Shown here: piece by piece, positions 1-64,000 of the stretch
How positions within the stretch are numbered: the stretch's first letter is position 1
Layout of the letters: the number at the start of each line of letters is the position of its first letter
Virus record (IMG/VR): IMGVR_UViG_3300010429_002123
Source: a virus
Taxonomy: Duplodnaviria > Caudoviricetes
DNA length: 64,000 bases
Reading direction: 5' to 3' (one strand)
Program-made: the position numbers and the translations under genes
The notes under the pieces: model-generated
Told to the model about the DNA's origin: nothing
The model's input: the letters and a program-made list of their open reading frames with translations, nothing else
Database searches by the model: none

Positions 1-32
1 CGAATGCCTCTAGTTTCTTAATAGGTTAAAAA

Positions 33-428
33 ATGTTCACAAGACTTTTATATCAATGGGAATTTAATCAAGTAAAAGAGAGAGTGTATGCCTGCTCTAA
101 GATGCTCATGAAGCCTATCATCTTTATCGACGGAGCAGTTGAGGTGCCGATGAAGGCCGTTGTAGAGGACGCTCTCTCCACAAATATGGAAATGCAACTT
201 GATTATCTAAAATTAAGTTTTCCCAAGTCCTACTTGGAGGAAATAGGGGTGAGAGCCTTTACGGCATTTGACCAGTTTAAATACCGTAATCTGGAAAACC
301 TCCCATATAGACTGTTTAAAACAAGAGAAATGTATCCTAATGGTCAGACAATGGTTATAGGAGAGAACGGGCAAGAAATCACCGATTATTTGTTCTTAGC
401 CTTGTATGTTCAGCAGACAGTTACCTAA
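33..428 (+). CDS. Hypothetical protein, possibly head-tail joining/closure protein
   Basis: Size and position directly upstream of the virion morphogenesis gene; no diagnostic motif. Confidence 0.4.
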   Translation: MFTRLLYQWEFNQVKERVYACSKMLMKPIIFIDGAVEVPMKAVVEDALSTNMEMQLDYLKLSFPKSYLEEIGVRAFTAFDQFKYRNLENLPYRLFKTREMYPNGQTMVIGENGQEITDYLFLALYVQQTVT

Positions 429-435
429 TAAGTGA

Positions 436-909
436 GTGAAAGAGGTTAAAAGTATGCCGGGAGTAAAAACACAAATTGAGGGTCTGGAAGAGACAAAAGA
501 GCTTCTTGAAAGTCTTGTCGAACTGGATATGAAAAAACCTTTTGAAAGAGTAAAAAATCAAATGATACTTCAGGCGAATAAGAGTTTTGAGACGGAGACT
601 TCCCCCACAGGAAAACCGTGGGAACGTCCAAAGGCGAAAACAGTAAGAGAAAAAACTCGACTGGGTTTTCCCGACGCCCTTCTTCAAAGAACAGGAAGGC
701 TGAAAAACTCAACCTCAGACACCTCAGCGTGGTCTGTGACTGAAGATACTTTGACTTTCGAACCGAAAGTTCTTTACGGGAAGTTTCATCAGGAGGGGAC
801 AAAGAACCTTCCAGCAAGGGAGTTCTTAGACGACTTGACTTGTAAACAGGATTTTGAAAATGAGATAAATAATTATGTAAACAGTGTCATAGAGAGGCGT
901 AATTACTAG
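436..909 (+). CDS. Phage virion morphogenesis protein (Mu gpG / P2 gpS-like neck or tail completion)
   Basis: Motifs F-ETETSPTGKPW, LQRTGRLKNS, YGKFHQEGT, LPAREFL are typical of this family. Confidence 0.85.
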   Translation: MKEVKSMPGVKTQIEGLEETKELLESLVELDMKKPFERVKNQMILQANKSFETETSPTGKPWERPKAKTVREKTRLGFPDALLQRTGRLKNSTSDTSAWSVTEDTLTFEPKVLYGKFHQEGTKNLPAREFLDDLTCKQDFENEINNYVNSVIERRNY

Positions 910-1388
910 TGTTAAATGAAACAATAAGTGCCTTAAAAACTAAATTACTTACCGTTCCTGTGGCGAAAGTCCTGGAGTCCGAGCATCGAATAGCTATGGT
1001 GAGCAAAAATGACTACTTACAGGTTAAGTTTTCTCCCACAGACTTTCCTTTAATATTGTTAGACTTTATAAAAGGGGATATGAAGATTGCCGGGCTACAA
1101 CCTGGCGTAAACAATCTAACCGTCTATTACGGATATTCCTTTCCGGGAAATATAATAGTTGTCGGGAGAGGTTCGAGTATTAAAGATGTCAGAGAATCAG
1201 TAAATAACCTGGTGTTTGGAAATGCCGGGGTTTACAAAACTCTTTTACCGCCCCCCTCTATCTCTGTTGGGGGTGTTTCCGTAAAAATGAAACTTGGTCA
1301 GGCTTACACGCAGGCACTAAACATGGACTTAACAGAAGTTGCTTACATAGCTGTTATTATTCCGTGCGAGATAGAATTTAACTTATAA
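909..1388 (+). CDS. Putative tail terminator/completion protein
   Basis: Synteny between the morphogenesis gene and the tail tube genes; 159 aa. Confidence 0.5.
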   Translation: MLNETISALKTKLLTVPVAKVLESEHRIAMVSKNDYLQVKFSPTDFPLILLDFIKGDMKIAGLQPGVNNLTVYYGYSFPGNIIVVGRGSSIKDVRESVNNLVFGNAGVYKTLLPPPSISVGGVSVKMKLGQAYTQALNMDLTEVAYIAVIIPCEIEFNL

Positions 1389-1413
1389 TAAACAAAAAGA
1401 AAGGAGAACTATC

Positions 1414-2178
1414 ATGGCAACGACTTACGATTTTTTGGAAGTGACTCTCGGTGAATCCTACCTTAAGTTTGACGGAGAAACTCCGGGATACGCTGATGGA
1501 GTAGGAATAGAAGCTAAGATTGAGTATAAGACTTATGACTTTGGTGTACCCCTCAGAAGAATAGGGAAAGCAAAAATTAAATTGACCTTTAACGCAGACG
1601 CCTCTTTAAAAGAAATAAGACCTCTTAATCTTTTAATGTGTCTGGGCTTAAGTGAGGCAACTTTTCAGGACATTCTTGGGGCTACTCACACAGTTTCGAA
1701 TGAAGCAAAAACTTTTTCAGCAGAAAACGGGGGGACTTTAGAAACCGTCACTCTGGCTCACCCCGCACTGACGTCTACCCCTATAGTGGTCACAAACTCT
1801 GGAGGTACTGTGACTTACACAATAGGAGAAGATTACATAGTAGATACTCGAAAAGGAAGAATTTATCGGAATCCTGATGGAATAATCACCGCTGGTCAGG
1901 CTGTTCTGGTGGACTATGAATATAAAGAACTGAGTTACCAGCAGGTTAACTTTGCCCCGGACCTCTTGACTACAAGAGAAATAGACGTGAATATCTATCA
2001 CAGAAAACCAACCACCGGGGAACTTATAGTCATAGACTGCTTTAAAATGAGAGCGGGCGAAACTTCGATGGCGTGGAACCCTCAGGACTGGGTATCACTC
2101 CCTATAAAACTTATGGGATTTTATATGCCCGAACGTCCTAACTATTCTTACGGTCGAATAATGTGGTACTTAAACTAA
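1414..2178 (+). CDS. Major tail (tube) protein-like, paralogue 1
   Basis: Strong RBS (aaggag); tube-like N- and C-terminal halves with an inserted beta domain (GEDYIVDTRKGRI...VDYEY); synteny before chaperone and TMP. Confidence 0.7.
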   Translation: MATTYDFLEVTLGESYLKFDGETPGYADGVGIEAKIEYKTYDFGVPLRRIGKAKIKLTFNADASLKEIRPLNLLMCLGLSEATFQDILGATHTVSNEAKTFSAENGGTLETVTLAHPALTSTPIVVTNSGGTVTYTIGEDYIVDTRKGRIYRNPDGIITAGQAVLVDYEYKELSYQQVNFAPDLLTTREIDVNIYHRKPTTGELIVIDCFKMRAGETSMAWNPQDWVSLPIKLMGFYMPERPNYSYGRIMWYLN

Positions 2179-2197
2179 TAGGAGGTGAGAGTAAATT

Positions 2198-3277
2198 ATG
2201 ATGCAACCCTTTGCAAATTATATGACCTTTAATAACATGAAACTCGGAATAGGTCCCCTTTTGATAAACGGACGTAATGTCGGATATTTAAACGGGACTG
2301 TAACAGTAGAGTGCGGGGTACAGACAAAAGTTGTAGAAGCTCTTGCCCCTATGGTTCAGATAGGTTCTATACCTATTCAGATTTATCACAGGATAAAAAC
2401 ACAGCTTATGCAAATTTCCCCACAGAACTATTGCGAAGCTCTCGGTGTAGCCCAGTCCTCTCTTCGCACCTGGGACGGTGTGACTGATGAGTATGACTAT
2501 TACTGGGAAACAAGTCCAGCAAGTCAGCAGTTACTTCAGTTCTCAAATAGAGCGGGGAGCACCTTACAGTCAGTCAGGCTCGACCACACAAGGATAAAAA
2601 CAGGAGTAGACGCTCTGGTAGTAGGAAAACCTACTTCCGGGTCAACTGGTCCTATTGCGACCCACTCTATAAACGCTGCAGGAACCGGGTATTCTGCTTC
2701 TGCTGTAGTAACTGTGACGAATGGGGCAAATGACGCTACTATCACCATCAACACTGTCGATACTGGCGGAGAAGTTCTTACTTACACAATACTTTCAGCC
2801 GGAACGGCCTGCACTGTAGCTACAGGAGTAGCCACGACTTATGCGGGGGCAGGCACAGGCTTTAGAATAAATATTCTTACTGTTGCGTCCTCAATAACGT
2901 TGGTGGAAGGGGTAGACTACCTGGTAGATAATCTTCTAGGTGAAGTCATAGCAATTCCAGGTGGGGCTATAACCGCAAACATGGAGGCTTACTTTAAATA
3001 TAAGTGTGTTCCTCCGAAGAGTATTGAACTTGCTTTTGACCCCTTCGGTCTACTGCCAGCACAGAACGAGATAGATTACACAGCTCTGGACGTCAAAACC
3101 GGACAGGCTGTGAGAACATGGATGCCAAAAGCTGAAACTACGGTAGGTAACTTGACCATGAAAAATAATGACATATGGTTATACGACGTCACTATTGAAG
3201 CCGTTTTTGACTTCACGCCAGCCAATGTTAACTACCCACTTGGTTATACCAAGTTTGCTATAGATGCTTTGACCTAA
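2198..3277 (+). CDS. Major tail (tube) protein-like, paralogue 2 with an extra insertion
   Basis: LGIGPLLING..VGY N-terminus and GVDYLVDNLLGEV..YFKY segment parallel 1414..2178; extra AGTGYS/GAGTG-rich insertion. Confidence 0.65.
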   Translation: MMQPFANYMTFNNMKLGIGPLLINGRNVGYLNGTVTVECGVQTKVVEALAPMVQIGSIPIQIYHRIKTQLMQISPQNYCEALGVAQSSLRTWDGVTDEYDYYWETSPASQQLLQFSNRAGSTLQSVRLDHTRIKTGVDALVVGKPTSGSTGPIATHSINAAGTGYSASAVVTVTNGANDATITINTVDTGGEVLTYTILSAGTACTVATGVATTYAGAGTGFRINILTVASSITLVEGVDYLVDNLLGEVIAIPGGAITANMEAYFKYKCVPPKSIELAFDPFGLLPAQNEIDYTALDVKTGQAVRTWMPKAETTVGNLTMKNNDIWLYDVTIEAVFDFTPANVNYPLGYTKFAIDALT

Positions 3278-3316
3278 GTAAGCGGGAAACACTAATGAAC
3301 AGAGGAAATCTGAGTT

Positions 3317-3961
3317 ATGGACAATATAGGGTGGGCAGGGATAGGTTATCTTCTCCGAGGAGAAGAAGTGGAAACCAGTATAGGACCTGTTTTGGTAAAA
3401 GAATTTACCTTTAAGCAGGATATGCTTTTTAAACTCCATTTTAGTCAGTCTCCCCCCATAACTCAGGTTTCTTTTATTTGTCCTTTTTTATCTGAAGAAC
3501 ACCTGAGAACCCTGGGTGAGGAAGACATAAATAAGATTCTGGCCGTTAAAGAAGAGGTTAATACTGTGGTAAAAATTCCCGAGCCTGAGGGTAAAACTTT
3601 TGAGAGTGACTTTGACGAGGGGGTTGACCACCTCTGCACCCGCTGGGGAAGGTCTGCTGTAGAAATTTCCGAGACTTACAGCGTTTCAGGAATTCTTTAC
3701 TGGAATTACAAAGGAAACCAACGTGACAAAAAGGAATACGATTTTGCTATGGAAGAAGCGGGCGAAACTAAAACAGAAAACAAAGGACAGGGTTTACCGA
3801 CGGGGGCAAAAGAAGCTATAACCCAGAAAGCAAAAATTTCAGGAAGCAAACTCGAACAAGAAATAGACAAACTAATAAATAGTAAAGATTACAAAGAACA
3901 GTTAGAAAGAGCCAAGACTCTTATCCCCCGGGAGAAAGGTGGGGAAAACACCCAGAAATAA
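3317..3961 (+). CDS. Putative tail assembly chaperone
   Basis: Lies between the tube genes and the tape measure gene. Confidence 0.55.
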   Translation: MDNIGWAGIGYLLRGEEVETSIGPVLVKEFTFKQDMLFKLHFSQSPPITQVSFICPFLSEEHLRTLGEEDINKILAVKEEVNTVVKIPEPEGKTFESDFDEGVDHLCTRWGRSAVEISETYSVSGILYWNYKGNQRDKKEYDFAMEEAGETKTENKGQGLPTGAKEAITQKAKISGSKLEQEIDKLINSKDYKEQLERAKTLIPREKGGENTQK

Positions 3962-3973
3962 GGAGGTGAAACT

Positions 3974-6900
3974 ATGCCAGATTTAAAGTTTAACTTTTCA
4001 ACCAACGCTGAGAAAACAAAAAACGATTTTGTCTCTATTATAAACGAGGTAGACAGACTCACCAAAGCTCAAGAAGAACAATCCAAACTGGTTGAGGCTC
4101 TTCAAGGAAAAGAGAAGGGACTTATTGAGCAGATAACTCAAACCAGAGAAAAAGCTACAAAAAAGGCTATTGAAGATGGGAATAAGTATGCAGAAGCCAG
4201 TTCTGGTCTTGACAAAGAAGAACAGAACCTGAAAAAACTGTCGGAAGCTTACGAGAGTTCTAAAAAAGCTACAAAGAGTTATGCAGACAGTCAAAAAGAC
4301 GTTGAGAAAGCAATGGACGAGCTTAGGAAAAAACACGAAGCCCTTGTAGAAGAAATAAAAACTGCTCAGGGTCCTATCAAACAACAGCAAACGGTCACGG
4401 CTAAACTCAAGGAGACTTACGCTGAGACGGAGAAAGAGGCGGAAAAACTTGCCACGGCTAATAAGAAGGGCTCTCTGTCTTTAAGAGACTATGATACAGC
4501 CATGAAACCCATATCGGCTCAGCAGACTCTGCTAAAACAGCAAATAAAAGAGTCTGTTACCGTGCAAAATGGGTTGATAGACAGCTATGAGAAGCTAAAA
4601 GGTCAGCAAAAAGAAAATGTGGATTCTTACAAAAAACTGGAAGAGCATGGGCAGAAATTAGTAACCCTCAGAAAAGAAGAAATGGCCACAACCGAGAAGT
4701 TATCCGCTGAGATAAAAATAACTACAGAAAACGTGGCGAAACATCGTGAGGAAAAAGAAAAATACTCAGCTTCTTTAGGGGCTTCTCTACAAAAAGAGAA
4801 AGAACTAATTACAGCAATGAAAGATTCAGAAGAAGCACAAAAAGCTCTATCTGCAGAGGCTAAAAAGTATGATTCAATTGTAAAGACTCAAACAGAAACA
4901 CTGGAAAAACTGCAACGGGCAAAAATACAAGAAAAGGAAACTAACAGAGAGGCTTTAGATAATGTAAAAAAATTAACGGAGGAGACAAAAAATCTTGTTG
5001 AGCTTGAAAAAGTTCAAACAGTTGAGATAGAGAAACAAGAAAAAGTTCTGAGAGAACTAAACAAAGCACATTTAAAAGGGCAAATATCTCCAGATGATTA
5101 TAAAACTAAAAAAGCTGACCTCACTCAAGAGATTACCACTGGTCAGGCTAGTCGAACACTGACTAATGAAAAGTTAAAAGCAAATACACAGGCTCTGGAG
5201 GAGAATAAAAAAGTTGCGAAGAGTAGCAGTCTCGCTCTCGCTGAGTATGAAAAGAAGGTGGAGGAGACCGGAGCAACCCTCGTGCTTTCAACCATTCAGC
5301 AGGGTAAGGCCACAAACGCATTAGAGAAAGAACAGACTGTCTACTCACACCTCTCTGAGGAGAAGAAAAAAGTTTCTCAAGAAGTAGCAAAAGCACAAAA
5401 CGCCTTAGTAAACAGCACCAAACAGGAAGAAAAAGCCTTAGTAGCTGTACAGGGTGCCCTTGTTAATGAAACCACAGCCCTTGCTAAAATGGGAGGTGTT
5501 CTTTCTGCTACCGGAGAAAAACTCAAAAATTCCAACGAGGCAATGGAGAACACCAAAAAAGCTCTTAAAGGCATGGCCTTTGAAGAAAGAATGCGGGGTA
5601 TTGAAGAATTCAACACCTCAGTAAAAGACCTTATTTCTCCTCTGGAGCGTTTCGGTAAAGAATGTATGAGTGCCGGAAAGCAGGCTAACGACCTGGAAAA
5701 AAGACTAATTGGCTTTTCAAGAAGTGGGGAAGAGGCTAGAAAAGTAATAGAGCAGATTCACAAATTCTCTACTGAAAAACAGCCCTTCAAGTTAACCGAC
5801 TTGATGAACGCCGGTATACAGATGCAGAAGTTCGGGAAAAACACTGAAGAACTTCTTCCGAAAGTGGCCAACCTGGCTGCGGGGTTAAAAATAGGTATAG
5901 AAGGTCCTGCCCGTGCTGTCTCAATGGCTCTTAATGACAACCAGCGTGGTATGATGCAGTTAGAGAGGCAGTACGGTTTCACAAAAGATAAATTAATAGA
6001 ATACGGTGCTCAGTTAAAGACCTCCGGGCAGGTTGAGTTAAAGAGTGCAGAAACTAAAAAGGCCATCGTCGCTATACTGGACTCCTACGCAGGGTCTGCA
6101 GAAAAAGCGGGGTCTTCTTACAATGGAGCAATGACCCAGATGAGCAACTCAATTCAACTCATGAAAGAAAGTATAGGAAAAGAGCTTCTCCCTTTACTCG
6201 CACCCCTCGTGCAGGGGGCTGCAAAACTGGTAAAAACCGGTACTGAATTTGTTTCTGCAAATAAAAATGTGGTAGCTTCTGTTCTCGCTGTGGCGGCAGG
6301 TCTTGGTATGATGATGAAGGTAACAGATACAGTCATAGGTACTGTCGCTGGTCTTCAAAGAGCCTGGGGGGCGGCGGAAAAAGTCTACCAGACAACCACC
6401 AATCTGTTCAAAGCCGGAGAAATTACCAAACAAATACTTTCAAAAGAAACAACCCTCACAGTAGTAGCAGGTGAAAAAGTCCAACAGGCGGAAAAAATAC
6501 AGGGTGCCGTGGTCCAGGAAACCACCACGGGCACAGTAGTAGCTACAGAAACCCTGAAGCAGGCAGTTTTAGCAAAAACCGCTATTGCCGCCCGTGCCAT
6601 GTGGGTAGCCATGCTGGGTCCTGTGGGTTGGATACTTGCGGGTGCAGCCGTTGTGGGAACTCTCCTACTTATAAAAACTCGAATCATGGAAGCAAATGCC
6701 GAAGCGGAGAAAAAAGACGTTGAAGATTACGGGAAGAAGATGGCAAAAGGGTTCAAAAACGCCCGAGAAGAGATTGAACTCTTAAATAAAACTCCTGTCC
6801 AGATTGCTATAAAAGGAAATGCCGGAGAAATACTTGATGCCCTGACGGTAAAACTGAAAGCTCTCAGAGACCTTGAAAAAGAAAATTTAAAACAGGGTGG

Positions 6901-9900
6901 GCAGGGCTTCTCGGACTACACAACAAAAGAGAAGGTAATGGTTCCTATCTACAAAGAGGGTGGGGCACAGTATGGTTTAAATGCTGGGGTGCAGGTTCGG
7001 GTGGGGGCGGAAGAAAAAGAAATTGATGTCACGAAAAGGGGCGGAGAAGCTGTCTCAACAGCCCAAACAGAAATAGCAAAAACTGTAGGTGAATTAAAAA
7101 CCCTTCAGGAAGAGTATGATAAACATAACGTAACTTTAGATGATTACAAAAAACGTTACGGGGAGCTAAAGACGACTCTCGAGACCCACACAAAAACTCT
7201 GAGAGACGTGGGTCAGGCCACAATCGACTCAAAAGAGGGAGACAAACTTCTCGGAAAGCAACTTTTGCTTACCGCAGACGAAGTAGACAAAGTCAGTTCC
7301 GCTTATGACACTTACACAGCGTCTATGGCGGATGCCCAAAGAGGACTCACAGCCTTTTTAGACCAGCAAGCCAGGTTTAAGACCGATGCTCAGACTTCCA
7401 GAGCTAATTTTAAGTCTGCTATCGAAGAGAGCACAAAATACGCTGATGCTATTCGAAAAAACAATGAGGACATTGCAAAAGCTAATAAATGGCTTGTAGA
7501 GCACGGTTTTAAAGAAGAAAAAGCTGAAGACATGTTTAAGTCTGCTGGCTGGGAGAAGTATTTTAATAGTGTGGGGGAAGGGCAGAAAAAACTCGAAGGC
7601 GGAATGACTGCCACCCAGAGAGACGAGTTTGCGAAAAGACAGGCAGATTTGAAGCAAAACGAGAACTTCACAATGGAGAGTCTCAAAACCACACTTAACA
7701 CCATAAAGACCTCAGCCAAGCAGAACCTCGAAGTCTTCGCTGATTCAACAGGTAAACTCTTAAATGTAGACACTAAAGACCTTGAAGAGTTGCCGGGGGA
7801 AACGAGGGACATTCTGGGCAATGTGGTTAAAGAGTATAAGCTGGCAAATGACATAGAGATAGATGGTGAAAAGCATAAAGCGGGAGAGATAATAAAGGCA
7901 CAGAAAGTAACATACGAACAGACCCGTAAAATAATGGAGGATATGCTTCTCGCCCATGCCGGAGATGGAGAAAAACAAATCGCCGCCCGTGAGATGATTT
8001 CTAAAGAAATTCAAGCTACCTACATGCAGGAGCTGGAGCAAAAGAAAAAGCAGGTCAAAGCCTGGGAAGAAATGGACGCCGAAGCCTACGCCAAAAATGC
8101 GAAAGCCTCCCGTGAGATGTGGGCTCAGATAGAAAAAGATGACAAGGTTTCAATGGAAACCCGCATAAAGATGCGACAGACCTATGAGCAAGATGTAATG
8201 AAAGCTCAGTCTTCTTACTTTAAAGAGGAAAAAGACCGTCTCGACATGGGGTTGCATAACTATGCTCAGTATTACGACGCCCTGAGAACCTATCTGGTTG
8301 AAAACGCTGAGGAGCTGAAAAAGTTCCCGGAGAAATATGAACAGGTAGCAAGAGCCGTAGGGCAGGCGGGGGAACAGTTCTTCTCAGATTTCCAGAAAGA
8401 AAATGAACGCCTGGTAAAAGAGGGCACAATGAGTACCGGAGAGTCCCTAAAGGCTTCTCTCCAGTTCATGAAAGAACACGCCGAAATATGGGCAATGGAC
8501 GTTCAAAAAAGAGAGGACTTGGAAAGAGACCTTCAAAGAAGACTCCTTGAGTTCGAGAGACAGAGAGTTCAGGAAACATCAAAGATTGAAAAGGCGATAG
8601 CTGAAGCCAGAGGAGATAAAATAGGAGCTATTAAAGCAGAAACAGACGCACAGATAGCTTCTCTTGAAACACAAAAAGAAGCCTACCAGAGAAGCGGTGT
8701 GGAAAGAAACACTATTGATAAGTGGTATCAAACCGAAAAAGTAAAATTAAATGCCGATGCAAACTTAAAAATATCCCAGGACAATGCCAGAGTGATGCAA
8801 CAGCAACTAGATAATTACCAAAAGTTGCTGGAATCACAAAACAGAGCCAGAATAAACGTCAAGGGCTATCAGACAGAAGAAGATATTTCCTACGAAGAAA
8901 ACAGACAGAAAAAATTAATGGCTAGCCAGATGAACGCTGAAAAGAACTATACGGCGTTTTATGAGCAACAGTTAAACACAAGACATCAGATACTTCTAAA
9001 GAGCGGGGAAGTGGTCACAGAATCCGGGGCAGACATTCTTGAAAAAGCCAGAAACATGGTGGAACTCACAGATGAAGAACAACAGTTCTTTAATGTGATA
9101 GAACAGGCGAACAGCAAGATAGTAACGTATCAGGACAGCCAGCTTAACGCACAAAAAACTCTTGTTGACCTCGCCAACCAGAGAATAGCTCTTGAGAAAA
9201 AGCACATGGACTTCCGTCACCAAAACGACGCCCTGGATAAAGACAACTGGGAAAAATCTCTCGCTCTCGATTCCTCAATGTATGAGCTGAAGAAACAACA
9301 GTTCCAAAAACACGCTCTGGATATGAAGATGTCTGCAGAACAAACCAGCAGACAAATCTTAGACATAGAAAAAGCCAGATGGCAGAAAGAACGGGAAAAC
9401 CAGAAGAAAGTCTCCGAAGAGTTTATTGAAGGCACTGAAAATCAAATTGAAGCTATTCGAGTCCAGGCGAAAGAATATGCCTCTCAGGGAATGAAGAGAG
9501 AAGAGATTGAAAGAAACACTCAGGGCAGGTTAAGGGCTCTCTACATAGAAAGCACAAAGAACTTTGTAGAACAGGAAAAAGCAAAACTCGCTGAGGCGGT
9601 AGCAACAGCAGAGGCCATAAAAGGTCTCAATGAGCAGGTAGCGGCGAAACAAAAAGAATTAGAAGCTCTGAGAGGCACCTCTTCTTTTATGAGAGGTGAG
9701 GGAGACTCCCCTCTTCTTACAGCAGACCAGGCTCTCAGTAAGCAGAGAAGTCCAGAAGGTTTTTCAGACCCTGTCCTCCAGAAACTGCAGGCAGAAAAGC
9801 AGGCTGAAAAAGACATAGGAACTTTAAAGAGCCAGTTAAACGCTGAACTAGAAAAAGAAAAATCTTTAAATCAGGATATAAAGCAACTCCAACAGGAAAG

Positions 9901-12001
9901 ACTCGACGTAGAAGACACTTTCCAGAAAAAAGTAGCAGAAACTGTTGACGCTATAAAGAGTGTTTCCGGGGAAACTCAAAAAGCTGAAGACTCTGTTGAC
10001 GGGCTTAATAAAAATCTGGTAAAGACTTCAACTTCTTACCAGAGTGTGAAGGAAGCCTCCCCGTGGAAAAAAGAGACAGAAAGCACAGAGGACTATAATA
10101 AAACACATGGGAAAACTAACAGTGCATTAGGTGCCACTGTTACTATGAACAAAGATGTTACAAAGAGTTCTCCCTGGAAAGGGGAAGCAAAAGCTGTTGA
10201 GGGTTACAAAAAAGCTCTCGATGATGCTGTAAAGTCAGCTACTGACCTCTCTAATGTTCCTCCCCCACAGGTAACAGGAGGGTCGGGCGGAAAAGAAGGA
10301 GAAAAGCCCGGCGGAGAACCTCCAAAAACGGGAACAGAAAACGCAGTAAAAGACGGAGCAAAAGAAGGCTCGGAAAAAGGTTCTAAAGAAGGAACAAAAG
10401 AGGGGGCAGAAAAAGGTTCAGGACAGGGCACAAAAGAAGGTTCTAAGGAAGGCTCTAAAGAGGGAGCAGAAAAAGGTACAAAAGAGGGAGCTAAAGAGGG
10501 AACAAAAGAAGGTATGAACCTCTTTAATGCCTCAGTAGCCTTAGACCTTAAGGGTGCCGGGGGTATCACTGACCAATTAAAAATCCCCATGAAAAAAGCC
10601 TCAGACTTTACTTCTGCTCTGGCCGGAGATATGAAGAGCCTTTCTTCTGGGATAGAAAAAGCAGATAAAGCCTTCGCCAAAGGTGCAACAAGTGAGGCAG
10701 AACACGCCACCCAGGTAAATAAGCTGGTCTCTACAGTTAAAGATAAAGTAAATAAGAGTCTCGTAGCTATAAGTGAATCTTATACAAAAGGAGAAATAAG
10801 CCAGGAAGAGTATAACAAAGGGGTAGAGAGTCTTAACAATGTTCTTGATTCCGTAAAAAGTTCAGCCGTAGAGTTCTCACAGGCACTTTCCGACGGGGCA
10901 AAAAGCGTAAAAACAGCAACTAAAAACGTGGAAAAAAGCACAGAAGGTGGAGGAGCACAAGGGGGAGGAGAAGGAACTGCCCCTGCAGAAACTGGTGGGG
11001 GTGGAACAGGAGAGAACCCTGTGACCGGGGGCTCCTTAGGCGGAGGAGGAACAACCGGAGGAAGTTCTTTCACACCCGGAACCAAACAGAAATCGGAGAC
11101 AACTCCTATTACTACCCTTTCGGACACAGAGAAGGAGACTTTCACAAAAACAAGTCTGAACAGTCTGAAAAATCTTTCGGCTCAGCAAGACGCTTTGGCA
11201 AAAGCGTATAAAGACGGAACAGTAAAGCAAGATGAATACGTAGCGGGATTAGAAGCCCTGGCAAAACAAGCAAAAGCTGTATATAAAGCGGCGGGGGATT
11301 ATGGGGTAAACTTACAGGAGGCTTCCAACGCCCTTAAAACCGGGCAGTCGTCGGTCGGAGGAGAACAAGGAGACACGACAAAACAAAACTATAATCCTGG
11401 GTATGCTCCCAGAGGAACGGGGGGAAATAATCCAGGTGCTGATAATTTAACGGGGAAGGGTGGAAACAGCCCTCAAAATTACACCGATAGTGGTTACGGC
11501 ACAAATACAAGCAATATTGCCAACCCCTATGCGGGACAATTCGGAACTCCAGGGGTTACAAATTCCTCAGGAAGTTCAAAAGGTGTAACTACCGGGAGTC
11601 TCTTCGGTTATGGAGGAATGGAAAGCCCGGCTCATGACAATCCTATAAATGATGATAGGTTACTTCAAGTAGGAAAGCAAATAGCCACGGCAACAATAAA
11701 TAAAAACCTGGTAGACATGGTGAAGTTCATGAATAAAGGCTCGGTAGAAGCCTCTAAAGAATACACTCCGGCTAAGGTAAGAGCAGAGGTAGCTCAGGCT
11801 CAACAGGCTCAGATGGTGAGTTACCCGACGACAAATAATAATCATGTAAATCATCAGTATGACAATAGAAATTACGCTTCTTCCAGCAGTGTTCAGCAAA
11901 CCTGGATAGTAAACGTAGACGGAAAGACTGTAGGCGGAACTCCCGAGGTTCAAAAGAGCACAGGGGCACTCACAAGTTTCGCAGCAAAATTCGGTAAGTA
12001 G
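3974..12001 (+). CDS. Tail tape measure protein (2675 aa)
   Basis: Very long coiled-coil/helical protein; tape-measure core at about aa 560-760 (PFKLTDLMNAGIQM...); hydrophobic segments (AMLGPVGWILAGAAVVGTLLLI); synteny. Confidence 0.93.
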   Translation: MPDLKFNFSTNAEKTKNDFVSIINEVDRLTKAQEEQSKLVEALQGKEKGLIEQITQTREKATKKAIEDGNKYAEASSGLDKEEQNLKKLSEAYESSKKATKSYADSQKDVEKAMDELRKKHEALVEEIKTAQGPIKQQQTVTAKLKETYAETEKEAEKLATANKKGSLSLRDYDTAMKPISAQQTLLKQQIKESVTVQNGLIDSYEKLKGQQKENVDSYKKLEEHGQKLVTLRKEEMATTEKLSAEIKITTENVAKHREEKEKYSASLGASLQKEKELITAMKDSEEAQKALSAEAKKYDSIVKTQTETLEKLQRAKIQEKETNREALDNVKKLTEETKNLVELEKVQTVEIEKQEKVLRELNKAHLKGQISPDDYKTKKADLTQEITTGQASRTLTNEKLKANTQALEENKKVAKSSSLALAEYEKKVEETGATLVLSTIQQGKATNALEKEQTVYSHLSEEKKKVSQEVAKAQNALVNSTKQEEKALVAVQGALVNETTALAKMGGVLSATGEKLKNSNEAMENTKKALKGMAFEERMRGIEEFNTSVKDLISPLERFGKECMSAGKQANDLEKRLIGFSRSGEEARKVIEQIHKFSTEKQPFKLTDLMNAGIQMQKFGKNTEELLPKVANLAAGLKIGIEGPARAVSMALNDNQRGMMQLERQYGFTKDKLIEYGAQLKTSGQVELKSAETKKAIVAILDSYAGSAEKAGSSYNGAMTQMSNSIQLMKESIGKELLPLLAPLVQGAAKLVKTGTEFVSANKNVVASVLAVAAGLGMMMKVTDTVIGTVAGLQRAWGAAEKVYQTTTNLFKAGEITKQILSKETTLTVVAGEKVQQAEKIQGAVVQETTTGTVVATETLKQAVLAKTAIAARAMWVAMLGPVGWILAGAAVVGTLLLIKTRIMEANAEAEKKDVEDYGKKMAKGFKNAREEIELLNKTPVQIAIKGNAGEILDALTVKLKALRDLEKENLKQGGQGFSDYTTKEKVMVPIYKEGGAQYGLNAGVQVRVGAEEKEIDVTKRGGEAVSTAQTEIAKTVGELKTLQEEYDKHNVTLDDYKKRYGELKTTLETHTKTLRDVGQATIDSKEGDKLLGKQLLLTADEVDKVSSAYDTYTASMADAQRGLTAFLDQQARFKTDAQTSRANFKSAIEESTKYADAIRKNNEDIAKANKWLVEHGFKEEKAEDMFKSAGWEKYFNSVGEGQKKLEGGMTATQRDEFAKRQADLKQNENFTMESLKTTLNTIKTSAKQNLEVFADSTGKLLNVDTKDLEELPGETRDILGNVVKEYKLANDIEIDGEKHKAGEIIKAQKVTYEQTRKIMEDMLLAHAGDGEKQIAAREMISKEIQATYMQELEQKKKQVKAWEEMDAEAYAKNAKASREMWAQIEKDDKVSMETRIKMRQTYEQDVMKAQSSYFKEEKDRLDMGLHNYAQYYDALRTYLVENAEELKKFPEKYEQVARAVGQAGEQFFSDFQKENERLVKEGTMSTGESLKASLQFMKEHAEIWAMDVQKREDLERDLQRRLLEFERQRVQETSKIEKAIAEARGDKIGAIKAETDAQIASLETQKEAYQRSGVERNTIDKWYQTEKVKLNADANLKISQDNARVMQQQLDNYQKLLESQNRARINVKGYQTEEDISYEENRQKKLMASQMNAEKNYTAFYEQQLNTRHQILLKSGEVVTESGADILEKARNMVELTDEEQQFFNVIEQANSKIVTYQDSQLNAQKTLVDLANQRIALEKKHMDFRHQNDALDKDNWEKSLALDSSMYELKKQQFQKHALDMKMSAEQTSRQILDIEKARWQKERENQKKVSEEFIEGTENQIEAIRVQAKEYASQGMKREEIERNTQGRLRALYIESTKNFVEQEKAKLAEAVATAEAIKGLNEQVAAKQKELEALRGTSSFMRGEGDSPLLTADQALSKQRSPEGFSDPVLQKLQAEKQAEKDIGTLKSQLNAELEKEKSLNQDIKQLQQERLDVEDTFQKKVAETVDAIKSVSGETQKAEDSVDGLNKNLVKTSTSYQSVKEASPWKKETESTEDYNKTHGKTNSALGATVTMNKDVTKSSPWKGEAKAVEGYKKALDDAVKSATDLSNVPPPQVTGGSGGKEGEKPGGEPPKTGTENAVKDGAKEGSEKGSKEGTKEGAEKGSGQGTKEGSKEGSKEGAEKGTKEGAKEGTKEGMNLFNASVALDLKGAGGITDQLKIPMKKASDFTSALAGDMKSLSSGIEKADKAFAKGATSEAEHATQVNKLVSTVKDKVNKSLVAISESYTKGEISQEEYNKGVESLNNVLDSVKSSAVEFSQALSDGAKSVKTATKNVEKSTEGGGAQGGGEGTAPAETGGGGTGENPVTGGSLGGGGTTGGSSFTPGTKQKSETTPITTLSDTEKETFTKTSLNSLKNLSAQQDALAKAYKDGTVKQDEYVAGLEALAKQAKAVYKAAGDYGVNLQEASNALKTGQSSVGGEQGDTTKQNYNPGYAPRGTGGNNPGADNLTGKGGNSPQNYTDSGYGTNTSNIANPYAGQFGTPGVTNSSGSSKGVTTGSLFGYGGMESPAHDNPINDDRLLQVGKQIATATINKNLVDMVKFMNKGSVEASKEYTPAKVRAEVAQAQQAQMVSYPTTNNNHVNHQYDNRNYASSSSVQQTWIVNVDGKTVGGTPEVQKSTGALTSFAAKFGK
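10349..10513 (+). repeat. Degenerate 12-bp / 4-aa tandem repeat (KEG[ASTM] / EKG[ST]), about 14 units, within the TMP
   Basis: Peptide KDGA KEGS EKGS KEGT KEGA EKGS GQGT KEGS KEGS KEGA EKGT KEGA KEGT KEG read from the translation. Confidence 0.9.
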
Positions 12002-12018
12002 TAAACGGAGGGTTAATT

Positions 12019-12414
12019 ATGGCAATAGATTACTTTTGGATAGCAAATGAAGACGAAACTGATAAAGTTAATATGCTACCCATTGATGTGTCTCCGGCTC
12101 CAGAACTTAAAAAGGACGTTTATTTGTCGGGGTCTCCCCCTTCGTGGGAAGACTTGACAGTGTTACCTCCTGTCTACACAATAGCAGACCCTGGAGCGAC
12201 TGACCACGGAGGAACTCTGTTTATATCAGGTGAAAAAATGACCATCGCCGACAAGAACCTTCTTCAGGCTAAGGCGAAAGCAGGAGCACTGCAAAAGTAT
12301 TACGACGCTTACAACGCTATTACTTACCTTGTTTACTTATATCCCGCCCCGAAGTTTAAGTATCTTCGAGGCAGTACGTATATAGAATACACAATAACAA
12401 TGGTGGTAGCTTGA
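12019..12414 (+). CDS. Putative distal tail (Dit-like) protein
   Basis: Small beta-rich ORF directly after the TMP; RBS ggagg. Confidence 0.45.
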   Translation: MAIDYFWIANEDETDKVNMLPIDVSPAPELKKDVYLSGSPPSWEDLTVLPPVYTIADPGATDHGGTLFISGEKMTIADKNLLQAKAKAGALQKYYDAYNAITYLVYLYPAPKFKYLRGSTYIEYTITMVVA

Positions 12415-12623
12415 TGAGTAGGGAAACACACTTATTAGATTTTATTCAGGCCGTTCTTTGCCCCTTTTGCGGAGGAGATGCCTGGGAGGCTGAAAAGACA
12501 GAGGGTATTCTGTGGAAAAAACAATTAGAATGCCTGTGCTTTGAATGCGAAAACTCTTTCATAGTCGAGTTGAATATAGAGGAAGATAAATTAGAAATAA
12601 AAAAGTTAAATCGGAGGAGATAA
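12411..12623 (+). CDS. Small zinc-ribbon protein
   Basis: CPFC...CFEC motif pair. Confidence 0.6.
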   Translation: MMSRETHLLDFIQAVLCPFCGGDAWEAEKTEGILWKKQLECLCFECENSFIVELNIEEDKLEIKKLNRRR

Positions 12624-12624
12624 A

Positions 12625-14073
12625 ATGGCAAATATTCAGTTAGTCGATACAGACCAGTCTACCCTGGTAACAGATGTACCCGGAGGAACAATCAAGGCGG
12701 GAGATGCCCTGATAAAGAAACTGGGTCTAAAAAATAATAAGTCTTCCGGGGGACTCGCCAGCGTAAAAGTAGAGTGCTTTCCCGGCGTAAAAGACAACCA
12801 AGTTGCCCTTCCCATTTCAGGCTTGCAAATAGTAAGAAGAAATCAGGGTGGGGAAATGCAGGTTACCTCAGTGGCCAAAGAGGCACTTACCCTCTCTACT
12901 GCAGTTATGAGAACACTAAGAGAAAAAGTTTACAGAAAGACAACCGGTTCACTTTTTGTAGACTACCCTGACGGCACGCCCATAACAATGCTGAGCACCG
13001 GAGAAACTACTTATTTTGGGTGTAATGAGATTTATTTCAGTTACTTATGTAACGTGACAACAGCCGGTTCTTATACCAGTCTGACCTATGAAATCTCTAG
13101 AGGGTCAGATACATGGCTTGACATAACCTCCTTAGTCACTGATGGGACAAACGCCTTTTCTGTGGCAGGTTCGAACGTCATAACTCTTCCCTCTTCGGTA
13201 GGGACTAGCTGGGCAAAAGACACCATAAACGGACTTACAATGTATTGGCTGAGGATTACGTGTGCTACTTGTACTACTACGGCTATTTTAGGAACAGCCT
13301 CTTACTGGAATCTGGTGTTTCAGTTACCCAAAACCTGTTTGCTCGGCGTGGCTGATAACTTTTATAAGAGAACGACAGCCCCCGCCTTTACTCTCGTGTC
13401 CAGACCAGATAAAGAGTATTCAAACATGGCCAGATTTGCTTATATCACTTCTCCAATTAACGCGGGTGCGGGAGATACTCTTTGTGTAGCTTACACATAT
13501 AAAAACCCTCAGCCAGATAGTTACGTTTTCACTTTCCACCATGCTCAGACTTCTACATGGGTGGCTTCTACCTCATATGCCTCAAACAGTTTGGTCGAGC
13601 CCACTACCTTGAATACTTATTATTATGAAGTTACGGCTGGAGGGGGTGGAAACTCCGGGTCAACTGAACCTACCTGGCCTACTACAGTAGGAAACACAGT
13701 TGTGGACGGAGACCTTACGTGGACTTGCCGACAGGGCACGGGAGTTCCTCTTTTCTGTAAAATTAATAATGAAGTTCCAGCAATAAGTATAGTATGTAAC
13801 GGTTCTCTCAGACATTACTCCGTGTTACCTGGGTGTGAACTGGTTTTTTCTTCTGGAGCACTTGTATCAAATACTGTAACGGTTATTATCTCTAAAGATT
13901 TAGAGTTTTTCTGGCTGTCCCTCGATGGCTCTAGCTGGTCTAATCAAGATTTAACAGTTGGGAACATAGCAGAGGCGGGAACATCGGCTTTCTGGATAAA
14001 AGTGTGTCCTCACATAGGAGAATCTGGGTCGGATAACGAACGTTACATAATTATCTACGCTCGTGAAACTTAA
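12625..14073 (+). CDS. Tail-associated structural protein with a small carbohydrate-binding-like module
   Basis: Beta-rich; WVASTSY...YYYEVT...SGSTEPTWPTTVGNTVVDGDLTWTC module common in phage tail proteins. Confidence 0.65.
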   Translation: MANIQLVDTDQSTLVTDVPGGTIKAGDALIKKLGLKNNKSSGGLASVKVECFPGVKDNQVALPISGLQIVRRNQGGEMQVTSVAKEALTLSTAVMRTLREKVYRKTTGSLFVDYPDGTPITMLSTGETTYFGCNEIYFSYLCNVTTAGSYTSLTYEISRGSDTWLDITSLVTDGTNAFSVAGSNVITLPSSVGTSWAKDTINGLTMYWLRITCATCTTTAILGTASYWNLVFQLPKTCLLGVADNFYKRTTAPAFTLVSRPDKEYSNMARFAYITSPINAGAGDTLCVAYTYKNPQPDSYVFTFHHAQTSTWVASTSYASNSLVEPTTLNTYYYEVTAGGGGNSGSTEPTWPTTVGNTVVDGDLTWTCRQGTGVPLFCKINNEVPAISIVCNGSLRHYSVLPGCELVFSSGALVSNTVTVIISKDLEFFWLSLDGSSWSNQDLTVGNIAEAGTSAFWIKVCPHIGESGSDNERYIIIYARET

Positions 14074-14088
14074 AAGGAGGGGTAACAC

Positions 14089-15483
14089 GTGGGAGAAGAA
14101 CTTGGTCCAGCTCTTTTTCATTATTCGGTAACAGATTCTTATGATACCGAAATCTCTTTGCCTTTCCATTACAGTATTGTACCCTCCTATGATATGGGGT
14201 ATGCGACCTTTCACTACAGAATAGGAACAGTTCTGTATTCAGGGATGGGTAATGCCCGTTTTCACTATAAAATAAAAGACCCTCTTATAGTAACTTCCCC
14301 GGCACCAGACGGAGGAGCTTTTGAAAGAGTAATCGAATGTTTTCAAGGTACCAACCCTAACACTGTAATAGACGGCGACGGTTATCAGGCAAGGGGAGTG
14401 TTGAAGGCACCACTTCCTGCAGACTATCACGCTTACTTTGCTGTGAAGGTTTTCTTGCAGACCCCGGAGTTGCCAACAAAAGAAATTTTAATACCTCAGA
14501 AAGACATTATCTCTGTAACCTGCAAACTGGAGTTAAACAGAGGAATAATGTGGTCTCTTTCTCTCAAAAATTATGATAGGAAGTATACAGACAGAGACAA
14601 CGCTACTTTTGGGGGGCTCATAACGAAGGGAATGTATTCTTACGCCAGAGAGACAAGAAAGTTTATAAGAATGCAGTTTTGCTGTATCTACGACGGGGTT
14701 CCCACAGTTAAGTATGACTTTCCCCGTCTGGTCATAAAGCAGAAAGAGGGCACAAAAGAAATCACTATCGGCGGGATAGATGAGATAACAGAGTTTCTCT
14801 ACTCACGGTGTGACCTGGAAACCTATTGCGTTGAAGAGAATCTTCTGCCCGTAGAGACTTCTAAAGTGGAGGTCACGACAGATTATGGAACGGACACGTT
14901 TTACACCCGTTGGAGAACAATAAACCTGACATCAAACTGGAACGACCCCACCACAACACAGATTTTGGTTAATTACGCCCCTTATACAGGGGGAAGTTAT
15001 AATTCCACCTCCAGAGAGCTCGCAACAGGGCAGGTAAACACAAACTATCCAGTAACTATGTTAAATCCCATCTCTGTACATAATTTGATAAAAGACTTGT
15101 GCACAAAAACTGTGGACAGACTGCCTGCGGGGGTAACAAAAGAGTATTTCCCTGTGAACCTGGACTTTCCTACCTATATGGTCAAAGCTGACGTGCCTGT
15201 GCAGGGAAAAGAGCCTATAAAAGTCATAGAGGAACTTATAAGCGTTGTTCCGGGAGAGTGGTTTCCTCAAACAATAGGTGACCGTCTGGGACTTGTTATT
15301 CGAAGAAGACCTATAGAAGATGAGTTCCCCTCAGTCGGAAAGTTTGTGTTGAGAGAAAGTACCTTGAAAGAAAAATTATCTATATCCAGTTCAAATGTAG
15401 ACAGAATAAATACTATTAATGTAATTAGACCCTCCGTCGTAAGGACAGCTTACAAGCAGGTAATTACAACAGAAGAAGAATAA
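14089..15483 (+). CDS. Putative tail tip/baseplate hub protein (N-terminal part)
   Basis: Position after TMP/Dit; hub-like segments (WSLSLKN, ITIGGID, INTINV). Confidence 0.5.
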   Translation: MGEELGPALFHYSVTDSYDTEISLPFHYSIVPSYDMGYATFHYRIGTVLYSGMGNARFHYKIKDPLIVTSPAPDGGAFERVIECFQGTNPNTVIDGDGYQARGVLKAPLPADYHAYFAVKVFLQTPELPTKEILIPQKDIISVTCKLELNRGIMWSLSLKNYDRKYTDRDNATFGGLITKGMYSYARETRKFIRMQFCCIYDGVPTVKYDFPRLVIKQKEGTKEITIGGIDEITEFLYSRCDLETYCVEENLLPVETSKVEVTTDYGTDTFYTRWRTINLTSNWNDPTTTQILVNYAPYTGGSYNSTSRELATGQVNTNYPVTMLNPISVHNLIKDLCTKTVDRLPAGVTKEYFPVNLDFPTYMVKADVPVQGKEPIKVIEELISVVPGEWFPQTIGDRLGLVIRRRPIEDEFPSVGKFVLRESTLKEKLSISSSNVDRINTINVIRPSVVRTAYKQVITTEEE

Positions 15484-15497
15484 GGAGGAGAGTAATA

Positions 15498-16313
15498 ATG
15501 GGAAGTGTTACTGTTACGTCGCCAGACCCCGGAGGACAACTTGGGGTGTTTACAGCATCCACGTCAATAAGTTTTGGAGGAAAAGCCAGGGCAGATTCTG
15601 TAAGGTCAAGAACAGTTTCTACCACACTTAAGGGCGGGAGTGGTAGTGCTGGCACAAAAACAGGACTAAACACAGAATCTGATGGAGTTCAAACCTGTAC
15701 TGGGTGCGTTGTGAACTTTACAGTTTACACACAGGAATCAATGGGTTCTGGGTGGTATTCTTACTCAACCTATGTGCCCTCTTCAGTTACTGTGAGAGTA
15801 GAATGGACAGACTACGTACCTCCTCCTCCTCCTCCCCCTCCTCCCCCGGAGAACGACGGTTCACCCGAAGTTCCGCCCGGAGAAGAGGGAAATTCTCCCG
15901 ATGGCCAAGAAGATTACGGGGAAGAGGCGAAACCCAGAACAACTGAGCAGTGGGTAGAACAACAAGTAATAATGATGAAGGGTATTAACGAAAAGTGTAT
16001 AGACACTTACCATAAAAATGACTTAAAGTTCGGGGAGATAAAGGCTCTTGAGAGTATAGTGTCCCCTTACATACCAGATATAGAATCGGCTCATAGAATG
16101 GGAAAAGTTGCTGTTTACATTTCTTCAAAAAACTTAAATATCTCAGCAAAAGTCCAGCCAATATTCGACGCACAGATAGGCGACTTTGTAAACGTAATAG
16201 CTACAGATTTGTTTCTGGATGTAATAGACAGACTGCAGTCCATAGAACTTTCTGCGTCCGTTTCAGACCAGGCAGTAAGGTGGGGCTTTAACATAAGGGA
16301 AGAGGAAGAGTAA
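15498..16313 (+). CDS. Putative tail tip/hub C-terminal protein with a 10-Pro linker
   Basis: C-terminus FGEIK..IVSPYI....A...G....QIGDFVNV resembles a hub C-domain; poly-Pro encoded at 15819..15848. Confidence 0.5.
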   Translation: MGSVTVTSPDPGGQLGVFTASTSISFGGKARADSVRSRTVSTTLKGGSGSAGTKTGLNTESDGVQTCTGCVVNFTVYTQESMGSGWYSYSTYVPSSVTVRVEWTDYVPPPPPPPPPPENDGSPEVPPGEEGNSPDGQEDYGEEAKPRTTEQWVEQQVIMMKGINEKCIDTYHKNDLKFGEIKALESIVSPYIPDIESAHRMGKVAVYISSKNLNISAKVQPIFDAQIGDFVNVIATDLFLDVIDRLQSIELSASVSDQAVRWGFNIREEEE

Positions 16314-16855
16314 TGTCTGTTGAAAACCAGGTAGCCATAGTAAATAATCTTGCTGTAGAACAGGTGCACGGGCGGGCAAATATAAAACCTGCTATTGTGG
16401 TTGAACCAAAACCAGGAAATAAATATGATTTACAAATTTCTGGTAACTCTGCTATTGTGCCTGAAGTTCCCAGTGTAGTAACAACTGCTTTTATAAAAGG
16501 AGATGCGGTAATAGTTAAGTGCCCTCTCGGTAGTGAGTGTACACGCCAGATAGTTTCTGCTTCTTCTTTTTCTATACCGGAGGAAACTGTTTTCGAATTT
16601 TCAACAAAACCCAAAGAAAGACCGAGCGTAAAAAAATTCTTGCATGTTTATTATAATAGTTCAGATAATATGTATAGAAAGCATTACATTTCTTATTTTT
16701 CCGTGTATAGTGAGACTCCGATTTTATATTCCTGGTGTGTAGCCCCAGGATTTAAGGGGTCTGACCGTGTGTACGCCCCTTATGGGCACGGAATACGTAA
16801 ATTTGACCTGGCAGGTAATTTAATAGCAGAGAAAAGTTCTTTTCCATTGCCGTAA
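16313..16855 (+). CDS. Cassette 1: conserved tail-tip/spike-like N-domain plus the first beta-propeller blades
   Basis: About 100-aa N-terminus (ENQVAI...KPKERP) shared with the ORFs at 18153 and 20038; OB-like GDAVIV.CPLG. Confidence 0.65.
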   Translation: MSVENQVAIVNNLAVEQVHGRANIKPAIVVEPKPGNKYDLQISGNSAIVPEVPSVVTTAFIKGDAVIVKCPLGSECTRQIVSASSFSIPEETVFEFSTKPKERPSVKKFLHVYYNSSDNMYRKHYISYFSVYSETPILYSWCVAPGFKGSDRVYAPYGHGIRKFDLAGNLIAEKSSFPLP

Positions 16856-16865
16856 GAGGTGACAT

Positions 16866-17555
16866 ATGATAACTCCCCCAAGAACTGAATATGAAATAGG
16901 TGAAATTGTAAAACATCCTACGGAAGAGGATAGTGTGATTGCTATTCTCTGGAGCGATTTTTGGTATACTATGCAACCCTATGATTATTCTGAAATAGTG
17001 AAATATGATTTTAGCACAGGCGTTACGGTGAATTTGCTACATTTTTCTAATGCGGTTTTTCAGCCACACGCCTTGCGGTATTTTAATGGGAAGTTGTATA
17101 TTTCAGGAATAAATTATGAGATACCTGGGGGATTAGCTGCGATTCGTATATATGAGACAACTTCGTGGACATTGGTAGATACGCTAAATTTTGATGAGTT
17201 GTGGGTAACCCGGTCTATTGGGGTGGAGAATGATAATACGATATTTGCCTTTGATTCAGTTATAGATAAACTTGGAAGATTAAATATAGTTAGTAAGTGG
17301 GAAAAAAGTGGAAGTTCATGGACAAGAACCCTCTCCTTTTGTATAGACGGAGTAGATTTTTGGGTTGGTAATATGTTTGCTTTAGAGGCGGATAGAAATG
17401 GCTCTGTCTTTGTTTCTGGGGGAAATACCTGGTGGGGAACAGGAAACCGAATTATAAAATATGATTCTGTTACAGGTGAAAATCTGGGGGTAGTTTTTGA
17501 TGACCCTACTGGATACTACAGTACGCCCATTTTCATGCTGTATTGTGAGGAGTAA
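16866..17555 (+). CDS. Cassette 1: beta-propeller-like protein
   Basis: Paralogue of 18705..19403 (RTEYE.G.I.KHP, FQPHALRY.NGKLYI, DSVTGE). Confidence 0.65.
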   Translation: MITPPRTEYEIGEIVKHPTEEDSVIAILWSDFWYTMQPYDYSEIVKYDFSTGVTVNLLHFSNAVFQPHALRYFNGKLYISGINYEIPGGLAAIRIYETTSWTLVDTLNFDELWVTRSIGVENDNTIFAFDSVIDKLGRLNIVSKWEKSGSSWTRTLSFCIDGVDFWVGNMFALEADRNGSVFVSGGNTWWGTGNRIIKYDSVTGENLGVVFDDPTGYYSTPIFMLYCEE

Positions 17556-17560
17556 ATTAT

Positions 17561-18163
17561 ATGAACAATTTAATACTGGGAGACAGTTTTGAGGTAATGA
17601 AGACACTAGAAACGGGGTCTGTTGGTCTTCTTCTCACAGACCCTGATTTTTGGGAAAATACAGAAGAAGTAAAAAAGTTTTCTGTGGAAGTAGATAGACT
17701 TTTACATAAAGAGGGTTCTTTTCTTCTGTGGACACCCCTGTGTTACCTCGATATGTGCAGGAAAAATTTTTGTAATCTTTTCTTGCAGTCCGCCCATTTT
17801 TTGGAAACACAGGACCGTTTTAGAACGAGGGTTGATACAAATTTTGTGGTGTTGAGGTTTGTGAAAACTACCCAAAATAAAGGTGATTTTGGGGAAATGA
17901 TTTCTCTGAACACGCTTCAAAAGCCAACATATCAGTTTCTAATGGCTGAGGATAAATGTCTGGGCTTTTTTACTCTGCTGATTGAAAAGTATCATAACCC
18001 CGATATTGGTTATGTTCTCGACCCATTTTCTGGCGGGGGTTCAACTATGGCTGGAGCTGAAATACTCGGTAGAGAGTATATTTGTATAGAGAAGAGTAAA
18101 GACAAATATGAAAAGTCTCTAAAATTTATGGAACGCATGAAAGGTGTACCCCGTGTCTCTTGA
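17561..18163 (+). CDS. DNA N4/N6-methyltransferase-like protein with an atypical catalytic motif (DPDF)
   Basis: GDSFEVM...SVGLLLTDPDFW and SAM-binding VLDPFSGGGST. Confidence 0.75.
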   Translation: MNNLILGDSFEVMKTLETGSVGLLLTDPDFWENTEEVKKFSVEVDRLLHKEGSFLLWTPLCYLDMCRKNFCNLFLQSAHFLETQDRFRTRVDTNFVVLRFVKTTQNKGDFGEMISLNTLQKPTYQFLMAEDKCLGFFTLLIEKYHNPDIGYVLDPFSGGGSTMAGAEILGREYICIEKSKDKYEKSLKFMERMKGVPRVS

Positions 18164-18701
18164 AAATCAGGTAGCGATAGTAAATAAAATGTCCATAGAA
18201 CAGGCTTACGGGAGAACAACTGTTAAGCCTGCTGTCGTAATTGAAGTAAAAAGTGGAAACAGATACGACCTGCAGATTTCGGGAATAAGTGCCATAGTCC
18301 CGGAGGTTCAAAGTGTATTTACAGAAACGACTTTCAAAGTAGGAGACGCTGTCCTGGTAGAATGTCCTCTTGGTAATGAGCACATGAGACAGATAATATC
18401 TCCTTCTGTAGTAAGTATCCCTGAAGAAACTATTTACGAATTTTCGACAAAACCGAAGGAAAGACCTGTAAAAGCCGGAAGTTATATTCATGCTACAATG
18501 GGTAACTGGGGACAAAGGTATACCAAGTTTAATCTTGTTAACAAAACAGTTGTTAATGAGTTTGAAGTAGTTCCCTCACCCACTTTTGTAGCTGTTGGAC
18601 AATCGAATGTGTATTTACAGGTAGAAGGCTCTATAAGGAAATACGACTTGAACGGTAATCTTATAGCAGAGAAGGGTAAATTTTTATTAGTGGAGATTTA
18701 A
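18153..18701 (+). CDS. Cassette 2: conserved tail-tip/spike-like N-domain plus the first propeller blades
   Basis: GTG start gives MSLENQVAI, aligning with 16313; ends IRKYDLNGNLIAEK as cassette 1 does. Confidence 0.65.
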   Translation: MSLENQVAIVNKMSIEQAYGRTTVKPAVVIEVKSGNRYDLQISGISAIVPEVQSVFTETTFKVGDAVLVECPLGNEHMRQIISPSVVSIPEETIYEFSTKPKERPVKAGSYIHATMGNWGQRYTKFNLVNKTVVNEFEVVPSPTFVAVGQSNVYLQVEGSIRKYDLNGNLIAEKGKFLLVEI

Positions 18702-18704
18702 TCT

Positions 18705-19403
18705 ATGATTGCACCGGAAAGAACAGAATATGAAACCGGAGATATTTTAAAACATCCTGCAGAAACAGACAGTATAATTATTATTCTTTATAGTGATAAT
18801 TGGAACAATATGCAAAATTATGATTACTCAAAGGTGATAAAGTATAATTTTACAACTGGAGTAAAAGAGGTTATGCTTTATTTTTCTATGACGGAGTTTC
18901 AGCCTCACGCCCTTCGATATTATAATGGTAAACTTTATATATTAGGAATTGATTACGTGGTAGAGGGCGGTAATAGTTCTCTTCGCATTTATGATTTTGA
19001 ATCCCTTGTATTACTTGAAAATATTAACTTGACGGCTTCTTTCCATTTCGGAATGTGGTCATGGAGTTTAGCCGTAGAAAATGATGATACTTTTTATGTT
19101 CTTATAAATTGTACCTACGATGAGTGGGAGCATAGGACATTCGTACAAAAAGTGGAACGTGTGGGAGGAGGGTGGGAGCACACTCTCGGGTTTGCTGTTG
19201 AGGGAGAAGACTTCGCAGCTTTCAATGTATCGTTTGTAGAAGCGGGAAGAGACGGTTATGTGTATGTTTCTCTTGGAGGAAACCTCTTTACTTATGGACA
19301 GATAGCTATGTTTGATTCTGTAACAGGAGAAAGAAAAGGTTATTTGTACGGAGACCCGACCTGGGATACGTGGCCACAACACTTATTATTTACAGACTTT
19401 TAA
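18705..19403 (+). CDS. Cassette 2: beta-propeller-like protein
   Basis: Paralogue of 16866..17555. Confidence 0.65.
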   Translation: MIAPERTEYETGDILKHPAETDSIIIILYSDNWNNMQNYDYSKVIKYNFTTGVKEVMLYFSMTEFQPHALRYYNGKLYILGIDYVVEGGNSSLRIYDFESLVLLENINLTASFHFGMWSWSLAVENDDTFYVLINCTYDEWEHRTFVQKVERVGGGWEHTLGFAVEGEDFAAFNVSFVEAGRDGYVYVSLGGNLFTYGQIAMFDSVTGERKGYLYGDPTWDTWPQHLLFTDF

Positions 19404-19418
19404 CGGAGGACATTAAAA

Positions 19419-20045
19419 ATGGAACTTAATAAGATACTTAATAAAGATAGTTTTAAGGTTATGGGAGAACTCAATCCAGGGTCTGTGGGAACTATAATAG
19501 CTGACCCGGATTTCTGGGCAGATACCGGAAAGCTCGCTGTGTTTTTCAATCTGTCTAAGAAAGTGTTGCATGATGAAGGTTGCTTACTCCTGTGGACACC
19601 TCTCTGTTACGTAGACAGAGGGTTTCGTTTTTGCCAGCAGTATTTTTTCGTAGAAACTATGATTTTTGTTGAAAATCTGATTCATCCAGGCGGTAAAATT
19701 CTTGTAGATAAAAACTTTGTGATTTTGAAACTGGTAAAAAAAGAAATAGCTGTAGGAACTTACGGGGAAAATGTATTACTGAATGTATTCGTAAGTCCTC
19801 GTTATATAAGTATAAAAGCAGAAGACAAGTGTCTTGGGTATTTCTTGTCTCTTATAGAAAAATATCATGACCCTGAGAAAGGATTTATACTTGACCCTTT
19901 TTCCGGCCTGGGTTCTACAGCAACGGCTTCTTCCCTTCTTAAGAAGGATTACTTGGCTGTGGAAATAGATAGAGAACGTTATGAAAGGTCCTTAGAGTTT
20001 ATGAACTCCGTTTTAAAAGGTAATTGTGGGATTCAATATGTCTGA
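19419..20045 (+). CDS. DNA N4/N6-methyltransferase-like protein, paralogue 2 (DPDF)
   Basis: SVGTIIADPDFW; ILDPFSGLGST; shares LLWTPLCY and AEDKCLG with 17561. Confidence 0.75.
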   Translation: MELNKILNKDSFKVMGELNPGSVGTIIADPDFWADTGKLAVFFNLSKKVLHDEGCLLLWTPLCYVDRGFRFCQQYFFVETMIFVENLIHPGGKILVDKNFVILKLVKKEIAVGTYGENVLLNVFVSPRYISIKAEDKCLGYFLSLIEKYHDPEKGFILDPFSGLGSTATASSLLKKDYLAVEIDRERYERSLEFMNSVLKGNCGIQYV

Positions 20046-21252
20046 AGAAAATCAAGTAGCAATAACAAATAAGTTAATTATAGAGCAGGCTTATGGGAGG
20101 ACAGACTCAAAACCGGGAATAGTGATAGTTGTTAAACCGGGTAATAAATATGACCTTCAGATTTCCGGTATAACAGCTATTGTTCCCGAAGTACCCAGTG
20201 TTTACCCAAACTATGTCTTTAAAGTGGGGGACGCTGTAATTGTAGAGTGCCCCCTCGGAAGTGAGCACATGAGACAAATAGTAGCACCTTCTACTTTTGC
20301 TATACCAGAAGAAAGTATCTATGAGTTCTCAACGAAACCGAAGGAGAGACCAAAAGCCGGAGTTTCTATAGTAATTAGAAGCGGTTATAATTTTTATATT
20401 CATACGCTTGACCTTGAAGAGGGAGTTCCTCCTGTAGTGTATGATACCCCCGGAGTGGGTGATATGTGTATAGATACCCTCGGACACTGTCTTATACCTG
20501 ATTGGAATCAGTTATACAGGTATACAATAGAGACCGGGTTAACAGACAGTATAGAACTTGATGAAGGATATTTTTCCTCCTGTTGTATGAACAAGGCTAA
20601 CAATAATATGTATTTTCATAACGACCATTACTGGATGTATGGTTCAATTTTCAGAGTGACTCCAGAAATGTCCGTTCTCACTTTTATTTCGTCCCTTACT
20701 GTTCCTTTGGACAGTATTCAGTTCATAGCCTCTGATGGTACCTATACCTATGTATTCGGGTATGTGTGGATTTCAGAGCCCTATACCAGTTATTATAAAA
20801 ACATTATACAGGTGTATAACTATGATGGGACTTTTCATTCCTCATATTTCTGGCTGGAGGGAGAACCTTCATTTAATACAATGAAGATTTTTGGGGGAGA
20901 ACCCGGAGAAGTTTATAATATATTTTATAGTGACCAGACGTGGGAAGGTGCTAACTATACTATTCAAAAGTATTTAGTGTCCGATTTTTCAGAACCTGTG
21001 TTGTCTTTCAGTCTTGGCCATATGCACGTAGTACAGGACGTTGTCTATTATGATAATAACATATACGTGATAGAAGATTATGCAGAGGGAGATTGTGTTC
21101 CCCACGTATGGAAACTGGCTAAGTATTCTGCCAGTGGTTCTTTAATAAAAAGAGTAGACTTATCTGAGTTAAACGAGTGGAATAGTGCTGTTTTCATAGA
21201 TTACACGAATAAAACATTTATAGAGGACGGTGGGGGAGGAGGCATACCTTAA
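20038..21252 (+). CDS. Cassette 3: conserved N-domain fused to a full beta-propeller-like domain
   Basis: MSEENQVAI...KPKERP followed by about 300 aa of aromatic beta repeats (IQVYNYDG, KYSASG). Confidence 0.65.
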   Translation: MSEENQVAITNKLIIEQAYGRTDSKPGIVIVVKPGNKYDLQISGITAIVPEVPSVYPNYVFKVGDAVIVECPLGSEHMRQIVAPSTFAIPEESIYEFSTKPKERPKAGVSIVIRSGYNFYIHTLDLEEGVPPVVYDTPGVGDMCIDTLGHCLIPDWNQLYRYTIETGLTDSIELDEGYFSSCCMNKANNNMYFHNDHYWMYGSIFRVTPEMSVLTFISSLTVPLDSIQFIASDGTYTYVFGYVWISEPYTSYYKNIIQVYNYDGTFHSSYFWLEGEPSFNTMKIFGGEPGEVYNIFYSDQTWEGANYTIQKYLVSDFSEPVLSFSLGHMHVVQDVVYYDNNIYVIEDYAEGDCVPHVWKLAKYSASGSLIKRVDLSELNEWNSAVFIDYTNKTFIEDGGGGGIP

Positions 21253-22077
21253 ATGGGGTTATCAAGAGAGTTTACTGAGTTAATAACAAAAAATAAAGTT
21301 CTTTATGCCTGCAGAGACTGTGGGTGTTGCTACGGTCTTTTAACACGGGGAAAGGTTTTGAAAGAGGTCTTTCCCGAACTTGTTTTAAGAACCTTTAAAG
21401 AGCACACTTTTCAGATAGAACAAATTCTCGGAGATGAAGCTAAAGACATAGAGGTAATTATTCATGACTTTTTAATAAATAGGGCGTTATTTTTATATGG
21501 ACTAAAAAGAGGGTTGCCTCAGTATTTTCTTACCATGACCAATCAAGAAGTCTTTTCCGGGATAAAAAAAGTTATACTTCCTTACCCGGAAGAGGTGTCA
21601 CCTGAATATACTAAAATAAAGCAAGAAAAAATGTTCGCCGGTTTGATATGTGACGATGTGGTAGAGGAAGCAAACATAACGAAGATAAAAGAAAAATATA
21701 ATCTCTCTAATCTGACTGACAAACCCCTCCTGGTAGTAACAGTCAGCTCGGGATTTCCTAGACAGGCCGAAGGGGTGTTTTCCTACGTAAACGAAGAGTT
21801 CTCTACGGAGGACTATCAAATTGTTTTTATATACGGGAAAAATTATTCGGGAAAGCTCTTTGATAATGTAATTACCACTTACTATGAAGAAAATATTATA
21901 GAGTTGTTTTCCCTGGCACATACAGTAGTGTGTATGGGAGGTTATAACACTCTCGCAGAGTGTGTTTCCCTTAAAGTTCCAAGAATAATAATAATTCCAA
22001 AGGCTAATTGTTATGCGGACGAAGAATCGGATAAGTTTGCCCGATATTACTCGGGAATAACCATAAAAACTTTATAA
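21253..22077 (+). CDS. GT-B fold glycosyltransferase (GT28 C-terminal-like)
   Basis: LVVTVSSG...ELFSLAHTVVCMGGYNTLAEC...IIIP nucleotide-sugar binding signature. Confidence 0.7.
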   Translation: MGLSREFTELITKNKVLYACRDCGCCYGLLTRGKVLKEVFPELVLRTFKEHTFQIEQILGDEAKDIEVIIHDFLINRALFLYGLKRGLPQYFLTMTNQEVFSGIKKVILPYPEEVSPEYTKIKQEKMFAGLICDDVVEEANITKIKEKYNLSNLTDKPLLVVTVSSGFPRQAEGVFSYVNEEFSTEDYQIVFIYGKNYSGKLFDNVITTYYEENIIELFSLAHTVVCMGGYNTLAECVSLKVPRIIIIPKANCYADEESDKFARYYSGITIKTL

Positions 22078-22095
22078 ATTTAAGGAGGTAGTTTA

Positions 22096-23208
22096 ATGTC
22101 AAACGAACAGGACGTAAATGTCCATATTCCCCAGGAGGTAATTAACAAACTGAATGACGAGAAGTTTGTAGACAGACTTTTGTCTCACGAGGAGAAAAGC
22201 AAGGAGTTCAAGTTAATATGGTGGAACAGTGTTATCATCCCCGTAGTGCTGGCTCTAATCTCTTTTGCAGGAATAGGGCTTGGTTTATGGTCTTCTCACA
22301 AAACTACTCTACTCAGTAAAGAAGTGCAGAGAATCGAAAGAAATTCTGACGTTGTGAAAACCATAACCACCACTATTATGAACTCTTCAAGTAAGTTGTC
22401 CGGTAAGGACGAGAACGTAGCACTATTACACTATATAGCTTTGTATGAGATGGTTGGGGGTCTGTGCTCTTCAGACAGCACCTCTGACGGCCAGAAAAAA
22501 CACCTGATGTCGAGCGTGATAAGAATGGGAGCAGTAATTGACAAAAAAGGTATATGGGAGTATTTACTCGAAAAGTCAAACACAGACAGGGGAAACTTCT
22601 CTTACGAGGACATTGAGTTTATAAAAACCTACGCAGAAAAGCACTTAACGGACGAAATGAAAGGGAAAAACGAAGAAAAATTTAACACGGCTATAAAAGT
22701 CGCTGAAAAAACTAACCCCATGATAAAATTTATTCAGGAAAATCCCGTCACGAGTGTTAAAGAAGAAGCCTTTCGAACAGGCTGGATTTATATAGGTCCC
22801 ATTGACACAACAAGTCCTATTTACAAAACTTTACCTGAGGAAGACGCTGAATTAACCAGCAAATTACAGGGAAGGAAAGACCTGCCTCTTGAGGCGGAGA
22901 GAAAGACCATTGACAGTAAGTATTCGCCAACTAAAGGGGAAAAAGTAAAAGCTATAACCGACATTTATTTCAGGTCTTCAGAGCCTATTCAGGCGGGAAA
23001 AAGCAGAGTACTTGGTCCCGTGGTATTTCCTGTGGTAAAAACCGGAGAAGTTGGGGAGGTGTTAGAGACTCGTTACTATAAGTTGAGTAAAGAGCGGGGA
23101 GGGTTATTGGTTGTGTGGAGTAAGGTAACTTTGAAGGTTTCAAAAACCCCACCCCCGTCTGAAGGTAAGTTTCTTCAGCCTCTAAAAGATAAATCTGTAA
23201 CAAAATGA
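22096..23208 (+). CDS. Hypothetical membrane-anchored protein
   Basis: Single TM segment (VIIPVVLALISFAGIGLGLW); strong RBS. Confidence 0.6.
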   Translation: MSNEQDVNVHIPQEVINKLNDEKFVDRLLSHEEKSKEFKLIWWNSVIIPVVLALISFAGIGLGLWSSHKTTLLSKEVQRIERNSDVVKTITTTIMNSSSKLSGKDENVALLHYIALYEMVGGLCSSDSTSDGQKKHLMSSVIRMGAVIDKKGIWEYLLEKSNTDRGNFSYEDIEFIKTYAEKHLTDEMKGKNEEKFNTAIKVAEKTNPMIKFIQENPVTSVKEEAFRTGWIYIGPIDTTSPIYKTLPEEDAELTSKLQGRKDLPLEAERKTIDSKYSPTKGEKVKAITDIYFRSSEPIQAGKSRVLGPVVFPVVKTGEVGEVLETRYYKLSKERGGLLVVWSKVTLKVSKTPPPSEGKFLQPLKDKSVTK

Positions 23209-23295
23209 GACAACCAGAAACATAAAAAAATAAAATATAACATTTAGGGTTATAAATAGAGAGGAAAAATGTTATAATAGGATAGGAGATGAGCC

Positions 23296-23655
23296 ATGTT
23301 TGCAGGAGTAGATGAACCAGCAGTCTTAAACTTAAAAATGACACAGGGTGCCTGTTGGAATAAGGTTATAATACTAAAAGATAATCTGGGTGTTCCACTT
23401 GACCTGACAGGTTGTGAAGCTAAAATGCAGATTCGACCATCAGTCACCGATTCAACTGTGCTTTTAGAACTCTCCACAGCTAATGGACGCATAACTATCG
23501 TAGGAACTGAGGGAAAACTTTTTCTTGCTGTGGGACACATTTACACTGCTCTTCTGTCAGACGACGCGGTGTATGACCTGGACATAATGATTGGCACGTG
23601 TGTTTACACAATTTTAAGAGGTCAGATACTTCTAATTCTTCAAGTTACAAGGTAA
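23296..23655 (+). CDS. Baseplate/fibre adaptor-like protein (BppU-like Ig fold)
   Basis: QGA.W......D..G.P.DLTG..AKMQIR...YDL......IL.G motif typical of phage fibre-anchoring proteins. Confidence 0.65.
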   Translation: MFAGVDEPAVLNLKMTQGACWNKVIILKDNLGVPLDLTGCEAKMQIRPSVTDSTVLLELSTANGRITIVGTEGKLFLAVGHIYTALLSDDAVYDLDIMIGTCVYTILRGQILLILQVTR

Positions 23656-23669
23656 GGAGAGAGAATTCA

Positions 23670-24236
23670 ATGTCTACTGTACAAGTTGAAAAAAATGTGT
23701 TTCAAGTAGAGGTACAGGAAAACACCATAATTCTTCAAACTACCAACCCTGTAGATGCCCTTACGCTAAAAGGTATAGGTATAAGCGTAAACATGGAAAC
23801 AATCTCTGACGGGGATGCTCTGGTTTACTCAGAGGCTGATAACAAGTGGGTTGCCCAACCTATAGACTCTTCTACAGCTATAAAAATGGGAAGAAGTGTC
23901 CCTGCAGGTACCGCTCCTATAAGCGGACACAGGGCTGTGATGCAGGAAGACGGGGCTCTCTCTTACGCTTCGAGTGACAACCTGGCTCATTTATATAGGG
24001 TAATGGGAATTACTACACAGGCAGCCCTTTCTGGAGACCCGGCGTTTGTCTGTATATCTGGTGAGATAATAGAGCCTTCCTGGAACTGGGAGGTGGGAAA
24101 GGCAGTATTACTGGGCTTGAACGGAACTCTAGTCCAAACACTTCCCCCCGAAGCAAAGTTTGTTATGCAGTTAGGAATTCCGTTATCGCCTATAAAGTTA
24201 CAGGTAGAGAAAAAAATGCCTATCATATTAGCGTAG
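23670..24236 (+). CDS. Virion structural protein (capsid-cement/fibre-like)
   Basis: ISGHRAV...GITTQAA...GEI.EPSWNW..G..V.LG.NG.L.QT.P; RBS aaggag. Confidence 0.6.
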   Translation: MSTVQVEKNVFQVEVQENTIILQTTNPVDALTLKGIGISVNMETISDGDALVYSEADNKWVAQPIDSSTAIKMGRSVPAGTAPISGHRAVMQEDGALSYASSDNLAHLYRVMGITTQAALSGDPAFVCISGEIIEPSWNWEVGKAVLLGLNGTLVQTLPPEAKFVMQLGIPLSPIKLQVEKKMPIILA

Positions 24237-24266
24237 GCCAATTTATTATAAAAGGAGAGTACAATT

Positions 24267-24797
24267 ATGGCAATAAAAAGATATTTAGCTCTTGATTCGA
24301 GCAATGACATGACTGAACAGATTCCCATCACAACTTCGACTGGTCCCTCAGACGGTGGGAAAGTTGTAGCCACCCTGGAATCCACCGGAAGATTTGACCT
24401 TACTGTTATGCCAGCAGAAATCGCCCCGGAAGTTGTAGATGCCGTTGCTTCTGAAGCACTCGCAGCAGGAGACTTTGTTAACCTCTGGAGTGATGCGGGT
24501 GTGCTGAGTGCCAGAAAAGCAGATGCCTCCGGCGGAGTAGGCAAAAAAGCAGACGGTTACACATTGGACGCCGTATTAGACGAGGGCACCGCAAGAGTTT
24601 ATAAAAATGGTATAAACGACCAGAGAAGTGGTCTCACTGTAGGGGTTGAATACTATCTTTCTAACACAGTTCCTGGCGGACTTCTCGCAAAAGGTTCTGC
24701 TCCTACTACAGCAACGCACATTCTTCAAAGAATAGGTATTGCTAAGTCAGCAACAGAAATTTTTGTAGAAATAGAAAACCCCATTATAAGAGCATAA
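24267..24797 (+). CDS. Virion structural protein (capsid-cement/fibre-like)
   Basis: ASEALAAGDFVNLW...ARKADA...ADGY...GLTVG..YYLS...Q.IGIA. Confidence 0.6.
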   Translation: MAIKRYLALDSSNDMTEQIPITTSTGPSDGGKVVATLESTGRFDLTVMPAEIAPEVVDAVASEALAAGDFVNLWSDAGVLSARKADASGGVGKKADGYTLDAVLDEGTARVYKNGINDQRSGLTVGVEYYLSNTVPGGLLAKGSAPTTATHILQRIGIAKSATEIFVEIENPIIRA

Positions 24798-24841
24798 GTG
24801 CCTTATGATTACCATGTGTAACAGAAGAAGGAGCTAGGATT

Positions 24842-25114
24842 ATGGCTGAAAAAGTTTTGCAGTTAAATACTAATAATGACTACCAGGAAGTAATCCTATC
24901 TCCCTCTTCTGTTGACCTGGGAAACGTAACAAACGATGCCCAGATAGCAAAAAGTACAGTAACAACTAAAGGAGATTTGTTAGTGGCAACGAGCAATGCA
25001 ACACTTACAAGAAAAGCTGTTGGGAAAGATAGCTATCAGTTAATGGCCGATAGCAGTAAGACAGAGGGTATTGAGTGGAAGTATAGACCCCACCCTTTTC
25101 TTTTTGTCTCTTAA
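24842..25114 (+). CDS. Short fibre-module protein
   Basis: TTKGDLLVAT...ADSSKTEGIEWK module shared with the ORFs at 35839-40540. Confidence 0.6.
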   Translation: MAEKVLQLNTNNDYQEVILSPSSVDLGNVTNDAQIAKSTVTTKGDLLVATSNATLTRKAVGKDSYQLMADSSKTEGIEWKYRPHPFLFVS

Positions 25115-25129
25115 TAAGGGGAAATAACT

Positions 25130-25465
25130 ATGTCGATGAAATTATTAGATGCAGTTGATATAGATGGTACTGTAAAAGCGATAAGTACCAATCATACTTT
25201 TTATACAGTACCTTCCGGGAAACAAACAGTTGTATCCGTGATAGAAGTGTGTAATAGAACCACTTCAGCAATAAGAGTGAGACTCGCTCATGTGCAGAGT
25301 GGGCAGACTCTTGCGAACAAAAACTATATATTATATGATTATTCAGTACCAGCAAGAGGATTTGTTGAAGTCACAGCAAGAGCTATGGCAACGGGAGACT
25401 TTTTGGTTGCTTACTCACCAGCCACCGGAGTTAATTTTATAGCGTGGGGAGATGAAATAGAGTGA
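25130..25465 (+). CDS. Small beta-sandwich fibre-associated protein
   Basis: YTVPSG..TVVS.I.VCN........RLA......ILYD..VPA...FIAWG.E pattern seen beside phage fibres. Confidence 0.6.
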   Translation: MSMKLLDAVDIDGTVKAISTNHTFYTVPSGKQTVVSVIEVCNRTTSAIRVRLAHVQSGQTLANKNYILYDYSVPARGFVEVTARAMATGDFLVAYSPATGVNFIAWGDEIE

Positions 25466-27201
25466 AAACTGGAGGGGACGGGATAACTGATGTTCAGAGC
25501 GGAGGGGAAGTTGCCGGGGCAAACAGAGCTATAGGTAACTTAGATGGATATTCTTTTTCCCTCATGTCAAATGGGATAAACGTTTTGACAGTCAACTCTG
25601 ACGGAACTATCTCAGTAGCCGGAAACGTTGACGGGAGAGATATTTCTACTGACGGCAGTAACCTTGATAGTCATAGAACAAACACAGGTAACCCCCACAG
25701 CGTCACGAAATCACAGGTAGGACTTGCGAACGTAACAAACAATGCACAAATGATACGAGGAGGAAACGACTTTTCCTCTTTTAACAGCAAGGCAAGCCTG
25801 GTTTCTTCAGATTATATTCTGGTGGAAGATAGTGCAGACAGCTTTAATAAAAAACGAATCACTCTCTCGGCTGTAAGTCACTCTCTCCTTTCCGGTATTG
25901 GTTCAAACTCCCACAGTCAGCTAGACTCTCACGTAGGGAGCACGAGTAATCCCCACTCTGTAACAAAAACCCAGGTTGGTCTCGGTAATGTTCCAAACCT
26001 GGACTGTTCCAATGCGGATAATATAGAAGACGGTGTGAATAAAATGATACCTTCCCACGAGCAGGGACAGACGTGGGCACAGCATGTATTAAACACATCT
26101 AATCCACATTCGACTACGAAAAGTCAAGTAGGGCTCGGAAACGTAGACAACTTACAGCAGATACCCCTTACACAAAAGGGGGCTGTTAGCGGGGTGTGTG
26201 AGCTAGACTCCAGTGGAAAAGTTCCTTCCAGCAGGCTCAGTGTTTCTGCCCTGACTTATAAAGGTGGGTGGAATGTGAGCACAAATACCCCCGCCTTGAG
26301 CAGTAGCGGAGGGGGAGGAATCGCTGGGGACTATTATGTGGTAAGTGTGGCGGGAACAAGACTTATAGATGGTAACTCTGACTGGCAAATAAAAGACTGG
26401 ATTATGCACAACGGTTCTACATGGGACAAAATAGATAATACAGATTCAGTAACTTCAGTAGCCGGAAGGCAGGGAGCAGTAGTATTAACGAAAAGCGACG
26501 TTGGTTTAAGTAACGTTCCCAACACAGACTGTTCAAACGCTGATAATATTTCAGACGGAATAACGAAGTGTATCCCGACAGTAGCACAAAGGACAGCATG
26601 GAATAATCACGTATCAAGCACGAGTAACCCCCATAACGTAACTAAAACACAGATAGGTTTAGGAAATGTAGAAAATAAATTATCAAATTTTTCAGCCACA
26701 ACAGCACCCTCTGCAACAGATGATGGTGGTGACGGTTATTCAATAGGAAGTTTCTGGGTAAATCTTATTACGCAAAAGGTTTATGTCTGTGTAGACGCCA
26801 CTATTTCAAATGCGAAATGGTCACAGATAACTGAAGATGTATTATACGACCCTGTGTATAGTAGACCTTACTATTTTGGGACAAGTTCAACTACAAATGC
26901 TTATCTTGTGGGTGCAGGTGTTCAGCAAAGTAGAGGCTATGCTCTGTATTATTATATGTGGAAAGCAGGAATATTATCTGATATTGCTGTTAGGTGCGAA
27001 GCTACGTTAACAAATCACATCATTCAAGTAAGACTAAATGGTGCGACTGTAAGCAGTCACTCTATGACCAATGCAACAAATCAGTATTACTCCGCTATGA
27101 ATGTAGCAGTTACTGTAGGACAGAGACTCTCCGTCTACATATCAGGAACTTCCAGTGTAAATGAAACTGTAGAAATATTTTTTAAAGCTCTTAGAAGTTA
27201 G
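25462..27201 (+). CDS. Tail fibre protein with His-containing repeats
   Basis: Four H..[NS]T.NPH..TK.Q.GL.NV repeats; YKGGWN...GDYYVVS and VTSVAGRQGAVVL fibre motifs. Confidence 0.85.
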   Translation: MKTGGDGITDVQSGGEVAGANRAIGNLDGYSFSLMSNGINVLTVNSDGTISVAGNVDGRDISTDGSNLDSHRTNTGNPHSVTKSQVGLANVTNNAQMIRGGNDFSSFNSKASLVSSDYILVEDSADSFNKKRITLSAVSHSLLSGIGSNSHSQLDSHVGSTSNPHSVTKTQVGLGNVPNLDCSNADNIEDGVNKMIPSHEQGQTWAQHVLNTSNPHSTTKSQVGLGNVDNLQQIPLTQKGAVSGVCELDSSGKVPSSRLSVSALTYKGGWNVSTNTPALSSSGGGGIAGDYYVVSVAGTRLIDGNSDWQIKDWIMHNGSTWDKIDNTDSVTSVAGRQGAVVLTKSDVGLSNVPNTDCSNADNISDGITKCIPTVAQRTAWNNHVSSTSNPHNVTKTQIGLGNVENKLSNFSATTAPSATDDGGDGYSIGSFWVNLITQKVYVCVDATISNAKWSQITEDVLYDPVYSRPYYFGTSSTTNAYLVGAGVQQSRGYALYYYMWKAGILSDIAVRCEATLTNHIIQVRLNGATVSSHSMTNATNQYYSAMNVAVTVGQRLSVYISGTSSVNETVEIFFKALRS

Positions 27202-27212
27202 GAGAACCGACT

Positions 27213-28172
27213 ATGAATTTAGTTGTGAAAAATATCACAGAAAATGAATTGATAAATCTTGTTGACCTGGGGGTAGAATTACAACCCGCCGAAGAGAGAG
27301 ACTTATGTGAACTCTTTACCACAGAGACACTCAGGGTTTCCCGGTCTTTTCAAGACTTTCTTCTCATGGAAAAAATAACTTTGAATGGCTTTTCTGGGAT
27401 GGAAGCTCTCTCTTCCTTATTAGGAGAGGTTCTCCCCTCTTTTGACGGCGTTCCCCTCACGTGGACGGAGTTTAAGGAGTTCATTGTTGGGAAAGAAGAA
27501 GCTATGGCTTTTCTTGATAGAACTGATAAATACTTTATATTCACTTCGGGCTATCCTATTTACTGCTTTATTTTAAAGAACACACCAGAGGCCACAGAGT
27601 TTGAAACGACCTACAAAACCTGGTGCGGGAAGGTAAAAACTGTTCGTTCAGACGGAAGGCTGAGAGTCCACGCTACTACTTGTAGAGAAGACCATCACCC
27701 TCAGTTCGTCGGCGGGGGAGATGGTATTTACAACGGGCAGAGAACCCGTGATATTTGTGACCCTCAACTTCAGTTCAAACTTTTCCCAACGGCTAACCTT
27801 GAGATAGTCAAGGATTGTGTTTTCAAAGATGAAGTCTGGATAAGAGACGGGTTTTTAATGTATGAAAACGCTCCGTGGGGTGCTCGTCTGAACGTAGAGA
27901 TAGTTTATCCTACAGTTTACCCACCCGGACACCCTCTCGAGTTCATGAACGGGATAGTAGTGAGAAGATTTGTAAAAGACGCTCTCATCTATGGCACAAA
28001 CTATCAAGGGTTTGGTTTTGTAACTGACGCCCCGGGAATGATGCCTGCGGGAATGGCTCTGAGAATACGAATTACAAATCCAGCACTTGAGGGTATAAGC
28101 ACATGGAAAGTCTGGGGATACTTAAAAATTCATAGGCTTTATACTTGTGACATAGAAGAACTGCTTGGCTGA
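27213..28172 (+). CDS. Hypothetical protein (possibly structural)
   Basis: 319-aa ORF with RBS, in the fibre cluster. Confidence 0.55.
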   Translation: MNLVVKNITENELINLVDLGVELQPAEERDLCELFTTETLRVSRSFQDFLLMEKITLNGFSGMEALSSLLGEVLPSFDGVPLTWTEFKEFIVGKEEAMAFLDRTDKYFIFTSGYPIYCFILKNTPEATEFETTYKTWCGKVKTVRSDGRLRVHATTCREDHHPQFVGGGDGIYNGQRTRDICDPQLQFKLFPTANLEIVKDCVFKDEVWIRDGFLMYENAPWGARLNVEIVYPTVYPPGHPLEFMNGIVVRRFVKDALIYGTNYQGFGFVTDAPGMMPAGMALRIRITNPALEGISTWKVWGYLKIHRLYTCDIEELLG

Positions 28173-28222
28173 AGCAGTTAGTCAAGAGAAGTTTCTCAAT
28201 TTAAAATACGGGGGGTGATGAG

Positions 28223-28519
28223 ATGAGGTCAATCCCAGCCATAGAAGAAATATTAATAAAAAAATTAGGAATCCAAAATAACACGATAGATACCTTTAGT
28301 ATAGGCGACAGTATAAAGATAGTTTCTTCCGTAATAAATAACGTGGGGTTCAAGGGGGAAGAAGGCGTGATAATAGATATAGTTAGAAGCAAAAACTACC
28401 CCATTGAAATTTCTGTGGGAGACCCCGTGAGTTTTACTTTTTTTGTAAATCCCACAGACATAATAAAAACAGAAAATTACGCCAGATTTGTGAGTAAAGT
28501 AAAGGAGATTCAGAAATGA
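28223..28519 (+). CDS. Hypothetical protein (SH3/KOW-like)
   Basis: FSIGDSIKIV....FKGEEGVIIDI pattern. Confidence 0.45.
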   Translation: MRSIPAIEEILIKKLGIQNNTIDTFSIGDSIKIVSSVINNVGFKGEEGVIIDIVRSKNYPIEISVGDPVSFTFFVNPTDIIKTENYARFVSKVKEIQK

Positions 28520-29187
28520 GATGCGTTTTTGTCTCTGACATACACTTAGGTCACCCGGACAATAAAAATGATAAAAAGTTTTTTAGCTTTTTGCATGACG
28601 CGCCTTTTGATAAACTGTTTGTTATCGGAGACTTATTCGACCTTTACTTTCTTTCAGAAGAAGAGATTATGAAAAAATATCCTAATGAATACAAGTATAT
28701 GAAAACGGGTATAGCTGAAGGGAAAGTGGTGTTCATAAAAGGTAATCATGACTTTTGTATGAGCTCTCTGCCCACCCATTACCCAACGTATAAACTTTCC
28801 CTTGACGGAAAAAACTTACTCTTGACTCACGGACATTTACAGGCGTTGGAGCGAAAGTTTTATCCTTACTTAAAAGTTGTTTACGCTCTCGGGTTACTCC
28901 AACGTTTGTTCAAGTGGCTCTTTTCTTTCGAAAAATCAAAGATTCTCGATACCATCTTTCACTACTGCACAGAGGCGGGAGTACCCGACAGTGCCCTCTT
29001 TTTAAAGGCTAGAATGCGAGAGGATTTGAAAGATTATGATTATGTCATTTGCGGGCATACACACTTACCCGAAATAAGTGAGAAATATATAAACTGTGGT
29101 GACTGGCTTTCTGACTACAGTTTTATCGTCTATACAAGCGAGCAGGGGTTCAGTCTCGATTACTATAAGAAAGAGGGGGGTGAGTAG
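28516..29187 (+). CDS. Calcineurin-like metallophosphoesterase (LpxH-like subgroup)
   Basis: SDIHLG, GDLFD, GNHD, THGH, GHTH, YINCGDW. Confidence 0.9.
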   Translation: MRCVFVSDIHLGHPDNKNDKKFFSFLHDAPFDKLFVIGDLFDLYFLSEEEIMKKYPNEYKYMKTGIAEGKVVFIKGNHDFCMSSLPTHYPTYKLSLDGKNLLLTHGHLQALERKFYPYLKVVYALGLLQRLFKWLFSFEKSKILDTIFHYCTEAGVPDSALFLKARMREDLKDYDYVICGHTHLPEISEKYINCGDWLSDYSFIVYTSEQGFSLDYYKKEGGE

Positions 29188-29188
29188 T

Positions 29189-29437
29189 GTGAGTACCTTT
29201 TCAGAGACAAAGTTCAAAACAAACGACCTTGACGAAAAGGCTGTTCTCTGCTACCTGTTAACTTCAAAGTTTGTTGGAAACAAGCCCAAAAGAAACCGGG
29301 GGGAGCTGGCAACTTTTAACGTGACCGGGTGTTTCGGCCTGGGGGAGCTAAAAGAACATATCCCTAGTGAAGATGTCCTGCAACAGGAGTTTGCTGACTT
29401 AGACAGACAAGTAGAGGAGTTGTTAAAGAGTGCCTGA
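29189..29437 (+). CDS. Hypothetical protein
   Basis: GTG start after a gagggggg RBS; tiles between its neighbours. Confidence 0.5.
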   Translation: MSTFSETKFKTNDLDEKAVLCYLLTSKFVGNKPKRNRGELATFNVTGCFGLGELKEHIPSEDVLQQEFADLDRQVEELLKSA

Positions 29438-29909
29438 GGAAAAAAACGGTGATAACATTTCAGAACTGTCTTTTACACGTTCTCTGATAAAAAAATATAT
29501 CGACGGTGGAGAAAAACTGGAACACTCTATAAATAAGTTTGCCTCCGACATTGTTGTTCTCGTAGACAAAACAAAAATTCATTTTGACGAGGAAAACAAC
29601 CGGATACGCCTCGCTTTAGAGGTAATGGGCGAGAGGGTAAATACCCTCTGTACCTCTCTTGTCAACCGACCATGTGCCCTGAGTAGCGAGAGACTTGACA
29701 GACAATTAGAAGAGATAGAAAAACTTTTAGAAGCAGAAAAAGAAAAAACAGATAAATTATTAAAGGCGGAGAAAGTTCAATTAGACCTGTGCAAAACCTG
29801 CATTGTAGCAAAGTTTGAGAAAAACTATGACCTTATTTTAAAGGTTATTATTCTCCTGGCTTGTGGGTTCGTGGGGTATGAAATAATAACAAAACTTTTT
29901 AAATTTTAG
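29430..29909 (+). CDS. Coiled-coil protein with a C-terminal TM helix
   Basis: Heptad-like region followed by LILKVIILLACGFVGY. Confidence 0.55.
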   Translation: MPEEKNGDNISELSFTRSLIKKYIDGGEKLEHSINKFASDIVVLVDKTKIHFDEENNRIRLALEVMGERVNTLCTSLVNRPCALSSERLDRQLEEIEKLLEAEKEKTDKLLKAEKVQLDLCKTCIVAKFEKNYDLILKVIILLACGFVGYEIITKLFKF

Positions 29910-29920
29910 GTGGTGAGATA

Positions 29921-30901
29921 TTGGCGACAGTAACAATAGCCTTACATAGATATAAAAATGTCTCTGTGACAGAGCAATCAATATATAGCTCAGTTTTAAA
30001 GTCCTACGTCTCCGTTCCTGTAGAGGGAACACTTGAGAACTATCCCGACGTTATGACTAATAAAGTTCCGAACCCTTTTATTGACCAGGGCTTTACTCGA
30101 TACATCACGATACAAGACACATCTCCGGCACCTGTGGTGACTGTCCCGGCTATTTATGGCGTAAGTGGTTCTCCCTCCCCTGTGGGGTCACTAGTCACGA
30201 TAACAGGGAATAATTTCGGGTCTACGCAGGCGACGAGCACGGTAACTTTTAACGGGAGTTTAGTCACTTCAGTCACTTCATGGTCTTCTTCCTCCATTCA
30301 GTGCACAATACCCGCAGGAGCTACTACAGGGAACGTAATAGTCACTGTGGGGGGACAGGTAAGTAACGGCTACCCCTACACAGTAGGCAGTCCGGTTCCG
30401 GTTGTTTACAATCTAAATCCCACTCTCGCAGAAATTGGAGCGACTATAACTATTGCGGGAAATAACTTCGGAGATACCAGAGGGACCAGTGTTGTCTCTT
30501 TTGACGGAATCGAAGGAGTCACTTACCCTCTCTGGACAAATTCTGTGGTTCAATGTGTTGTTCCTCCGGGAGTAGTAACTGGTCTTGTTACCCTGGTAGT
30601 AGGAGGACAGGAAAGCAACGGCTTTTTGTTCACTGTGGGAAGTCCCACAACAGCGGGGATAGCTCCTCTTAGAGAGGAATTTACCCTCAGCGACCTGGAT
30701 ATTGCTAATAAATACGTTACTCTGTCACAACTTACAGTAATTCCAACGTCGGTGACATTGTCGGTAGACAGTGCACCTTCACTAACTTACGGAGATGACT
30801 ACGTAGTGACGGGTAATAGAGTATCGTGGGAAGACAAAGAAGTTGATGGAATACTCTCTGTGGGTGACTACATGGAAGTATTATATATGTATACTACGTA
30901 G
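29921..30901 (+). CDS. Virion protein with two IPT/TIG (Ig-like) domains
   Basis: Two repeats P...G..[VI]TI.GNNFG.T.....V.F.G.......W....[IV]QC..P.G..TG.V...VGGQ.SNG. Confidence 0.85.
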   Translation: MATVTIALHRYKNVSVTEQSIYSSVLKSYVSVPVEGTLENYPDVMTNKVPNPFIDQGFTRYITIQDTSPAPVVTVPAIYGVSGSPSPVGSLVTITGNNFGSTQATSTVTFNGSLVTSVTSWSSSSIQCTIPAGATTGNVIVTVGGQVSNGYPYTVGSPVPVVYNLNPTLAEIGATITIAGNNFGDTRGTSVVSFDGIEGVTYPLWTNSVVQCVVPPGVVTGLVTLVVGGQESNGFLFTVGSPTTAGIAPLREEFTLSDLDIANKYVTLSQLTVIPTSVTLSVDSAPSLTYGDDYVVTGNRVSWEDKEVDGILSVGDYMEVLYMYTT

Positions 30902-30903
30902 GG

Positions 30904-31425
30904 GTGAAACGTTTGAAAAAAGTAATTGTTGTAGATGACTCCAGGGAAGTCGGAATTATAATCTCCCTGGCTCTTAGAGGAATAGCAGAGGTAAAAGTGT
31001 TTAAAAAACCTCTGGAGGCGTTAGGGTGTGTGAAAAAAGAAGACACAATTTATGATTACGCGTTCATAGACCTCTGCATGCCGGAACTAGATGGTCTGGA
31101 ACTTTCGAAAAGACTACGTAAGTTAAATAAGATTAAATCTATAATTCTCATAACGGCTTATTACTCTCTTTCAAACCCGAATGAGCTTTTAGAGAGAAAA
31201 GAAGTCACAGAACTGGCAGACTATTATATAAGAAAGCCCTTCTGTACAGAAGCTATACAAAGTGTAGTAGAACAAAATAATTTTGATTACCTTTATAAAA
31301 TAGGAAGTAAAAAAAGTGCCTGTGAAAAATATGATGGCTTGAAACCCTCCCCGTATCACAGGGAACGGGCTCACTTAAAGCTCATGACTGAGGGAAAAAT
31401 CTTAGAGGAACTGAGGCAAGTGTAA
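30904..31425 (+). CDS. Response regulator receiver (CheY-like) domain protein
   Basis: VIVVDDS, AFIDLCMPELDG (phospho-Asp), ILITAY, YIRKPF: all catalytic residues present. Confidence 0.88.
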   Translation: MKRLKKVIVVDDSREVGIIISLALRGIAEVKVFKKPLEALGCVKKEDTIYDYAFIDLCMPELDGLELSKRLRKLNKIKSIILITAYYSLSNPNELLERKEVTELADYYIRKPFCTEAIQSVVEQNNFDYLYKIGSKKSACEKYDGLKPSPYHRERAHLKLMTEGKILEELRQV

Positions 31426-31426
31426 A

Positions 31427-31723
31427 ATGGAAGGAACTACTGGCGGAAATGGGGGCTTAAAGCAACCCGAAGAGAAAAAAGGCTTCATCATAGGTATAAT
31501 AGAAGACTTTATACAAACAGGGGAACAGCAAGTCCTGATGACTGACCTCATGTTTGAAGAGATACGCAATCTGGTAGATAAGTTTGACAGTCTTAAAGAG
31601 GAGTTCCGAGAGGTGAGAAAAACCCTTGATAACTTCATAAGACTGACTAATATCTTAAAAGACGTCCCTAATATAGAAAAATTAATAGATAAGTTGGAAA
31701 CTCCAAAAGGAGAAAATACATAG
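31427..31723 (+). CDS. Hypothetical coiled-coil protein
   Basis: 98-aa helical ORF. Confidence 0.55.
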   Translation: MEGTTGGNGGLKQPEEKKGFIIGIIEDFIQTGEQQVLMTDLMFEEIRNLVDKFDSLKEEFREVRKTLDNFIRLTNILKDVPNIEKLIDKLETPKGENT

Positions 31724-31750
31724 CGTGAAAACGCAAAAGGAGGACATGTA

Positions 31751-33535
31751 ATGGGGAAAATTACTAATAAGTGGATTGCTGTCGATGCTGTGGACAATAC
31801 TCAGATAGACTTCGGTACCGGAGCAAATCAGGTAAAGGCTGCAGACTTACCGATAGTAGACACAGGGAGTTACGTAACCGCCACACAGGTAGAAGCCGCT
31901 ATCCAGGAAATTTGTGCAAAGTATATTGCAAACTGGGACTTAATCAGTTCCTTTTCCGCTCTTGGGGGCTCTGATGATATTGACACAGAAGTTAAAGCCA
32001 CCGCAGGGGTTGACACTGCGAGAACCAGTTTCACTTCAGGTACAGGTGTTTTTGTAGATGCAAGCGGGGCTTACGGTGCAGGTGGCTCTTCTCTTCCGGC
32101 AAATGGAGTAACTGTAACCGAGCTTGGTGTACCCGGATATGTGCAGATAAAAGAAAGTGCAACAAAAGACCCCATAACAGATGGAAATGGTAACCAGGTG
32201 TATGGGGTTCTGTTCTATAATACAACAGACAGCAAATTTTATGTAAAGTATTTCAGTGACGTTGCTGACGTGCAGACCGCTTACAGTTTTGGTACGGCTA
32301 AAAACATAGACCTTGCATTTGCTGAAATTTTCAATCTTATAAATATGCCAGCCGAAGGTTTTGTAAAAAGCGGACTCGGTAATGTTGACGTTGGAACCAG
32401 TAACATTACAGGGGTTACTGCGGGAAACGGTTTAACCGGCGGGGGAACTTCCGGTGTAGTAACCTTAGACGTGTCTGCCGGTGATGGTATAGATGTTGCC
32501 ACTGACAGCGTAAGTGTAGATGTGTCCGATATTATAGACACCACAAAGGGTCTCACAGAAGATACAAATAATATTCAGGTAAACATAACACCCACAATGG
32601 GTCTGGACTTTAACGGTACTACTGGTGCCCTTGAAGTAGATGTCACTGACCTCTATGACGCTCAGAAAGGTTTGACTGAATCTGCCAATCAGTTACAGGT
32701 AAAACTCACTGTTGACAAAGGTCTTGACTTCACAGCCACTACCTATGGTCTTGAAGTTGATACCTCAGACATCATAGACACAAATTACGGTCTGACTGAA
32801 GATACAAATAAGATAAGAATTAATCTTGAATCTGCTGGTGGTTTAGAATTTCACTCAACTAATCACACCCTCCAGGTAAAAGCCGATGGTATTAAAGATA
32901 GCATGATAGACTTCGGTACTGGTGCAGGCCAGATAAATGCTGATGATATTCCTGCAGGTTCTACTTACGAAATACCAACAAGCACAGACCTGACAAATTA
33001 CGATAACCATCTTGCAAGCACAAGTAACCCCCATTCAGTAACCTATTCGCAGGTTGGGGCAATTCAGAATGCAAATGATACCGTAAAAGATACCCACATA
33101 GACTGGGGCACAGGAACAGACCAGGTAGGTGCCGTTGACGTTCCCATAGCTGATGCTGGTGGACTTATAACAGGAACAAACGTTGAAAGTGCTCTCCAGG
33201 AACTCGCTGGAGACTCTTCTCCGACAGCTTTCAAGTTCACTATGCTTACCCTTAATGCTTCAGACATAACAAACGGCTTTAAAGCTCTCGGGGCAAAAGC
33301 AAGAGGTGCTGTCGGCGTGAAAAGTTATGTCCAGGTTCATCCTGTAGGTGGTCCTATACAGGAACATCTGACTGATTTTGTGGCCATGAACAATGACGCA
33401 AACACAGCACTTGTTATCATATGGACATCTATAAATAGTGACCCGATAACTGGAATAGCTTCTCCGACTTATCCGACAGCGGGGTTGAGAGATGTTCTTA
33501 CCGCAGGAGACAAGCTACTCGTATATTATGAATAA
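31751..33535 (+). CDS. Tail fibre/decoration protein
   Basis: Repeats ID[FW]GTG..Q[VI].A.D.P and GLTE....[IL].V; ITGVTAGNGLTGGGTSG..TL; NPHSVT..QVG. Confidence 0.8.
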   Translation: MGKITNKWIAVDAVDNTQIDFGTGANQVKAADLPIVDTGSYVTATQVEAAIQEICAKYIANWDLISSFSALGGSDDIDTEVKATAGVDTARTSFTSGTGVFVDASGAYGAGGSSLPANGVTVTELGVPGYVQIKESATKDPITDGNGNQVYGVLFYNTTDSKFYVKYFSDVADVQTAYSFGTAKNIDLAFAEIFNLINMPAEGFVKSGLGNVDVGTSNITGVTAGNGLTGGGTSGVVTLDVSAGDGIDVATDSVSVDVSDIIDTTKGLTEDTNNIQVNITPTMGLDFNGTTGALEVDVTDLYDAQKGLTESANQLQVKLTVDKGLDFTATTYGLEVDTSDIIDTNYGLTEDTNKIRINLESAGGLEFHSTNHTLQVKADGIKDSMIDFGTGAGQINADDIPAGSTYEIPTSTDLTNYDNHLASTSNPHSVTYSQVGAIQNANDTVKDTHIDWGTGTDQVGAVDVPIADAGGLITGTNVESALQELAGDSSPTAFKFTMLTLNASDITNGFKALGAKARGAVGVKSYVQVHPVGGPIQEHLTDFVAMNNDANTALVIIWTSINSDPITGIASPTYPTAGLRDVLTAGDKLLVYYE

Positions 33536-33542
33536 GTAAACC

Positions 33543-33566
33543 TGGGAGGGGAATGTTCCCCTCCCA
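33543..33566. repeat. Inverted repeat/hairpin after the fibre gene
   Basis: tgggaggggaa-tg-ttcccctccca. Confidence 0.7.
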
Positions 33567-33580
33567 AACAGGTTAATGAG

Positions 33581-33739
33581 ATGATGGCCAATAGAAAAAA
33601 GGGAAAGAGGAGAATTTTTCCAATAGAGTTTCTAATAATAAGCAAACTTAGCGGAAAAACTCTCGCGATAGCAACCATAGAAGAGTTAAAAAACCTGGAC
33701 TTAGACAAAATCAATATGGTTGTAAAAAGAAAAAAGTAA
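33581..33739 (+). CDS. Small basic ORF (52 aa) not in the supplied track
   Basis: MMANRKKGKRRIFPIEFLIISKLSGKTLAIATIEELKNLDLDKINMVVKRKK*; fills an otherwise empty gap. Confidence 0.4.
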   Translation: MMANRKKGKRRIFPIEFLIISKLSGKTLAIATIEELKNLDLDKINMVVKRKK

Positions 33740-33816
33740 GAGGTAAAAAGTAAGAAGTAAAAAGAAACAAAAAGGAATTCCTTAGTTTCAGAAACAATGC
33801 TGGCTAGGAGGACGAA

Positions 33817-34305
33817 ATGGCAAAAGTAAACAGTAAATACATAGATTTTGGTCTCGGAACATATCAAGTAAAAGCGGGGAATCTCCCGACAGACACAACA
33901 GAGTTCGGAAGTAACCTCTCTTCTTCAGATGACACCGTACAAAAAGCATTAATGACACTCAGTAATCTCGTTCTGAGTATGTCCTGGGAGATGGTTACTG
34001 CCTCCCCCTGTGCCCTGCTCCCCAACAAAGGATTTATAGCCAATTACGGTTCACAGTTAGAATTCTCTTTACCGGTAACCTCAGCGATGGGAAAGGAAAT
34101 AAAGATTGCAGGACATGGTTCTGGGGGTTGGAAAATAACTCAAAACTCGGGACAAAAAATAATTTTCGGAAACGCACAGACCACTGTTGGGGTAACGGGA
34201 TTTCTTTCTTCTACGCACCAAAATGATTGTGTAGAGATGGTATGTGTAGAAGCAAATAACATATGGAAAGTAGTTTCCTCTGTGGGAAGTATAAATATAA
34301 ATTAA
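33817..34305 (+). CDS. Fibre adaptor protein
   Basis: N-terminal IDFGLGTYQVKA..LP as in 31751; C-terminal domain shared with 34321 and 35839. Confidence 0.7.
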   Translation: MAKVNSKYIDFGLGTYQVKAGNLPTDTTEFGSNLSSSDDTVQKALMTLSNLVLSMSWEMVTASPCALLPNKGFIANYGSQLEFSLPVTSAMGKEIKIAGHGSGGWKITQNSGQKIIFGNAQTTVGVTGFLSSTHQNDCVEMVCVEANNIWKVVSSVGSININ

Positions 34306-34320
34306 GGAGATGGTTAAAAA

Positions 34321-35775
34321 ATGGCTAAAAATTCAGCCGTAAATCTAGACATTACAAATAATGCTGACGGTTTTGACATCAGTGGTGGTACAGCTATTAG
34401 AAAGTTTGCAATCACGGGGGCTGCCTGGACATTCAGTTCTTCATCATTCACACAGGGTTCTTACACCCACACACTGCCGGGTGCTTCAGATACCCTTGTT
34501 AATCTGGGTTCCTCACAGGTTCTTACAAACAAAACACTTACTTCCCCTGTGATTAATGTCACAAGTGATGCTACTGGTGACATGTATTACAGAAATGCCG
34601 GGGGATTATTCACACGTCTTGCTTTAGGGTCAAATGGACAAATACTCTCTTCAAATGGAACTATTCCCGCATGGATTGCTGCCCCCACAGTGCATACACA
34701 GAACACTGATACAGGAACAACAGCAACCAGTTTCAATGTAGACAGTGGAGGAACTGGTTTTAAATTAAAGAACAATGCTGGAGTCCTCGAGTTAAGAAAC
34801 CTTGCTGACAGTGCATACGCTGATTTGATAGTAAAAGACCTTACAGTTCAGGGAACTACTACGACAATCAATTCTACAACCCTGACAGTTGATGATAAAA
34901 CTATAGAAATAGGTTCTGTAGATACTCCGACTGACACAACAGCAGACGGTGGGGGTGTAGTTCTTAAAGGTACAACAGACAAGACTATACTCTGGGATAA
35001 CTCAAATGATAACTGGACATTTAATCAGTCTGTTAATATTGCTACTGGTTTAAGTTACAAGATTAATAATGTATCAGTATTAAATGCAACCACACTCGGA
35101 AGTTCTGTAGTCAGTTCTTCATTGACTTCAATAGGAACTCTTGCTGCAGGTCTTAACATAGCAACAGGTCAGACATATAAGATTAATTCAGTAGATGTTC
35201 TTTCAGCAACTACTCTTGGTGCGAACGTAGTCAACTCTTCATTAACATCGGTTGGAACAATAGCAACAGGCACATGGAATGCTACTGACATAGCATTAAG
35301 TGCTGGCGGAACAAATGCTTCCCTTACTGCAGTAAATGGTGGAGTTGTTTATTCTACAGCTTCCGCAATGGCAATAAGTGCTGCAGGAACTTCAGGTCAG
35401 TTCTTACAGTCTGCAGGGGCTGCAAGTCCTCAGTGGGCTTCCATAACACAGGCTGAAGTATGGTCGGAAGCTACTGGAGCTACAACTGCTACAGTAAATA
35501 GTGGTTATATTTGCAATAATGCTTCAACAAGGGTTGTTGTTACTCTTCCCTCAACTGCTGCTTTAGGTTCTAAAGTTAGAGTGTGCGGTAAGGGTGCTGC
35601 AGGTTGGCAGGTAACTGCTCCAGCGTCAACCACAATACAGTTTGGTTCTTCTGTAACTGCCACTGCTGGTAATGTTCAGTCAACAAATACTTTTGACACT
35701 CTGGAATTAATTTGCACAGTTGCCAACACAGGTTGGACAGTTCTGTCTGCAGTAGGTAATATTACTATCAATTAG
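34321..35775 (+). CDS. Tail fibre protein
   Basis: DLTVQGTTTTINSTTLTVDDK.IE, SSLTS[IV]GT repeats, GGTNASLTA; shared C-terminal domain. Confidence 0.85.
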   Translation: MAKNSAVNLDITNNADGFDISGGTAIRKFAITGAAWTFSSSSFTQGSYTHTLPGASDTLVNLGSSQVLTNKTLTSPVINVTSDATGDMYYRNAGGLFTRLALGSNGQILSSNGTIPAWIAAPTVHTQNTDTGTTATSFNVDSGGTGFKLKNNAGVLELRNLADSAYADLIVKDLTVQGTTTTINSTTLTVDDKTIEIGSVDTPTDTTADGGGVVLKGTTDKTILWDNSNDNWTFNQSVNIATGLSYKINNVSVLNATTLGSSVVSSSLTSIGTLAAGLNIATGQTYKINSVDVLSATTLGANVVNSSLTSVGTIATGTWNATDIALSAGGTNASLTAVNGGVVYSTASAMAISAAGTSGQFLQSAGAASPQWASITQAEVWSEATGATTATVNSGYICNNASTRVVVTLPSTAALGSKVRVCGKGAAGWQVTAPASTTIQFGSSVTATAGNVQSTNTFDTLELICTVANTGWTVLSAVGNITIN

Positions 35776-35785
35776 TTTCTAACAA

Positions 35786-35807
35786 AGGGGAGGAATATTC
35801 CTCCCCT
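35786..35807. repeat. Perfect 22-bp palindrome/hairpin between fibre genes
   Basis: aggggaggaatattcctcccct. Confidence 0.75.
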
Positions 35808-35838
35808 GAATAGAATCCTTATTATAAGGAGAATTAAA

Positions 35839-36342
35839 ATGGCAATTCAAAATAGTATAAATAACATAGAAGTTCCTGATACTCTATACACAGCAAAAGG
35901 TGATTTAGTTGTCGGAACAGGCTCTTCTGCTCAAAGTACTTTAAACATAGGAAGCAATGGTCAGGTATTAACTGCTGATTCTGCAGAATCTGTAGGAGTT
36001 AAATGGGCTACTCCCTCTTTAATACAATTTCCCTGGAATGTTACAAGTACTAATGGAGATATGACAACAGGAAATGGGTATATGATAACTAACACTACTA
36101 CAAGAGTTGTATTAGGGCTGCCTTCTTCTCCCTCTATAGGTAATGTCGTAAAAGTCTATGCAAGGTACGCTGCAGGATGGAAAATTAATGCTTATACAGG
36201 ACATTATATTCGTTTTGGAAATCAAGTGTCAACTTCAGGGGGGTACATACAATCTACAGATGTAGGTGATTGTGTAGAGTTATTATATTATAATAATTAC
36301 TGGCACGTTGTGTCAGGAGTAGGAAATATAACAATAGCTTAA
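35839..36342 (+). CDS. Fibre adaptor protein
   Basis: MAIQNSINN leader, TAKGDL module and the shared C-terminal domain (LP...G..V.V....GW.I...FG...ST..D..EL...W.V.S.VGNI). Confidence 0.7.
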   Translation: MAIQNSINNIEVPDTLYTAKGDLVVGTGSSAQSTLNIGSNGQVLTADSAESVGVKWATPSLIQFPWNVTSTNGDMTTGNGYMITNTTTRVVLGLPSSPSIGNVVKVYARYAAGWKINAYTGHYIRFGNQVSTSGGYIQSTDVGDCVELLYYNNYWHVVSGVGNITIA

Positions 36343-36366
36343 AATATAGCATAGGAGTTTTGTTCT

Positions 36367-37389
36367 ATGGCTACAAATAGTATAAATAATAATGTAGAAG
36401 TCCCTAAATCTGATATTATACAAAAAGGCGATTTGTTAATAGGGACAGGTTCTGGAACTTATGTAAGAGTTCCTGTTAGAGAAGATGGATTCTTTCTTGT
36501 TTCTGATTCAAATGAAACTGCAGGAGTTAAGTGGCAAGTTAATCCTGAGCAGAGGGGGTATTTTTCTGTAGGTTACTCTACTACATCTATTAATACTGTA
36601 GATAAGTTTGTTCCAGAAGTGGTACAAACTATTTCTGCTACTATTTCTCTTACTCGAAGAAGAGTTGTAGGGGCTTCAATAATCTCTTCTGCATATGTAG
36701 CAGGGGGGTATGATTATAATAATCTAAACACTAATATTATAGATAAAATACATAATGAACTCTGTTCTGTAATAAGTGCGACATTGTCTTATTCCAGGTA
36801 TCAAGTTGCTGCGAGTTCTTTGGCACAGTATGCTTATTTCGCCGGTGGTTATAATGATACGACAAGAACTAATATTATTCAGAGATTAGATGGTTCAGAC
36901 TCTTTGTCTACTATATCGGCCACACTATCAGCTTCTAAATTCGGAGCTTTCGGTGCTACTATATCGAATTCCGCCTATTTTGCAGGAGGGGACACAGGCA
37001 CAAAAACTAACGTTATTGATAGGTTATCTATTTTAGAAGTAAGAACTACGCTTGGTGTTGTGCTGTCCGTCGCAAAAGGACAAGCTACAGGGGCTTCGTT
37101 TTCTAACACAGCTTATTTCGCTGCCGGGCATAATGGAACTTATCTTAATAGTATAGAGAAACTGTCCAACGCAGAAGCTAGAACCACACTCTCTGCAACT
37201 TTGTCAGCTTCAAAGGATACTCTGGCAAGTTGTTCTTTTGATAATAGTATTTATATTGCTGGTGGGAGTGTGTCAGGAACAAATACGAATGTAATTGAAA
37301 GACTGAATCCTTCTGAAACCGTTAATGTTATAACTGCTGTGCTTTCCTCGTCTAAAAACGCTCTTGCAGGAAGTACTGTGAAAGGATAG
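36367..37389 (+). CDS. Kelch-like beta-propeller fibre/receptor-binding protein 1
   Basis: About 46-aa repeats AYFAGG......N.I..L......ISATLS. Confidence 0.8.
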   Translation: MATNSINNNVEVPKSDIIQKGDLLIGTGSGTYVRVPVREDGFFLVSDSNETAGVKWQVNPEQRGYFSVGYSTTSINTVDKFVPEVVQTISATISLTRRRVVGASIISSAYVAGGYDYNNLNTNIIDKIHNELCSVISATLSYSRYQVAASSLAQYAYFAGGYNDTTRTNIIQRLDGSDSLSTISATLSASKFGAFGATISNSAYFAGGDTGTKTNVIDRLSILEVRTTLGVVLSVAKGQATGASFSNTAYFAAGHNGTYLNSIEKLSNAEARTTLSATLSASKDTLASCSFDNSIYIAGGSVSGTNTNVIERLNPSETVNVITAVLSSSKNALAGSTVKG

Positions 37390-37398
37390 GAGAGTATT

Positions 37399-38430
37399 AT
37401 GGCAACTAATAATTTCGGAAATAATTGTGGAGTATATAAAACTACATATACAGCTAAAGGCGACTCAATAGTAGCCACTGCAAGTTCTGTATACACTAAA
37501 TTGGCTACGTCTAATAACGGTCAATATCTAACGTGTGACTCTTCAAAGACTGAAGGTATAGTATGGAAACCATCGCCCGCACAAAAGGTATATTATGCTG
37601 GTGGAAGCAGTGTAAGTGATTCTGACAGGAAAAACTCTATAGATAGGATGCTAAATGAGACAGTACAGACTTTGTCTGCTACTCTTTCTAATTCTTGTCA
37701 CAGGTTGTCTGGGGTATCTCTATCTACAAACTCTTATTTTGCTCTGGGTAGTATAGGAACAAAAACAAACATTATTGATAAATTGAATTCTTATGAAGAA
37801 GTTAGTACTCTTTCTGCCACTATATCTGTATCAAGGGATGCTGTTGCAGGAGCAACTATTTTAACTTCAGCGTATTTTGCTGGAGGGGAAGGAGCTTCTT
37901 CTGTTAAAGTAAACACTATAGACAGGCTTACAAGTGGTGAATCTTGTTCTGCAATTTCTGCTACCCTGTCTTCTTCAAGGAGAGCTTTAGCGGGTTCATA
38001 TTTAAATCAATCAGCATATTTTGCTGGGGGTGAGAATACAACCCCTATTAATGTAAATACTATAGATAGATTATCCTCTTCAGAAGTAAGGACTACTTTA
38101 GGTGCTGTTCTATCTACGACGGACAGATTTCTAGCAGGAGCTTCTTTCGGTAATTCAGCTTATTTTGCGGGAGGTATTGTAGCATCTGATATTAATACTA
38201 TTAATAGGCTAACTACTTCTGAAACCTGTGGAGCTATTTCAGCTACATTATCTACTTCGGCACAATCGACAGCAGGAGCGACATGTTCTGATAACCTGTA
38301 TTTTTCAGGCTCTATAGGCAGTAACTGGCAAAACATAGATAAGTTAGTAAGAGCAGAAACTATAAGCACTATATCTGCTTTGCTATCTGTATCAAAACGA
38401 TACCTGACTTCTACAGGTGTTTCGGGATAG
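37399..38430 (+). CDS. Kelch-like beta-propeller protein 2
   Basis: Same repeats and N-terminal module. Confidence 0.8.
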   Translation: MATNNFGNNCGVYKTTYTAKGDSIVATASSVYTKLATSNNGQYLTCDSSKTEGIVWKPSPAQKVYYAGGSSVSDSDRKNSIDRMLNETVQTLSATLSNSCHRLSGVSLSTNSYFALGSIGTKTNIIDKLNSYEEVSTLSATISVSRDAVAGATILTSAYFAGGEGASSVKVNTIDRLTSGESCSAISATLSSSRRALAGSYLNQSAYFAGGENTTPINVNTIDRLSSSEVRTTLGAVLSTTDRFLAGASFGNSAYFAGGIVASDINTINRLTTSETCGAISATLSTSAQSTAGATCSDNLYFSGSIGSNWQNIDKLVRAETISTISALLSVSKRYLTSTGVSG

Positions 38431-38440
38431 GAAATTAACA

Positions 38441-39457
38441 ATGGCCACGAACAATTTTACGAATAACTCGGAAATGCTAAAAACAGACCTGGTTCAAAAA
38501 GGTGACGTATTCGTAGGGACAGGAAGTGGTAGTTACCAAAGATTGCAGGTAGGTGAAACAGGTAGTGTTCTCGTTACGGATTCATCTACTTCTACGGGAG
38601 TTAAGTGGGAATCTTTATCTAAAATGTATTTTGCAGGTGGGTGGGATAACTCAAGTAGCACTTCTGTAATAAATGAGTTCGTAAACGAGACTATAAGCAC
38701 CCTGAGTACTTCTTTGTCTTCGTCAAGACATCATTTGCAGGGAGCACCGATACAGAACAAATCTTACTTTGCTGGTGGATATACTACCGCTAATGTTAGA
38801 ACTATTGATAGAATTGTTAATAGCGTGGCGGGAGTCATATCGACGTCTCTTTCCGTAAGCAGGGGTTATGGAGGAAGTGCCTATATTTCTGTGTCAGCTT
38901 ACTTTGCTGGTGGTCAGACTGTTTTAACTTTAAACTCCATAGAACGCTTAACAAGCGGAGAAATATCCTCTGCGATAACAGCAACATTGCCTGCTAGAAG
39001 AAGAGAGTTAGCAGGAGTCCATTTATTAGGGACTGCATATTTTGGTGGTGGATATTTTTCTGGTGGAGGTGTCAGAGTAAATAATATAGAAAAACTCTCT
39101 TCTGCAGAGACAAGAACTACTTTGTCTGCCACATTGTCCTCGTCAAGAGATGCCCTTAGTAGTGCTGGAATATCTTCTTCTGCTTATTTTGCTGGAGGTA
39201 GCACTGGTTCTGTAGTGAATACTATAGACAGGTTAAGTAGCTCTGAAGTTCGAACCACGATTTCTGCTACTCTTTCAGCTTCAAAATATGGTTCTGCAGG
39301 AGCTTCTATTTCGGATTCTTCATATTTTGCCGGAGGGTACACAAGCACAAGTATAAATGCTATAGACAAATTGGTATCGGAGAGTCTCTCGACTATAAGT
39401 GCAACTATATCATCTGTAAGAAGGAATTTTGTTGGGGTGAGTATTAATTTGCTATAG
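38441..39457 (+). CDS. Kelch-like beta-propeller protein 3
   Basis: Start at MATNNFTNN by alignment with paralogues; same repeats. Confidence 0.8.
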   Translation: MATNNFTNNSEMLKTDLVQKGDVFVGTGSGSYQRLQVGETGSVLVTDSSTSTGVKWESLSKMYFAGGWDNSSSTSVINEFVNETISTLSTSLSSSRHHLQGAPIQNKSYFAGGYTTANVRTIDRIVNSVAGVISTSLSVSRGYGGSAYISVSAYFAGGQTVLTLNSIERLTSGEISSAITATLPARRRELAGVHLLGTAYFGGGYFSGGGVRVNNIEKLSSAETRTTLSATLSSSRDALSSAGISSSAYFAGGSTGSVVNTIDRLSSSEVRTTISATLSASKYGSAGASISDSSYFAGGYTSTSINAIDKLVSESLSTISATISSVRRNFVGVSINLL

Positions 39458-39508
39458 AGATATGCTATAATTATTATGCTCTTTTAGAGAGATTAAGAGG
39501 TTTTAAGA

Positions 39509-40540
39509 ATGGCTACGAACAATTTTACAAATAATTCTGAGGTATTTAAAACAGACCTGATTCAGAAGGGAGATATTTTCGTAGGGACAGGCAATGGAAC
39601 ATATCAAAGACTACCTATTTATGAGGATAATTTTGTAATAGAAGCGGATTCATCTAAATCAACTGGTGTAGTTTGGGCGTTCCCTCCAGGTAATAAGATA
39701 TATTATGTTGGAGGTAAGGTTACAGCACCTGTTAATACTGTGAATGTTCTAAGAAGAGATGAGTCTTGTTTCTCTCTAAGCCAAACTTTGTCTTCTTCCA
39801 GAGATAATATGGGGGCAGCAGTCATAACTAGTTCTGCTTATTTTGCTGGTGGTTTTACGGCTTCTGCTGTTGTATCTACCATAGATAAACTTGATAGTGG
39901 AGTAATGATGGGTGTTTCCGCAGTACTGCCAACAGCTAGGGGTAAGTTGGCTGGTTCTTCCATTAGTGTGTCGGCTTATTTTGCAGGGGGATGTAATTTT
40001 ACTAATAATGTATTCTACAATACTATATCAAGGTTAACTAACGATACTACGTGTGCTAATATAGCAGCCACTTTGTCGGCTTCTAAAGCGTATATAGCTT
40101 CTGCCACTATACTGTATTCTGCTTACTTTGCTGGAGGTCAGTTAAATGGAGGTTCTGCAGTAAGAACAATAGATAAACTTACTAATGCGGAGGCTTATGC
40201 AGCTGTTTCGGCTACATTGTCTATATCTAAATTTGTAGTTGCGGGGGCGGTAATAGGTAATTCTGCTTATTTTGCAGGAGGTTGGACAGGTTCAGCACAC
40301 ACCAACGTTATTGAGCGTTTTACTAGTTCCGAGTCTATATCTAATATATCCGCTACTCTATCTGTCTCGAAAAATGGTCTTGCTGGGTCTTCAGTCATAT
40401 CAAACATATACTTTGCTGGGGGAGATAATGGCGGTTACTCCAACGTAATAGAGAGACTTAAAAGTAATGAATCATGCGGGACTATATCTGCTACTTTATC
40501 ATCCACTAGGTGCTATATGTCTGGGGTAACTTCAAGTTAA
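39509..40540 (+). CDS. Kelch-like beta-propeller protein 4
   Basis: MATNNFTNNSE.FKTDL.QKGD start nearly identical to paralogue 3; same repeats. Confidence 0.8.
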   Translation: MATNNFTNNSEVFKTDLIQKGDIFVGTGNGTYQRLPIYEDNFVIEADSSKSTGVVWAFPPGNKIYYVGGKVTAPVNTVNVLRRDESCFSLSQTLSSSRDNMGAAVITSSAYFAGGFTASAVVSTIDKLDSGVMMGVSAVLPTARGKLAGSSISVSAYFAGGCNFTNNVFYNTISRLTNDTTCANIAATLSASKAYIASATILYSAYFAGGQLNGGSAVRTIDKLTNAEAYAAVSATLSISKFVVAGAVIGNSAYFAGGWTGSAHTNVIERFTSSESISNISATLSVSKNGLAGSSVISNIYFAGGDNGGYSNVIERLKSNESCGTISATLSSTRCYMSGVTSS

Positions 40541-40569
40541 CTATAAGGAAGGAATGTTATTTTATTTAT

Positions 40570-41976
40570 ATGGATAATAGTAAGAGTATATTTAACAATA
40601 TAGATGAAACTTTGAATAAGTTCAACTATTGTTCGATGGGCAATAGTTATGTAATGGAACAGGGGTCAATAAACTCTGGGATAACTCCCGAGAGGATGTA
40701 TCGAAACTGCCTTATTAACTGGCAGGCAGTTGCTGGTGCATTAAAGGAATATCATTTCAATAATGAACGTAACGACATTAAAATACGTAAACAGGCCGTC
40801 AGGCTTAAACAAATAGATGAGAAGCTCTCTCAGACTACTGACAAGTATGAGAAAGAACTTCTCGAACTTGATAAAGAGTCTATAAATCTTAAACTTATAG
40901 AGTTAGAATCTACAAAGAAACTCACCATGCCTCTTGTCAAAGATGCATGGGAACGTTTACATTTCTTGGAACAGAACATGAAACGTTTGGAGGAACATGG
41001 GCTTAGACCTTTTGAAGAGGCAGAACTTGAGTATCAGAGGAGCAAAGCTCTTCAGGATTTAAGAGCAGAGAGGATAGCAAATCAATTAGGAGTATCTAAG
41101 GGTTCCATAGAATGGGCACATACTTATGGAGCTGATATTTCAGAGTTATTAAGTCCGAATTCTTTAGAAGCATGTATTAAAAACCCTGAGTTTACTCTTA
41201 ACATGCCTCTTAACGACAGACATTTAGCACTCGTAAGAAATGAAGAGTTTGTCGCCAAGAAGAACCTCTTGATAGCAATTCCGAAAAAGAACAATGACGA
41301 CATTCTGGGAACAAATATAACCCCTGAAGTATTCATATATCCACATGGTATGGCGTGGGAAAAGAAGTTCTTGCCCGGATACACCTACGATGAAGCCAGA
41401 AACAGACTGGTAGAGTATGCCAAAGAACTCGGAGTTGACTATCTATTCTTCTTAGATGATGATATTCTCATGCCTCAGTTTGCTCTTCTTGAACTTTATA
41501 ATGCTATGGTCGGGGGAAACCTTGATATTGTAGCCGGTTATTACTATCAAAAGATGAATAAGAGAATGCCTACATGGGGGCATAGACTTGAGGACGGGAA
41601 ACACATAGTTCCTGAAGTGGAATCAGCTACCTCGCTTGTTCCCTGTAACTGGGTGATAGGAACGGGCTGTATGTTAATAAGAATGTCTGTGTTTGATAAA
41701 ATAAAAAAGCCGTATTTCAATATGATATACGACGGGAAAGAAAGAATGACTGTGGGAGAAGACTGCTACTTTATTACTAAGTGCGAGGCTTCTGGTATAA
41801 AATCTTACATTCACCCGAAAGTTAAGTGTGGACATATTTCTTACGACCGTAACAAGATTCACTGGGGAGACCAGGTTACGGAGTTTAGACCGGGAGAATG
41901 TATAAGCGTAAGTAATGAAGACGTTAACAATCAATCGTCTGCCCTTATAAGCAGTAGTAAACATGTTAAAATATAA
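40570..41976 (+). CDS. Coiled-coil protein fused to a GT2/GT-A glycosyltransferase
   Basis: YDEARNRLV....GVDYLFFLDDD, GTGCMLI...VF, GEDCYF....GH; start chosen at MDNSK. Confidence 0.85.
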   Translation: MDNSKSIFNNIDETLNKFNYCSMGNSYVMEQGSINSGITPERMYRNCLINWQAVAGALKEYHFNNERNDIKIRKQAVRLKQIDEKLSQTTDKYEKELLELDKESINLKLIELESTKKLTMPLVKDAWERLHFLEQNMKRLEEHGLRPFEEAELEYQRSKALQDLRAERIANQLGVSKGSIEWAHTYGADISELLSPNSLEACIKNPEFTLNMPLNDRHLALVRNEEFVAKKNLLIAIPKKNNDDILGTNITPEVFIYPHGMAWEKKFLPGYTYDEARNRLVEYAKELGVDYLFFLDDDILMPQFALLELYNAMVGGNLDIVAGYYYQKMNKRMPTWGHRLEDGKHIVPEVESATSLVPCNWVIGTGCMLIRMSVFDKIKKPYFNMIYDGKERMTVGEDCYFITKCEASGIKSYIHPKVKCGHISYDRNKIHWGDQVTEFRPGECISVSNEDVNNQSSALISSSKHVKI

Positions 41977-41990
41977 AGGAGGAACAATGA

Positions 41991-42284
41991 ATGGCACTTC
42001 AGAAAGAACTTGAATTTCAGAGAAGTGGATTTATGTGCACTTACTGGAAAATAGGAGAAGTTTCATTAGAAAGTAATTCTGCTAACGGTAAAGTATTATT
42101 AAACGGCTACAAAGACCAGACTTCCAGAGAAGCGGGTAAAAGTCCCGTAGAAACCAGACAGTATAGCTTCGGGGGTTATTATACGCTGACTGAAATGGAC
42201 AAAGCAGAGAATAATGTTTTAAAGATGAGTTACTCTGCTATTAAATCTTACGACCCCGCTTTTACCGATGCCGTTGACGTATAG
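41991..42284 (+). CDS. Hypothetical fibre-associated protein
   Basis: Strong RBS; YWKI...GY....R..GK.P...Y..IK...F.DA.DV pattern seen near phage fibres. Confidence 0.55.
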   Translation: MALQKELEFQRSGFMCTYWKIGEVSLESNSANGKVLLNGYKDQTSREAGKSPVETRQYSFGGYYTLTEMDKAENNVLKMSYSAIKSYDPAFTDAVDV

Positions 42285-42298
42285 ACAAGGAGGGAATT

Positions 42299-43144
42299 AT
42301 GCCAATTTCAGAGTATCATAATATAGACACAACGAAACCTCGTAAGTTTGCTAAAATAAATGACACCTCCCATAAGGTGGAAAGTATAGAAGAAGTGGTT
42401 GGAACGTCAGAACCTGCCCCACAGGAAGGCTATTCATTTGTGCAGTTATTTTCTACGGCTCCTTCTGTGGGAAGTCTCTACGTTGAAGAAACTGAAAGGT
42501 TCATATATCCGAGGGCGTACACAAAGATATTAAATTCCACTAACATAGTAGAAAGTGTATTTACTGTATCTACTTTGTCTGAGCCTGATAGTATAGAAGG
42601 TTACACGTTAAAAGAGATTTCTCTTCTTGACGCGAAAAACTTGCAGGAACATAAATACGTGTCGGAAACAAATACGTATATAGCTCCCAGGAAATATGCA
42701 AAAATAAGTAACTCTTCTTTACTGGTAACAGAGATAATAAACCATTATCTCCAAACTGAACCCGATAGTATAGAGGGGTACACACTCGTAGAGCTTGTTC
42801 CAGAGACGTGCTGGGGTGACGTGGGGTGGAGTTATGATTCTGAAAGTAACTCCTTTTCTCCACCGGATGAAAGTGCTTCTTACTTGAGCGGGGCAAAAAC
42901 TGAAAGAATAAGTACACTTGAGGGGGAGATGTTTTCTAAGATTCTAGAGAGCTACCCTATACAGAAACAACTCTTTTTGCTGAATCAGATAGATAGTGAG
43001 AGAGACACAAACCAGCTAAAAACTGAACTGATAACTTACCTTAACGCCCTCAGGGATTTAAAAGACACTTACGAGGGACAAATAAATGCTTGTGCAACCA
43101 TACAAGACCTGGGAAACCTTTCGTTTACGTGGGAAGTAACTTAA
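42299..43144 (+). CDS. Putative tail fibre assembly chaperone
   Basis: Three internal repeats PR.[FY].KI...; helical C-terminus ending QINAC.TI.DL.....W. Confidence 0.55.
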   Translation: MPISEYHNIDTTKPRKFAKINDTSHKVESIEEVVGTSEPAPQEGYSFVQLFSTAPSVGSLYVEETERFIYPRAYTKILNSTNIVESVFTVSTLSEPDSIEGYTLKEISLLDAKNLQEHKYVSETNTYIAPRKYAKISNSSLLVTEIINHYLQTEPDSIEGYTLVELVPETCWGDVGWSYDSESNSFSPPDESASYLSGAKTERISTLEGEMFSKILESYPIQKQLFLLNQIDSERDTNQLKTELITYLNALRDLKDTYEGQINACATIQDLGNLSFTWEVT

Positions 43145-43384
43145 GAGCCTGGGGGGTAATTGCCGTGGGGTTAACAATAAAGAACAAACTGTGGAAACAG
43201 CTTATCTTACAGCTTCTGACCAAGTTTAAGACAGCTCTGCTCTTTATAACCAAAAAGATAAAAAGAAAGTATATAACCCACATAAAAAGGACAAAAAGCG
43301 GGCTTTTTATAGTTACGGCTTTTTCTGAAAACTGACCTAACAAACGGGCAAATCCCGTTATTAAAATAAAGGAGGAAATTTTAT

Positions 43385-43882
43385 ATGACAGGTAGTACTT
43401 ATACCAACATTTCAACTATTTCTCAGGTTGTTTCAAACTTACAGGGGTCTTATGAGACCGTTAATCCTGGAGGTACCATAGACACTTTTGATTCTCCTAT
43501 GATGGGTTATCTTGTCACAGAAAAAAGGTTTTCAAAAGGTGGTTCTGTTACAGTACCTTTTGACCCGGAAACTGCCCCTGGTGATTTCGAAGTAACAGGT
43601 GCTTTAAAAGTTGATGGCAGTCTCGGTCTTTTCGGGCACGCCCCGGCAAGTAAACCCTCGGCTTACACACAGACCTACTCAACTTCCGTGAAAACTCTCG
43701 GAGCTTATACCCCCGACACGGAAAGTGGTGCCTATACAGCCCAGACAACTGAGAGTATAGCAAAATTAGATGACTTGAATGCCTTAAGAGTTGCTTACGA
43801 AAACCTGAGGGCATTTGTAGAGAACATCGCTAAAGTAGAAAACGCCGTCATCGACGACATGCAGTCTATAGGCATGTTCTAA
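43385..43882 (+). CDS. Putative virion structural (fibre-like) protein
   Basis: GSLGLFGHAP..KP and a C-terminal helix ENAVIDDMQSIG; strong RBS. Confidence 0.55.
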   Translation: MTGSTYTNISTISQVVSNLQGSYETVNPGGTIDTFDSPMMGYLVTEKRFSKGGSVTVPFDPETAPGDFEVTGALKVDGSLGLFGHAPASKPSAYTQTYSTSVKTLGAYTPDTESGAYTAQTTESIAKLDDLNALRVAYENLRAFVENIAKVENAVIDDMQSIGMF

Positions 43883-43890
43883 GCCCATAC

Positions 43891-43928
43891 AGGATAAAGA
43901 CTCACGGGTCTTTATCCTTTGCTTTTAT
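43891..43928 (+). terminator. Rho-independent terminator
   Basis: aggataaagac-tcacgg-gtctttatcct followed by a T-rich tail. Confidence 0.7.
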
Positions 43929-44128
43929 CTTTAAGGAAGGTGATTGTATTTGCTACCTTATGTGCTGTATCCAGGGGTTGTTCTCGACTACTCCGAGGCT
44001 ATAATAGGACTGTTTTTAGTAGAATACGACACGGGAAAAAAGATAGAAAAAGACTGGTTACCCTGCAGAGACTTTATCCCGAAAAAACAGGAGCGGGTAA
44101 CAGTCAGGGATGGAAAGGAAAAATATAT

Positions 44129-44545
44129 ATGCCGGAGCATATCTTAAGAAAAGGGGCTTTTTGGGACTTCGCCTCGAAAATTATACCGGGTTTAGACCAC
44201 TGTGCTACCACTCTCTTCTCTGTTATTTTTATGCCAAAGTGGTATTTTGTAAACCCCGAAGGGTTTAGAGAGACGGCCTTACTCCTGCACGAAAAAGAGC
44301 ACGTTGCTCAATGGAAAAAATACGGACTGGGCTTTACGTTTTCCTACTTATTTAACAAAGAGAAGCGAAAAGAGTATGAGCTCACAGCTTACAGAGTCCA
44401 GATAAAGTATCTGATGGAGCACGGGGTATACATAGACAAAGAGGGGTGGGCTAAAACCATATCCTCTCTCTATTCTGTATTAAACTTTATCACCTACGAC
44501 GAAGCCTACACTTTTCTGGATTTATTGGAAAAAATCAGGACTTGA
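44129..44545 (+). CDS. Small zincin-like metallopeptidase (HExxH)
   Basis: ALLLHEKEHVAQW...YEL.AY..Q; ATG with an aaagga RBS. Confidence 0.7.
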   Translation: MPEHILRKGAFWDFASKIIPGLDHCATTLFSVIFMPKWYFVNPEGFRETALLLHEKEHVAQWKKYGLGFTFSYLFNKEKRKEYELTAYRVQIKYLMEHGVYIDKEGWAKTISSLYSVLNFITYDEAYTFLDLLEKIRT

Positions 44546-44569
44546 CCCTTAAAAAGTATGTGTTATAAT
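44542..44569 (+). promoter_or_regulatory. sigma70-type promoter
   Basis: TTGACC-16-TATAAT with TG extension. Confidence 0.6.
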
Positions 44570-44626
44570 TATAAAATAGTATGCGACAAAAAGAATTTTA
44601 ATCTAATTTTAAAGGAGAAATTGTTT

Positions 44627-44893
44627 ATGCTTGGACCAGCTAAAGAAAGAGAATTTATTGTCAAGGAGGCTACCTTACTGAAAATCCTCAACCTTGCACA
44701 GAGTCTTAATGGTATCTGTACAGTGTTGATGCAGGAGATAAACGGCACAGTTTTTGAGCCTCTGCAGGAGAGGTTAAACTCAGCCACTCAAAATCTTCAG
44801 GCAGCCGTTACTGCCACCGCAAAAGAACTGCAGGAGGCCAAAGACGTAAGCCAGGTAGTAGCTCAAATCTCAGAAAAAAGAGTTAAAAAATAA
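44627..44893 (+). CDS. Hypothetical coiled-coil protein
   Basis: ATG after an aaggag RBS. Confidence 0.55.
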   Translation: MLGPAKEREFIVKEATLLKILNLAQSLNGICTVLMQEINGTVFEPLQERLNSATQNLQAAVTATAKELQEAKDVSQVVAQISEKRVKK

Positions 44894-44913
44894 GGATAAA
44901 AGGAGATAAAACA

Positions 44914-45384
44914 ATGAATTTTTTAGAGATAGCAAAGACCGTAGAGAACATAAGAAAAGGTATTTCCGCCGTGCATAAAAAAGCACAAAATATAGCCGTT
45001 ACTCTAGACCAGATAGACGATGTCATTTTTTCTGTCCTTGACGTTGTTTCCCCCGCTCTCCCAAAAACATGGCAAATAGCTATACAGGCCATAAAACAGT
45101 TTGAACAGATGGGAATCAAGTATTTAATTCCCGACATAGTCAAAGCCGAAGAAACTCCCGGAGTAACTGGGGAAGAAAAATTGGCAATTGCCGTACAGGG
45201 AATCACACAGGTTCCTATAGAAACAGTTAAAGAAGTTCTTGTCACTGTAGCAAAACCAGAGGTTCCCGCGTCTCTTCCCGCAAAAACCGAGGAAGAAAAG
45301 AGCACGGTGGACAAAATAGTAGAAACCTCAGAGAAAGTAACGTCGGTTGTCAAATTCATAAATGGTTTTATAAAGGGTTTTTAA
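44914..45384 (+). CDS. Putative holin-associated/lysis protein
   Basis: Directly upstream of the endolysin; AE...TGEEKL..A motif reminiscent of LL-H-type holins, but no clear TM helix. Confidence 0.35.
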   Translation: MNFLEIAKTVENIRKGISAVHKKAQNIAVTLDQIDDVIFSVLDVVSPALPKTWQIAIQAIKQFEQMGIKYLIPDIVKAEETPGVTGEEKLAIAVQGITQVPIETVKEVLVTVAKPEVPASLPAKTEEEKSTVDKIVETSEKVTSVVKFINGFIKGF

Positions 45385-45411
45385 CACTGAGTTAGCTAAG
45401 TTGAGGAGAAA

Positions 45412-45443
45412 TAAAAAGCGGGGTTTCCCGCTTTTTACTTTTC
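45412..45443 (+). terminator. Rho-independent terminator (bidirectional-like)
   Basis: taaaaagcggg-gttt-cccgcttttta. Confidence 0.8.
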
Positions 45444-45547
45444 TACGACTTTCTTAAAGAAGAGGAGTTAACGCCTTTTACTATAAGCTCTTATATGGTA
45501 TAATTAGAACATCTATGAATGAGACTTGACAAGAAAGGGGATACGTT

Positions 45548-46465
45548 ATGGCGATAAAAGGAATAGTTTTCCACTGGTCTGCAGGTAAATATGACCAGGT
45601 TTTTGAAGACTACCATTACTGTATCACGTATAATCCGACAACAAAAAAAGCTAAGATAGTTCAGATGTGCGAGAGTGACGACGAGATAAAAGCCCATACG
45701 TGGCACAGAAACAAGGGAAGAATAGGAATAAGCCTGAGTTGTGCTTACAACGCCACTACGGGTAATCTCGGTCAATACCCGCCCACAGACGCTCAAATAG
45801 AAATGGCCTGTGCTCTGGCCGGGAGACTCATCAAAAAACACGGAATAAAACCTGAAGACGACGAAGTAAACACCCATGCTGACTGGGCTGATTATGATAA
45901 TTACGGTCCTACCAGAAATGAAAACGGGTGTGAAAGATGGGATTTGTGGGTTCCGAACTGGAAAAACTATAAGAAAAATCTCGGGGACGTAATGAAAGAC
46001 AAAAGCTGGTGGTATGCCCAGCACGGAGAAGCCAAAGCGGAGGAAGAGGTAGAAAAACCCGCTAAGACTGACCCGAAGTTTAAAGACCTCGTAGCAAAAT
46101 ACGCAAAAGAATTTGATTTAAGGGAAGACTTTATTCATTCTATAATTTTACAGGAGTCTTCCTATAACCCAAAGGCTGTCAGTTCTTCTAACGCAAAAGG
46201 TCTCATGCAACTTCTTCCCGCCACATTTGCAGACTGTTTGAAAGCTTTAGGGTTACCCCCAACGTCAGACCCTTTCTCACCGGAGATAAACATACGCTGT
46301 GGGTGTTATTATTTTTCCTGGCTGTGGAAGAACTTGAAAAACACAAAAAGCACTCTCTGGCTTTTGTCTAAAGCTTATAATGATGGTCCCGGAACTGTGA
46401 GGGGTTTTGACCCCACAGACTTAAAGTCTGAGTATGCAGACAAGGTTTTATCAAGAATAAAGTAG
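45548..46465 (+). CDS. Endolysin: N-terminal amidase-like domain plus C-terminal SLT lytic transglycosylase
   Basis: IVFHWSAG..DYHYCI..AHTWHRN..IGIS..HAD; IILQESSYNPKAVS...AKGLMQL...AYNDGPG. Confidence 0.88.
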   Translation: MAIKGIVFHWSAGKYDQVFEDYHYCITYNPTTKKAKIVQMCESDDEIKAHTWHRNKGRIGISLSCAYNATTGNLGQYPPTDAQIEMACALAGRLIKKHGIKPEDDEVNTHADWADYDNYGPTRNENGCERWDLWVPNWKNYKKNLGDVMKDKSWWYAQHGEAKAEEEVEKPAKTDPKFKDLVAKYAKEFDLREDFIHSIILQESSYNPKAVSSSNAKGLMQLLPATFADCLKALGLPPTSDPFSPEINIRCGCYYFSWLWKNLKNTKSTLWLLSKAYNDGPGTVRGFDPTDLKSEYADKVLSRIK

Positions 46466-47278
46466 GTGCACTGTATGATAACAAGAGGACTTTCCTTACC
46501 CGGAAGTAAACAAAAATCTTCAGGAAAAGGTCTTTATAACTGGGGGTCTATCCCGGAAGAAAAAGACCCTGAAGAGAAAAATGAGGAGACCACAACGGCT
46601 TCAGTAGGCACAGGGGTTCCTATGAACATTTTTAGTTCTACAAAAGAGCCGAAACCTAAAAAAAGAAAAGACAATTTTCCTGTTGAATACGGAAATGAAG
46701 AAAGAGAGTTGGTAGTCTATACAGGGCTGACTGACCTCTTTCCAAACGAAAAAAAGCCGAGAAAGTCACGGGGGAGCGAATTTACAGAAACTATCAGACA
46801 GCTTGAAGAAGAGTGTCTTGTTTTAGAAGACATGTGTGGGATACTCGAGGGTGGTCCCGGTAGTGGCCAGTATGAAAGACATTCTAACGGGATTCCGAAG
46901 AAAAAGACAGATTTAAGGCAAAACATCTTAAAGTCTGTGGAAGATGCAAACAGGTATTATAAACACGGAATACCGTCCGCCATAGGGGACTTCAAAGAGG
47001 CCAGTGCCAGCCTGAAAGCCTATCTGAAACACGTTGCGGGAGAGAACTCTTCTGAAATAAAATTTCCCCACGCCGAAAATTACAAAAAAGAACGTAGCAG
47101 ACTTCATAAAATTGCGACGTTTTCGAAGGGTTCGTTAGACCATTATAAAAAAATAGTGGACGAACTTACTCCGAAACTTCAGGCGGAGGAGGAGAATGAA
47201 AAAAGGCAGAAAAACAAAAATCCTTTCCTGGCAAAAATAATAGCTATGGATAAAGCAAAAAGAGGGGGGATAAAGTAA
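46466..47278 (+). CDS. E-GGPGSG family protein 1 (putative capsid-internal protein)
   Basis: RQLEEECLVLEDMCGILE-GGPGSG followed by a basic domain. Confidence 0.7.
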   Translation: MHCMITRGLSLPGSKQKSSGKGLYNWGSIPEEKDPEEKNEETTTASVGTGVPMNIFSSTKEPKPKKRKDNFPVEYGNEERELVVYTGLTDLFPNEKKPRKSRGSEFTETIRQLEEECLVLEDMCGILEGGPGSGQYERHSNGIPKKKTDLRQNILKSVEDANRYYKHGIPSAIGDFKEASASLKAYLKHVAGENSSEIKFPHAENYKKERSRLHKIATFSKGSLDHYKKIVDELTPKLQAEEENEKRQKNKNPFLAKIIAMDKAKRGGIK

Positions 47279-47283
47279 CAAGT

Positions 47284-47706
47284 ATGAAAGAGCTAGAACA
47301 GTTACAAGAAGAGTGTGAAATTCTAGAGTTACAATGTGGGTATCTCTTAGACGTATTAGCAGAAGGGGGTCCGGGAAGTGGTAGAAAACCTTCTTCAAGT
47401 ACTCATACGTCTCTGGAAGACTACTTGACAAAACATGCCACGGAAAACTTAACAAAAGGGTTGACTCTCGCTAAAAATCCCCGTAAGGAGGCCGAGGCCA
47501 AAAACACCCTTAGTTCAGCTTTAGGGCACGCTACAGCTTTATATAAATTAAAACTCGAACCGGACAGTGAGAGGAAAATCTTACGTTTCGAGACCTTCTG
47601 GGGGGACGCGGATAGTCATGGGGAAAAAATAAAAGCAAAAAACCCGTCTTTGGAGAAGTTACGGGGGCGGGCAATTAAAGCCCTGGAAGTCTTTCGAGAC
47701 CTTTAG
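47284..47706 (+). CDS. E-GGPGSG family protein 2
   Basis: QLQEECEILE...LAE-GGPGSGRKP. Confidence 0.75.
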   Translation: MKELEQLQEECEILELQCGYLLDVLAEGGPGSGRKPSSSTHTSLEDYLTKHATENLTKGLTLAKNPRKEAEAKNTLSSALGHATALYKLKLEPDSERKILRFETFWGDADSHGEKIKAKNPSLEKLRGRAIKALEVFRDL

Positions 47707-47729
47707 ACAAATAAGAAAGGAGGCAAGAA

Positions 47730-48242
47730 ATGAAAAACCTCAGGGAAGTGAACACCATTTTAGAACAGGATTGTGAAATTCTCGAAAAAGAGATAGTAAA
47801 GGTGATGACCCTCGTGTGTGAAGGAGGTCCAGGCTCTGGGAGAAGACCTTCCGGCCTAGCTCGAAGAACTATTGTTGGAAGAAAAGCAACCACACCAGAC
47901 AGAACCCCCGATGAAACCCTGAACTTATTAAAAGATGGTCATACAGCGAATATAAAAGGTTTTACCAGAGAGCCGAGGTACTCAGAAAAAGACGGTAAGA
48001 AAAGATTTTTTATACCTCAGTACCCTGATACTCTGATGAAAGTAGGAACTGACGCAGGATTTATAACAAAAGACCCCTCGGACACTAAGAAAGGGACAAG
48101 TCGAGGAGGAAGGTATAAGGGCTGGTCTTACTGGGCTCAGCACAAAGATACTTACACAGACATGGACAAAGATGCTGTGGATAAAAAAGTGTTTCTGCTC
48201 AAAAAAGCAATTGACACTGTAACATCGAAAGGAGCAAAATAA
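47730..48242 (+). CDS. E-GGPGSG family protein 3
   Basis: ILEQDCEILE...VCE-GGPGSGRRP. Confidence 0.75.
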   Translation: MKNLREVNTILEQDCEILEKEIVKVMTLVCEGGPGSGRRPSGLARRTIVGRKATTPDRTPDETLNLLKDGHTANIKGFTREPRYSEKDGKKRFFIPQYPDTLMKVGTDAGFITKDPSDTKKGTSRGGRYKGWSYWAQHKDTYTDMDKDAVDKKVFLLKKAIDTVTSKGAK

Positions 48243-49222
48243 TGTTAGCAATGAGGCAGTTAGAAGAAGAGTGCGGGGTTCTCGAAGCCCAGGTAGAAAT
48301 CCTTACCAAACAGTTAGAAGAGGGAGGACCAGGTTCTGGAAGGAAATCTTCTGGAGAAAACGCTTTCACAGGAATACAAAAAAAGTATGGCCTTGACGCC
48401 GATTCTATAAAAAAGGCTCAGGCTTGGAAAAAAGAAAAGAATTCTTCCGAGTCAGACGGCTTGAAACTGATAGCGAAAAGTGCTGCAAAATCAATTCTCG
48501 GACAGGCGAAAGAAAACCAGAAAGAAAAAATCAAACAGCTAAGAGCAGAATTCACCAGAAAAGCTAAAGAGATGCGTAATAAAGCGAAAGAAGAAAGTAT
48601 AGAGGCTCAAATCGAAGAGTTAAAAGAATATATAAGTTATCTTAACTCCGAACTCGCTGAGGGGGGTCCGGGCTCAGGCCGGAGACCTGGGGGAGGCTCA
48701 TCGGGCAAAAGTTCAGGAGGTTCAAAACACGGTTATGGTTGGGACACGGGTTACACCCCCTATGAAAGAAATCCGGTGGGGATAGAAAAACCTAAGTATG
48801 GTTACCATAACCAGGAAAGAAGCCTGCCTAACATGGTTGCCAGACTGTCGAGTTCTCATGGAGAAAAAGTCAATGACATAGATTCCCTTGTGAACCTTGA
48901 CATGAAAAGTCTGAAAAGAGACATTTCTCAGGGCGGGTTCGCTGCGGAAGACAAGGGGAGAGGCCACGGAGAGCACGAAGCAAGGAAAAAGTATTCAAAT
49001 GACCTGAAAAACCTCGTTAGAACCTATGAACAGGACGGGAACAAAGCTGACTTTGTGTCCAGCCTGGAAAGGCTCTCGAAAGAGTATACAAGCACAAAAT
49101 CCCCGCAGTCAAAAGGAACAAGTGCTATGGCCGACTATAAAAACGCTAAAAACAGCACATACGACCAGAGCCTTGCCCAGCACGGGAAAGAAATAGGGTT
49201 ACTTTTAAAGAATTTTAAATAA
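48242..49222 (+). CDS. E-GGPGSG family protein 4 (two modules)
   Basis: LEE-GGPGSGRK and an internal LAE-GGPGSGRRP. Confidence 0.75.
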   Translation: MLAMRQLEEECGVLEAQVEILTKQLEEGGPGSGRKSSGENAFTGIQKKYGLDADSIKKAQAWKKEKNSSESDGLKLIAKSAAKSILGQAKENQKEKIKQLRAEFTRKAKEMRNKAKEESIEAQIEELKEYISYLNSELAEGGPGSGRRPGGGSSGKSSGGSKHGYGWDTGYTPYERNPVGIEKPKYGYHNQERSLPNMVARLSSSHGEKVNDIDSLVNLDMKSLKRDISQGGFAAEDKGRGHGEHEARKKYSNDLKNLVRTYEQDGNKADFVSSLERLSKEYTSTKSPQSKGTSAMADYKNAKNSTYDQSLAQHGKEIGLLLKNFK

Positions 49223-49251
49223 ACTCAAATAATGAGAACAAAGGAGGACGT

Positions 49252-49821
49252 ATGAACAACATACAGAACATTCAAGAAGAAATAGTAGAGATAAATAAAG
49301 AACTTGCCCAACTGGCCGAAGAAATTGGTGTTGCCGTTGAGCAGAGGAGACAGGAATCTATAGAGAGCCTTGAAGAAGAAGTTGTGGTCTTAGAAGACCT
49401 TATAAAAACCCTTGAAGAAGGTGGTCCCGGTTCCGGTAGAAGACCTGGGGGTGGGATAAGAAGGAGAGTAGACTCTGCAACAGCAAAAAATCAGGACTGG
49501 AAAGATAGAATAAAAGACCATGCGATAGACTATGCAAAAAGAGCGTTGGACATGCATTCTACTTCGAACAGCTCAAAAGAAAATAACAGAATTAAACTGG
49601 CAAATGCCTTAGCCAACTTTAGTGCTTTTGACGACGAGATAAAACCCAAGAGCACTCTCAAAAACAAGCATTATGACGCCTATAACGTCCATGCCTCTCA
49701 TCTGGGAGACGCTTTTAAACGGGGAAGTGACTCTAATGACTCTCTGGCAAAAAGCCTAAAAGGCAGACTTGACAAAGAAACCCCAAAAAAAGTTGATTAT
49801 CACGACTTTAATAAATACTAA
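49252..49821 (+). CDS. E-GGPGSG family protein 5
   Basis: SLEEEVVVLE...LEE-GGPGSGRRP. Confidence 0.75.
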   Translation: MNNIQNIQEEIVEINKELAQLAEEIGVAVEQRRQESIESLEEEVVVLEDLIKTLEEGGPGSGRRPGGGIRRRVDSATAKNQDWKDRIKDHAIDYAKRALDMHSTSNSSKENNRIKLANALANFSAFDDEIKPKSTLKNKHYDAYNVHASHLGDAFKRGSDSNDSLAKSLKGRLDKETPKKVDYHDFNKY

Positions 49822-49837
49822 GAAGGGAGAATGAAAA

Positions 49838-50770
49838 ATGTTTGGTTTAGACGACAAACTTTCAGAACTCATTTTAGAACAGGTAGTCTCTGATGTAATC
49901 TTAAAACCCGCAAAGAACTTAAAGAAAAAGGAAGTTCAGCCAGATTCAGAGAAACCGACGGACAAAAAACCCTTAGAAAAGACAAAACTCATAGATAAAA
50001 AATGCGTTGAGGCAAGCATTGTTTCTACTATCGAAGAAGTGCTGAGGGAAGAGGGGATAAACCCCACAAAAACTCTTACCTCGTTCATCCTCACCAGACT
50101 TAAAGAGGAAACTGCTCCCGCTAAATTTATGCGAAAAAGAGCCAAGTCAGCTCTCGAACAGGAGGTAACAAAAACTCTCCCTAAAGATGATACGGTTCAG
50201 AAAATAAGTATAAAACCCGTTCCTTCCGGGAAAGTGCGTGCTCCAGGAGGAGTAAACCAGTATGTGCCCAGAGATACAGAAATGCCTTCTGTTACTGTAG
50301 CTATAATCACGGGAGAGAAACTTGGTAAGAAAAAGATGATTGATAAAAAAGTTGAAGAAAGCCTGAAGCCTTCCCATTTCTCCGGGCAAGCCGGAGTAAG
50401 AAACCCCGGGGCTCTGGCTGCGTATCTCGGAAGAAAAAAGATGGAACGAGAACACGGCACAGAAGAGGGGGCAAAAAAGTTTAAAGAAAAGGTAATGTTT
50501 GGCCAGAAAAGAAGTAAACACGAACAGGACTTCTCTGATAAGCTAGAAGCCGGTGAGCACATAACAACCCCTCCCGGTTTTATTCCCCCGGACAAACGAA
50601 CTCTCTGGATGGACACATGGAACACTGTTTACGACAGACAACTCTCCAAAGGAAAATCAGCCCAGCAGGCAGAAATCGTGGCTTACTCTGTGGCCACTAA
50701 AATGGTTCAGGACAGTCTCCCCGGAAAAGCCTTTAAGGAGGACAGAGAGTGTCTTACCAGAGTAGCTTAA
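49838..50770 (+). CDS. Basic protein with a C-terminal ChaB-like domain
   Basis: P......W...WN..Y.........A...A.SV pattern; VRNPGALAAYLGRKK. Confidence 0.55.
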   Translation: MFGLDDKLSELILEQVVSDVILKPAKNLKKKEVQPDSEKPTDKKPLEKTKLIDKKCVEASIVSTIEEVLREEGINPTKTLTSFILTRLKEETAPAKFMRKRAKSALEQEVTKTLPKDDTVQKISIKPVPSGKVRAPGGVNQYVPRDTEMPSVTVAIITGEKLGKKKMIDKKVEESLKPSHFSGQAGVRNPGALAAYLGRKKMEREHGTEEGAKKFKEKVMFGQKRSKHEQDFSDKLEAGEHITTPPGFIPPDKRTLWMDTWNTVYDRQLSKGKSAQQAEIVAYSVATKMVQDSLPGKAFKEDRECLTRVA

Positions 50771-52224
50771 AACTTCTTCTTTCAAAGAAAAAGTATAATA
50801 ACTTAAAAGAAAGTGGTTCTCCCGGTATGCAGTGGGGCTTTACAAAAGGCCAGCCGAACGGCGGGAGAACCGCTAAAAAGCCGGAACCTGAAGAGTATAA
50901 AAGTAACGTCATAGACAGCGTGCCTTTAGAGTATAAGGCCGTTATGGACGACCTAGTGAAAGCGGGGCATAAATCTTATTTTGTAGGGGGAGCGGTTCGG
51001 GATACCATTTTAGGAAAACCTCCAAAAGACTGGGACATCACAACAAGTGCTCCCGTTGAAGAAAGTGTTAAAGTCCTTGAGAACCTCGGAACCGTCTTAG
51101 GAATTGGCCAGCAGTACGGAATAGCTATAGGGACAATAAACGGAAAACAAATAGAGGTGGCCTCGTTTAGAAAAGACCTGGGTTACTCAGACAAAAGAAG
51201 ACCGGACGAAGTGATAACCCGGGGGGTCTCCGAAGAAGAAGACGTCCAAAGAAGAGACTTCACCATGAATGGTCTCCTTATGGACTTAAGGGGGAATATA
51301 AAAGACTATGTCGGAGGTATAGACGACCTGAGTAAGAAAATTATTCGCTTCATAGGAGACCCTGATGCCAGAGTAGCTGAGGATAGTATAAGAATGCTCC
51401 GAGCAGTAAGGTTTGCAACACGTTTTGACTTTAATATAGACGAAGACTCCCTGGAAGCCATAAGAAGAAACAGGCAGGACATCTATAATACCTCCTACGA
51501 GCGTATCAGAGACGAACTGGACAAATCTTTCGGTAAAAACCCTCAAAAGGCTGTGGAACTCTTACAGCAGACCGGCTTAGACAAAACTCTCTTCGGAGAA
51601 CTAAACCCTAAAGATTTCCCGAAAACTGTAGAGTCAACTGCCATAGTCTGGGGGAGTTTACTTTCAGATAAAGGGCTGGAGACTTACAAACTTCCTGTGG
51701 GCGTAAAAAAGACTGTCAGCACTATTAAAAAGCTGGGGGAGGACTACGAGAACGTCTCCGATGACCCTATAGAGCGGAAAAAATTAAAAATAGCCATAGA
51801 GAAAGTGTTACCCGTAGAAGAATTTGATAAGTTTTTAAAAATGGCTGGTAAAGAGCAGAAATTTAATTTAAAATCTATAAAAGTCCCTGAGGATACTACT
51901 CCTCTGGTTCAAGGAAAAGACCTTATGAATCTGGGAAAGAAACCCGGAAAGAACTTTTCTGACCTATTAAACAAAGGGTATAGTATGCAACTTCAGGGAA
52001 AAAGTAAAGAAGAAATTTTGAACATACTAAGGAATGAAGGTGTGGGTTACTCTACACTTCTAAAAATAGAAAACCTGTTAGATAAGCGGGAGTGGCTCAA
52101 TGAGACCTTAAAGACTGGCACACAAAGAGGTTATTCCCGGCTTTATGCAGACACCTTGATACAGGAATGTGAAATGCTTGACCTTTACGCAGGGGTAGTA
52201 ATGACTCAGTTACTGAGAAGGTAA
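50749..52224 (+). CDS. cca: Class II tRNA nucleotidyltransferase (CCA-adding enzyme) with N- and C-terminal extensions
   Basis: GGAVRD..LG..PKDWDI, EVASFR.D..YSDKRRP, RRDFTMN, EDSIRMLRAVRF, ERIRDEL. Confidence 0.9.
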   Translation: MSYQSSLKLLLSKKKYNNLKESGSPGMQWGFTKGQPNGGRTAKKPEPEEYKSNVIDSVPLEYKAVMDDLVKAGHKSYFVGGAVRDTILGKPPKDWDITTSAPVEESVKVLENLGTVLGIGQQYGIAIGTINGKQIEVASFRKDLGYSDKRRPDEVITRGVSEEEDVQRRDFTMNGLLMDLRGNIKDYVGGIDDLSKKIIRFIGDPDARVAEDSIRMLRAVRFATRFDFNIDEDSLEAIRRNRQDIYNTSYERIRDELDKSFGKNPQKAVELLQQTGLDKTLFGELNPKDFPKTVESTAIVWGSLLSDKGLETYKLPVGVKKTVSTIKKLGEDYENVSDDPIERKKLKIAIEKVLPVEEFDKFLKMAGKEQKFNLKSIKVPEDTTPLVQGKDLMNLGKKPGKNFSDLLNKGYSMQLQGKSKEEILNILRNEGVGYSTLLKIENLLDKREWLNETLKTGTQRGYSRLYADTLIQECEMLDLYAGVVMTQLLRR

Positions 52225-52277
52225 AGATTCGAGACGCTATGTAAGAAAATAGTAAGTACAAAAGGAGGAAAAGACGA

Positions 52278-52850
52278 ATGAAAAGGCTGAACACAGAAAT
52301 AAGAAAACTGGAAAGAGAATGTGACTTCTTAGAGGGGCAGGTTGCCGAAGTTATGCAGTATTTATGGGAAGGTGGACCAGGTTCCGGGAGAAAACCGGGA
52401 GGACATGGCTATGGTCATGATTCAGCAGGAACACCTAAGTATGGTTTCCACAACCCGGAGCGTAATCTCCCAAACGCTCTTGCTATAGCTTCTAACCGGT
52501 TGGGCTACCTTGTCAACGGGGCTGACAAAGACTATGAAAAAGAAAAAACAGCCATAAAAACTGGTAAGTCCTCGGACTATTACAAAGGATTCGTGCATGG
52601 GGAGCACAAGGGAATGAGACAATTCACAAATGACCTGAAGGGTCTTGTTCAAGATTACGAGAAGAACGGAGATGAGAAGGGTTTAAGAGACAAAGCTCAC
52701 GCCCTTGCTAAAACCTATGATGACACTCCTGAGTTCTCTTCACCCGGAAAATCTGGCTTAGACGATTATAAAAATGAAAAAGGAAAAGGGTATAAAAGCC
52801 AGTTAAGAGCTCACAGTGATGAATTGAAAGGTATTTTAAAACGCTTTTAA
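52278..52850 (+). CDS. E-GGPGSG family protein 6 (paralogue of module 2 of 48242)
   Basis: KLERECDFLE...LWE-GGPGSGRKP; HGYG.D, PKYG.HN.ER.LPN, NDLK.LV..YE..G shared with 48242. Confidence 0.78.
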   Translation: MKRLNTEIRKLERECDFLEGQVAEVMQYLWEGGPGSGRKPGGHGYGHDSAGTPKYGFHNPERNLPNALAIASNRLGYLVNGADKDYEKEKTAIKTGKSSDYYKGFVHGEHKGMRQFTNDLKGLVQDYEKNGDEKGLRDKAHALAKTYDDTPEFSSPGKSGLDDYKNEKGKGYKSQLRAHSDELKGILKRF

Positions 52851-52862
52851 GTCCGTAAAACA

Positions 52863-52892
52863 AAAAGGGACTGGTTTTAACCAGTCCCTTTT
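52863..52892. terminator. Bidirectional rho-independent terminator
   Basis: aaaagggactggtt-tt-aaccagtccctttt between convergent genes. Confidence 0.85.
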
Positions 52893-52901
52893 CATTTGAT
52901 T

Positions 52902-53171
52902 TTACCACCGGAAAGACTCAGCCGGGTCATATTCGAACACTTCATCAAACTGAGCCTTGTGACTCATTCCGTCTTCAAAGTCACAGTCCATATTTTCACA
53001 TATGTCGAGGATTTCTTCTATTGAAGAGTCAGTCATATCGTTACAGAGGATTTCTCTGATAATGTCTTCCTCGAAGTCCCAACCGTTTTCTTGGACGTGT
53101 TTTTCTGCCTGCTCGATTTCCTCGATGGTGAATGCATTCTTTATCATTTCATTTATAAATTCCTGTGTCAT
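52902..53171 (-). CDS. Small, highly acidic protein (candidate DNA mimic/anti-defence protein)
   Basis: About 27 D/E versus 5 K/R in 89 aa; own RBS (aaggagg), promoter and terminator. Confidence 0.75.
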   Translation of the reverse strand: MTQEFINEMIKNAFTIEEIEQAEKHVQENGWDFEEDIIREILCNDMTDSSIEEILDICENMDCDFEDGMSHKAQFDEVFEYDPAESFRW

Positions 53172-53229
53172 GTTGTTTTCCTCCTTTTATTGAGGTCTTT
53201 GGCCTGCCTGACCTCTTTCTCACATTCTT

Positions 53230-53258
53230 ATAATAGCATAACTTAATATACTTGTCAA
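53230..53258 (-). promoter_or_regulatory. Strong sigma70-type early promoter
   Basis: Reverse strand TTGACA-17-TATTAT with TG extension. Confidence 0.8.
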
Positions 53259-53325
53259 TACTTTTTGTAAAAATAAGTTAACTATTTTTTAGGGAAAAGA
53301 AGTTAGCTATTTTTTACAAAAAGGC

Positions 53326-53354
53326 TTGACAAGTAAAACATCTTGTGCTACACT
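53326..53354 (+). promoter_or_regulatory. sigma70-type early promoter (divergent from the previous one)
   Basis: TTGACA-17-TACACT with TG extension. Confidence 0.75.
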
Positions 53355-53475
53355 TTACAGAGTGAAAGAACCGTGAAAAAGACTCCTGTCAGTAAAAGGA
53401 GAAAGTTTACCGACACAAAAAGGAGTTTTGTTAGCACAAGAAGGATTTTTGTTAACACAAAAAGGAGGAAGAGAA

Positions 53476-55293
53476 ATGGTAGCAACTATAAAAGAAAACA
53501 TGCCTGCAACCCTCAGAAAGATTAGAAAAGGACTGGTATTTGACCCGGACAGTGTCTGGAAAGAACTCTTTCAAAACGCCTTCAGGGCTCTTGCAAAAAC
53601 TATAGAGATAGACCTCGAGGCTGATTCTATAACAATGATAGATGACGGTGTAGGTTTGGATAACCCTGAAGTTCTTTTTGAAAAGTCCACTTCAGGGTGG
53701 ACAACTGACGTGTGTAATCCCTACGGAGAAGGTCTCTTTGCTGTGTTTTCAGTAGCAGAGGAGATAGTTATACAGTCTAAAGACTGGTTTGTTCACATAG
53801 ACGTAGAGGAGATTCTCCTGGACGAAAGTCTGAGATACAGTATAGAAAAATCAGAAGAGTTCATAAACGGGTTTAAAATAACTCTTCGAGGAGAAGAAAT
53901 ACGAAAAAACTGGACTTCTATTTATACAGAGGTAGAGACACTGGGTGCCGTGTGTAAGCAGGAGGTATTCTTAAATAAACTTCCCATAGCAAAAAAAGAC
54001 CTGTTTGCTCTTCCTAAAGCAGACTTTGTTTACAAAGTAGAAAACTCTTCTTTTCGAGGAAACCTTGCTCCAGAAAGAGGCTGGGAAGATATACACGTTT
54101 ATTTTGAAAACCGATTTGTCTGTGAATGCTGGGTTGGAGGTCTTTCTGGAGTGATAGAACTTGTCAACGGAAATGTCGTAGACTTAAAAGCCCCAGACAG
54201 AAAGGCCATTATTCAAAATGATAAATACTGGACATTCATGGACCTTTTAAAAGAAGAAAAAGAAAAAATGTACAGGGCTTTTGTCGTAGCCAGACCGGAC
54301 TTGTTACATTTATACTCAGAAAAGATAGCTACTACCCTCAAGGTAAAAGATTATGTAAGGCATTTGACTTTTGAGGAGGAAGTTTTTAATACCAAAAAAC
54401 TCTTAACGGGTATAGAAGACCTTTTTCAACAAATGACTGACCTTACCTCTGAACAGGTAGAAAGAAGAGTAGAAAAAGCTAAAGTCGAGAAGATGGAGAC
54501 AATAGAAGAGCCCCAAAAACTTCTGGATAACTGCTATTCTGAAAACAGAGAAGAAGAAGACTACTCTCACGTAGTGCCTCTCGTGGTGTCCGAAGAAGAG
54601 AGAAAGGAAAAAGAAATTGAAAAGAAAAAGATGGAAAAAAGAAAAAGTGCGACAGTATTAAAGAGAATAAAAAAGAACCCGCAAAAAAAGATATTTGTAA
54701 AGGCTTCCGAAGCCACAGAGTATAAGGCTATGATAGCTGAATTAGAGTATTACGGGTATACAGTGTTAGTAGCCCAAAATGAACTTTATGCCTGTGCCTT
54801 TGAGGAGTTTGGTATAACTAGCATAAAATCTGTTGGGAAAGAAATAGAAAAAGCCAATAAAGTAACCGACGTAGCTGTAAAAAACCATAAGGAAAGAAGA
54901 ATTATCTATCTCTTGTCTTTTATTGAAGATTATTATAAAATAGGAGATGTATTCAGGATAGGTAAACTTGAACTTGAAATAAGAACGACTATCCTGGGAA
55001 AAACCAATATAGAAAAACAAAAAGTGCTGGGTCTGTGCGATAAAGGTAAAATTTATCTGGACAGAACTGGATTAGAGTATATAGAAAGAACCGATGGTTC
55101 GACTTATGGTTACAGAAACGTTGAGTATGTAGGACTTTCTTTAGATGACTGGAAATACATACCTTTTTTACTCCAGACAGTATCCCATGAACTGGCACAC
55201 TTACTGAAGAACACTAAGGATAATACAGTTGAGCATTTTAAAGCGGAAAACCAGATAAGAGAAGAGTTATTAAGAATGTTTAAAAGGAGGTAG
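53476..55293 (+). CDS. GHKL (Hsp90/MutL/MORC-like) ATPase fused to a C-terminal HExxH domain
   Basis: ELFQNA.RA, DDGVG, YGEG; C-terminal TVSHELAH......H; ATG after aaggagg. Confidence 0.8.
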   Translation: MVATIKENMPATLRKIRKGLVFDPDSVWKELFQNAFRALAKTIEIDLEADSITMIDDGVGLDNPEVLFEKSTSGWTTDVCNPYGEGLFAVFSVAEEIVIQSKDWFVHIDVEEILLDESLRYSIEKSEEFINGFKITLRGEEIRKNWTSIYTEVETLGAVCKQEVFLNKLPIAKKDLFALPKADFVYKVENSSFRGNLAPERGWEDIHVYFENRFVCECWVGGLSGVIELVNGNVVDLKAPDRKAIIQNDKYWTFMDLLKEEKEKMYRAFVVARPDLLHLYSEKIATTLKVKDYVRHLTFEEEVFNTKKLLTGIEDLFQQMTDLTSEQVERRVEKAKVEKMETIEEPQKLLDNCYSENREEEDYSHVVPLVVSEEERKEKEIEKKKMEKRKSATVLKRIKKNPQKKIFVKASEATEYKAMIAELEYYGYTVLVAQNELYACAFEEFGITSIKSVGKEIEKANKVTDVAVKNHKERRIIYLLSFIEDYYKIGDVFRIGKLELEIRTTILGKTNIEKQKVLGLCDKGKIYLDRTGLEYIERTDGSTYGYRNVEYVGLSLDDWKYIPFLLQTVSHELAHLLKNTKDNTVEHFKAENQIREELLRMFKRR

Positions 55294-55298
55294 CTCGA

Positions 55299-55739
55299 AT
55301 GCTGGGAAAGTTTAAGAAAAAGATATATGACGCCAGAATACGTTTCGGAGACGAAAGTTACTTCATCATAGATACGTTAAAGGAACCTATAAATATAGAG
55401 GGTATTTTTCCTCAGACGGGTGAGAAACTGGGAACTTATCTAATAAGGCTAAAAGAGGTTTCGAACGCTTTGGAACTCAGACTGGCTCGCAAAATATCGA
55501 GTGCGGAACCTTTTATGATAGCTTCTGAAGAGTTCTCTTCTCTTTTAAATTACAGAGTTTTCACCAGACTGATGATAAGAGCTAAAGACATGACCTCCTT
55601 AAGGTGTGCAAATGACTTGACTTTTCATGGTATTTCGAAAAGTCATTTCAAATTAAGGGACACTTACTTTAAAATAGGTTTAGAAGTAGAAATAGTAGGA
55701 AGAGCCCCGGATGAAAAAGATGTATGTGTTTACTTTTAA
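55299..55739 (+). CDS. Hypothetical protein
   Basis: RBS aggagg; in operon. Confidence 0.6.
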   Translation: MLGKFKKKIYDARIRFGDESYFIIDTLKEPINIEGIFPQTGEKLGTYLIRLKEVSNALELRLARKISSAEPFMIASEEFSSLLNYRVFTRLMIRAKDMTSLRCANDLTFHGISKSHFKLRDTYFKIGLEVEIVGRAPDEKDVCVYF

Positions 55740-55770
55740 GTAGAAAAATTAGAGAGGAGAAAGAGCCGAT

Positions 55771-56076
55771 ATGAACAGTCCGTATAACGAAGAAGGTTAC
55801 CAGAAGCAGTTCTTAAAAGCCTGTGAAAGATTACCGAAACAGATTCCTTTTCTTCATGAAGAGAGAGAAGGAGGTTATTTCTACTTAGCGTTCTTACTTC
55901 CCTTTTTCCCGCAGCCTTTGGAGGAGACCCGCATGCAGTTAATAAGAGAGCTGGCACAAATGATGCAGGAACTGGAAGAAAAGGACGAAATAGACCTTGA
56001 GGAGTTGGAGGTGCTGAAGGGAATAAAAACTCCTATTGCTTCGGAAGGGTATTCTGTGGCTTTTTCTATGAGTTAG
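55771..56076 (+). CDS. Hypothetical protein
   Basis: RBS gagg; in operon. Confidence 0.55.
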   Translation: MNSPYNEEGYQKQFLKACERLPKQIPFLHEEREGGYFYLAFLLPFFPQPLEETRMQLIRELAQMMQELEEKDEIDLEELEVLKGIKTPIASEGYSVAFSMS

Positions 56077-56123
56077 AGTCTTTTTAGAACTAAAAATTTT
56101 TGTTAATGAAAAGGAGAAAACTT

Positions 56124-56426
56124 ATGAAGTGCTTAAGTCTTTACTCGGAATACATAGAGGAGATACTTTCCGGTGAAAAAACGGAGGAATATCGCAGTTG
56201 GAAAATATCCTGCCCACAGGACATATTGTTGGTAGGTAGCAAGTCCCCCCGTGGGAAATACTCCGGGTTAGGTGCCTGTATTGTGCACGTATCAAGGATA
56301 GAAGGACAAAAACCTAATTACGATTGGATTTTGGAAAACGTACGACCTGTGGAGCCTTTTCCAGTAAAGGGAAAGCTCGGCCTGTATGAAATACCCGATA
56401 ATCTTATTCGTCTATTAAAAGACTAG
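56124..56426 (+). CDS. ASCH domain protein
   Basis: LSL...Y...IL.GEKT.EYRSW......L....W.L..VRP..P.PVKGKLGL. Confidence 0.85.
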   Translation: MKCLSLYSEYIEEILSGEKTEEYRSWKISCPQDILLVGSKSPRGKYSGLGACIVHVSRIEGQKPNYDWILENVRPVEPFPVKGKLGLYEIPDNLIRLLKD

Positions 56427-56455
56427 TTTACACAGAAAGCGAAATATGATAAAAT
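56427..56455 (+). promoter_or_regulatory. Promoter for the Gly-Gly-tail cluster, followed by a 5'-UTR hairpin at 56474..56494
   Basis: TTTACA-17-TAAAAT with TG extension; agactacc-tataa-ggtggtct. Confidence 0.6.
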
Positions 56456-56525
56456 AAAGGAAACTGACCCGATAGACTACCTATAAGGTGGTCTTTCCTA
56501 TTTTAAAAAGAAAGGAATTGATAGA

Positions 56526-56960
56526 ATGGCTGAACTTAAGTATACTACGAAGAAAACCCCTGAGCAGTTAGAAAAAGAACAAAAAGTATTTGCGAAAAAG
56601 TATCCGTATGGGGAAATTTTAAAAGACTATCACAGACTCCAGAGGTCACTGAAGCCGAGCGAAAGAGATTACTTAAAAGACACAAGAGATGCCCTGAAAC
56701 CTCTCGCCTCTTCAAATAACAGGGAGGAAGTAGCCTCCGCTCTCGCCGCAACCACAGGGGCTGCAGCCTGGCTGAAAAGACGCATGGACGAAGCCGATGG
56801 AAAAACCGTTACCCCCGCTTCATGGGACAGGGTGGCCGAAGAAACAGAAAAGCTGACAAAATCTCTGCTGGCCGGAAACCGAGACATAGAAAGTATGAGA
56901 GACGAACTCAAGTGGAGACTGAAAACAGCATGGCATAAAGGTGGACTCGTAGGGAGCTAA
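56526..56960 (+). CDS. Small basic protein ending GGLVGS
   Basis: RBS aaagga; Gly-rich C-terminus. Confidence 0.7.
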   Translation: MAELKYTTKKTPEQLEKEQKVFAKKYPYGEILKDYHRLQRSLKPSERDYLKDTRDALKPLASSNNREEVASALAATTGAAAWLKRRMDEADGKTVTPASWDRVAEETEKLTKSLLAGNRDIESMRDELKWRLKTAWHKGGLVGS

Positions 56961-57008
56961 ATCACATCATATTCAAATATTAAAATTAAAAGAAAGGCGG
57001 GAAAAAAC

Positions 57009-57338
57009 ATGGCAGATACAGCGACAGCTCCAGTTAATGCTACAATCAGAAACCCAAAAGGTCTGAATCCTTCGGACGTAAGGGACATGAACAAGTACAC
57101 CAAGTATTATAACAAAAAGCAGAAACTCATCGGTAAACTCGCAAGAGAAAATGCTCTTATGCAGGTAGAAAAAAGCCCCTCAAAGAAGCCGAAGATGGCT
57201 GCCTCCGAAAGAGCCAGACTTTTCAAAAAAGATATGTGGGGACAAAGTCTAAGAACCCTTGAAAATTACGCAAAATTACCACCCGCAGAACGGGCAAGAA
57301 CACCTTTTAAAGACGTTGCGGCAGTAGGAGGGGGTTAA
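57009..57338 (+). CDS. Small basic protein ending AVGGG
   Basis: C-terminal diglycine. Confidence 0.7.
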   Translation: MADTATAPVNATIRNPKGLNPSDVRDMNKYTKYYNKKQKLIGKLARENALMQVEKSPSKKPKMAASERARLFKKDMWGQSLRTLENYAKLPPAERARTPFKDVAAVGGG

Positions 57339-57342
57339 GTAA

Positions 57343-57699
57343 ATGGCGAAATCAGTGGGAGATATACTCAGAAAGTTAGTTTCAGACAGGGCTAAAACTC
57401 TGGACAAAACTTACGATAAAAAATACCCGAACGCAAATAACCAGTCAAAACAGGACAGAACACAGAGAAATATAGATATACTAAAATCTATCTCAAACGC
57501 AAGAAGAGCAGGAAAAGAACTAACCCCCAAAGACCTCGCTTACATGGTCTGGGACGCTTCGGCCAAAAAGGGAACCGGTTGGCACGGAGCTGACGGGCGA
57601 CCTATGACAGCAGATAAGATTGAAAACCTTATAGCAAGTGACATGGCAAAGGCTGGTTTACGCTCGCCCGATTCCGCCAGTGGTGGAACCGGGGGTTAA
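57343..57699 (+). CDS. Small basic protein ending SGGTGG
   Basis: C-terminal diglycine. Confidence 0.7.
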   Translation: MAKSVGDILRKLVSDRAKTLDKTYDKKYPNANNQSKQDRTQRNIDILKSISNARRAGKELTPKDLAYMVWDASAKKGTGWHGADGRPMTADKIENLIASDMAKAGLRSPDSASGGTGG

Positions 57700-57720
57700 G
57701 CAACAAAGGAGGGACATGCA

Positions 57721-58161
57721 GTGGCCACGTATATAGGTTCAAAAATGCCCAAAGGAAGGGCTACTCTCTCTAACAAAGACATCTTAAAAGCCGTGCAGAA
57801 TATGATAAAAGAGAAAGATAGACAAGATGTGAGAAGGTGGGGAGAACCTGACGAGCAGGACAAAAAATGGAACAAAGAAAGAGATAAAAACATAAAGGAC
57901 GCCTTAGGTAAACTCTCCGGTAAGGTCTCTGCTGAAGACGCCTTGAAACGGCTTGGGGGACTCAAAAAACAAGAAGTTTCTCCCTCACTGTTTAAAGATG
58001 ATTACCTTTATAAGGGCTCTCCTTATTTCGATAAAGATGAGTTAGGATACTTAAAAGACGAGATAAGAAAAGTAGAGACAAGGAAGACTCTTGACTATCA
58101 GAAAAAAAGGGAAAGAGCAATGACCCCGGATATGTTTGGAAAAAGCGGGTCAGGAGGCTAA
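57721..58161 (+). CDS. Small basic protein ending SGSGG (paralogue of 58256)
   Basis: KTLDYQK.RERAMTPDMF shared with 58256. Confidence 0.75.
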   Translation: MATYIGSKMPKGRATLSNKDILKAVQNMIKEKDRQDVRRWGEPDEQDKKWNKERDKNIKDALGKLSGKVSAEDALKRLGGLKKQEVSPSLFKDDYLYKGSPYFDKDELGYLKDEIRKVETRKTLDYQKKRERAMTPDMFGKSGSGG

Positions 58162-58255
58162 TAGTAGACCATAGGAATCTTTTTTTAGATATGGATTCAA
58201 TCTTAAACAACAGAACTTCTGCCCCGACAGGGACAGGAGGTATAGGAGGTTAAAA

Positions 58256-58669
58256 ATGCCCACATATTATGGAGGAAAAACTCCCAACAAACGAGTAGCT
58301 TTAAACAAAAATGAAATAATGAAAGCTGTTAAGGCTGTTTTAAAAAAAGAATATGACGACGAGGATAGATATTCTTCCCCGGACAAAGAAACTTTAAATG
58401 ACCGTAAGGAAAGAGAAAAAGGTCTAAGAAAGAAAATGGATTCTCTTTCTAAAAATCCCTCCGTTGAAGAGATTACCTCTGCTCTCTCCAACGTAAAAAT
58501 GAAAGATATAGTCGGAAGAGGTGAATCTGCCTTTTTTACAAAGGGGGAGTTAAAAGACGTTGAGAAAAAAATAGGACAAGCAGAAGTTAAAAAAACTCTT
58601 GATTACCAGAAAGCAAGGGAAAGGGCGATGACTCCTGACATGTTTGCTGTGGGTGGGTCAGGAGGATAA
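58256..58669 (+). CDS. Small basic protein ending GGSGG (paralogue of 57721)
   Basis: Shares KTLDYQK.RERAMTPDMF with 57721; strong RBS. Confidence 0.75.
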   Translation: MPTYYGGKTPNKRVALNKNEIMKAVKAVLKKEYDDEDRYSSPDKETLNDRKEREKGLRKKMDSLSKNPSVEEITSALSNVKMKDIVGRGESAFFTKGELKDVEKKIGQAEVKKTLDYQKARERAMTPDMFAVGGSGG

Positions 58670-58671
58670 GT

Positions 58672-59448
58672 ATGATAAATTTATGTAGACTATCTGAACA
58701 GGTAGAGATACTTGAAGAGATGGTAAGTATTTTAGAAGGGGGTCCTCCGAAAGACGGAGGACCCGGCAGTGGGAACTATGAAAGGCGCAAGCAGTATGAC
58801 CCGGAAACTCAGGAAATGGTTGATTTTTTAGGCAAGGTTGTGGGGGGAGCACTTGACTCCTCTCTTAACCCCCGTGACTTCGCTCACACGAAACATTATG
58901 TACCTCCTGCCCTGAAAGCTCACCGACTGGAGGCTCTTGATTTCGCAATGGCGTTCTGGCAAATGCAAAAAGAAGACAAGCCAAGTATAGATAACTTTTA
59001 TGCCAATGCTAAAAAGAACACAGAAAAATTCACAAAAGACAACATGTCTCAAGATGACCTGCTCGACCGTCTTGCAAACGCTAAAAAATTCATAGTCGGA
59101 GAGAAGTTTACTGCCCGACAGGAAGACACACCCGAACAAAAAGAGCTTCGAAAGATTGACCGCCTGCTGGCGAGCAAAGACCCTATTCCTTACTCGATAG
59201 CTCTCGGACGGCTTAGCAAAGAAGGGGGAACACGCCTAAGAGACACTGGAGACCCCAAGAAGGAGCAACATCTCGACTTAAAAGCTATTGACGCTATCAC
59301 TGCAGAAAAGAATTATAATCTGAGAAACTTCCCTCACAGAAAAGACCCTTCTCCCTACTACAATGGCCTTACCAAACAGTTAGTTACCAGGGTAAAAGAA
59401 AGAGCAGAGAAACACGGAATTTCAGTTAAAAAAGCAGATTATGAATAG
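58672..59448 (+). CDS. E-GGPGSG family protein 7
   Basis: RLSEQVEILEEMVSILE-GGPPKDGGPGSG. Confidence 0.72.
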   Translation: MINLCRLSEQVEILEEMVSILEGGPPKDGGPGSGNYERRKQYDPETQEMVDFLGKVVGGALDSSLNPRDFAHTKHYVPPALKAHRLEALDFAMAFWQMQKEDKPSIDNFYANAKKNTEKFTKDNMSQDDLLDRLANAKKFIVGEKFTARQEDTPEQKELRKIDRLLASKDPIPYSIALGRLSKEGGTRLRDTGDPKKEQHLDLKAIDAITAEKNYNLRNFPHRKDPSPYYNGLTKQLVTRVKERAEKHGISVKKADYE

Positions 59449-59473
59449 ACTCTAAACAGACAAGGAAAACTTT

Positions 59474-60241
59474 ATGACAAAATTGCAAAAAGCTAAAGAC
59501 CTTCTAAAAAGCATCGAGAGCACGGAGGTTCTCGTTGCTTTCTCCGGTGGAAAGGACTCCATCGTAACTCTCGACCTGTGCTGTGAAATGTTCGAGCGGG
59601 TCGAAGCGTTTTACATGTATATAGTTAAAGATTTAAACTTTGTTAATTCCTTTCTCGACCCTCTGGCAGAAAAGTATGAGATTAAACTCCACAGAGTTCC
59701 TCACTATATTCTGTGTCAGGCTTACAAGCTGGGACTCTACACAATAAATTACTCTTTTCAGGAATCTGAACTGAGGCTCAGTGACGTAGAGACTTACATA
59801 AAGGCCAAAACCGGGATAGAATGGATTGCCAACGGGGCAAGAAAAGCGGACAGCATCGAAAGACTCGCTATGCTTTCAAACAATGGGGGGATTGACCGAA
59901 ACACTCACAAGGTATATCCCATAGCTGAGTGGAAAGCTGAAGATGTCCGCAGTTACCTGAGGTTAAGAAACCTTCCTTTGCCGGAAAATCAGGGGAAGAA
60001 AATGTCCGGGGTTGACCTCTGCCCGGAAACTCTCTGCTGGATTCAGGAAAACCACCCTTCAGACTTTGAAAAAATCAAAAACATCTTTCCTTTCGTGGAA
60101 GCTCCTGTGAAACGAAAAGAGTTTTTGCTAAAGCGGGGGGAGAGTGTCCCAGTCCCAGTTGACCCCCCGGCTAAGAAGAAGCGGGGGAAGAAGAGTCTTG
60201 ACAAGACCAACACCCGCGTTGAGGATAAGACTCTGGCATAA
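59474..60241 (+). CDS. PP-loop ATPase, PAPS-reductase family
   Basis: VAFSGGKDS PP-loop; G.RKADS..R; YPIAEW...DV. Confidence 0.85.
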   Translation: MTKLQKAKDLLKSIESTEVLVAFSGGKDSIVTLDLCCEMFERVEAFYMYIVKDLNFVNSFLDPLAEKYEIKLHRVPHYILCQAYKLGLYTINYSFQESELRLSDVETYIKAKTGIEWIANGARKADSIERLAMLSNNGGIDRNTHKVYPIAEWKAEDVRSYLRLRNLPLPENQGKKMSGVDLCPETLCWIQENHPSDFEKIKNIFPFVEAPVKRKEFLLKRGESVPVPVDPPAKKKRGKKSLDKTNTRVEDKTLA

Positions 60242-60595
60242 ACTGCAGGGAAGAGCGTTTGCTATCTTCTCCCTCTTTTCCAAGTCATACCCCGCTATAT
60301 AAAGAACAGCTCCTATTGTCTCTTTTCTTCCCGCGTGAAGCAAGGCATTTGCCTCAGCATGGCAGGAACCACACAAATCATATCTTTCTCCGGGGGGTAT
60401 GTTTCTTTTTTGCCTCTCACAGTAACCCAGGTCGATGCAGTTAGTCTCTCCTCTGGGTCTCCCGTTATAACCTGTGCTTATTATGTTATCATCTTTTACT
60501 ATTATGGCTCCGTATTTTCTCCGAAGACACGTCGAACGTTCATAGACGGCCTCCGTTATATTAAAATAGTATTCATCTTTCGTTAGTCTTCTCAT
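60128..60595 (-). CDS. dCMP deaminase
   Basis: RSTC.RR..GA.IV.D..IISTGYNG, HAEANA, PC..C. Confidence 0.92.
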   Translation of the reverse strand: MRRLTKDEYYFNITEAVYERSTCLRRKYGAIIVKDDNIISTGYNGRPRGETNCIDLGYCERQKRNIPPGERYDLCGSCHAEANALLHAGRKETIGAVLYIAGYDLEKREKIANALPCSLCQSLILNAGVGLVKTLLPPLLLSRGVNWDWDTLPPL

Positions 60596-60628
60596 TAAGT
60601 TCCCTCTACTTTAAAAATCATTTTAAAA

Positions 60629-60657
60629 AGTTTAGCATGGCCTTTCGAACTTGTCAA
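60629..60657 (-). promoter_or_regulatory. Promoter for dCMP deaminase
   Basis: Reverse strand TTGACA-17-TAAACT with TG extension. Confidence 0.65.
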
Positions 60658-60715
60658 CTCTTTCCCTTGCTGTGGAAGGTTCGGAAAGAAAGTTAACTTA
60701 TTTTTACAAAAAGTA

Positions 60716-60745
60716 TTGACAAGTAATATGGGACTATGCTATTAT
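60716..60745 (+). promoter_or_regulatory. Strong early promoter for ardC
   Basis: TTGACA-18-TATTAT with TG extension; upstream block identical to that of the 53.25-kb promoter. Confidence 0.8.
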
Positions 60746-60807
60746 ATATTTAGTGAAAGAACGAAGAAAATAAACAGGCCGGTAACCCGGCAGAAGGAGA
60801 GACAAAA

Positions 60808-61698
60808 ATGAAAACATACAAAAAGACCGAAAAAACAGAAAACAAGGAGACCGTTGCTGACAAAATCACAGCTAATATAATAGCTGAACTGGAAAAAGGA
60901 AACTTAGCTTGGAGCAGAAACTGGACTGGAACCGCCCCGACAAATGCCATGTCAAAAAAAGAATACCGTGGTATAAACAGACTGAACCTGATGCTGGTAG
61001 GTATGGACAAAGGTTTCCAGAGTCCATACTGGATGACTTACAACCAGGCAAAAGACCTGGGCGGTAATGTCATAGCAGGCTCTAAAGGCTCACAAGTAAT
61101 ATACTGGAAAGTCCTCAAATATGACAAAATAGACGAAGAGACTCAGGAAGTCTCCTCAAAGTCAATACCTTATATGAGATATTCCACAGTATTCAACCTT
61201 GACCAGATTGAAAACATCGACAAAACAAAGTTCGAGACCAAGAAAACACAAGTAAACCCTGTGGAAGAGGCCGAAAAAATCATAAGAAATTATCAGAATG
61301 GTCCAGCTATCGAGTTCGGGTGTTTCAATCCGTGCTACAGACCCGCAACAGACGAAGTCAAAATGCCCGCTATAAATGCGTTCAACAGTGAAGAAGGTTA
61401 CTACTCAACAATGTTTCACGAGCTCGGTCACTCGACAGGACATGCAACAAGACTGAATAGAGAAGAAGTCGTAGGAGTAAACTTCTTCGGTAGCCACAAC
61501 TACGCGACAGAAGAGTTAGTAGCCGAGTTTACAAGTGCTTTCTGCTGTGCAAGCTGTGGTATGTCTAATGAAAAAGTCATTGAAAATCAGGCCGCATATG
61601 TACAAAACTGGTTAAAAGTCTTAAAAAATGACAGAAAAATGGTCATAAATGCGGCAGCCCGTGCAGAAAAATCTTACGCCAGAATACTCGGAAGGTAA
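60808..61698 (+). CDS. ardC: ArdC-family antirestriction / ssDNA-binding protein with a zincin domain
   Basis: Y.GIN...L......W.TY.QA...GG.V..G.KG, VFN..Q, Y.P..D.V.MP, HELGHSTGH..RL.R, YA.EELVAE, Y..NW...L. Confidence 0.9.
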   Translation: MKTYKKTEKTENKETVADKITANIIAELEKGNLAWSRNWTGTAPTNAMSKKEYRGINRLNLMLVGMDKGFQSPYWMTYNQAKDLGGNVIAGSKGSQVIYWKVLKYDKIDEETQEVSSKSIPYMRYSTVFNLDQIENIDKTKFETKKTQVNPVEEAEKIIRNYQNGPAIEFGCFNPCYRPATDEVKMPAINAFNSEEGYYSTMFHELGHSTGHATRLNREEVVGVNFFGSHNYATEELVAEFTSAFCCASCGMSNEKVIENQAAYVQNWLKVLKNDRKMVINAAARAEKSYARILGR

Positions 61699-61732
61699 AA
61701 AAAAAAGAAAAGGGAGGAGTTCTCTCCTCCCT
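61696..61732. terminator. Hairpin with an A-tract (terminator on the - strand, or a stabilising hairpin)
   Basis: A-run followed by agggaggag-ttct-ctcctccct. Confidence 0.65.
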
Positions 61733-61750
61733 GAATAGGAGGGAACCCAG

Positions 61751-62008
61751 ATGTTAATTGACTGCTCACAGTGCCTACAATGTCAGGAGACGTTTCTCCC
61801 AAAAGCGTATAGGTTTAAAGGCCACACCTTTTCAAACGACAGGCAATTCTGTTCGGGAACCTGTCGAGGAAAATGGACATTTCAAAACAAGTTCCCTATG
61901 TGGGACTTATCAACTCTTGCCCGTAGCAGGATTATGAAAAAACGTATCTTGTTTAAAATATACCCGGCAGTTATGCTGGTGATGAGACTTGTCTGGAAAA
62001 GTATGTAA
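61751..62008 (+). CDS. Small Cys-rich (zinc-finger-like) protein
   Basis: C..C..C...F and FCS..C; RBS ggagg. Confidence 0.5.
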   Translation: MLIDCSQCLQCQETFLPKAYRFKGHTFSNDRQFCSGTCRGKWTFQNKFPMWDLSTLARSRIMKKRILFKIYPAVMLVMRLVWKSM

Positions 62009-62175
62009 GGTTCAACCAGACACTCTTGAGAGAAGCGTAAAATGCTTCAGGATTAAAAAGTTTCTAAAAAACGGAGAAAGATACTATTTTGAGTTTGGGG
62101 CGGTTAAAACGCAAAATAGAGGCCATAATAACTGGGCGAAAAAGTGAAAGAACAAAAAGAAAGGACGGAGACAAA

Positions 62176-62460
62176 ATGGAAGTAAAAGAAAGAGTAATTG
62201 AGCTTCTTAAAAAAACGGGTGACTACATGACAAACAGTACAATAGCCTTGAGACTTGGAAAAAAGGTCTCTCAAATTGAGACTATAACAACGCAATTATA
62301 CAAAGAAAAACAGGTTATGAAAATGGGCGTCAACAAGAATAAAAACGCTTACAGGTTCTGTGATTTTAGTGAGGTAGATTTCCCCCCGGAGGTATTAGAT
62401 AGCCTTTTTGTAAAAAAAGTATTGACAAGTATCCCTGACTATGCTACAATAAAAAAGTAA
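62176..62460 (+). CDS. Putative winged-helix DNA-binding protein
   Basis: RVIELLK....MT...IA..LG.....I......L..E..V; ATG after ggag. Confidence 0.55.
   Translation: MEVKERVIELLKKTGDYMTNSTIALRLGKKVSQIETITTQLYKEKQVMKMGVNKNKNAYRFCDFSEVDFPPEVLDSLFVKKVLTSIPDYATIKK
62422..62450 (+). promoter_or_regulatory. Early promoter of the same family
   Basis: TTGACA-17-TACAAT with TG extension. Confidence 0.78.
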
Positions 62461-62488
62461 AAAGAAATCAAAAGAGGAGGAAATAAAA

Positions 62489-62899
62489 ATGGAAAAAGTG
62501 ATGGAGTTCTTAAAAGCCTGGGAAGAAAAAGAGTATGCCTGGTATGAAAGGATGGCTGCCAGGTACAAAGAGGAAAAGGGCTGGAAAGTCGGTTGGAGAG
62601 AAGATAACGGCGTCAGCAAGGCTGACTGGGAAGAACTTCGGAGCTTTTCCACTCACCCTCAGATGGTCGAAAGACTCAAAAACAAAATCCACAAAGTAGC
62701 TGTGGAAAGAGCAAAAAAATTCACCTGCCAGATTGAAAAAAAGGTTGGGAGAGTCACTGACTGCTCCGACCTTAAGTTCAATCCCGTGGGTAGCTTAGAC
62801 GGCTGGGTAAAAGGAGAAAAAGGTTCGGCGTGGGTACAAACTGTGTACGCCGGAGGATACAATATCCAGAGACTGCACTTCAGAACTATAGTAAAATAA
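62489..62899 (+). CDS. Hypothetical phage protein
   Basis: Strong RBS; G.KG.A.V.T.YAGGYNIQRLH.R C-terminus. Confidence 0.7.
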   Translation: MEKVMEFLKAWEEKEYAWYERMAARYKEEKGWKVGWREDNGVSKADWEELRSFSTHPQMVERLKNKIHKVAVERAKKFTCQIEKKVGRVTDCSDLKFNPVGSLDGWVKGEKGSAWVQTVYAGGYNIQRLHFRTIVK

Positions 62900-62916
62900 C
62901 AGGAGGTAACACTGCT

Positions 62917-63126
62917 ATGTCAGCAAGAAAAATAATAGAAGCTCTGGAAAAAGAGCTGGAAACAATAGAAAAAACCACACCGTTCCCCGTAAGCTCTGAG
63001 GACAGCTCGTTTATCAAAGGTATAGAGTTTGCCATAGACCACATAAAAGAAACGTATGGAATAGACGAGTTTGCCGGGTGGGTTGAAAAAGAAAAAGCCT
63101 TCTGGGCAGAAAAGGAAGCAAGATAG
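62917..63126 (+). CDS. Hypothetical protein
   Basis: RBS aggagg. Confidence 0.55.
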   Translation: MSARKIIEALEKELETIEKTTPFPVSSEDSSFIKGIEFAIDHIKETYGIDEFAGWVEKEKAFWAEKEAR

Positions 63127-63127
63127 T

Positions 63128-63628
63128 ATGTTGGGACTTTTTCAAAAAATAGAATTCATGGGCAAGATAGAGAAAAAGAAAAAAGAACTCGGAGGAACAG
63201 CAAAGGACAAAAGAGAAACAAGCTGTATAAAGTGTTCCTTATGCTGTTGGCACAGACCCTGTGAGTTTGACAAAGAAGACGTTAGAAAAATAGCCGAATC
63301 TCTTGGGCTCACAGAAAAAAGGTTCTTTAAAAAATATCTTTGTGTTGACCAATACCAAGAAGGACAGGATTTTGTTCTTCTACCCATAAGAAAAAGCCAA
63401 AAAGACCTGGCCGGAAAGTTTGTACCCATACGAAGGACATATGATGTTGACACCCCCTGCATATTTCTAAGCAGGAAAAAATGCAAGGTATTTGAATTCC
63501 AACCCTATGGAGCAAGACTTTGTGCCTGCTGGAAACAGACAGAAGAGGGAGAAAACAAGCCCTTCTTCTGGACAAAAGAGGAGCTCTTTGACCTGGGCTG
63601 GAGCGGTATTGTGTGGGAGGCTTATTAA
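63128..63628 (+). CDS. YkgJ-like CxxCxxCC (Zn/Fe-S cluster) protein
   Basis: CIKCSLCC...D...IA..LG......F...PCIFL....C.V....P. Confidence 0.75.
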   Translation: MLGLFQKIEFMGKIEKKKKELGGTAKDKRETSCIKCSLCCWHRPCEFDKEDVRKIAESLGLTEKRFFKKYLCVDQYQEGQDFVLLPIRKSQKDLAGKFVPIRRTYDVDTPCIFLSRKKCKVFEFQPYGARLCACWKQTEEGENKPFFWTKEELFDLGWSGIVWEAY

Positions 63629-63643
63629 AAAGGAGGAGAGACC

Positions 63644-64000
63644 ATGAGAAAACAAGATACATCAGAGGAACCGAAATGTGAAAAAATAGAATGCGAAATA
63701 CGTAATGGTTATCTGTTCGAAGCAAAAAACAAAGACACATATAGAGGGTGCTACTACGGAGAGGACGACTGGAGTATGGAGGTTTACGCCGACAGCCTCG
63801 AAAGTCTGATTGAAAACACCGCAAAAGAAGTCATAAGTACAGGTATAGAAGTAGTGTATGTAAGTGTGTCGAAAGTAAAGAGGCTCTCCTGTAACTACGA
63901 AGGAAAGACATTTCATTTTACTCTGGCAAAAACCGAACTCGAAGGACTGGACTTTTACCAAAAGGTAAAGAGTTCGGAGACATACAAAAGACTCTGTTTA
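63644..64000 (+). CDS. Hypothetical protein, truncated by the window end
   Basis: ATG after aaggagg; reading frame open to position 64000 (MRKQDTSEEPKCEK...). Confidence 0.6.
   Translation, partial: MRKQDTSEEPKCEKIECEIRNGYLFEAKNKDTYRGCYYGEDDWSMEVYADSLESLIENTAKEVISTGIEVVYVSVSKVKRLSCNYEGKTFHFTLAKTELEGLDFYQKVKSSETYKRLCL

Follow-up and report, generated by a model that had tools for sequence, protein, structure and literature searches.

Bacteriophages are known to pack proteins into the capsid and to inject these together with their DNA. To our knowledge, only a few model phages have yielded the rules that address such proteins to the capsid. In T4, the internal proteins IPI-III and Alt possess a capsid-targeting sequence and are processed by gp21 (Mullaney & Black 1996, as cited in PMC10052503). 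In SPN3US, the protease gp245 cuts after A-x-E and strips N-terminal propeptides of 20-254 residues off head and ejection proteins (PMC10052503). For SPN3US/phiKZ gp245/gp175, cleavage after A/S/G-x-E has been described; the proteins concerned include ejection and inner-body proteins, the ejection proteins form paralogous families, and the protease cleaves itself (PMC10052503). As for the polyvalent proteins, MPTase domains have been proposed to process them into units (Iyer et al. 2017, PMC5512222); the words 'glycine' and 'linker' are absent from that paper.

The window analyzed here is a stretch of 64,000 nt from the genome of a large, uncultured phage. An earlier note on this DNA had described eight copies of one module in seven genes, that is, a helical leader which ends in hydrophobic-x-Glu and runs into GGPGSG. 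A six-frame search found GGPGSG exactly eight times in the window, on the plus strand only, and gave the same positions and ORFs (Table 1). Every copy is preceded by [ILV]-x-E, as had been claimed, and this includes gene 58672, in which the ILE is followed by a GGPPKD spacer. The tag was said to be usually followed by R[KR]P, and this was seen in 5/8 copies, the remainder having RKS, QYE and NYE. From residue frequencies, we estimate that EGGPGSG would be expected by chance in about 0.002 copies per 184-kb genome.

Table 1. Features of the window, of the head genes and of the family-2 genes. Genes are named by their start position in the window; a slash marks the putative cut site.
Feature	Position	Strand	GGPGSG start	Details
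Portal, S77 protease-scaffold and MCP genes	C1:152826-158141	-		just upstream of window position 1
Peptidase_S77 domain	C1:155815-156291			PF03420
Virion module	1..45400	+		precedes the tag cluster; neck and tail-completion genes, major tail protein with Ig domain, 2675-aa tape-measure-like ORF, tail fibre genes
Amidase_2 + SLT peptidoglycan hydrolase	45548..46465	+		directly 5' of the cluster; end of the tail module
Family-1 gene	46466..47278	+	46850	270 aa; ILE/GGPGSGQYE at 46841-46876; leader helix internal, residues ~106-128; predicted propeptide of 128 aa
Family-1 gene	47284..47706	+	47365	140 aa; N-terminal leader; LAE/GGPGSGRKP at 47356-47391
Family-1 gene	47730..48242	+	47823	170 aa; N-terminal leader; VCE/GGPGSGRRP at 47814-47849
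Family-1 gene	48242..49222	+	48323, 48662	326 aa; two leader+tag+cargo units; LEE/GGPGSG at 48314-48340 and LAE/GGPGSG at 48653-48679
Family-1 gene	49252..49821	+	49420	189 aa; leader behind a 30-aa extension; LEE/GGPGSGRRPGGG at 49411-49455
CCA-adding / poly(A) polymerase-family enzyme	50749..52224	+		Pfam PolyA_pol 3.6e-29; within the cluster
Degenerate tag of 50749	50803-50826			LKE/SGSPG, residues 19-26, by regex
Family-1 gene	52278..52850	+	52371	190 aa; LWE/GGPGSGRKPGG at 52362-52403
Hybrid member	58672..59448	+	58756	258 aa; ILE/GGPPKD-GGPGSGNYERR at 58726-58788
ArdC-N + MPTase-PolyVal zincin	60808..61698	+		context gene
Ten family-2 paralogues	genome 166.6-183.4 kb			beyond the window

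The tag is kept as a protein, as the note had stated. In the 18-nt tag core, the pairwise identity is 0.91 at codon positions 1+2 and 0.31 at position 3, and the DNA identity of the 117-nt modules is merely 28-56%. Because the third codon positions diverge and the DNA identity of the modules is low, the tag module is not a DNA repeat. The leader consensus given earlier was written too tightly: a leader is indeed shared, but only L11, L18 and E19 are invariant in it, and Cys occurs in 5/8 copies.

No Pfam or PHROG family match and no recognisable domain was found for the seven tagged window proteins. The downstream domains had been called mostly unrelated, and this does not hold for one pair, since 52278 and the second half of 48242 are 42% identical. 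Gene 48242 is the only two-unit fusion among the tagged proteins of the window; its second unit is homologous to 52278, and two products are therefore predicted. In the AF2 model of 52278, a helix of residues 2-31 stops exactly at the P1 Glu, and it is followed by the disordered tag (32-61) and a helical domain (64-189). No useful relatives of this protein were found in the ESM Atlas.

The neighbours of the cluster include the CCA enzyme, ASCH, PAPS reductase and ArdC. The two domains encoded at 60808, ArdC-N and MPTase-PolyVal, are the hallmark domain pair of the 'polyvalent' proteins that are co-delivered with DNA. The CCA enzyme itself (50749) has a leader-like helix at its C-terminus in addition to the degenerate tag, and these features weakly suggest a possible ninth member.

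The hexapeptide GGPGSG is identical to the P-loop of adenylate kinase (GGPGSGKGT). The papers that our literature search retrieved for GGPGSG dealt only with adenylate or thymidine kinases and with synthetic linkers, and none of them described the tag. That the tag is a degenerate P-loop, and that the proteins bind nucleotides, nevertheless has a negligible chance of being true. The motif is followed by Arg-[Arg/Lys/His]-Pro and not by Lys-[Ser/Thr], it is preceded by a helix and Glu and not by a beta strand, the segment is predicted to be disordered, and no NTPase fold or family was found. The signature of P-loop NTPases, GxxxxGK[ST] behind a beta strand of a folded alpha/beta domain, is thus absent, and such an identity is effectively excluded.

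Outside the window, the genome has ten further paralogues, which we call family 2. All ten possess the tag [LI]-x-E/GGPPKDGG[IV]GSGNW, the same variant as that of 58672, and 58672 thus bridges family 1 and the family-2 tag variant. In total, the genome has 18 tags, 18/18 of which are preceded by [ILV]-x-E, and this phage has at least 17 tagged proteins (seven window genes and ten paralogues). In the paralogues, the tag precedes a zincin-like peptidase domain, in which H204-E205-H208 and E323/E327 are invariant across all 10. The best 50 matches in VIA-align were nearly all zinc metallopeptidases (Z <= 8.1). Foldseek gave E >= 0.13, Pfam a sub-threshold match to Peptidase_M91 only, and the ESM Atlas weak zincin hints only. 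In the AF2 model of family 2, the leader helix again stops at the P1 Glu and the tag is disordered.

Full-length families 1 and 2 had no homologues in IMG/VR or INPHARED, and in a set of 5.8 billion proteins they matched only this phage's own near-identical genomes. The strict family-2 pattern GGPPK[DN]GG[IV]GSGN gave 0 matches in IMG/VR, and the looser GG[IV]GSGNW gave few real carriers (L227/L234/L237 and L238). In a degenerate-tag scan of a collection of genome contigs, the in-frame matches listed all looked like off-frame chance matches of a high-GC genome, and they told nothing about prophages.

The tag itself is found far more widely. We surveyed IMG/VR and 1.84 billion protein representatives, and GGPGSGR[RKH]P was invariant across both; the same peptide occurs in hundreds of unrelated phage head proteins. 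An unbiased scan of IMG/VR for GGPGSGR.PG found 68 contigs. The residue just ahead of the tag (P1) was 99% identical within a lineage and 18% identical between lineages, and the within-lineage identity was 17% at P2 and 34% at P3. Depending on the lineage, P1 is Ala, Lys, Glu, Phe or Asn, and this pattern holds over 46 lineages, beyond paralogues. An exhaustive HMM search gave 213 tag clusters; the best 149 proteins of this search had 334 tags, with P1 being A in 145, K in 103 and E in 51. All tags of a protein shared one P1 residue in 98/113 multi-tag proteins, a count that is inflated by within-genome paralogy. What varies from lineage to lineage is the leader, and what is universal is GGPGSGR. 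In some phages, the tag is encoded right after the start Met, without a leader, and the leader is therefore not what defines the system.

Among cultured phages, Serratia phage MTx and BcepF1 have portal-InPase fusions that are without the tag. A protein with Lys at P1 gave one prophage match only, outside its tags, and a short-module tblastn search for cultured carriers gave nothing usable.

In other phages, the tag is found on proteins known from the head interior. It lies directly C-terminal to the protease domain in S77-, S78- and XkdF-type fusions, ahead of an extension at the C-terminus of a Mu gp29 portal, and between the modules of ParB/ChaB, InPase, MuF, ART, zeta-toxin and NUDIX proteins (domain counts in carriers of other phages: InPase 8, MuF 2, portal 2, ART 2 and zeta 2). 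Many carriers are small basic proteins, and the tag is followed by Arg/Lys/Pro/Gly and in many cases by a basic stretch. The MPTase-PolyVal domain was present in 0/92 tag-bearing proteins scanned.

These positions bear on the view that the window proteins are early or anti-defence proteins outside the virion. The leader would then be a regulatory or localisation element, such as a coiled-coil partner or a degradation signal, and the likeness to a protease site would be a coincidence of paralogy. The seven proteins without any Pfam or PHROG match would suit such a role, and so would the neighbours listed above, which are not structural. We consider it quite unlikely, because tail and lysin genes of the same strand stand directly 5' of the cluster, because other phages carry the tag in portals, proteases, MuF proteins and head modules, and because the pattern spans 46 lineages and not paralogues alone.

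The earlier note had also supposed a prohead protease, a scaffold and a major capsid protein (MCP) elsewhere in the genome. All three were found, and the MCP of this lineage possesses an L-x-E site. The protease is of the T4 gp21 type (Peptidase_S77, 48.6 bits against a cut-off of 27), and alignment A4 shows D83-H84 and S138 of its domain to be invariant. Protease and acidic scaffold are fused in one 711-aa protein (C1:154207-156342), of which residues 1-200 hold the protease domain, and the gene sits between the portal and MCP genes. In the MCP relatives (43-49% identity), L-x-E is kept just ahead of the conserved core while its P2 varies, and the MCP of this phage has the L-x-E site without the tag. 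The tag is therefore not needed for cutting, and the cut-site model alone leaves the strict conservation of the tag unaccounted for. The tag was found in 0/6 records of the MCP relatives (five fragments 6-42% complete and one record 75% complete); the relatives without the tag include close ones, which are fragments, and a distant one of 123 kb. A complex prediction for the protease domain (A4) and a leader-tag peptide (A2, residues 1-60), run without controls, scored 0.00, below the mark.

We then compared the P1 residue with the type of head protease. S77 proteases were found only in Glu lineages (4/4 records: this phage, G003, G004 and G005). In the records with S78/S78_2 proteases, P1 was K, K, K, R and L, that is, Lys or Arg in 4/5 records. 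Thus, the P1 residue appears to track the head protease type, a link which comprises 9 records, no protease being detected in most records. In the Ala class, the largest P1 class, no match to S77, S78, S78_2, S49, ClpP or the A4 profile was found, and this includes two complete genomes. In the head module of L039, M-GGPGSG proteins lie between the portal and MuF genes, and no protease gene was found between portal and MCP. The related L064 has the same order of terminase, portal and tag protein, by size and sequence. As to whether the head protease removes the leader, comparison speaks for it: the S77 gene, the [ILV]-x-E in 18/18 tags and the agreement of P1 with the protease make such removal plausible.

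The P1 data also bear on two other readings. In one of them, the tag stays uncut and is a flexible hinge, or an RGG- or AT-hook-like nucleic-acid-binding motif, which joins helical oligomerisation and basic domains in virion proteins or in others. The AF2 models with a disordered tag, the Arg/Lys/Pro/Gly-rich sequence after it and the many small, basic carriers agree with a hinge. However, a hinge leaves unaccounted for why P1 is 99% fixed in each lineage and P2 varies freely, and it gives no reason for P1 to follow the protease family or for the motif to stand right after Met where the head module has no protease gene. We regard it as unlikely; DNA binding after cleavage fits our preferred explanation, and only the 'uncut' part competes with it. 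In the other reading, the junctions are cut by a zincin-type metallopeptidase (MPTase, the family-2 paralogues or the ArdC-MPTase protein at 60808) and not by the head protease. MPTase processing of polyvalent proteins has indeed been proposed (PMC5512222), and this genome encodes an MPTase-PolyVal protein and ten HExxH paralogues. Nevertheless, a zincin cutter seems very unlikely to us, given that none of the 92 proteins scanned has the MPTase-PolyVal domain, that P1 follows the S77 versus S78 family, and that the family-2 zincins carry leader and tag themselves and so look like substrates.

We think that the tagged proteins are probably propeptide-bearing capsid cargo, which is cut after Glu by the head protease and thereby exposes an N-terminal GGPGSGR. 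The peptide looks like a general mark of capsid-packaged proteins that would be exposed by cutting. The products of the seven window genes and the ten paralogues would be made as precursors of capsid-interior cargo, and the lineage-specific helical leader ending in [ILV]-x-Glu would be their propeptide and possibly a capsid-targeting element. During head maturation, the scaffold-fused T4 gp21-type serine protease would cut after that Glu, the leader would be discarded, and the mature protein would start with the flexible, invariant GGPGSGR[RK]P. Head-internal proteins would share this peptide as a pan-phage tag. Each lineage would couple it to the P1 residue accepted by its own head protease, and at least one lineage without a head-module protease gene encodes it directly after the start Met. 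Gene 48242 has two complete units, as a polyprotein would be expected to have. The exposed tag might hold the cargo on the portal or the capsid interior, anchor it to DNA, or lead it through the tail. The docking of the helix on the scaffold and the role of GGPGSGR as an ejection or DNA-binding signal, both put forward in the earlier note, are likewise hypothetical.

A wider form of this explanation is possible, and we propose it tentatively. The exposed GGPGSGR[RKH]P may be a universal signal of tailed phages, read by a conserved head component (portal or shell interior) or else by the DNA end, independently of protease type. Any protein that has this end, through cleavage or directly after Met, would then be loaded and delivered with the genome. 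If this is true, phage families would share a portable tag for packaging and delivery. As we read the data, one short peptide marks capsid-loaded proteins over differing head proteases, and each lineage adapts only the preceding residue. If confirmed, the tag would offer a sequence rule for reading both the head-protease specificity and the packaged-effector repertoire from metagenomic phage genomes; the effectors among the tag carriers include peptidase-like proteins, kinases, ADP-ribosyltransferases and zeta toxins. It would also help to find out what retains or guides internal proteins within the capsid, and it would be a candidate for a portable tag with which foreign proteins could be loaded into phage heads. 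The predicted cargo set of this phage, at least 17 proteins with a ten-member zincin-like family, is unusually large.

Compared with the T4 internal proteins, this locus is alike in that short N-terminal leaders ending in hydrophobic-x-Glu stand on otherwise unrelated proteins, in the presence of a gp21-family protease gene, in the basic or enzymatic nature of the putative cargo, and in the clustering of the genes. In contrast, Pfam/PHROG family matching of the seven window proteins showed no sequence homology to the internal proteins or their targeting sequence, and the system is therefore an analogue of the T4 system and not a member of it. This phage, a siphovirus-like jumbo phage and not a T4-like myovirus, also differs in having two leader classes, with some leaders internal or long, and an invariant GGPGSGR after the putative cut site; we know of no GGPGSGR-like motif after the cut site in T4. 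The cargo-loading peptides of encapsulins and the targeting tail of the HK97 protease are likewise short, Gly/Ser-rich linear peptides that load cargo into an HK97-fold shell, the binding of our tag to the shell being hypothetical. Those peptides are C-terminal and uncut, whereas the putative tag here would be N-terminal after cleavage.

As is proposed for this phage, many head proteins of SPN3US/phiKZ carry N-terminal propeptides, which are removed there by a Glu-specific protease. In contrast to the tag, the prime side in SPN3US/phiKZ shows a weak Ser preference only, and no conserved post-cleavage tag is reported (PMC10052503). The tag carriers elsewhere share with the polyvalent proteins and MuF polymorphic toxins (Iyer et al. 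2017, PMC5512222; Jamet et al. 2017, PMC5576092) a repertoire of InPase, MuF, ParB, zeta toxin, ART, NUDIX and portal fusions, and the window itself holds an ArdC-N+MPTase-PolyVal gene. Unlike the polyvalent proteins, for which autoprocessing by MPTase is proposed (PMC5512222), most units of this phage have a gene and a leader of their own.

A six-frame search of the window recovered all eight copies of the tag GGPGSG that the earlier note had claimed, each at its expected place and on the + strand only. They lie in seven genes, called family 1 here and designated by their start positions (46466, 47284, 47730, 48242, 49252, 52278, and 58672). As described, every copy was preceded by [ILV]-x-Glu, and a GGPPKD spacer separated ILE from GGPGSG in 58672. 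It also proved right that the leader-tag module is not a DNA repeat. That is, the conservation is at the protein level, because core identity between copies was 91% at codon positions 1 and 2 and 31% at position 3, the modules were 28-56% identical as DNA in pairwise comparison of the window copies, and a repeat finder gave only weak, protein-driven matches among them. Tail genes and the gene of a peptidoglycan hydrolase precede the seven ORFs, and no Pfam or PHROG family matched any of the seven proteins. Since the second half of 48242 is homologous to 52278, 48242 consists of two complete leader-tag-cargo units.

The genome also encodes zincin-like tagged paralogues (family 2), in which HExxH and downstream Glu residues are invariant. 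Their leader differs from that of family 1, having two helices (..NPAYLTLL..) and ending in [LI]-x-E; GGPPKDGG[IV]GSGNW directly follows, and each paralogue has its own leader and tag. This expansion is lineage-specific, with a DNA methylase gene interspersed. When the two families are combined, the phage has no fewer than 17 tagged proteins, which share one tag but fall into two leader classes. The AF2 model of 52278 (single sequence, mean pLDDT 58) showed one helix at residues 2-31, ending exactly at the P1 Glu (P1, P2, and P3 are counted back from the tag), a disordered stretch at 32-61 including the tag, and then a helical domain. The family-2 model (mean pLDDT 72) showed two leader helices, disorder at 30-79 including the tag, and a globular domain; its matches were almost exclusively zinc metallopeptidases, with middling Z values of at most 8.1. 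The exposed, flexible junction predicted in these models suits a protease substrate. A P-loop reading of the motif was excluded by its flanking residues and the predicted disorder.

Table. Positions of features in and around the cargo cluster and elsewhere in the genome (C1, genome coordinates; L, locus)
Feature	Position	Strand	Remarks
Portal gene	just upstream of window position 1		head gene
Protease-scaffold protein, 711 aa	just upstream of window position 1; L198:2608-4743	-	N-terminal T4 gp21-type domain (Peptidase_S77, 48.6 bits), then long acidic helical scaffold-like region
Major capsid protein (MCP) gene	just upstream of window position 1		head gene
CCA-adding/poly(A)-polymerase-family enzyme	window 50749-52224	+	inside cargo cluster
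Five consecutive small basic ORFs, 109-146 aa	window 56526-58669	+	Gly-rich C-termini right at stop codon
PAPS-reductase-family, ArdC-N + MPTase-PolyVal, and ASCH-domain proteins	window 59474-61698 and 56100-56426		flank cluster
Family 2, at least 10 paralogues, 380-516 aa	genome 166.6-183.4 kb (L001, C1:166602-183396)	+	outside window
Eleventh carrier, 474 aa	168056-169480		LAE followed by GGPPSADGPGSGNY
Second S77-like ORF, 206 aa	L003:1390-2010 (about C1:29311-29931)	-	sub-threshold, 19.4 bits
21-nt unit (TCCTTTTTGTGGTAACAAAAA), three in tandem	C1:1-65		contig start

The five small ORFs end in ..GGLVGS, ..AVGGG, ..SGGTGG, ..KSGSGG, and ..VGGSGG; two of them (57721 and 58256) are paralogues, Pfam gave no family for any of the five, and the hybrid tag gene 58672 begins 3 nt after the last. 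In the CCA-family enzyme, residues 19-26 form a degenerate tag (LKE-SGSPG), and a helix at the C-terminus (..LIQECEMLDLY..) is similar to the family-1 leader. The enzyme may be cargo that is packaged, or else a remnant of module shuffling. The ArdC-N and MPTase-PolyVal pair is typical of anti-restriction and polyvalent proteins co-delivered with DNA.

The IMG/VR record containing the window is 183,650 bp long (estimated 78% complete), and near-identical contigs reach 233,966 bp. The protease, scaffold, and MCP genes, which the earlier note had proposed to seek elsewhere in the genome, were all located. The protease is of the S77 (T4 gp21) type and fused to the scaffold-like region; D83-H84 and S138 are invariant in its alignment with relatives, and no HK97-type S78 protease was found in the genome. 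A candidate x-x-E processing site was likewise seen: MCP relatives (43-49% identity) keep L-x-E just ahead of the conserved core, the middle residue being free, a pattern that, at the sequence level, is consistent with maturation by a Glu-specific cut in this lineage. The second S77-like ORF, far from the head module, has ADSS instead of the D-H-P catalytic His motif and therefore may be an inactive protease homologue. A Cys-rich cluster (..EAECEVCGNLESECECGKECK..) lies in the scaffold part, at residues about 515-535 of the protease-scaffold protein, and a conserved Cys (LEEEC..LE) is present in five of the eight family-1 leaders; a metal or disulfide contact common to both is conceivable. For the tandem repeat at the contig start, an origin, a pac-like element, and an assembly edge are all conceivable.

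In IMG/VR, 16 contigs with GC contents of 31% to 64% matched a degenerate DNA pattern encoding E-GGPGSGR[KR]P. Some carry a cluster of 4-6 genes for small basic proteins whose leader has 15 residues (MKKVNVEDFNTVLVE followed by GGPGSGRRPGG), and some encode PI3/PI4-kinase-like proteins with a GGPP..GGPGSG variant. With the preceding residue left free, 68 contigs matched; GGPGSGR[RKH]PG was invariant, and the preceding residue was Glu, Lys, Ala, Phe, Asn, or the start Met, depending on the lineage. Over 46 lineages (115 within-lineage pairs), identity within and between lineages was 0.99 and 0.18 at P1, 0.17 and 0.07 at P2, and 0.34 and 0.12 at P3. When 1.84 billion protein representatives were searched exhaustively with a profile (E ≤ 0.001), 213 clusters were obtained, and the top 149 proteins contained 334 tags (P1 Ala 145, Lys 103, Glu 51, Phe 9). 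All tags shared one P1 in 98 of 113 multi-tag proteins, some counts being inflated by paralogy, and the mixed cases were mostly Ala/Gly/Ser/Cys. A fixed P1, a semi-conserved hydrophobic P3, and a free P2 form, judging from these alignments, a protease-site signature. If the tag were an uncut hinge or a nucleic-acid-binding motif, this P1 pattern would be left unexplained.

A second tag flavour, at loci L077, L063, L072, and L238, has an aromatic residue and His or Cys in place of R-x-P (GGPGSGNYGHSG, GGPGSGW[YF]ASAGH, GGPGSGC.G.NCGRP) and resembles the GSGNW.RH and GSGNYERR variants of this phage. Sequence searches found no cultured carrier of the tag, and protein database searches no orthologues of the tagged proteins outside this phage.

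Head proteases were typed in 32 records and this genome, and P1 could be correlated with protease type in nine records. All S77 detections came from genomes with Glu at P1 (this phage and records G003, G004, and G005). S78 or XkdF-type proteases were detected with Lys (three records), Arg (one), and Leu (one), and a ClpP-type protease in one Lys record. For the Ala class, the largest, five Pfam families and a custom profile detected no head protease, even in two complete genomes; these (G016, L072; G020, L056) are 124-129-kb phage genomes with direct terminal repeats and Ala-GGPGSG tags. Polyvalent proteins have been proposed to be cut by a zincin metallopeptidase (MPTase; PMC5512222). Such cutting does not fit here, since it conflicts with the link of P1 to the serine protease family and with carriers having no MPTase domain among the 92 scanned against Pfam.

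In protease fusion proteins of the S77, S78, and XkdF types, the tag lies directly C-terminal of the protease domain; it also lies ahead of a C-terminal extension in a Mu gp29-type portal and between the modules of a ParB/ChaB protein. The 92 carriers included the Pfam domains InPase (8), portal, Mu-F, ADP-ribosyltransferase, zeta toxin, and NUDIX (2 each), GNAT (1), and lethal-factor-like peptidase (1). A non-virion role for the tagged proteins does not fit this presence in portals, proteases, and head modules. In the M-GGPGSG lineages, the gene for the tag protein, which is small and basic, lies between the portal gene and a MuF-like minor head gene. The head module of one such locus, L039, runs terminase, portal, tag protein, MuF, scaffold, MCP, and no gene for a protease occurs from the portal to the MCP. 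Judged by the sizes of its ORFs and their N-terminal sequences, the related L064 matches this order for terminase, portal, and tag protein. For the N-terminal Gly of M-GGPGSG proteins to be exposed, methionine aminopeptidase would have to take off the start Met. Thus the Gly-Gly-Pro-Gly-Ser-Gly N-terminus would be reachable in two ways, by cleavage where a protease exists and by Met removal where the head module encodes none.

We consider it fairly probable that the tagged proteins are capsid cargo precursors; both cleavage and packaging are what we infer. The precursor would carry a leader ending at Glu, the head protease would cut after this Glu and remove the leader, and GGPGSGR would become the N-terminus of the mature protein. 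By analogy with the T4 capsid-targeting sequence, the leader may direct the precursor to the core during assembly, or it may do no more than mask the end or the enzyme. Being cut cannot be the only role of the tag, because it does not vary between protease classes, persists where no cut is needed, and is absent from the phage's own MCP site. It may bind to the portal or to the inside of the shell, tether the protein to DNA, or lead it through the tail.

We found no description, in the searchable literature, of an invariant tag that follows a cleavage site and whose P1 is matched to the lineage. Systems of this kind are already known from T4 internal proteins with their cleavable targeting leader, from giant-phage ejection proteins, which carry propeptides (PMC10052503), and from polyvalent proteins; the phage-type, head-delivered polyvalent proteins (PMC5512222) have the same domain repertoire as the tag carriers of other phages.

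Follow-up and report, generated by a model that had tools for sequence, protein, structure and literature searches.

In the Pup-PafA system and in the ubiquitin, ThiS and MoaD systems with their E1 enzymes, small modifiers have a Gly-containing C-terminal tail that is activated with ATP before ligation; the fold of Pup is not beta-grasp. A small Gly-Gly-ended protein is paired with a PP-loop enzyme in the tRNA thiolation systems TtuA-TtuB and Ncs6-Urm1. The C-terminus of TtuB is Gly-Gly, and its tail enters the TtuA active site. The eukaryotic PAPS-reductase-type domain of FAD synthase and the ATP sulfurylase CysD transfer AMP from ATP onto an oxyanion, with release of PPi. In the Dnd system, a ParB-superfamily protein (DndB) and a PAPS-reductase-like PP-loop enzyme (DndC) act on DNA (PMC10853773). 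The phage cassette considered here, with its IbrA/IbrB-type pair, has cultured examples in Bacteroides phage BS-TP2 (gp52-gp55), Riemerella phage RAP44 (gp34-gp32) and Lactobacillus phages JNU_P7 and LR1. These cassettes encode basic partners whose C-termini are Gly-rich, with a maximum of three in one phage (JNU_P7); these are annotated as hypothetical or left unannotated. A literature search found the Gly tail of these phage proteins described nowhere.

The DNA analyzed here is a 64,000-nucleotide stretch (the window) of a 183,650-bp jumbo-phage record (IMGVR_UViG_3300010429_002123). The locus comprises the following features:

56124..56426, + strand, ASCH-domain protein (100 aa from the ATG at 56124; Pfam PF04266, E 2e-5; phrog_3193, E 6e-16)
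56427..56455, + strand, sigma-70-like promoter match, TTTACA-17-TAAAAT with TG (consensus scan, 10/12)
56474-56494, + strand, hairpin 3' of the promoter match
56526..56960, + strand, Gly-tailed basic protein 1 (144 aa, C-terminus KGGLVGS)
57009..57338, + strand, Gly-tailed basic protein 2 (109 aa, C-terminus AAVGGG)
57343..57699, + strand, Gly-tailed basic protein 3 (118 aa, C-terminus SASGGTGG, matching the GGxGG-COOH consensus)
57721..58161, + strand, Gly-tailed basic protein 4 (146 aa, C-terminus GKSGSGG; paralogue of protein 5)
58256..58669, + strand, Gly-tailed basic protein 5 (137 aa, C-terminus AVGGSGG; paralogue of protein 4)
58672..59448, + strand, 258-aa protein without a Gly tail (N-terminal helical leader, ILE-GGPPKDGGPGSGN tag)
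59474..60241, + strand, PP-loop ATP pyrophosphatase of the PAPS-reductase family (255 aa; PF01507, E 9.5e-15; SGGKDS at residues 24-29)

All ORFs claimed in a first-pass annotation of this DNA are present on the + strand, and the genes called independently on public contigs of identical sequence are the same. The ASCH ORF is also open from an alternative TTG at 56100. The promoter that had been placed at 56427 has a match there, but with just 10/12 consensus positions it is weak alone. One RNA-library contig starts at 56495, a mere hint. The PP-loop enzyme does lie downstream of the tailed run, as the first-pass annotation had it, but the 258-aa ORF, which had been omitted, intervenes. The 258-aa protein belongs to a large tag family in the same phage and had no match in Pfam or PHROG; it and ORFs at 46-53 kb have the look of capsid-targeted cargo. 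The cluster is surrounded by counter-defence-type genes (ArdC-N/MPTase, dCMP deaminase, Gad1 and Thg1), with no terminase nearby. Sulfate-assimilation genes, which had been reported as absent, were not seen among the neighbours examined.

With a Gly tail defined as at least three Gly within the last six residues, 6 of the 244 ORFs in the whole record are tailed, and five of these six form the consecutive run at 56526-58669, which is more than chance. The five proteins have pI values of 9.4-10.2 and net charges of +6 to +13, and Cys is absent from all of them. Proteins 4 and 5 are 42% identical, most strongly in the C-terminal KTLDYQKxRERAMTPDMFxxGSGG, and are the sole paralogue pair; tail aside, the other bodies are unrelated in sequence, just as had been claimed. 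No sequence homologues were found for any of the five, nor a Pfam or PHROG family match for protein 1, and they were assigned to the partner class only by their tails, charge and position. Their description as helical and non-beta-grasp holds, at moderate confidence, for the single protein modelled: the AF2 model of protein 5 (pLDDT 69) has helices throughout, with the last 12 residues (126-137) unstructured.

Homologues of the enzyme were gathered from 80 viral contigs and grouped into 41 clusters at 80% identity. A ParB-like gene adjoins the enzyme gene in every cluster (41/41). The ASCH neighbour picked out earlier proved to be a real, recurrent partner, found near the enzyme in 25/41 clusters, and phmmer placed ASCH homologues within 6 kb of it in about 35 related loci. 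The ParB-like partner and the basic charge of the enzyme had been overlooked. A neighbourhood survey for Gly-terminated ORFs, proposed with the first-pass annotation, found one ending within 100 nt upstream of the enzyme in 24/41 clusters, against a background of 15 in 3608 ORFs (0.4%); a Gly-tailed small ORF lies within 3 kb on the same strand in 28/41. About a third of the clusters lack a GG-terminal neighbour; their partners have the ends RRLRRG (L056 group), KANGAI (RAP44) and GANGSNG (BS-TP2), so not every partner carries a strict Gly-Gly carboxylate.

The association was also recovered in the opposite direction. A profile of the tiny tailed peptides, M..IQRRINRTTGV..RRKSxGGxGG-COOH, found 36 proteins among 1.84 billion, and the motif is the protein end in 35 of them, the exception being a frameshift-like variant. 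All four matches looked up lie 0-3 nt before a PAPS_reduct gene, which is followed by a gene of ~220 aa whose counterpart in related loci is ParB-like. These peptides are protamine-like, with a pI of about 12, and several have no Asp or Glu, so that the C-terminus is their only carboxylate. The enzyme-tail pairing occurs before terminase genes (L024, L027 and BS-TP2), between portal and MuF in Mu-like phages (L087) and, in the window phage, in an early or counter-defence region with neither terminase nor ParB nearby; the link is independent of genome position. Because phages that are unrelated to one another share this pairing in dozens of cases, it is very probable that the enzyme acts on the tails or together with them.

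The window phage and the cultured cassettes, carried by Bacteroides, Lactobacillus and Riemerella phages, have in common the enzyme family, the ASCH family and the ParB-like family phrog_9353. The window phage has five tailed proteins, compared to one to three, and none is sequence-related to the known partners. Its ParB-like gene (phrog_9353, E 9e-60) lies 83 kb from the cluster, and the cluster has counter-defence-type surroundings, whereas the cassette usually stands at the head of a DNA-packaging operon. The recurrent associations identify the window locus as a version, expanded and rearranged, of a four-part cassette that is widespread in phages. The cassette combines the PP-loop enzyme with an ASCH protein, a ParB-like protein and one or more Gly-tailed basic proteins, and we are confident that the window locus belongs to it. 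The tailed proteins are probably coupled to the enzyme in function.

The Gly tails could instead be merely flexible ends or devices of translational coupling on basic DNA-condensing or virion-internal proteins, their adjacency to the enzyme reflecting nothing but a common expression block. The tails of 57009 and 58256 do coincide in part with the Shine-Dalgarno sequence that serves the following gene (gaps of 4 and 2 nt), the gga-ggg-ggt tail codons of protein 2 doubling as that signal, and both the protamine-like peptides and the cargo-like 258-aa neighbour and ORFs at 46-53 kb would suit such a role. However, the other three tails do not overlap one (that of protein 4 cannot serve, with 94 nt separating it from the next gene), and among 21 distinct GGxGG tails in the family, in which Gly is mostly encoded by GGC or GGT, a Shine-Dalgarno-like word is found in just two. 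The GGxGG tails are kept even where the gap to the next gene is 39-79 nt. Together with the low background frequency of tails and an association recovered by searching in either direction and present in three genome contexts unrelated to one another, this makes the absence of any chemical link improbable. On codon usage and spacing, the tail is selected at the protein level. It is the only thing shared among the otherwise unrelated bodies of the tiny Arg-rich class (A2), the Mu-like class, four classes from the window and the Lactobacillus-phage classes; the last, from JNU_P7 and LR1, are 99-167 aa long and end in ..STGSKGG, ..STGSRGG, ..SFGSKGG and ..GKSSG.

The enzyme is 31-49% identical to metagenomic members of its family (alignment A1) and 23-36% identical to members from cultured phages (tblastn). 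In alignment A1 the invariant residues are S24, G26, K27, D28, H77, G121, D126, R130, P149, P195, D197 and P206, with no invariant Cys. The AF2 model (pLDDT 87.6) best matched the PAPS domain of FAD synthase (8ROM, Z 16.6, rmsd 2.5, 152 aligned), CysD (1ZUN, Z 15.9) and APS reductase (Z 15.3), with TilS, TtuA and NcsA as further strong matches. The C-terminal 40 aa are basic and disordered, and the cores are basic across the family (median pI 9.2).

Phage genes of this kind have been presented as sulfur auxiliary metabolic genes (PMC10434257; bioRxiv 10.1101/2021.07.29.453957), and the Pfam and PHROG names of the enzyme would fit a CysH-type PAPS/APS reductase that aids host sulfate assimilation. 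That the enzyme is a true PAPS reductase had been named in the first-pass annotation as an outcome that would count against its reading. The family lacks both an invariant cysteine and a C-terminal motif of the ECGLH type, the ATP-binding SGGKDS loop is intact and canonical, and all NCBIfam scores are far under their cut-offs (cysH, 30.6 bits against 165). The proteins constantly associated with the enzyme are of the ParB-like, ASCH and Gly-tailed kinds, and sulfur genes are not among them. As FAD synthase and CysD are the solved structures nearest to it in fold, the enzyme is not a PAPS reductase; it almost certainly does not serve sulfate assimilation, and a metabolic role of the CysH type is hardly credible. 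Such enzymes are usually mislabelled as sulfur-metabolism genes. FAD synthase and CysD have an intact PP-loop, as does the window enzyme, but they are only 16-18% identical to it; the window enzyme has neither a CysN partner nor a context for binding FMN or sulfate, and the NCBIfam CysD scores are far under the cut-offs.

We tentatively propose, as a reading that may well be correct, that the locus is a jumbo-phage form of the cassette in which the enzyme has the tailed proteins as dedicated partners and, most likely, as its substrates. The partners' only common feature is a free, flexible Gly-rich end, with the consensus GGxGG-COOH or S-x-G-S-[KR]-G-G-COOH; in the window phage the tailed gene would have expanded to five and the ParB-like gene moved 83 kb off. 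The thin tail would sit in the active site. In favour of this reading, the PDB titles from the fold searches include PP-loop enzymes complexed with a protein partner, namely TtuA-TtuB (5GHA) and Cap9-CdnD (9NTO). By analogy with the oxyanion adenylylation of FAD synthase and CysD, AMP from ATP could possibly be transferred to the terminal carboxylate of the tail. The activated glycine might then be handed to an amine, and adenylation of the terminal glycine followed by ligation of the protein is likewise a tentative suggestion. The setting would most likely be phage DNA or RNA, given the basic charge of both enzyme and tailed proteins and the nucleic-acid-binding nature of the ParB-like and ASCH partners; the product may be a protein-nucleic acid amide, a protein-protein amide or a C-terminal amide. 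The tailed proteins resemble Pup in being non-beta-grasp, but in place of an E1 Rossmann enzyme or a glutamine-synthetase-like ligase they would have a PP-loop ATP pyrophosphatase as activator. Homologues of E2, E3 or deconjugating enzymes were not seen, and no conjugate acceptor, transferase or hydrolase was identified, unless ASCH or the ParB-like protein fills such a role.

The combination of a PP-loop enzyme with a GG tail is also that of TtuA-TtuB, whose complex (5GHA) is among the best Foldseek matches, and thiocarboxylated tails might bring sulfur to an enzyme-adenylated nucleotide, as in TtuA-TtuB and Ncs6-Urm1. We consider this very unlikely: the enzyme has no conserved Cys, no Fe-S ligands and no Zn cysteines, the partners are strongly basic and helical or disordered instead of beta-grasp, and the cassette contains no E1-like, rhodanese, cysteine desulfurase or other sulfur-mobilising gene.

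The ParB-like partner and the basic enzyme make a nucleic-acid-directed reaction a serious rival, although a rather unlikely one. The enzyme and the ParB-like protein would adenylate phage DNA or RNA, either at a base carbonyl (as TilS and TtuA do) or at the backbone (as proposed for DndC with DndB); the tailed proteins, not being substrates, would form a coat on the nucleic acid, target it or use the thin tail to gate the active site, while ASCH would read or remove the mark. Consistent with this, the ParB-like protein is the only universal partner and the enzyme cores are basic, both of which count against a peptide substrate. The protamine-like peptides, the usual position at the head of the packaging operon, the DndB-DndC pairing (PMC10853773) and the fold matches to TilS, TtuA and NcsA point the same way. 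However, it leaves unexplained why unrelated partners converge on a free, Gly-rich and almost always terminal tail. Moreover, the enzyme lacks the Cys dyad, Fe-S ligands and extra RNA-binding domains of DndC, TtuA and TilS, and the cassette has no sulfur or amine donor gene. It also lacks DndA, DndD and DndE, while the Dnd system has no Gly-tailed partner.

The genes of the cluster all lie on the plus strand, and gene calls on identical public contigs gave exactly the same set.

Genes of the cluster (window coordinates)
56124-56426, +, ASCH gene, adjoining the cluster of Gly-tailed ORFs
56526-56960, +, Gly-tailed ORF 1, ending KGGLVGS
57009-57338, +, Gly-tailed ORF 2, ending AAVGGG
57343-57699, +, Gly-tailed ORF 3 (118 aa), ending ASGGTGG
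57721-58161, +, Gly-tailed ORF 4, ending KSGSGG
58256-58669, +, Gly-tailed ORF 5 (137 aa), ending AVGGSGG
58672-59448, +, 258-aa ORF
59474-60241, +, PAPS_reduct-family enzyme ORF

The source viral record is 183,650 bp long, with an estimated completeness of 78%. The same enzyme was also found on a 234-kb contig, and the virus is thus a jumbo phage. The DNA occurs in anaerobic-digester and activated-sludge samples, and blastn of the cluster region against cultured phages gave no match.

The five tailed proteins, encoded 0.8-3 kb upstream of the enzyme on the same strand, have pI values of 9.4-10.2, net charges of +6 to +13, and no Cys. Only six of the 244 ORFs in the whole record have at least three Gly among their last six residues, and five of these form this consecutive run. 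Four of the five proteins end in GG, and two fit the pattern GGxGG-COOH exactly. The first-pass annotation had described the five as unrelated except for one paralogue pair, and as helical proteins lacking a β-grasp fold. The first description held, the pair being the last two ORFs (42% identity, best conserved in the C-terminal 25 residues). The second agrees with the AF2 model of the 137-aa protein, which is all helical with the last dozen residues disordered (pLDDT 69); the Atlas model was of low confidence. Searches for homologues of the tailed proteins returned only self-matches among 5.8 billion clusters, nothing in related loci or by Atlas features, and no Pfam or PHROG family. Stop-codon recoding or a single polyprotein could be ruled out, because the five ORFs are spread over all three reading frames. 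The sole other strongly Gly-tailed ORF in the window (20026-21252, 408 aa) is located in the structural region and ends in EDGGGGGIP.

A set of 96 enzyme homologues was assembled, 24 of which were aligned (alignment A1). A locus search with the single enzyme protein yielded no confirmed locus; with an alignment as the query, 80 viral loci were fetched, which were dereplicated to 41 enzyme clusters. The proposal in the first-pass annotation, that the PP-loop enzyme activates the GG tails and ligates the proteins to a target, predicted that homologous PP-loop genes would have Gly-terminated neighbors, and this was borne out: a Gly-rich-ended ORF stops no more than 100 nt upstream of the enzyme in 24 of the 41 clusters and is present within 3 kb on the same strand in 28, against a background of 15 such ends in 3608 ORFs (0.4%). 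Most of these upstream ORFs belong to one family of Arg-rich, low-complexity peptides of 40-90 aa with a pI of about 12 and the consensus M..IQRRINRTTGV..R..RRKSxGGxGG-stop. Several of them contain no Asp or Glu, so that the C-terminus is their sole carboxyl group. The association also holds in the reverse direction. A profile of the tiny-peptide family matched 36 proteins among 1.84 billion representatives, and the motif formed the protein end in all but one, a frameshift-like variant. At all four matches that were looked up, a PAPS_reduct gene begins 0-3 nt after the peptide gene, and next comes a gene of roughly 220 aa, which is ParB-like in related loci; an ASCH gene was nearby in three of the four, the fourth contig being cut. 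The enzyme is thus tightly coupled in genomes, in both directions, to Gly-tailed basic, ASCH and ParB-like proteins.

We considered the possibility that the Gly codons merely serve as ribosome-binding sites for the gene that follows. In the window, the tails of the ORFs starting at 57009 and 58256 do overlap the Shine-Dalgarno sequence of the next gene (start 4 or 2 nt on), while the other three do not, so that this explanation holds in part for only two of the five tails. For the family it was rejected: in 21 distinct GGxGG tails the Gly codons are mostly GGC or GGT, a Shine-Dalgarno-like word occurs in only two, and the tails are kept even when 39-79 nt separate them from the enzyme gene. 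These comparisons show that selection acts on the very end of the chain in proteins that are otherwise unrelated. Enzyme fusion forms would have been an argument against the C-terminus having to be free; none were found among proteins of 479-2000 aa, although this is weak evidence. The window proteins have no sequence homology to the tiny-peptide family, and their membership therefore rests on tail, charge and position. A 164-aa ORF that lies downstream of the enzyme in one related locus (L015:8950-9444, distance about 2.3 kb) has the C-terminus RRKIGSNGG but a larger, non-basic and possibly globular body, which suggests that other kinds of protein can bear the Gly tail too.

A ParB-like gene (phrog_9353, E down to 1e-85) is present in 41 of 41 clusters, usually overlapping the enzyme stop codon. 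An ASCH gene homologous to that of the window is found in 25, and all three partners in 21; the window ASCH (56124-56426) has homologues in about 35 related loci. In the commonest setting, the cassette heads the packaging operon and is followed by the terminase small subunit, terminase large subunit and portal genes. In Mu-like phages its place is between portal and MuF, and there too it includes a basic ORF, of 45 aa and ending in KSGGGGGSKG. The window has an enzyme of the Cys-less SGGKDS clade (H77, D126, R130), ASCH within a few kb and adjoining Gly-tailed basic ORFs, but no ParB-like gene directly downstream of the enzyme. The only phrog_9353 gene of the jumbo phage is at G000:C1:8247-8909 in the source record (E 8.6e-60, 273 aa, SGHQR motif), 83 kb from the enzyme. 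Since tails and ASCH accompany the enzyme even in the absence of nearby terminase and ParB-like genes, the link is functional rather than positional. The cassette ranges from gut Bacteroides and Lactobacillus phages to wastewater jumbo phages, and cultured examples are listed below.

Cassettes in cultured phages
Bacteroides phage BS-TP2: ASCH, 53-aa ORF ending GANGSNG, enzyme, ParB-like, terminase
Lactobacillus phage JNU_P7 (locus pair L096/L098 with LR1): three basic proteins (99-140 aa; C-termini STGSKGG, STGSRGG and SFGSKGG) around the enzyme and ParB-like genes
L. reuteri phage LR1 (locus pair L096/L098 with JNU_P7): one such tailed protein, ending GSSGKSSG
Riemerella phage RAP44 (L097:2845-2979): 44-aa basic ORF ending KANGAI, missing from the GenBank annotation

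The tail in these examples is not always a strict GG. Since cultured phages can carry several tailed proteins, multiplicity is not unique to the window, which has the largest set among the phages compared. The tailed proteins of LR1, JNU_P7 and BS-TP2 are annotated as hypothetical only, and the smallest Gly-tailed partners are often left unannotated.

The enzyme belongs to the PAPS_reduct family of adenine nucleotide α-hydrolases (PF01507, E 9.5e-15) and has the canonical PP-loop SGGKDS. Invariant residues in A1 are S24, G26, K27, D28, H77, G121, D126, R130, P149, P195, D197 and P206. None of the 24 sequences shares an invariant Cys; the sole frequent one (20 of 24) is in the helix after the PP-loop, and the C-termini are variable. 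Most family members have a basic core (median pI 9.2). The alignment shows an intact ATP pyrophosphatase site that lacks any redox cysteine. The AF2 model was confident (pLDDT 87.6), and its best match by VIA-align was the PAPS-type domain of human FAD synthase (Z 16.6, rmsd 2.5), followed by CysD (Z 15.9), APS reductase 4BWV (Z 15.3), TilS/MesJ (Z 15.0), LarE (Z 14.9) and CysH 6VPU (Z 13.9); Foldseek also ranked TtuA, including the TtuA-TtuB complex. As modeled, the enzyme most resembles those in which an oxyanion receives AMP from ATP.

Genes of this family are commonly reported as auxiliary genes of phage sulfur metabolism (e.g., PMC10434257; bioRxiv 10.1101/2021.07.29.453957), which would make the enzyme a CysH-type PAPS reductase, a possibility that the first-pass annotation had also kept in view. 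The common fold is in line with this reading, but the enzyme fails the catalytic-cysteine test. CysH forms a thiosulfonate intermediate on a C-terminal catalytic cysteine (ECGLH-type motif) that is lacking here, and scores fall far under the cut-offs of the curated NCBIfam models for CysH (TIGR00434, 30.6 bits vs. 165.1; NF002537, 26.8 vs. 154; TIGR02057, 22.1 vs. 254), CysD, TilS and LarE. Reduction of PAPS in the manner of CysH is thus ruled out. Judged from its sequences, the clade cannot be a PAPS reductase, and shows itself instead as part of a conserved module with ParB-like, ASCH and Gly-tailed basic proteins.

Chemically activated C-terminal carboxylates are found in ubiquitin, ThiS, MoaD, TtuB, Pup and microcin C. 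The tails of ubiquitin, ThiS and MoaD are activated by E1 enzymes, while the TtuB tail enters TtuA. By analogy, the near-constant GGxGG at the extreme end of otherwise unrelated proteins would be the signature of such activation. The C-terminal GG (family consensus GGxGG-COOH) and the logic of the tail are common to ubiquitin, ThiS and MoaD, but the β-grasp is absent from the window model, and activation here would be by a PP-loop enzyme, from a different superfamily. No E1-type (ThiF/MoeB) enzyme was found among the cassette genes of the window or related loci, where the PP-loop protein is the only ATP-using enzyme. The thin, flexible Gly tail would enter the active site of the PP-loop enzyme, its carboxylate would be adenylated from ATP, and the activated acyl group would then be passed to an amine. 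We put forward the adenylation step tentatively, as possible but short of probable. A co-fold of the enzyme (with alignment) with ATP, Mg and the C-terminal 40 residues of the 118-aa tailed protein (score 0.02, mark 0.32) argued neither for nor against binding. A sulfur-carrier version of the pairing, as in TtuA-TtuB, lacks components: there is no cysteine, Fe-S cluster or E1 component. In TtuA/NcsA-type thiolases a [4Fe-4S] cluster is bound by three conserved Cys, and there are Zn-finger domains as well; our enzyme has no invariant Cys, and the fold match is limited to the PP-loop core (residues 1-182).

All components are basic and the partners include ParB-like and ASCH proteins, which suggests that the reaction takes place on nucleic acid or has it as the acceptor. 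The most far-reaching version would be a phage-wide, E1-independent tagging system, in which the Cys-less enzyme adenylates the terminal Gly and, with the ParB-like and ASCH proteins, forms covalent links between the basic proteins and phage DNA bases, RNA or target proteins. We consider this version as a whole rather unlikely. If it is true, nucleic acid would be marked by a peptide or protein of ribosomal origin, or this would be a new protein-modifier system, and five different modifiers would be in use in the jumbo phage. As the main alternative to tail adenylation, the enzyme and the ParB-like protein might modify DNA or RNA directly, with the tailed proteins acting as DNA-bound cofactors or regulators. 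DndC with DndB offers a model for direct DNA modification (PMC10853773) and TilS is a second analogue, but this alternative, to which we assign a fairly low probability, little below that of tail adenylation, leaves the terminal-glycine constraint unexplained. Even so, a DNA modification of a new kind that uses protamine-like cofactors would be of interest for restriction evasion, and tail activation, if confirmed, would be a new way to tag DNA or proteins in phage infection. In the full-text literature outside subscription journals, no paper turned up that describes Gly-tailed proteins as partners of phage PAPS-reductase-like enzymes. The quantified two-way association of tail and enzyme, the GGxGG-COOH hallmark common to unrelated partner classes, and the five-fold expanded, ParB-unlinked jumbo-phage variant of the cassette are new.

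The cluster is located in an early-looking region with adjoining ArdC-N/MPTase, dCMP deaminase, Gad1 and Thg1 genes. ArdC-N plus MPTase-PolyVal, Gad1-family (anti-Gabija) and Thg1-like proteins are neighbors of the module (60808-61698 in the window; L083:10677-12373), and in the unrelated locus L094 an ArdC-N/MPTase gene again adjoins the cassette. The dCMP/cytidine deaminase gene (60128-60595, minus strand) overlaps the last 114 nt of the enzyme gene, which encode a basic, disordered C-terminal extension.

Activated-sludge metatranscriptome contigs cover 56495-57990, 58059-59603 and 59701-60411, and so take in the cluster from 56495 onward. This gives only a hint of expression, as DNA may be present among contigs of RNA libraries, and such contigs do not reveal where transcripts end. 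A conserved 38-nt element (AAAGTTAACTTATTTTTACAAAAAGTATTGACA..) occurs in five copies in the record (≤5 mismatches), at 60689-60726 (+) and about 53248-53285 (-) in the window and at three more sites elsewhere in the genome. It includes the -35 box of an 11/12 promoter match at 60716 and probably represents a class of phage promoter; metagenome assemblies break at this element in the window. Finally, at least eight window ORFs (46466-52850 and 58672-59448) have an acidic, helical N-terminal leader followed by L-x-E-GGPGSG[RQN], and about ten further ORFs at the far end of the genome, outside the window (G000:C1:166700-182300), have L-[ST]-E-GGPPKDGG[VI]GSGNW. By analogy with the L-x-E type of T4, this looks like a protease-cleaved targeting tag.
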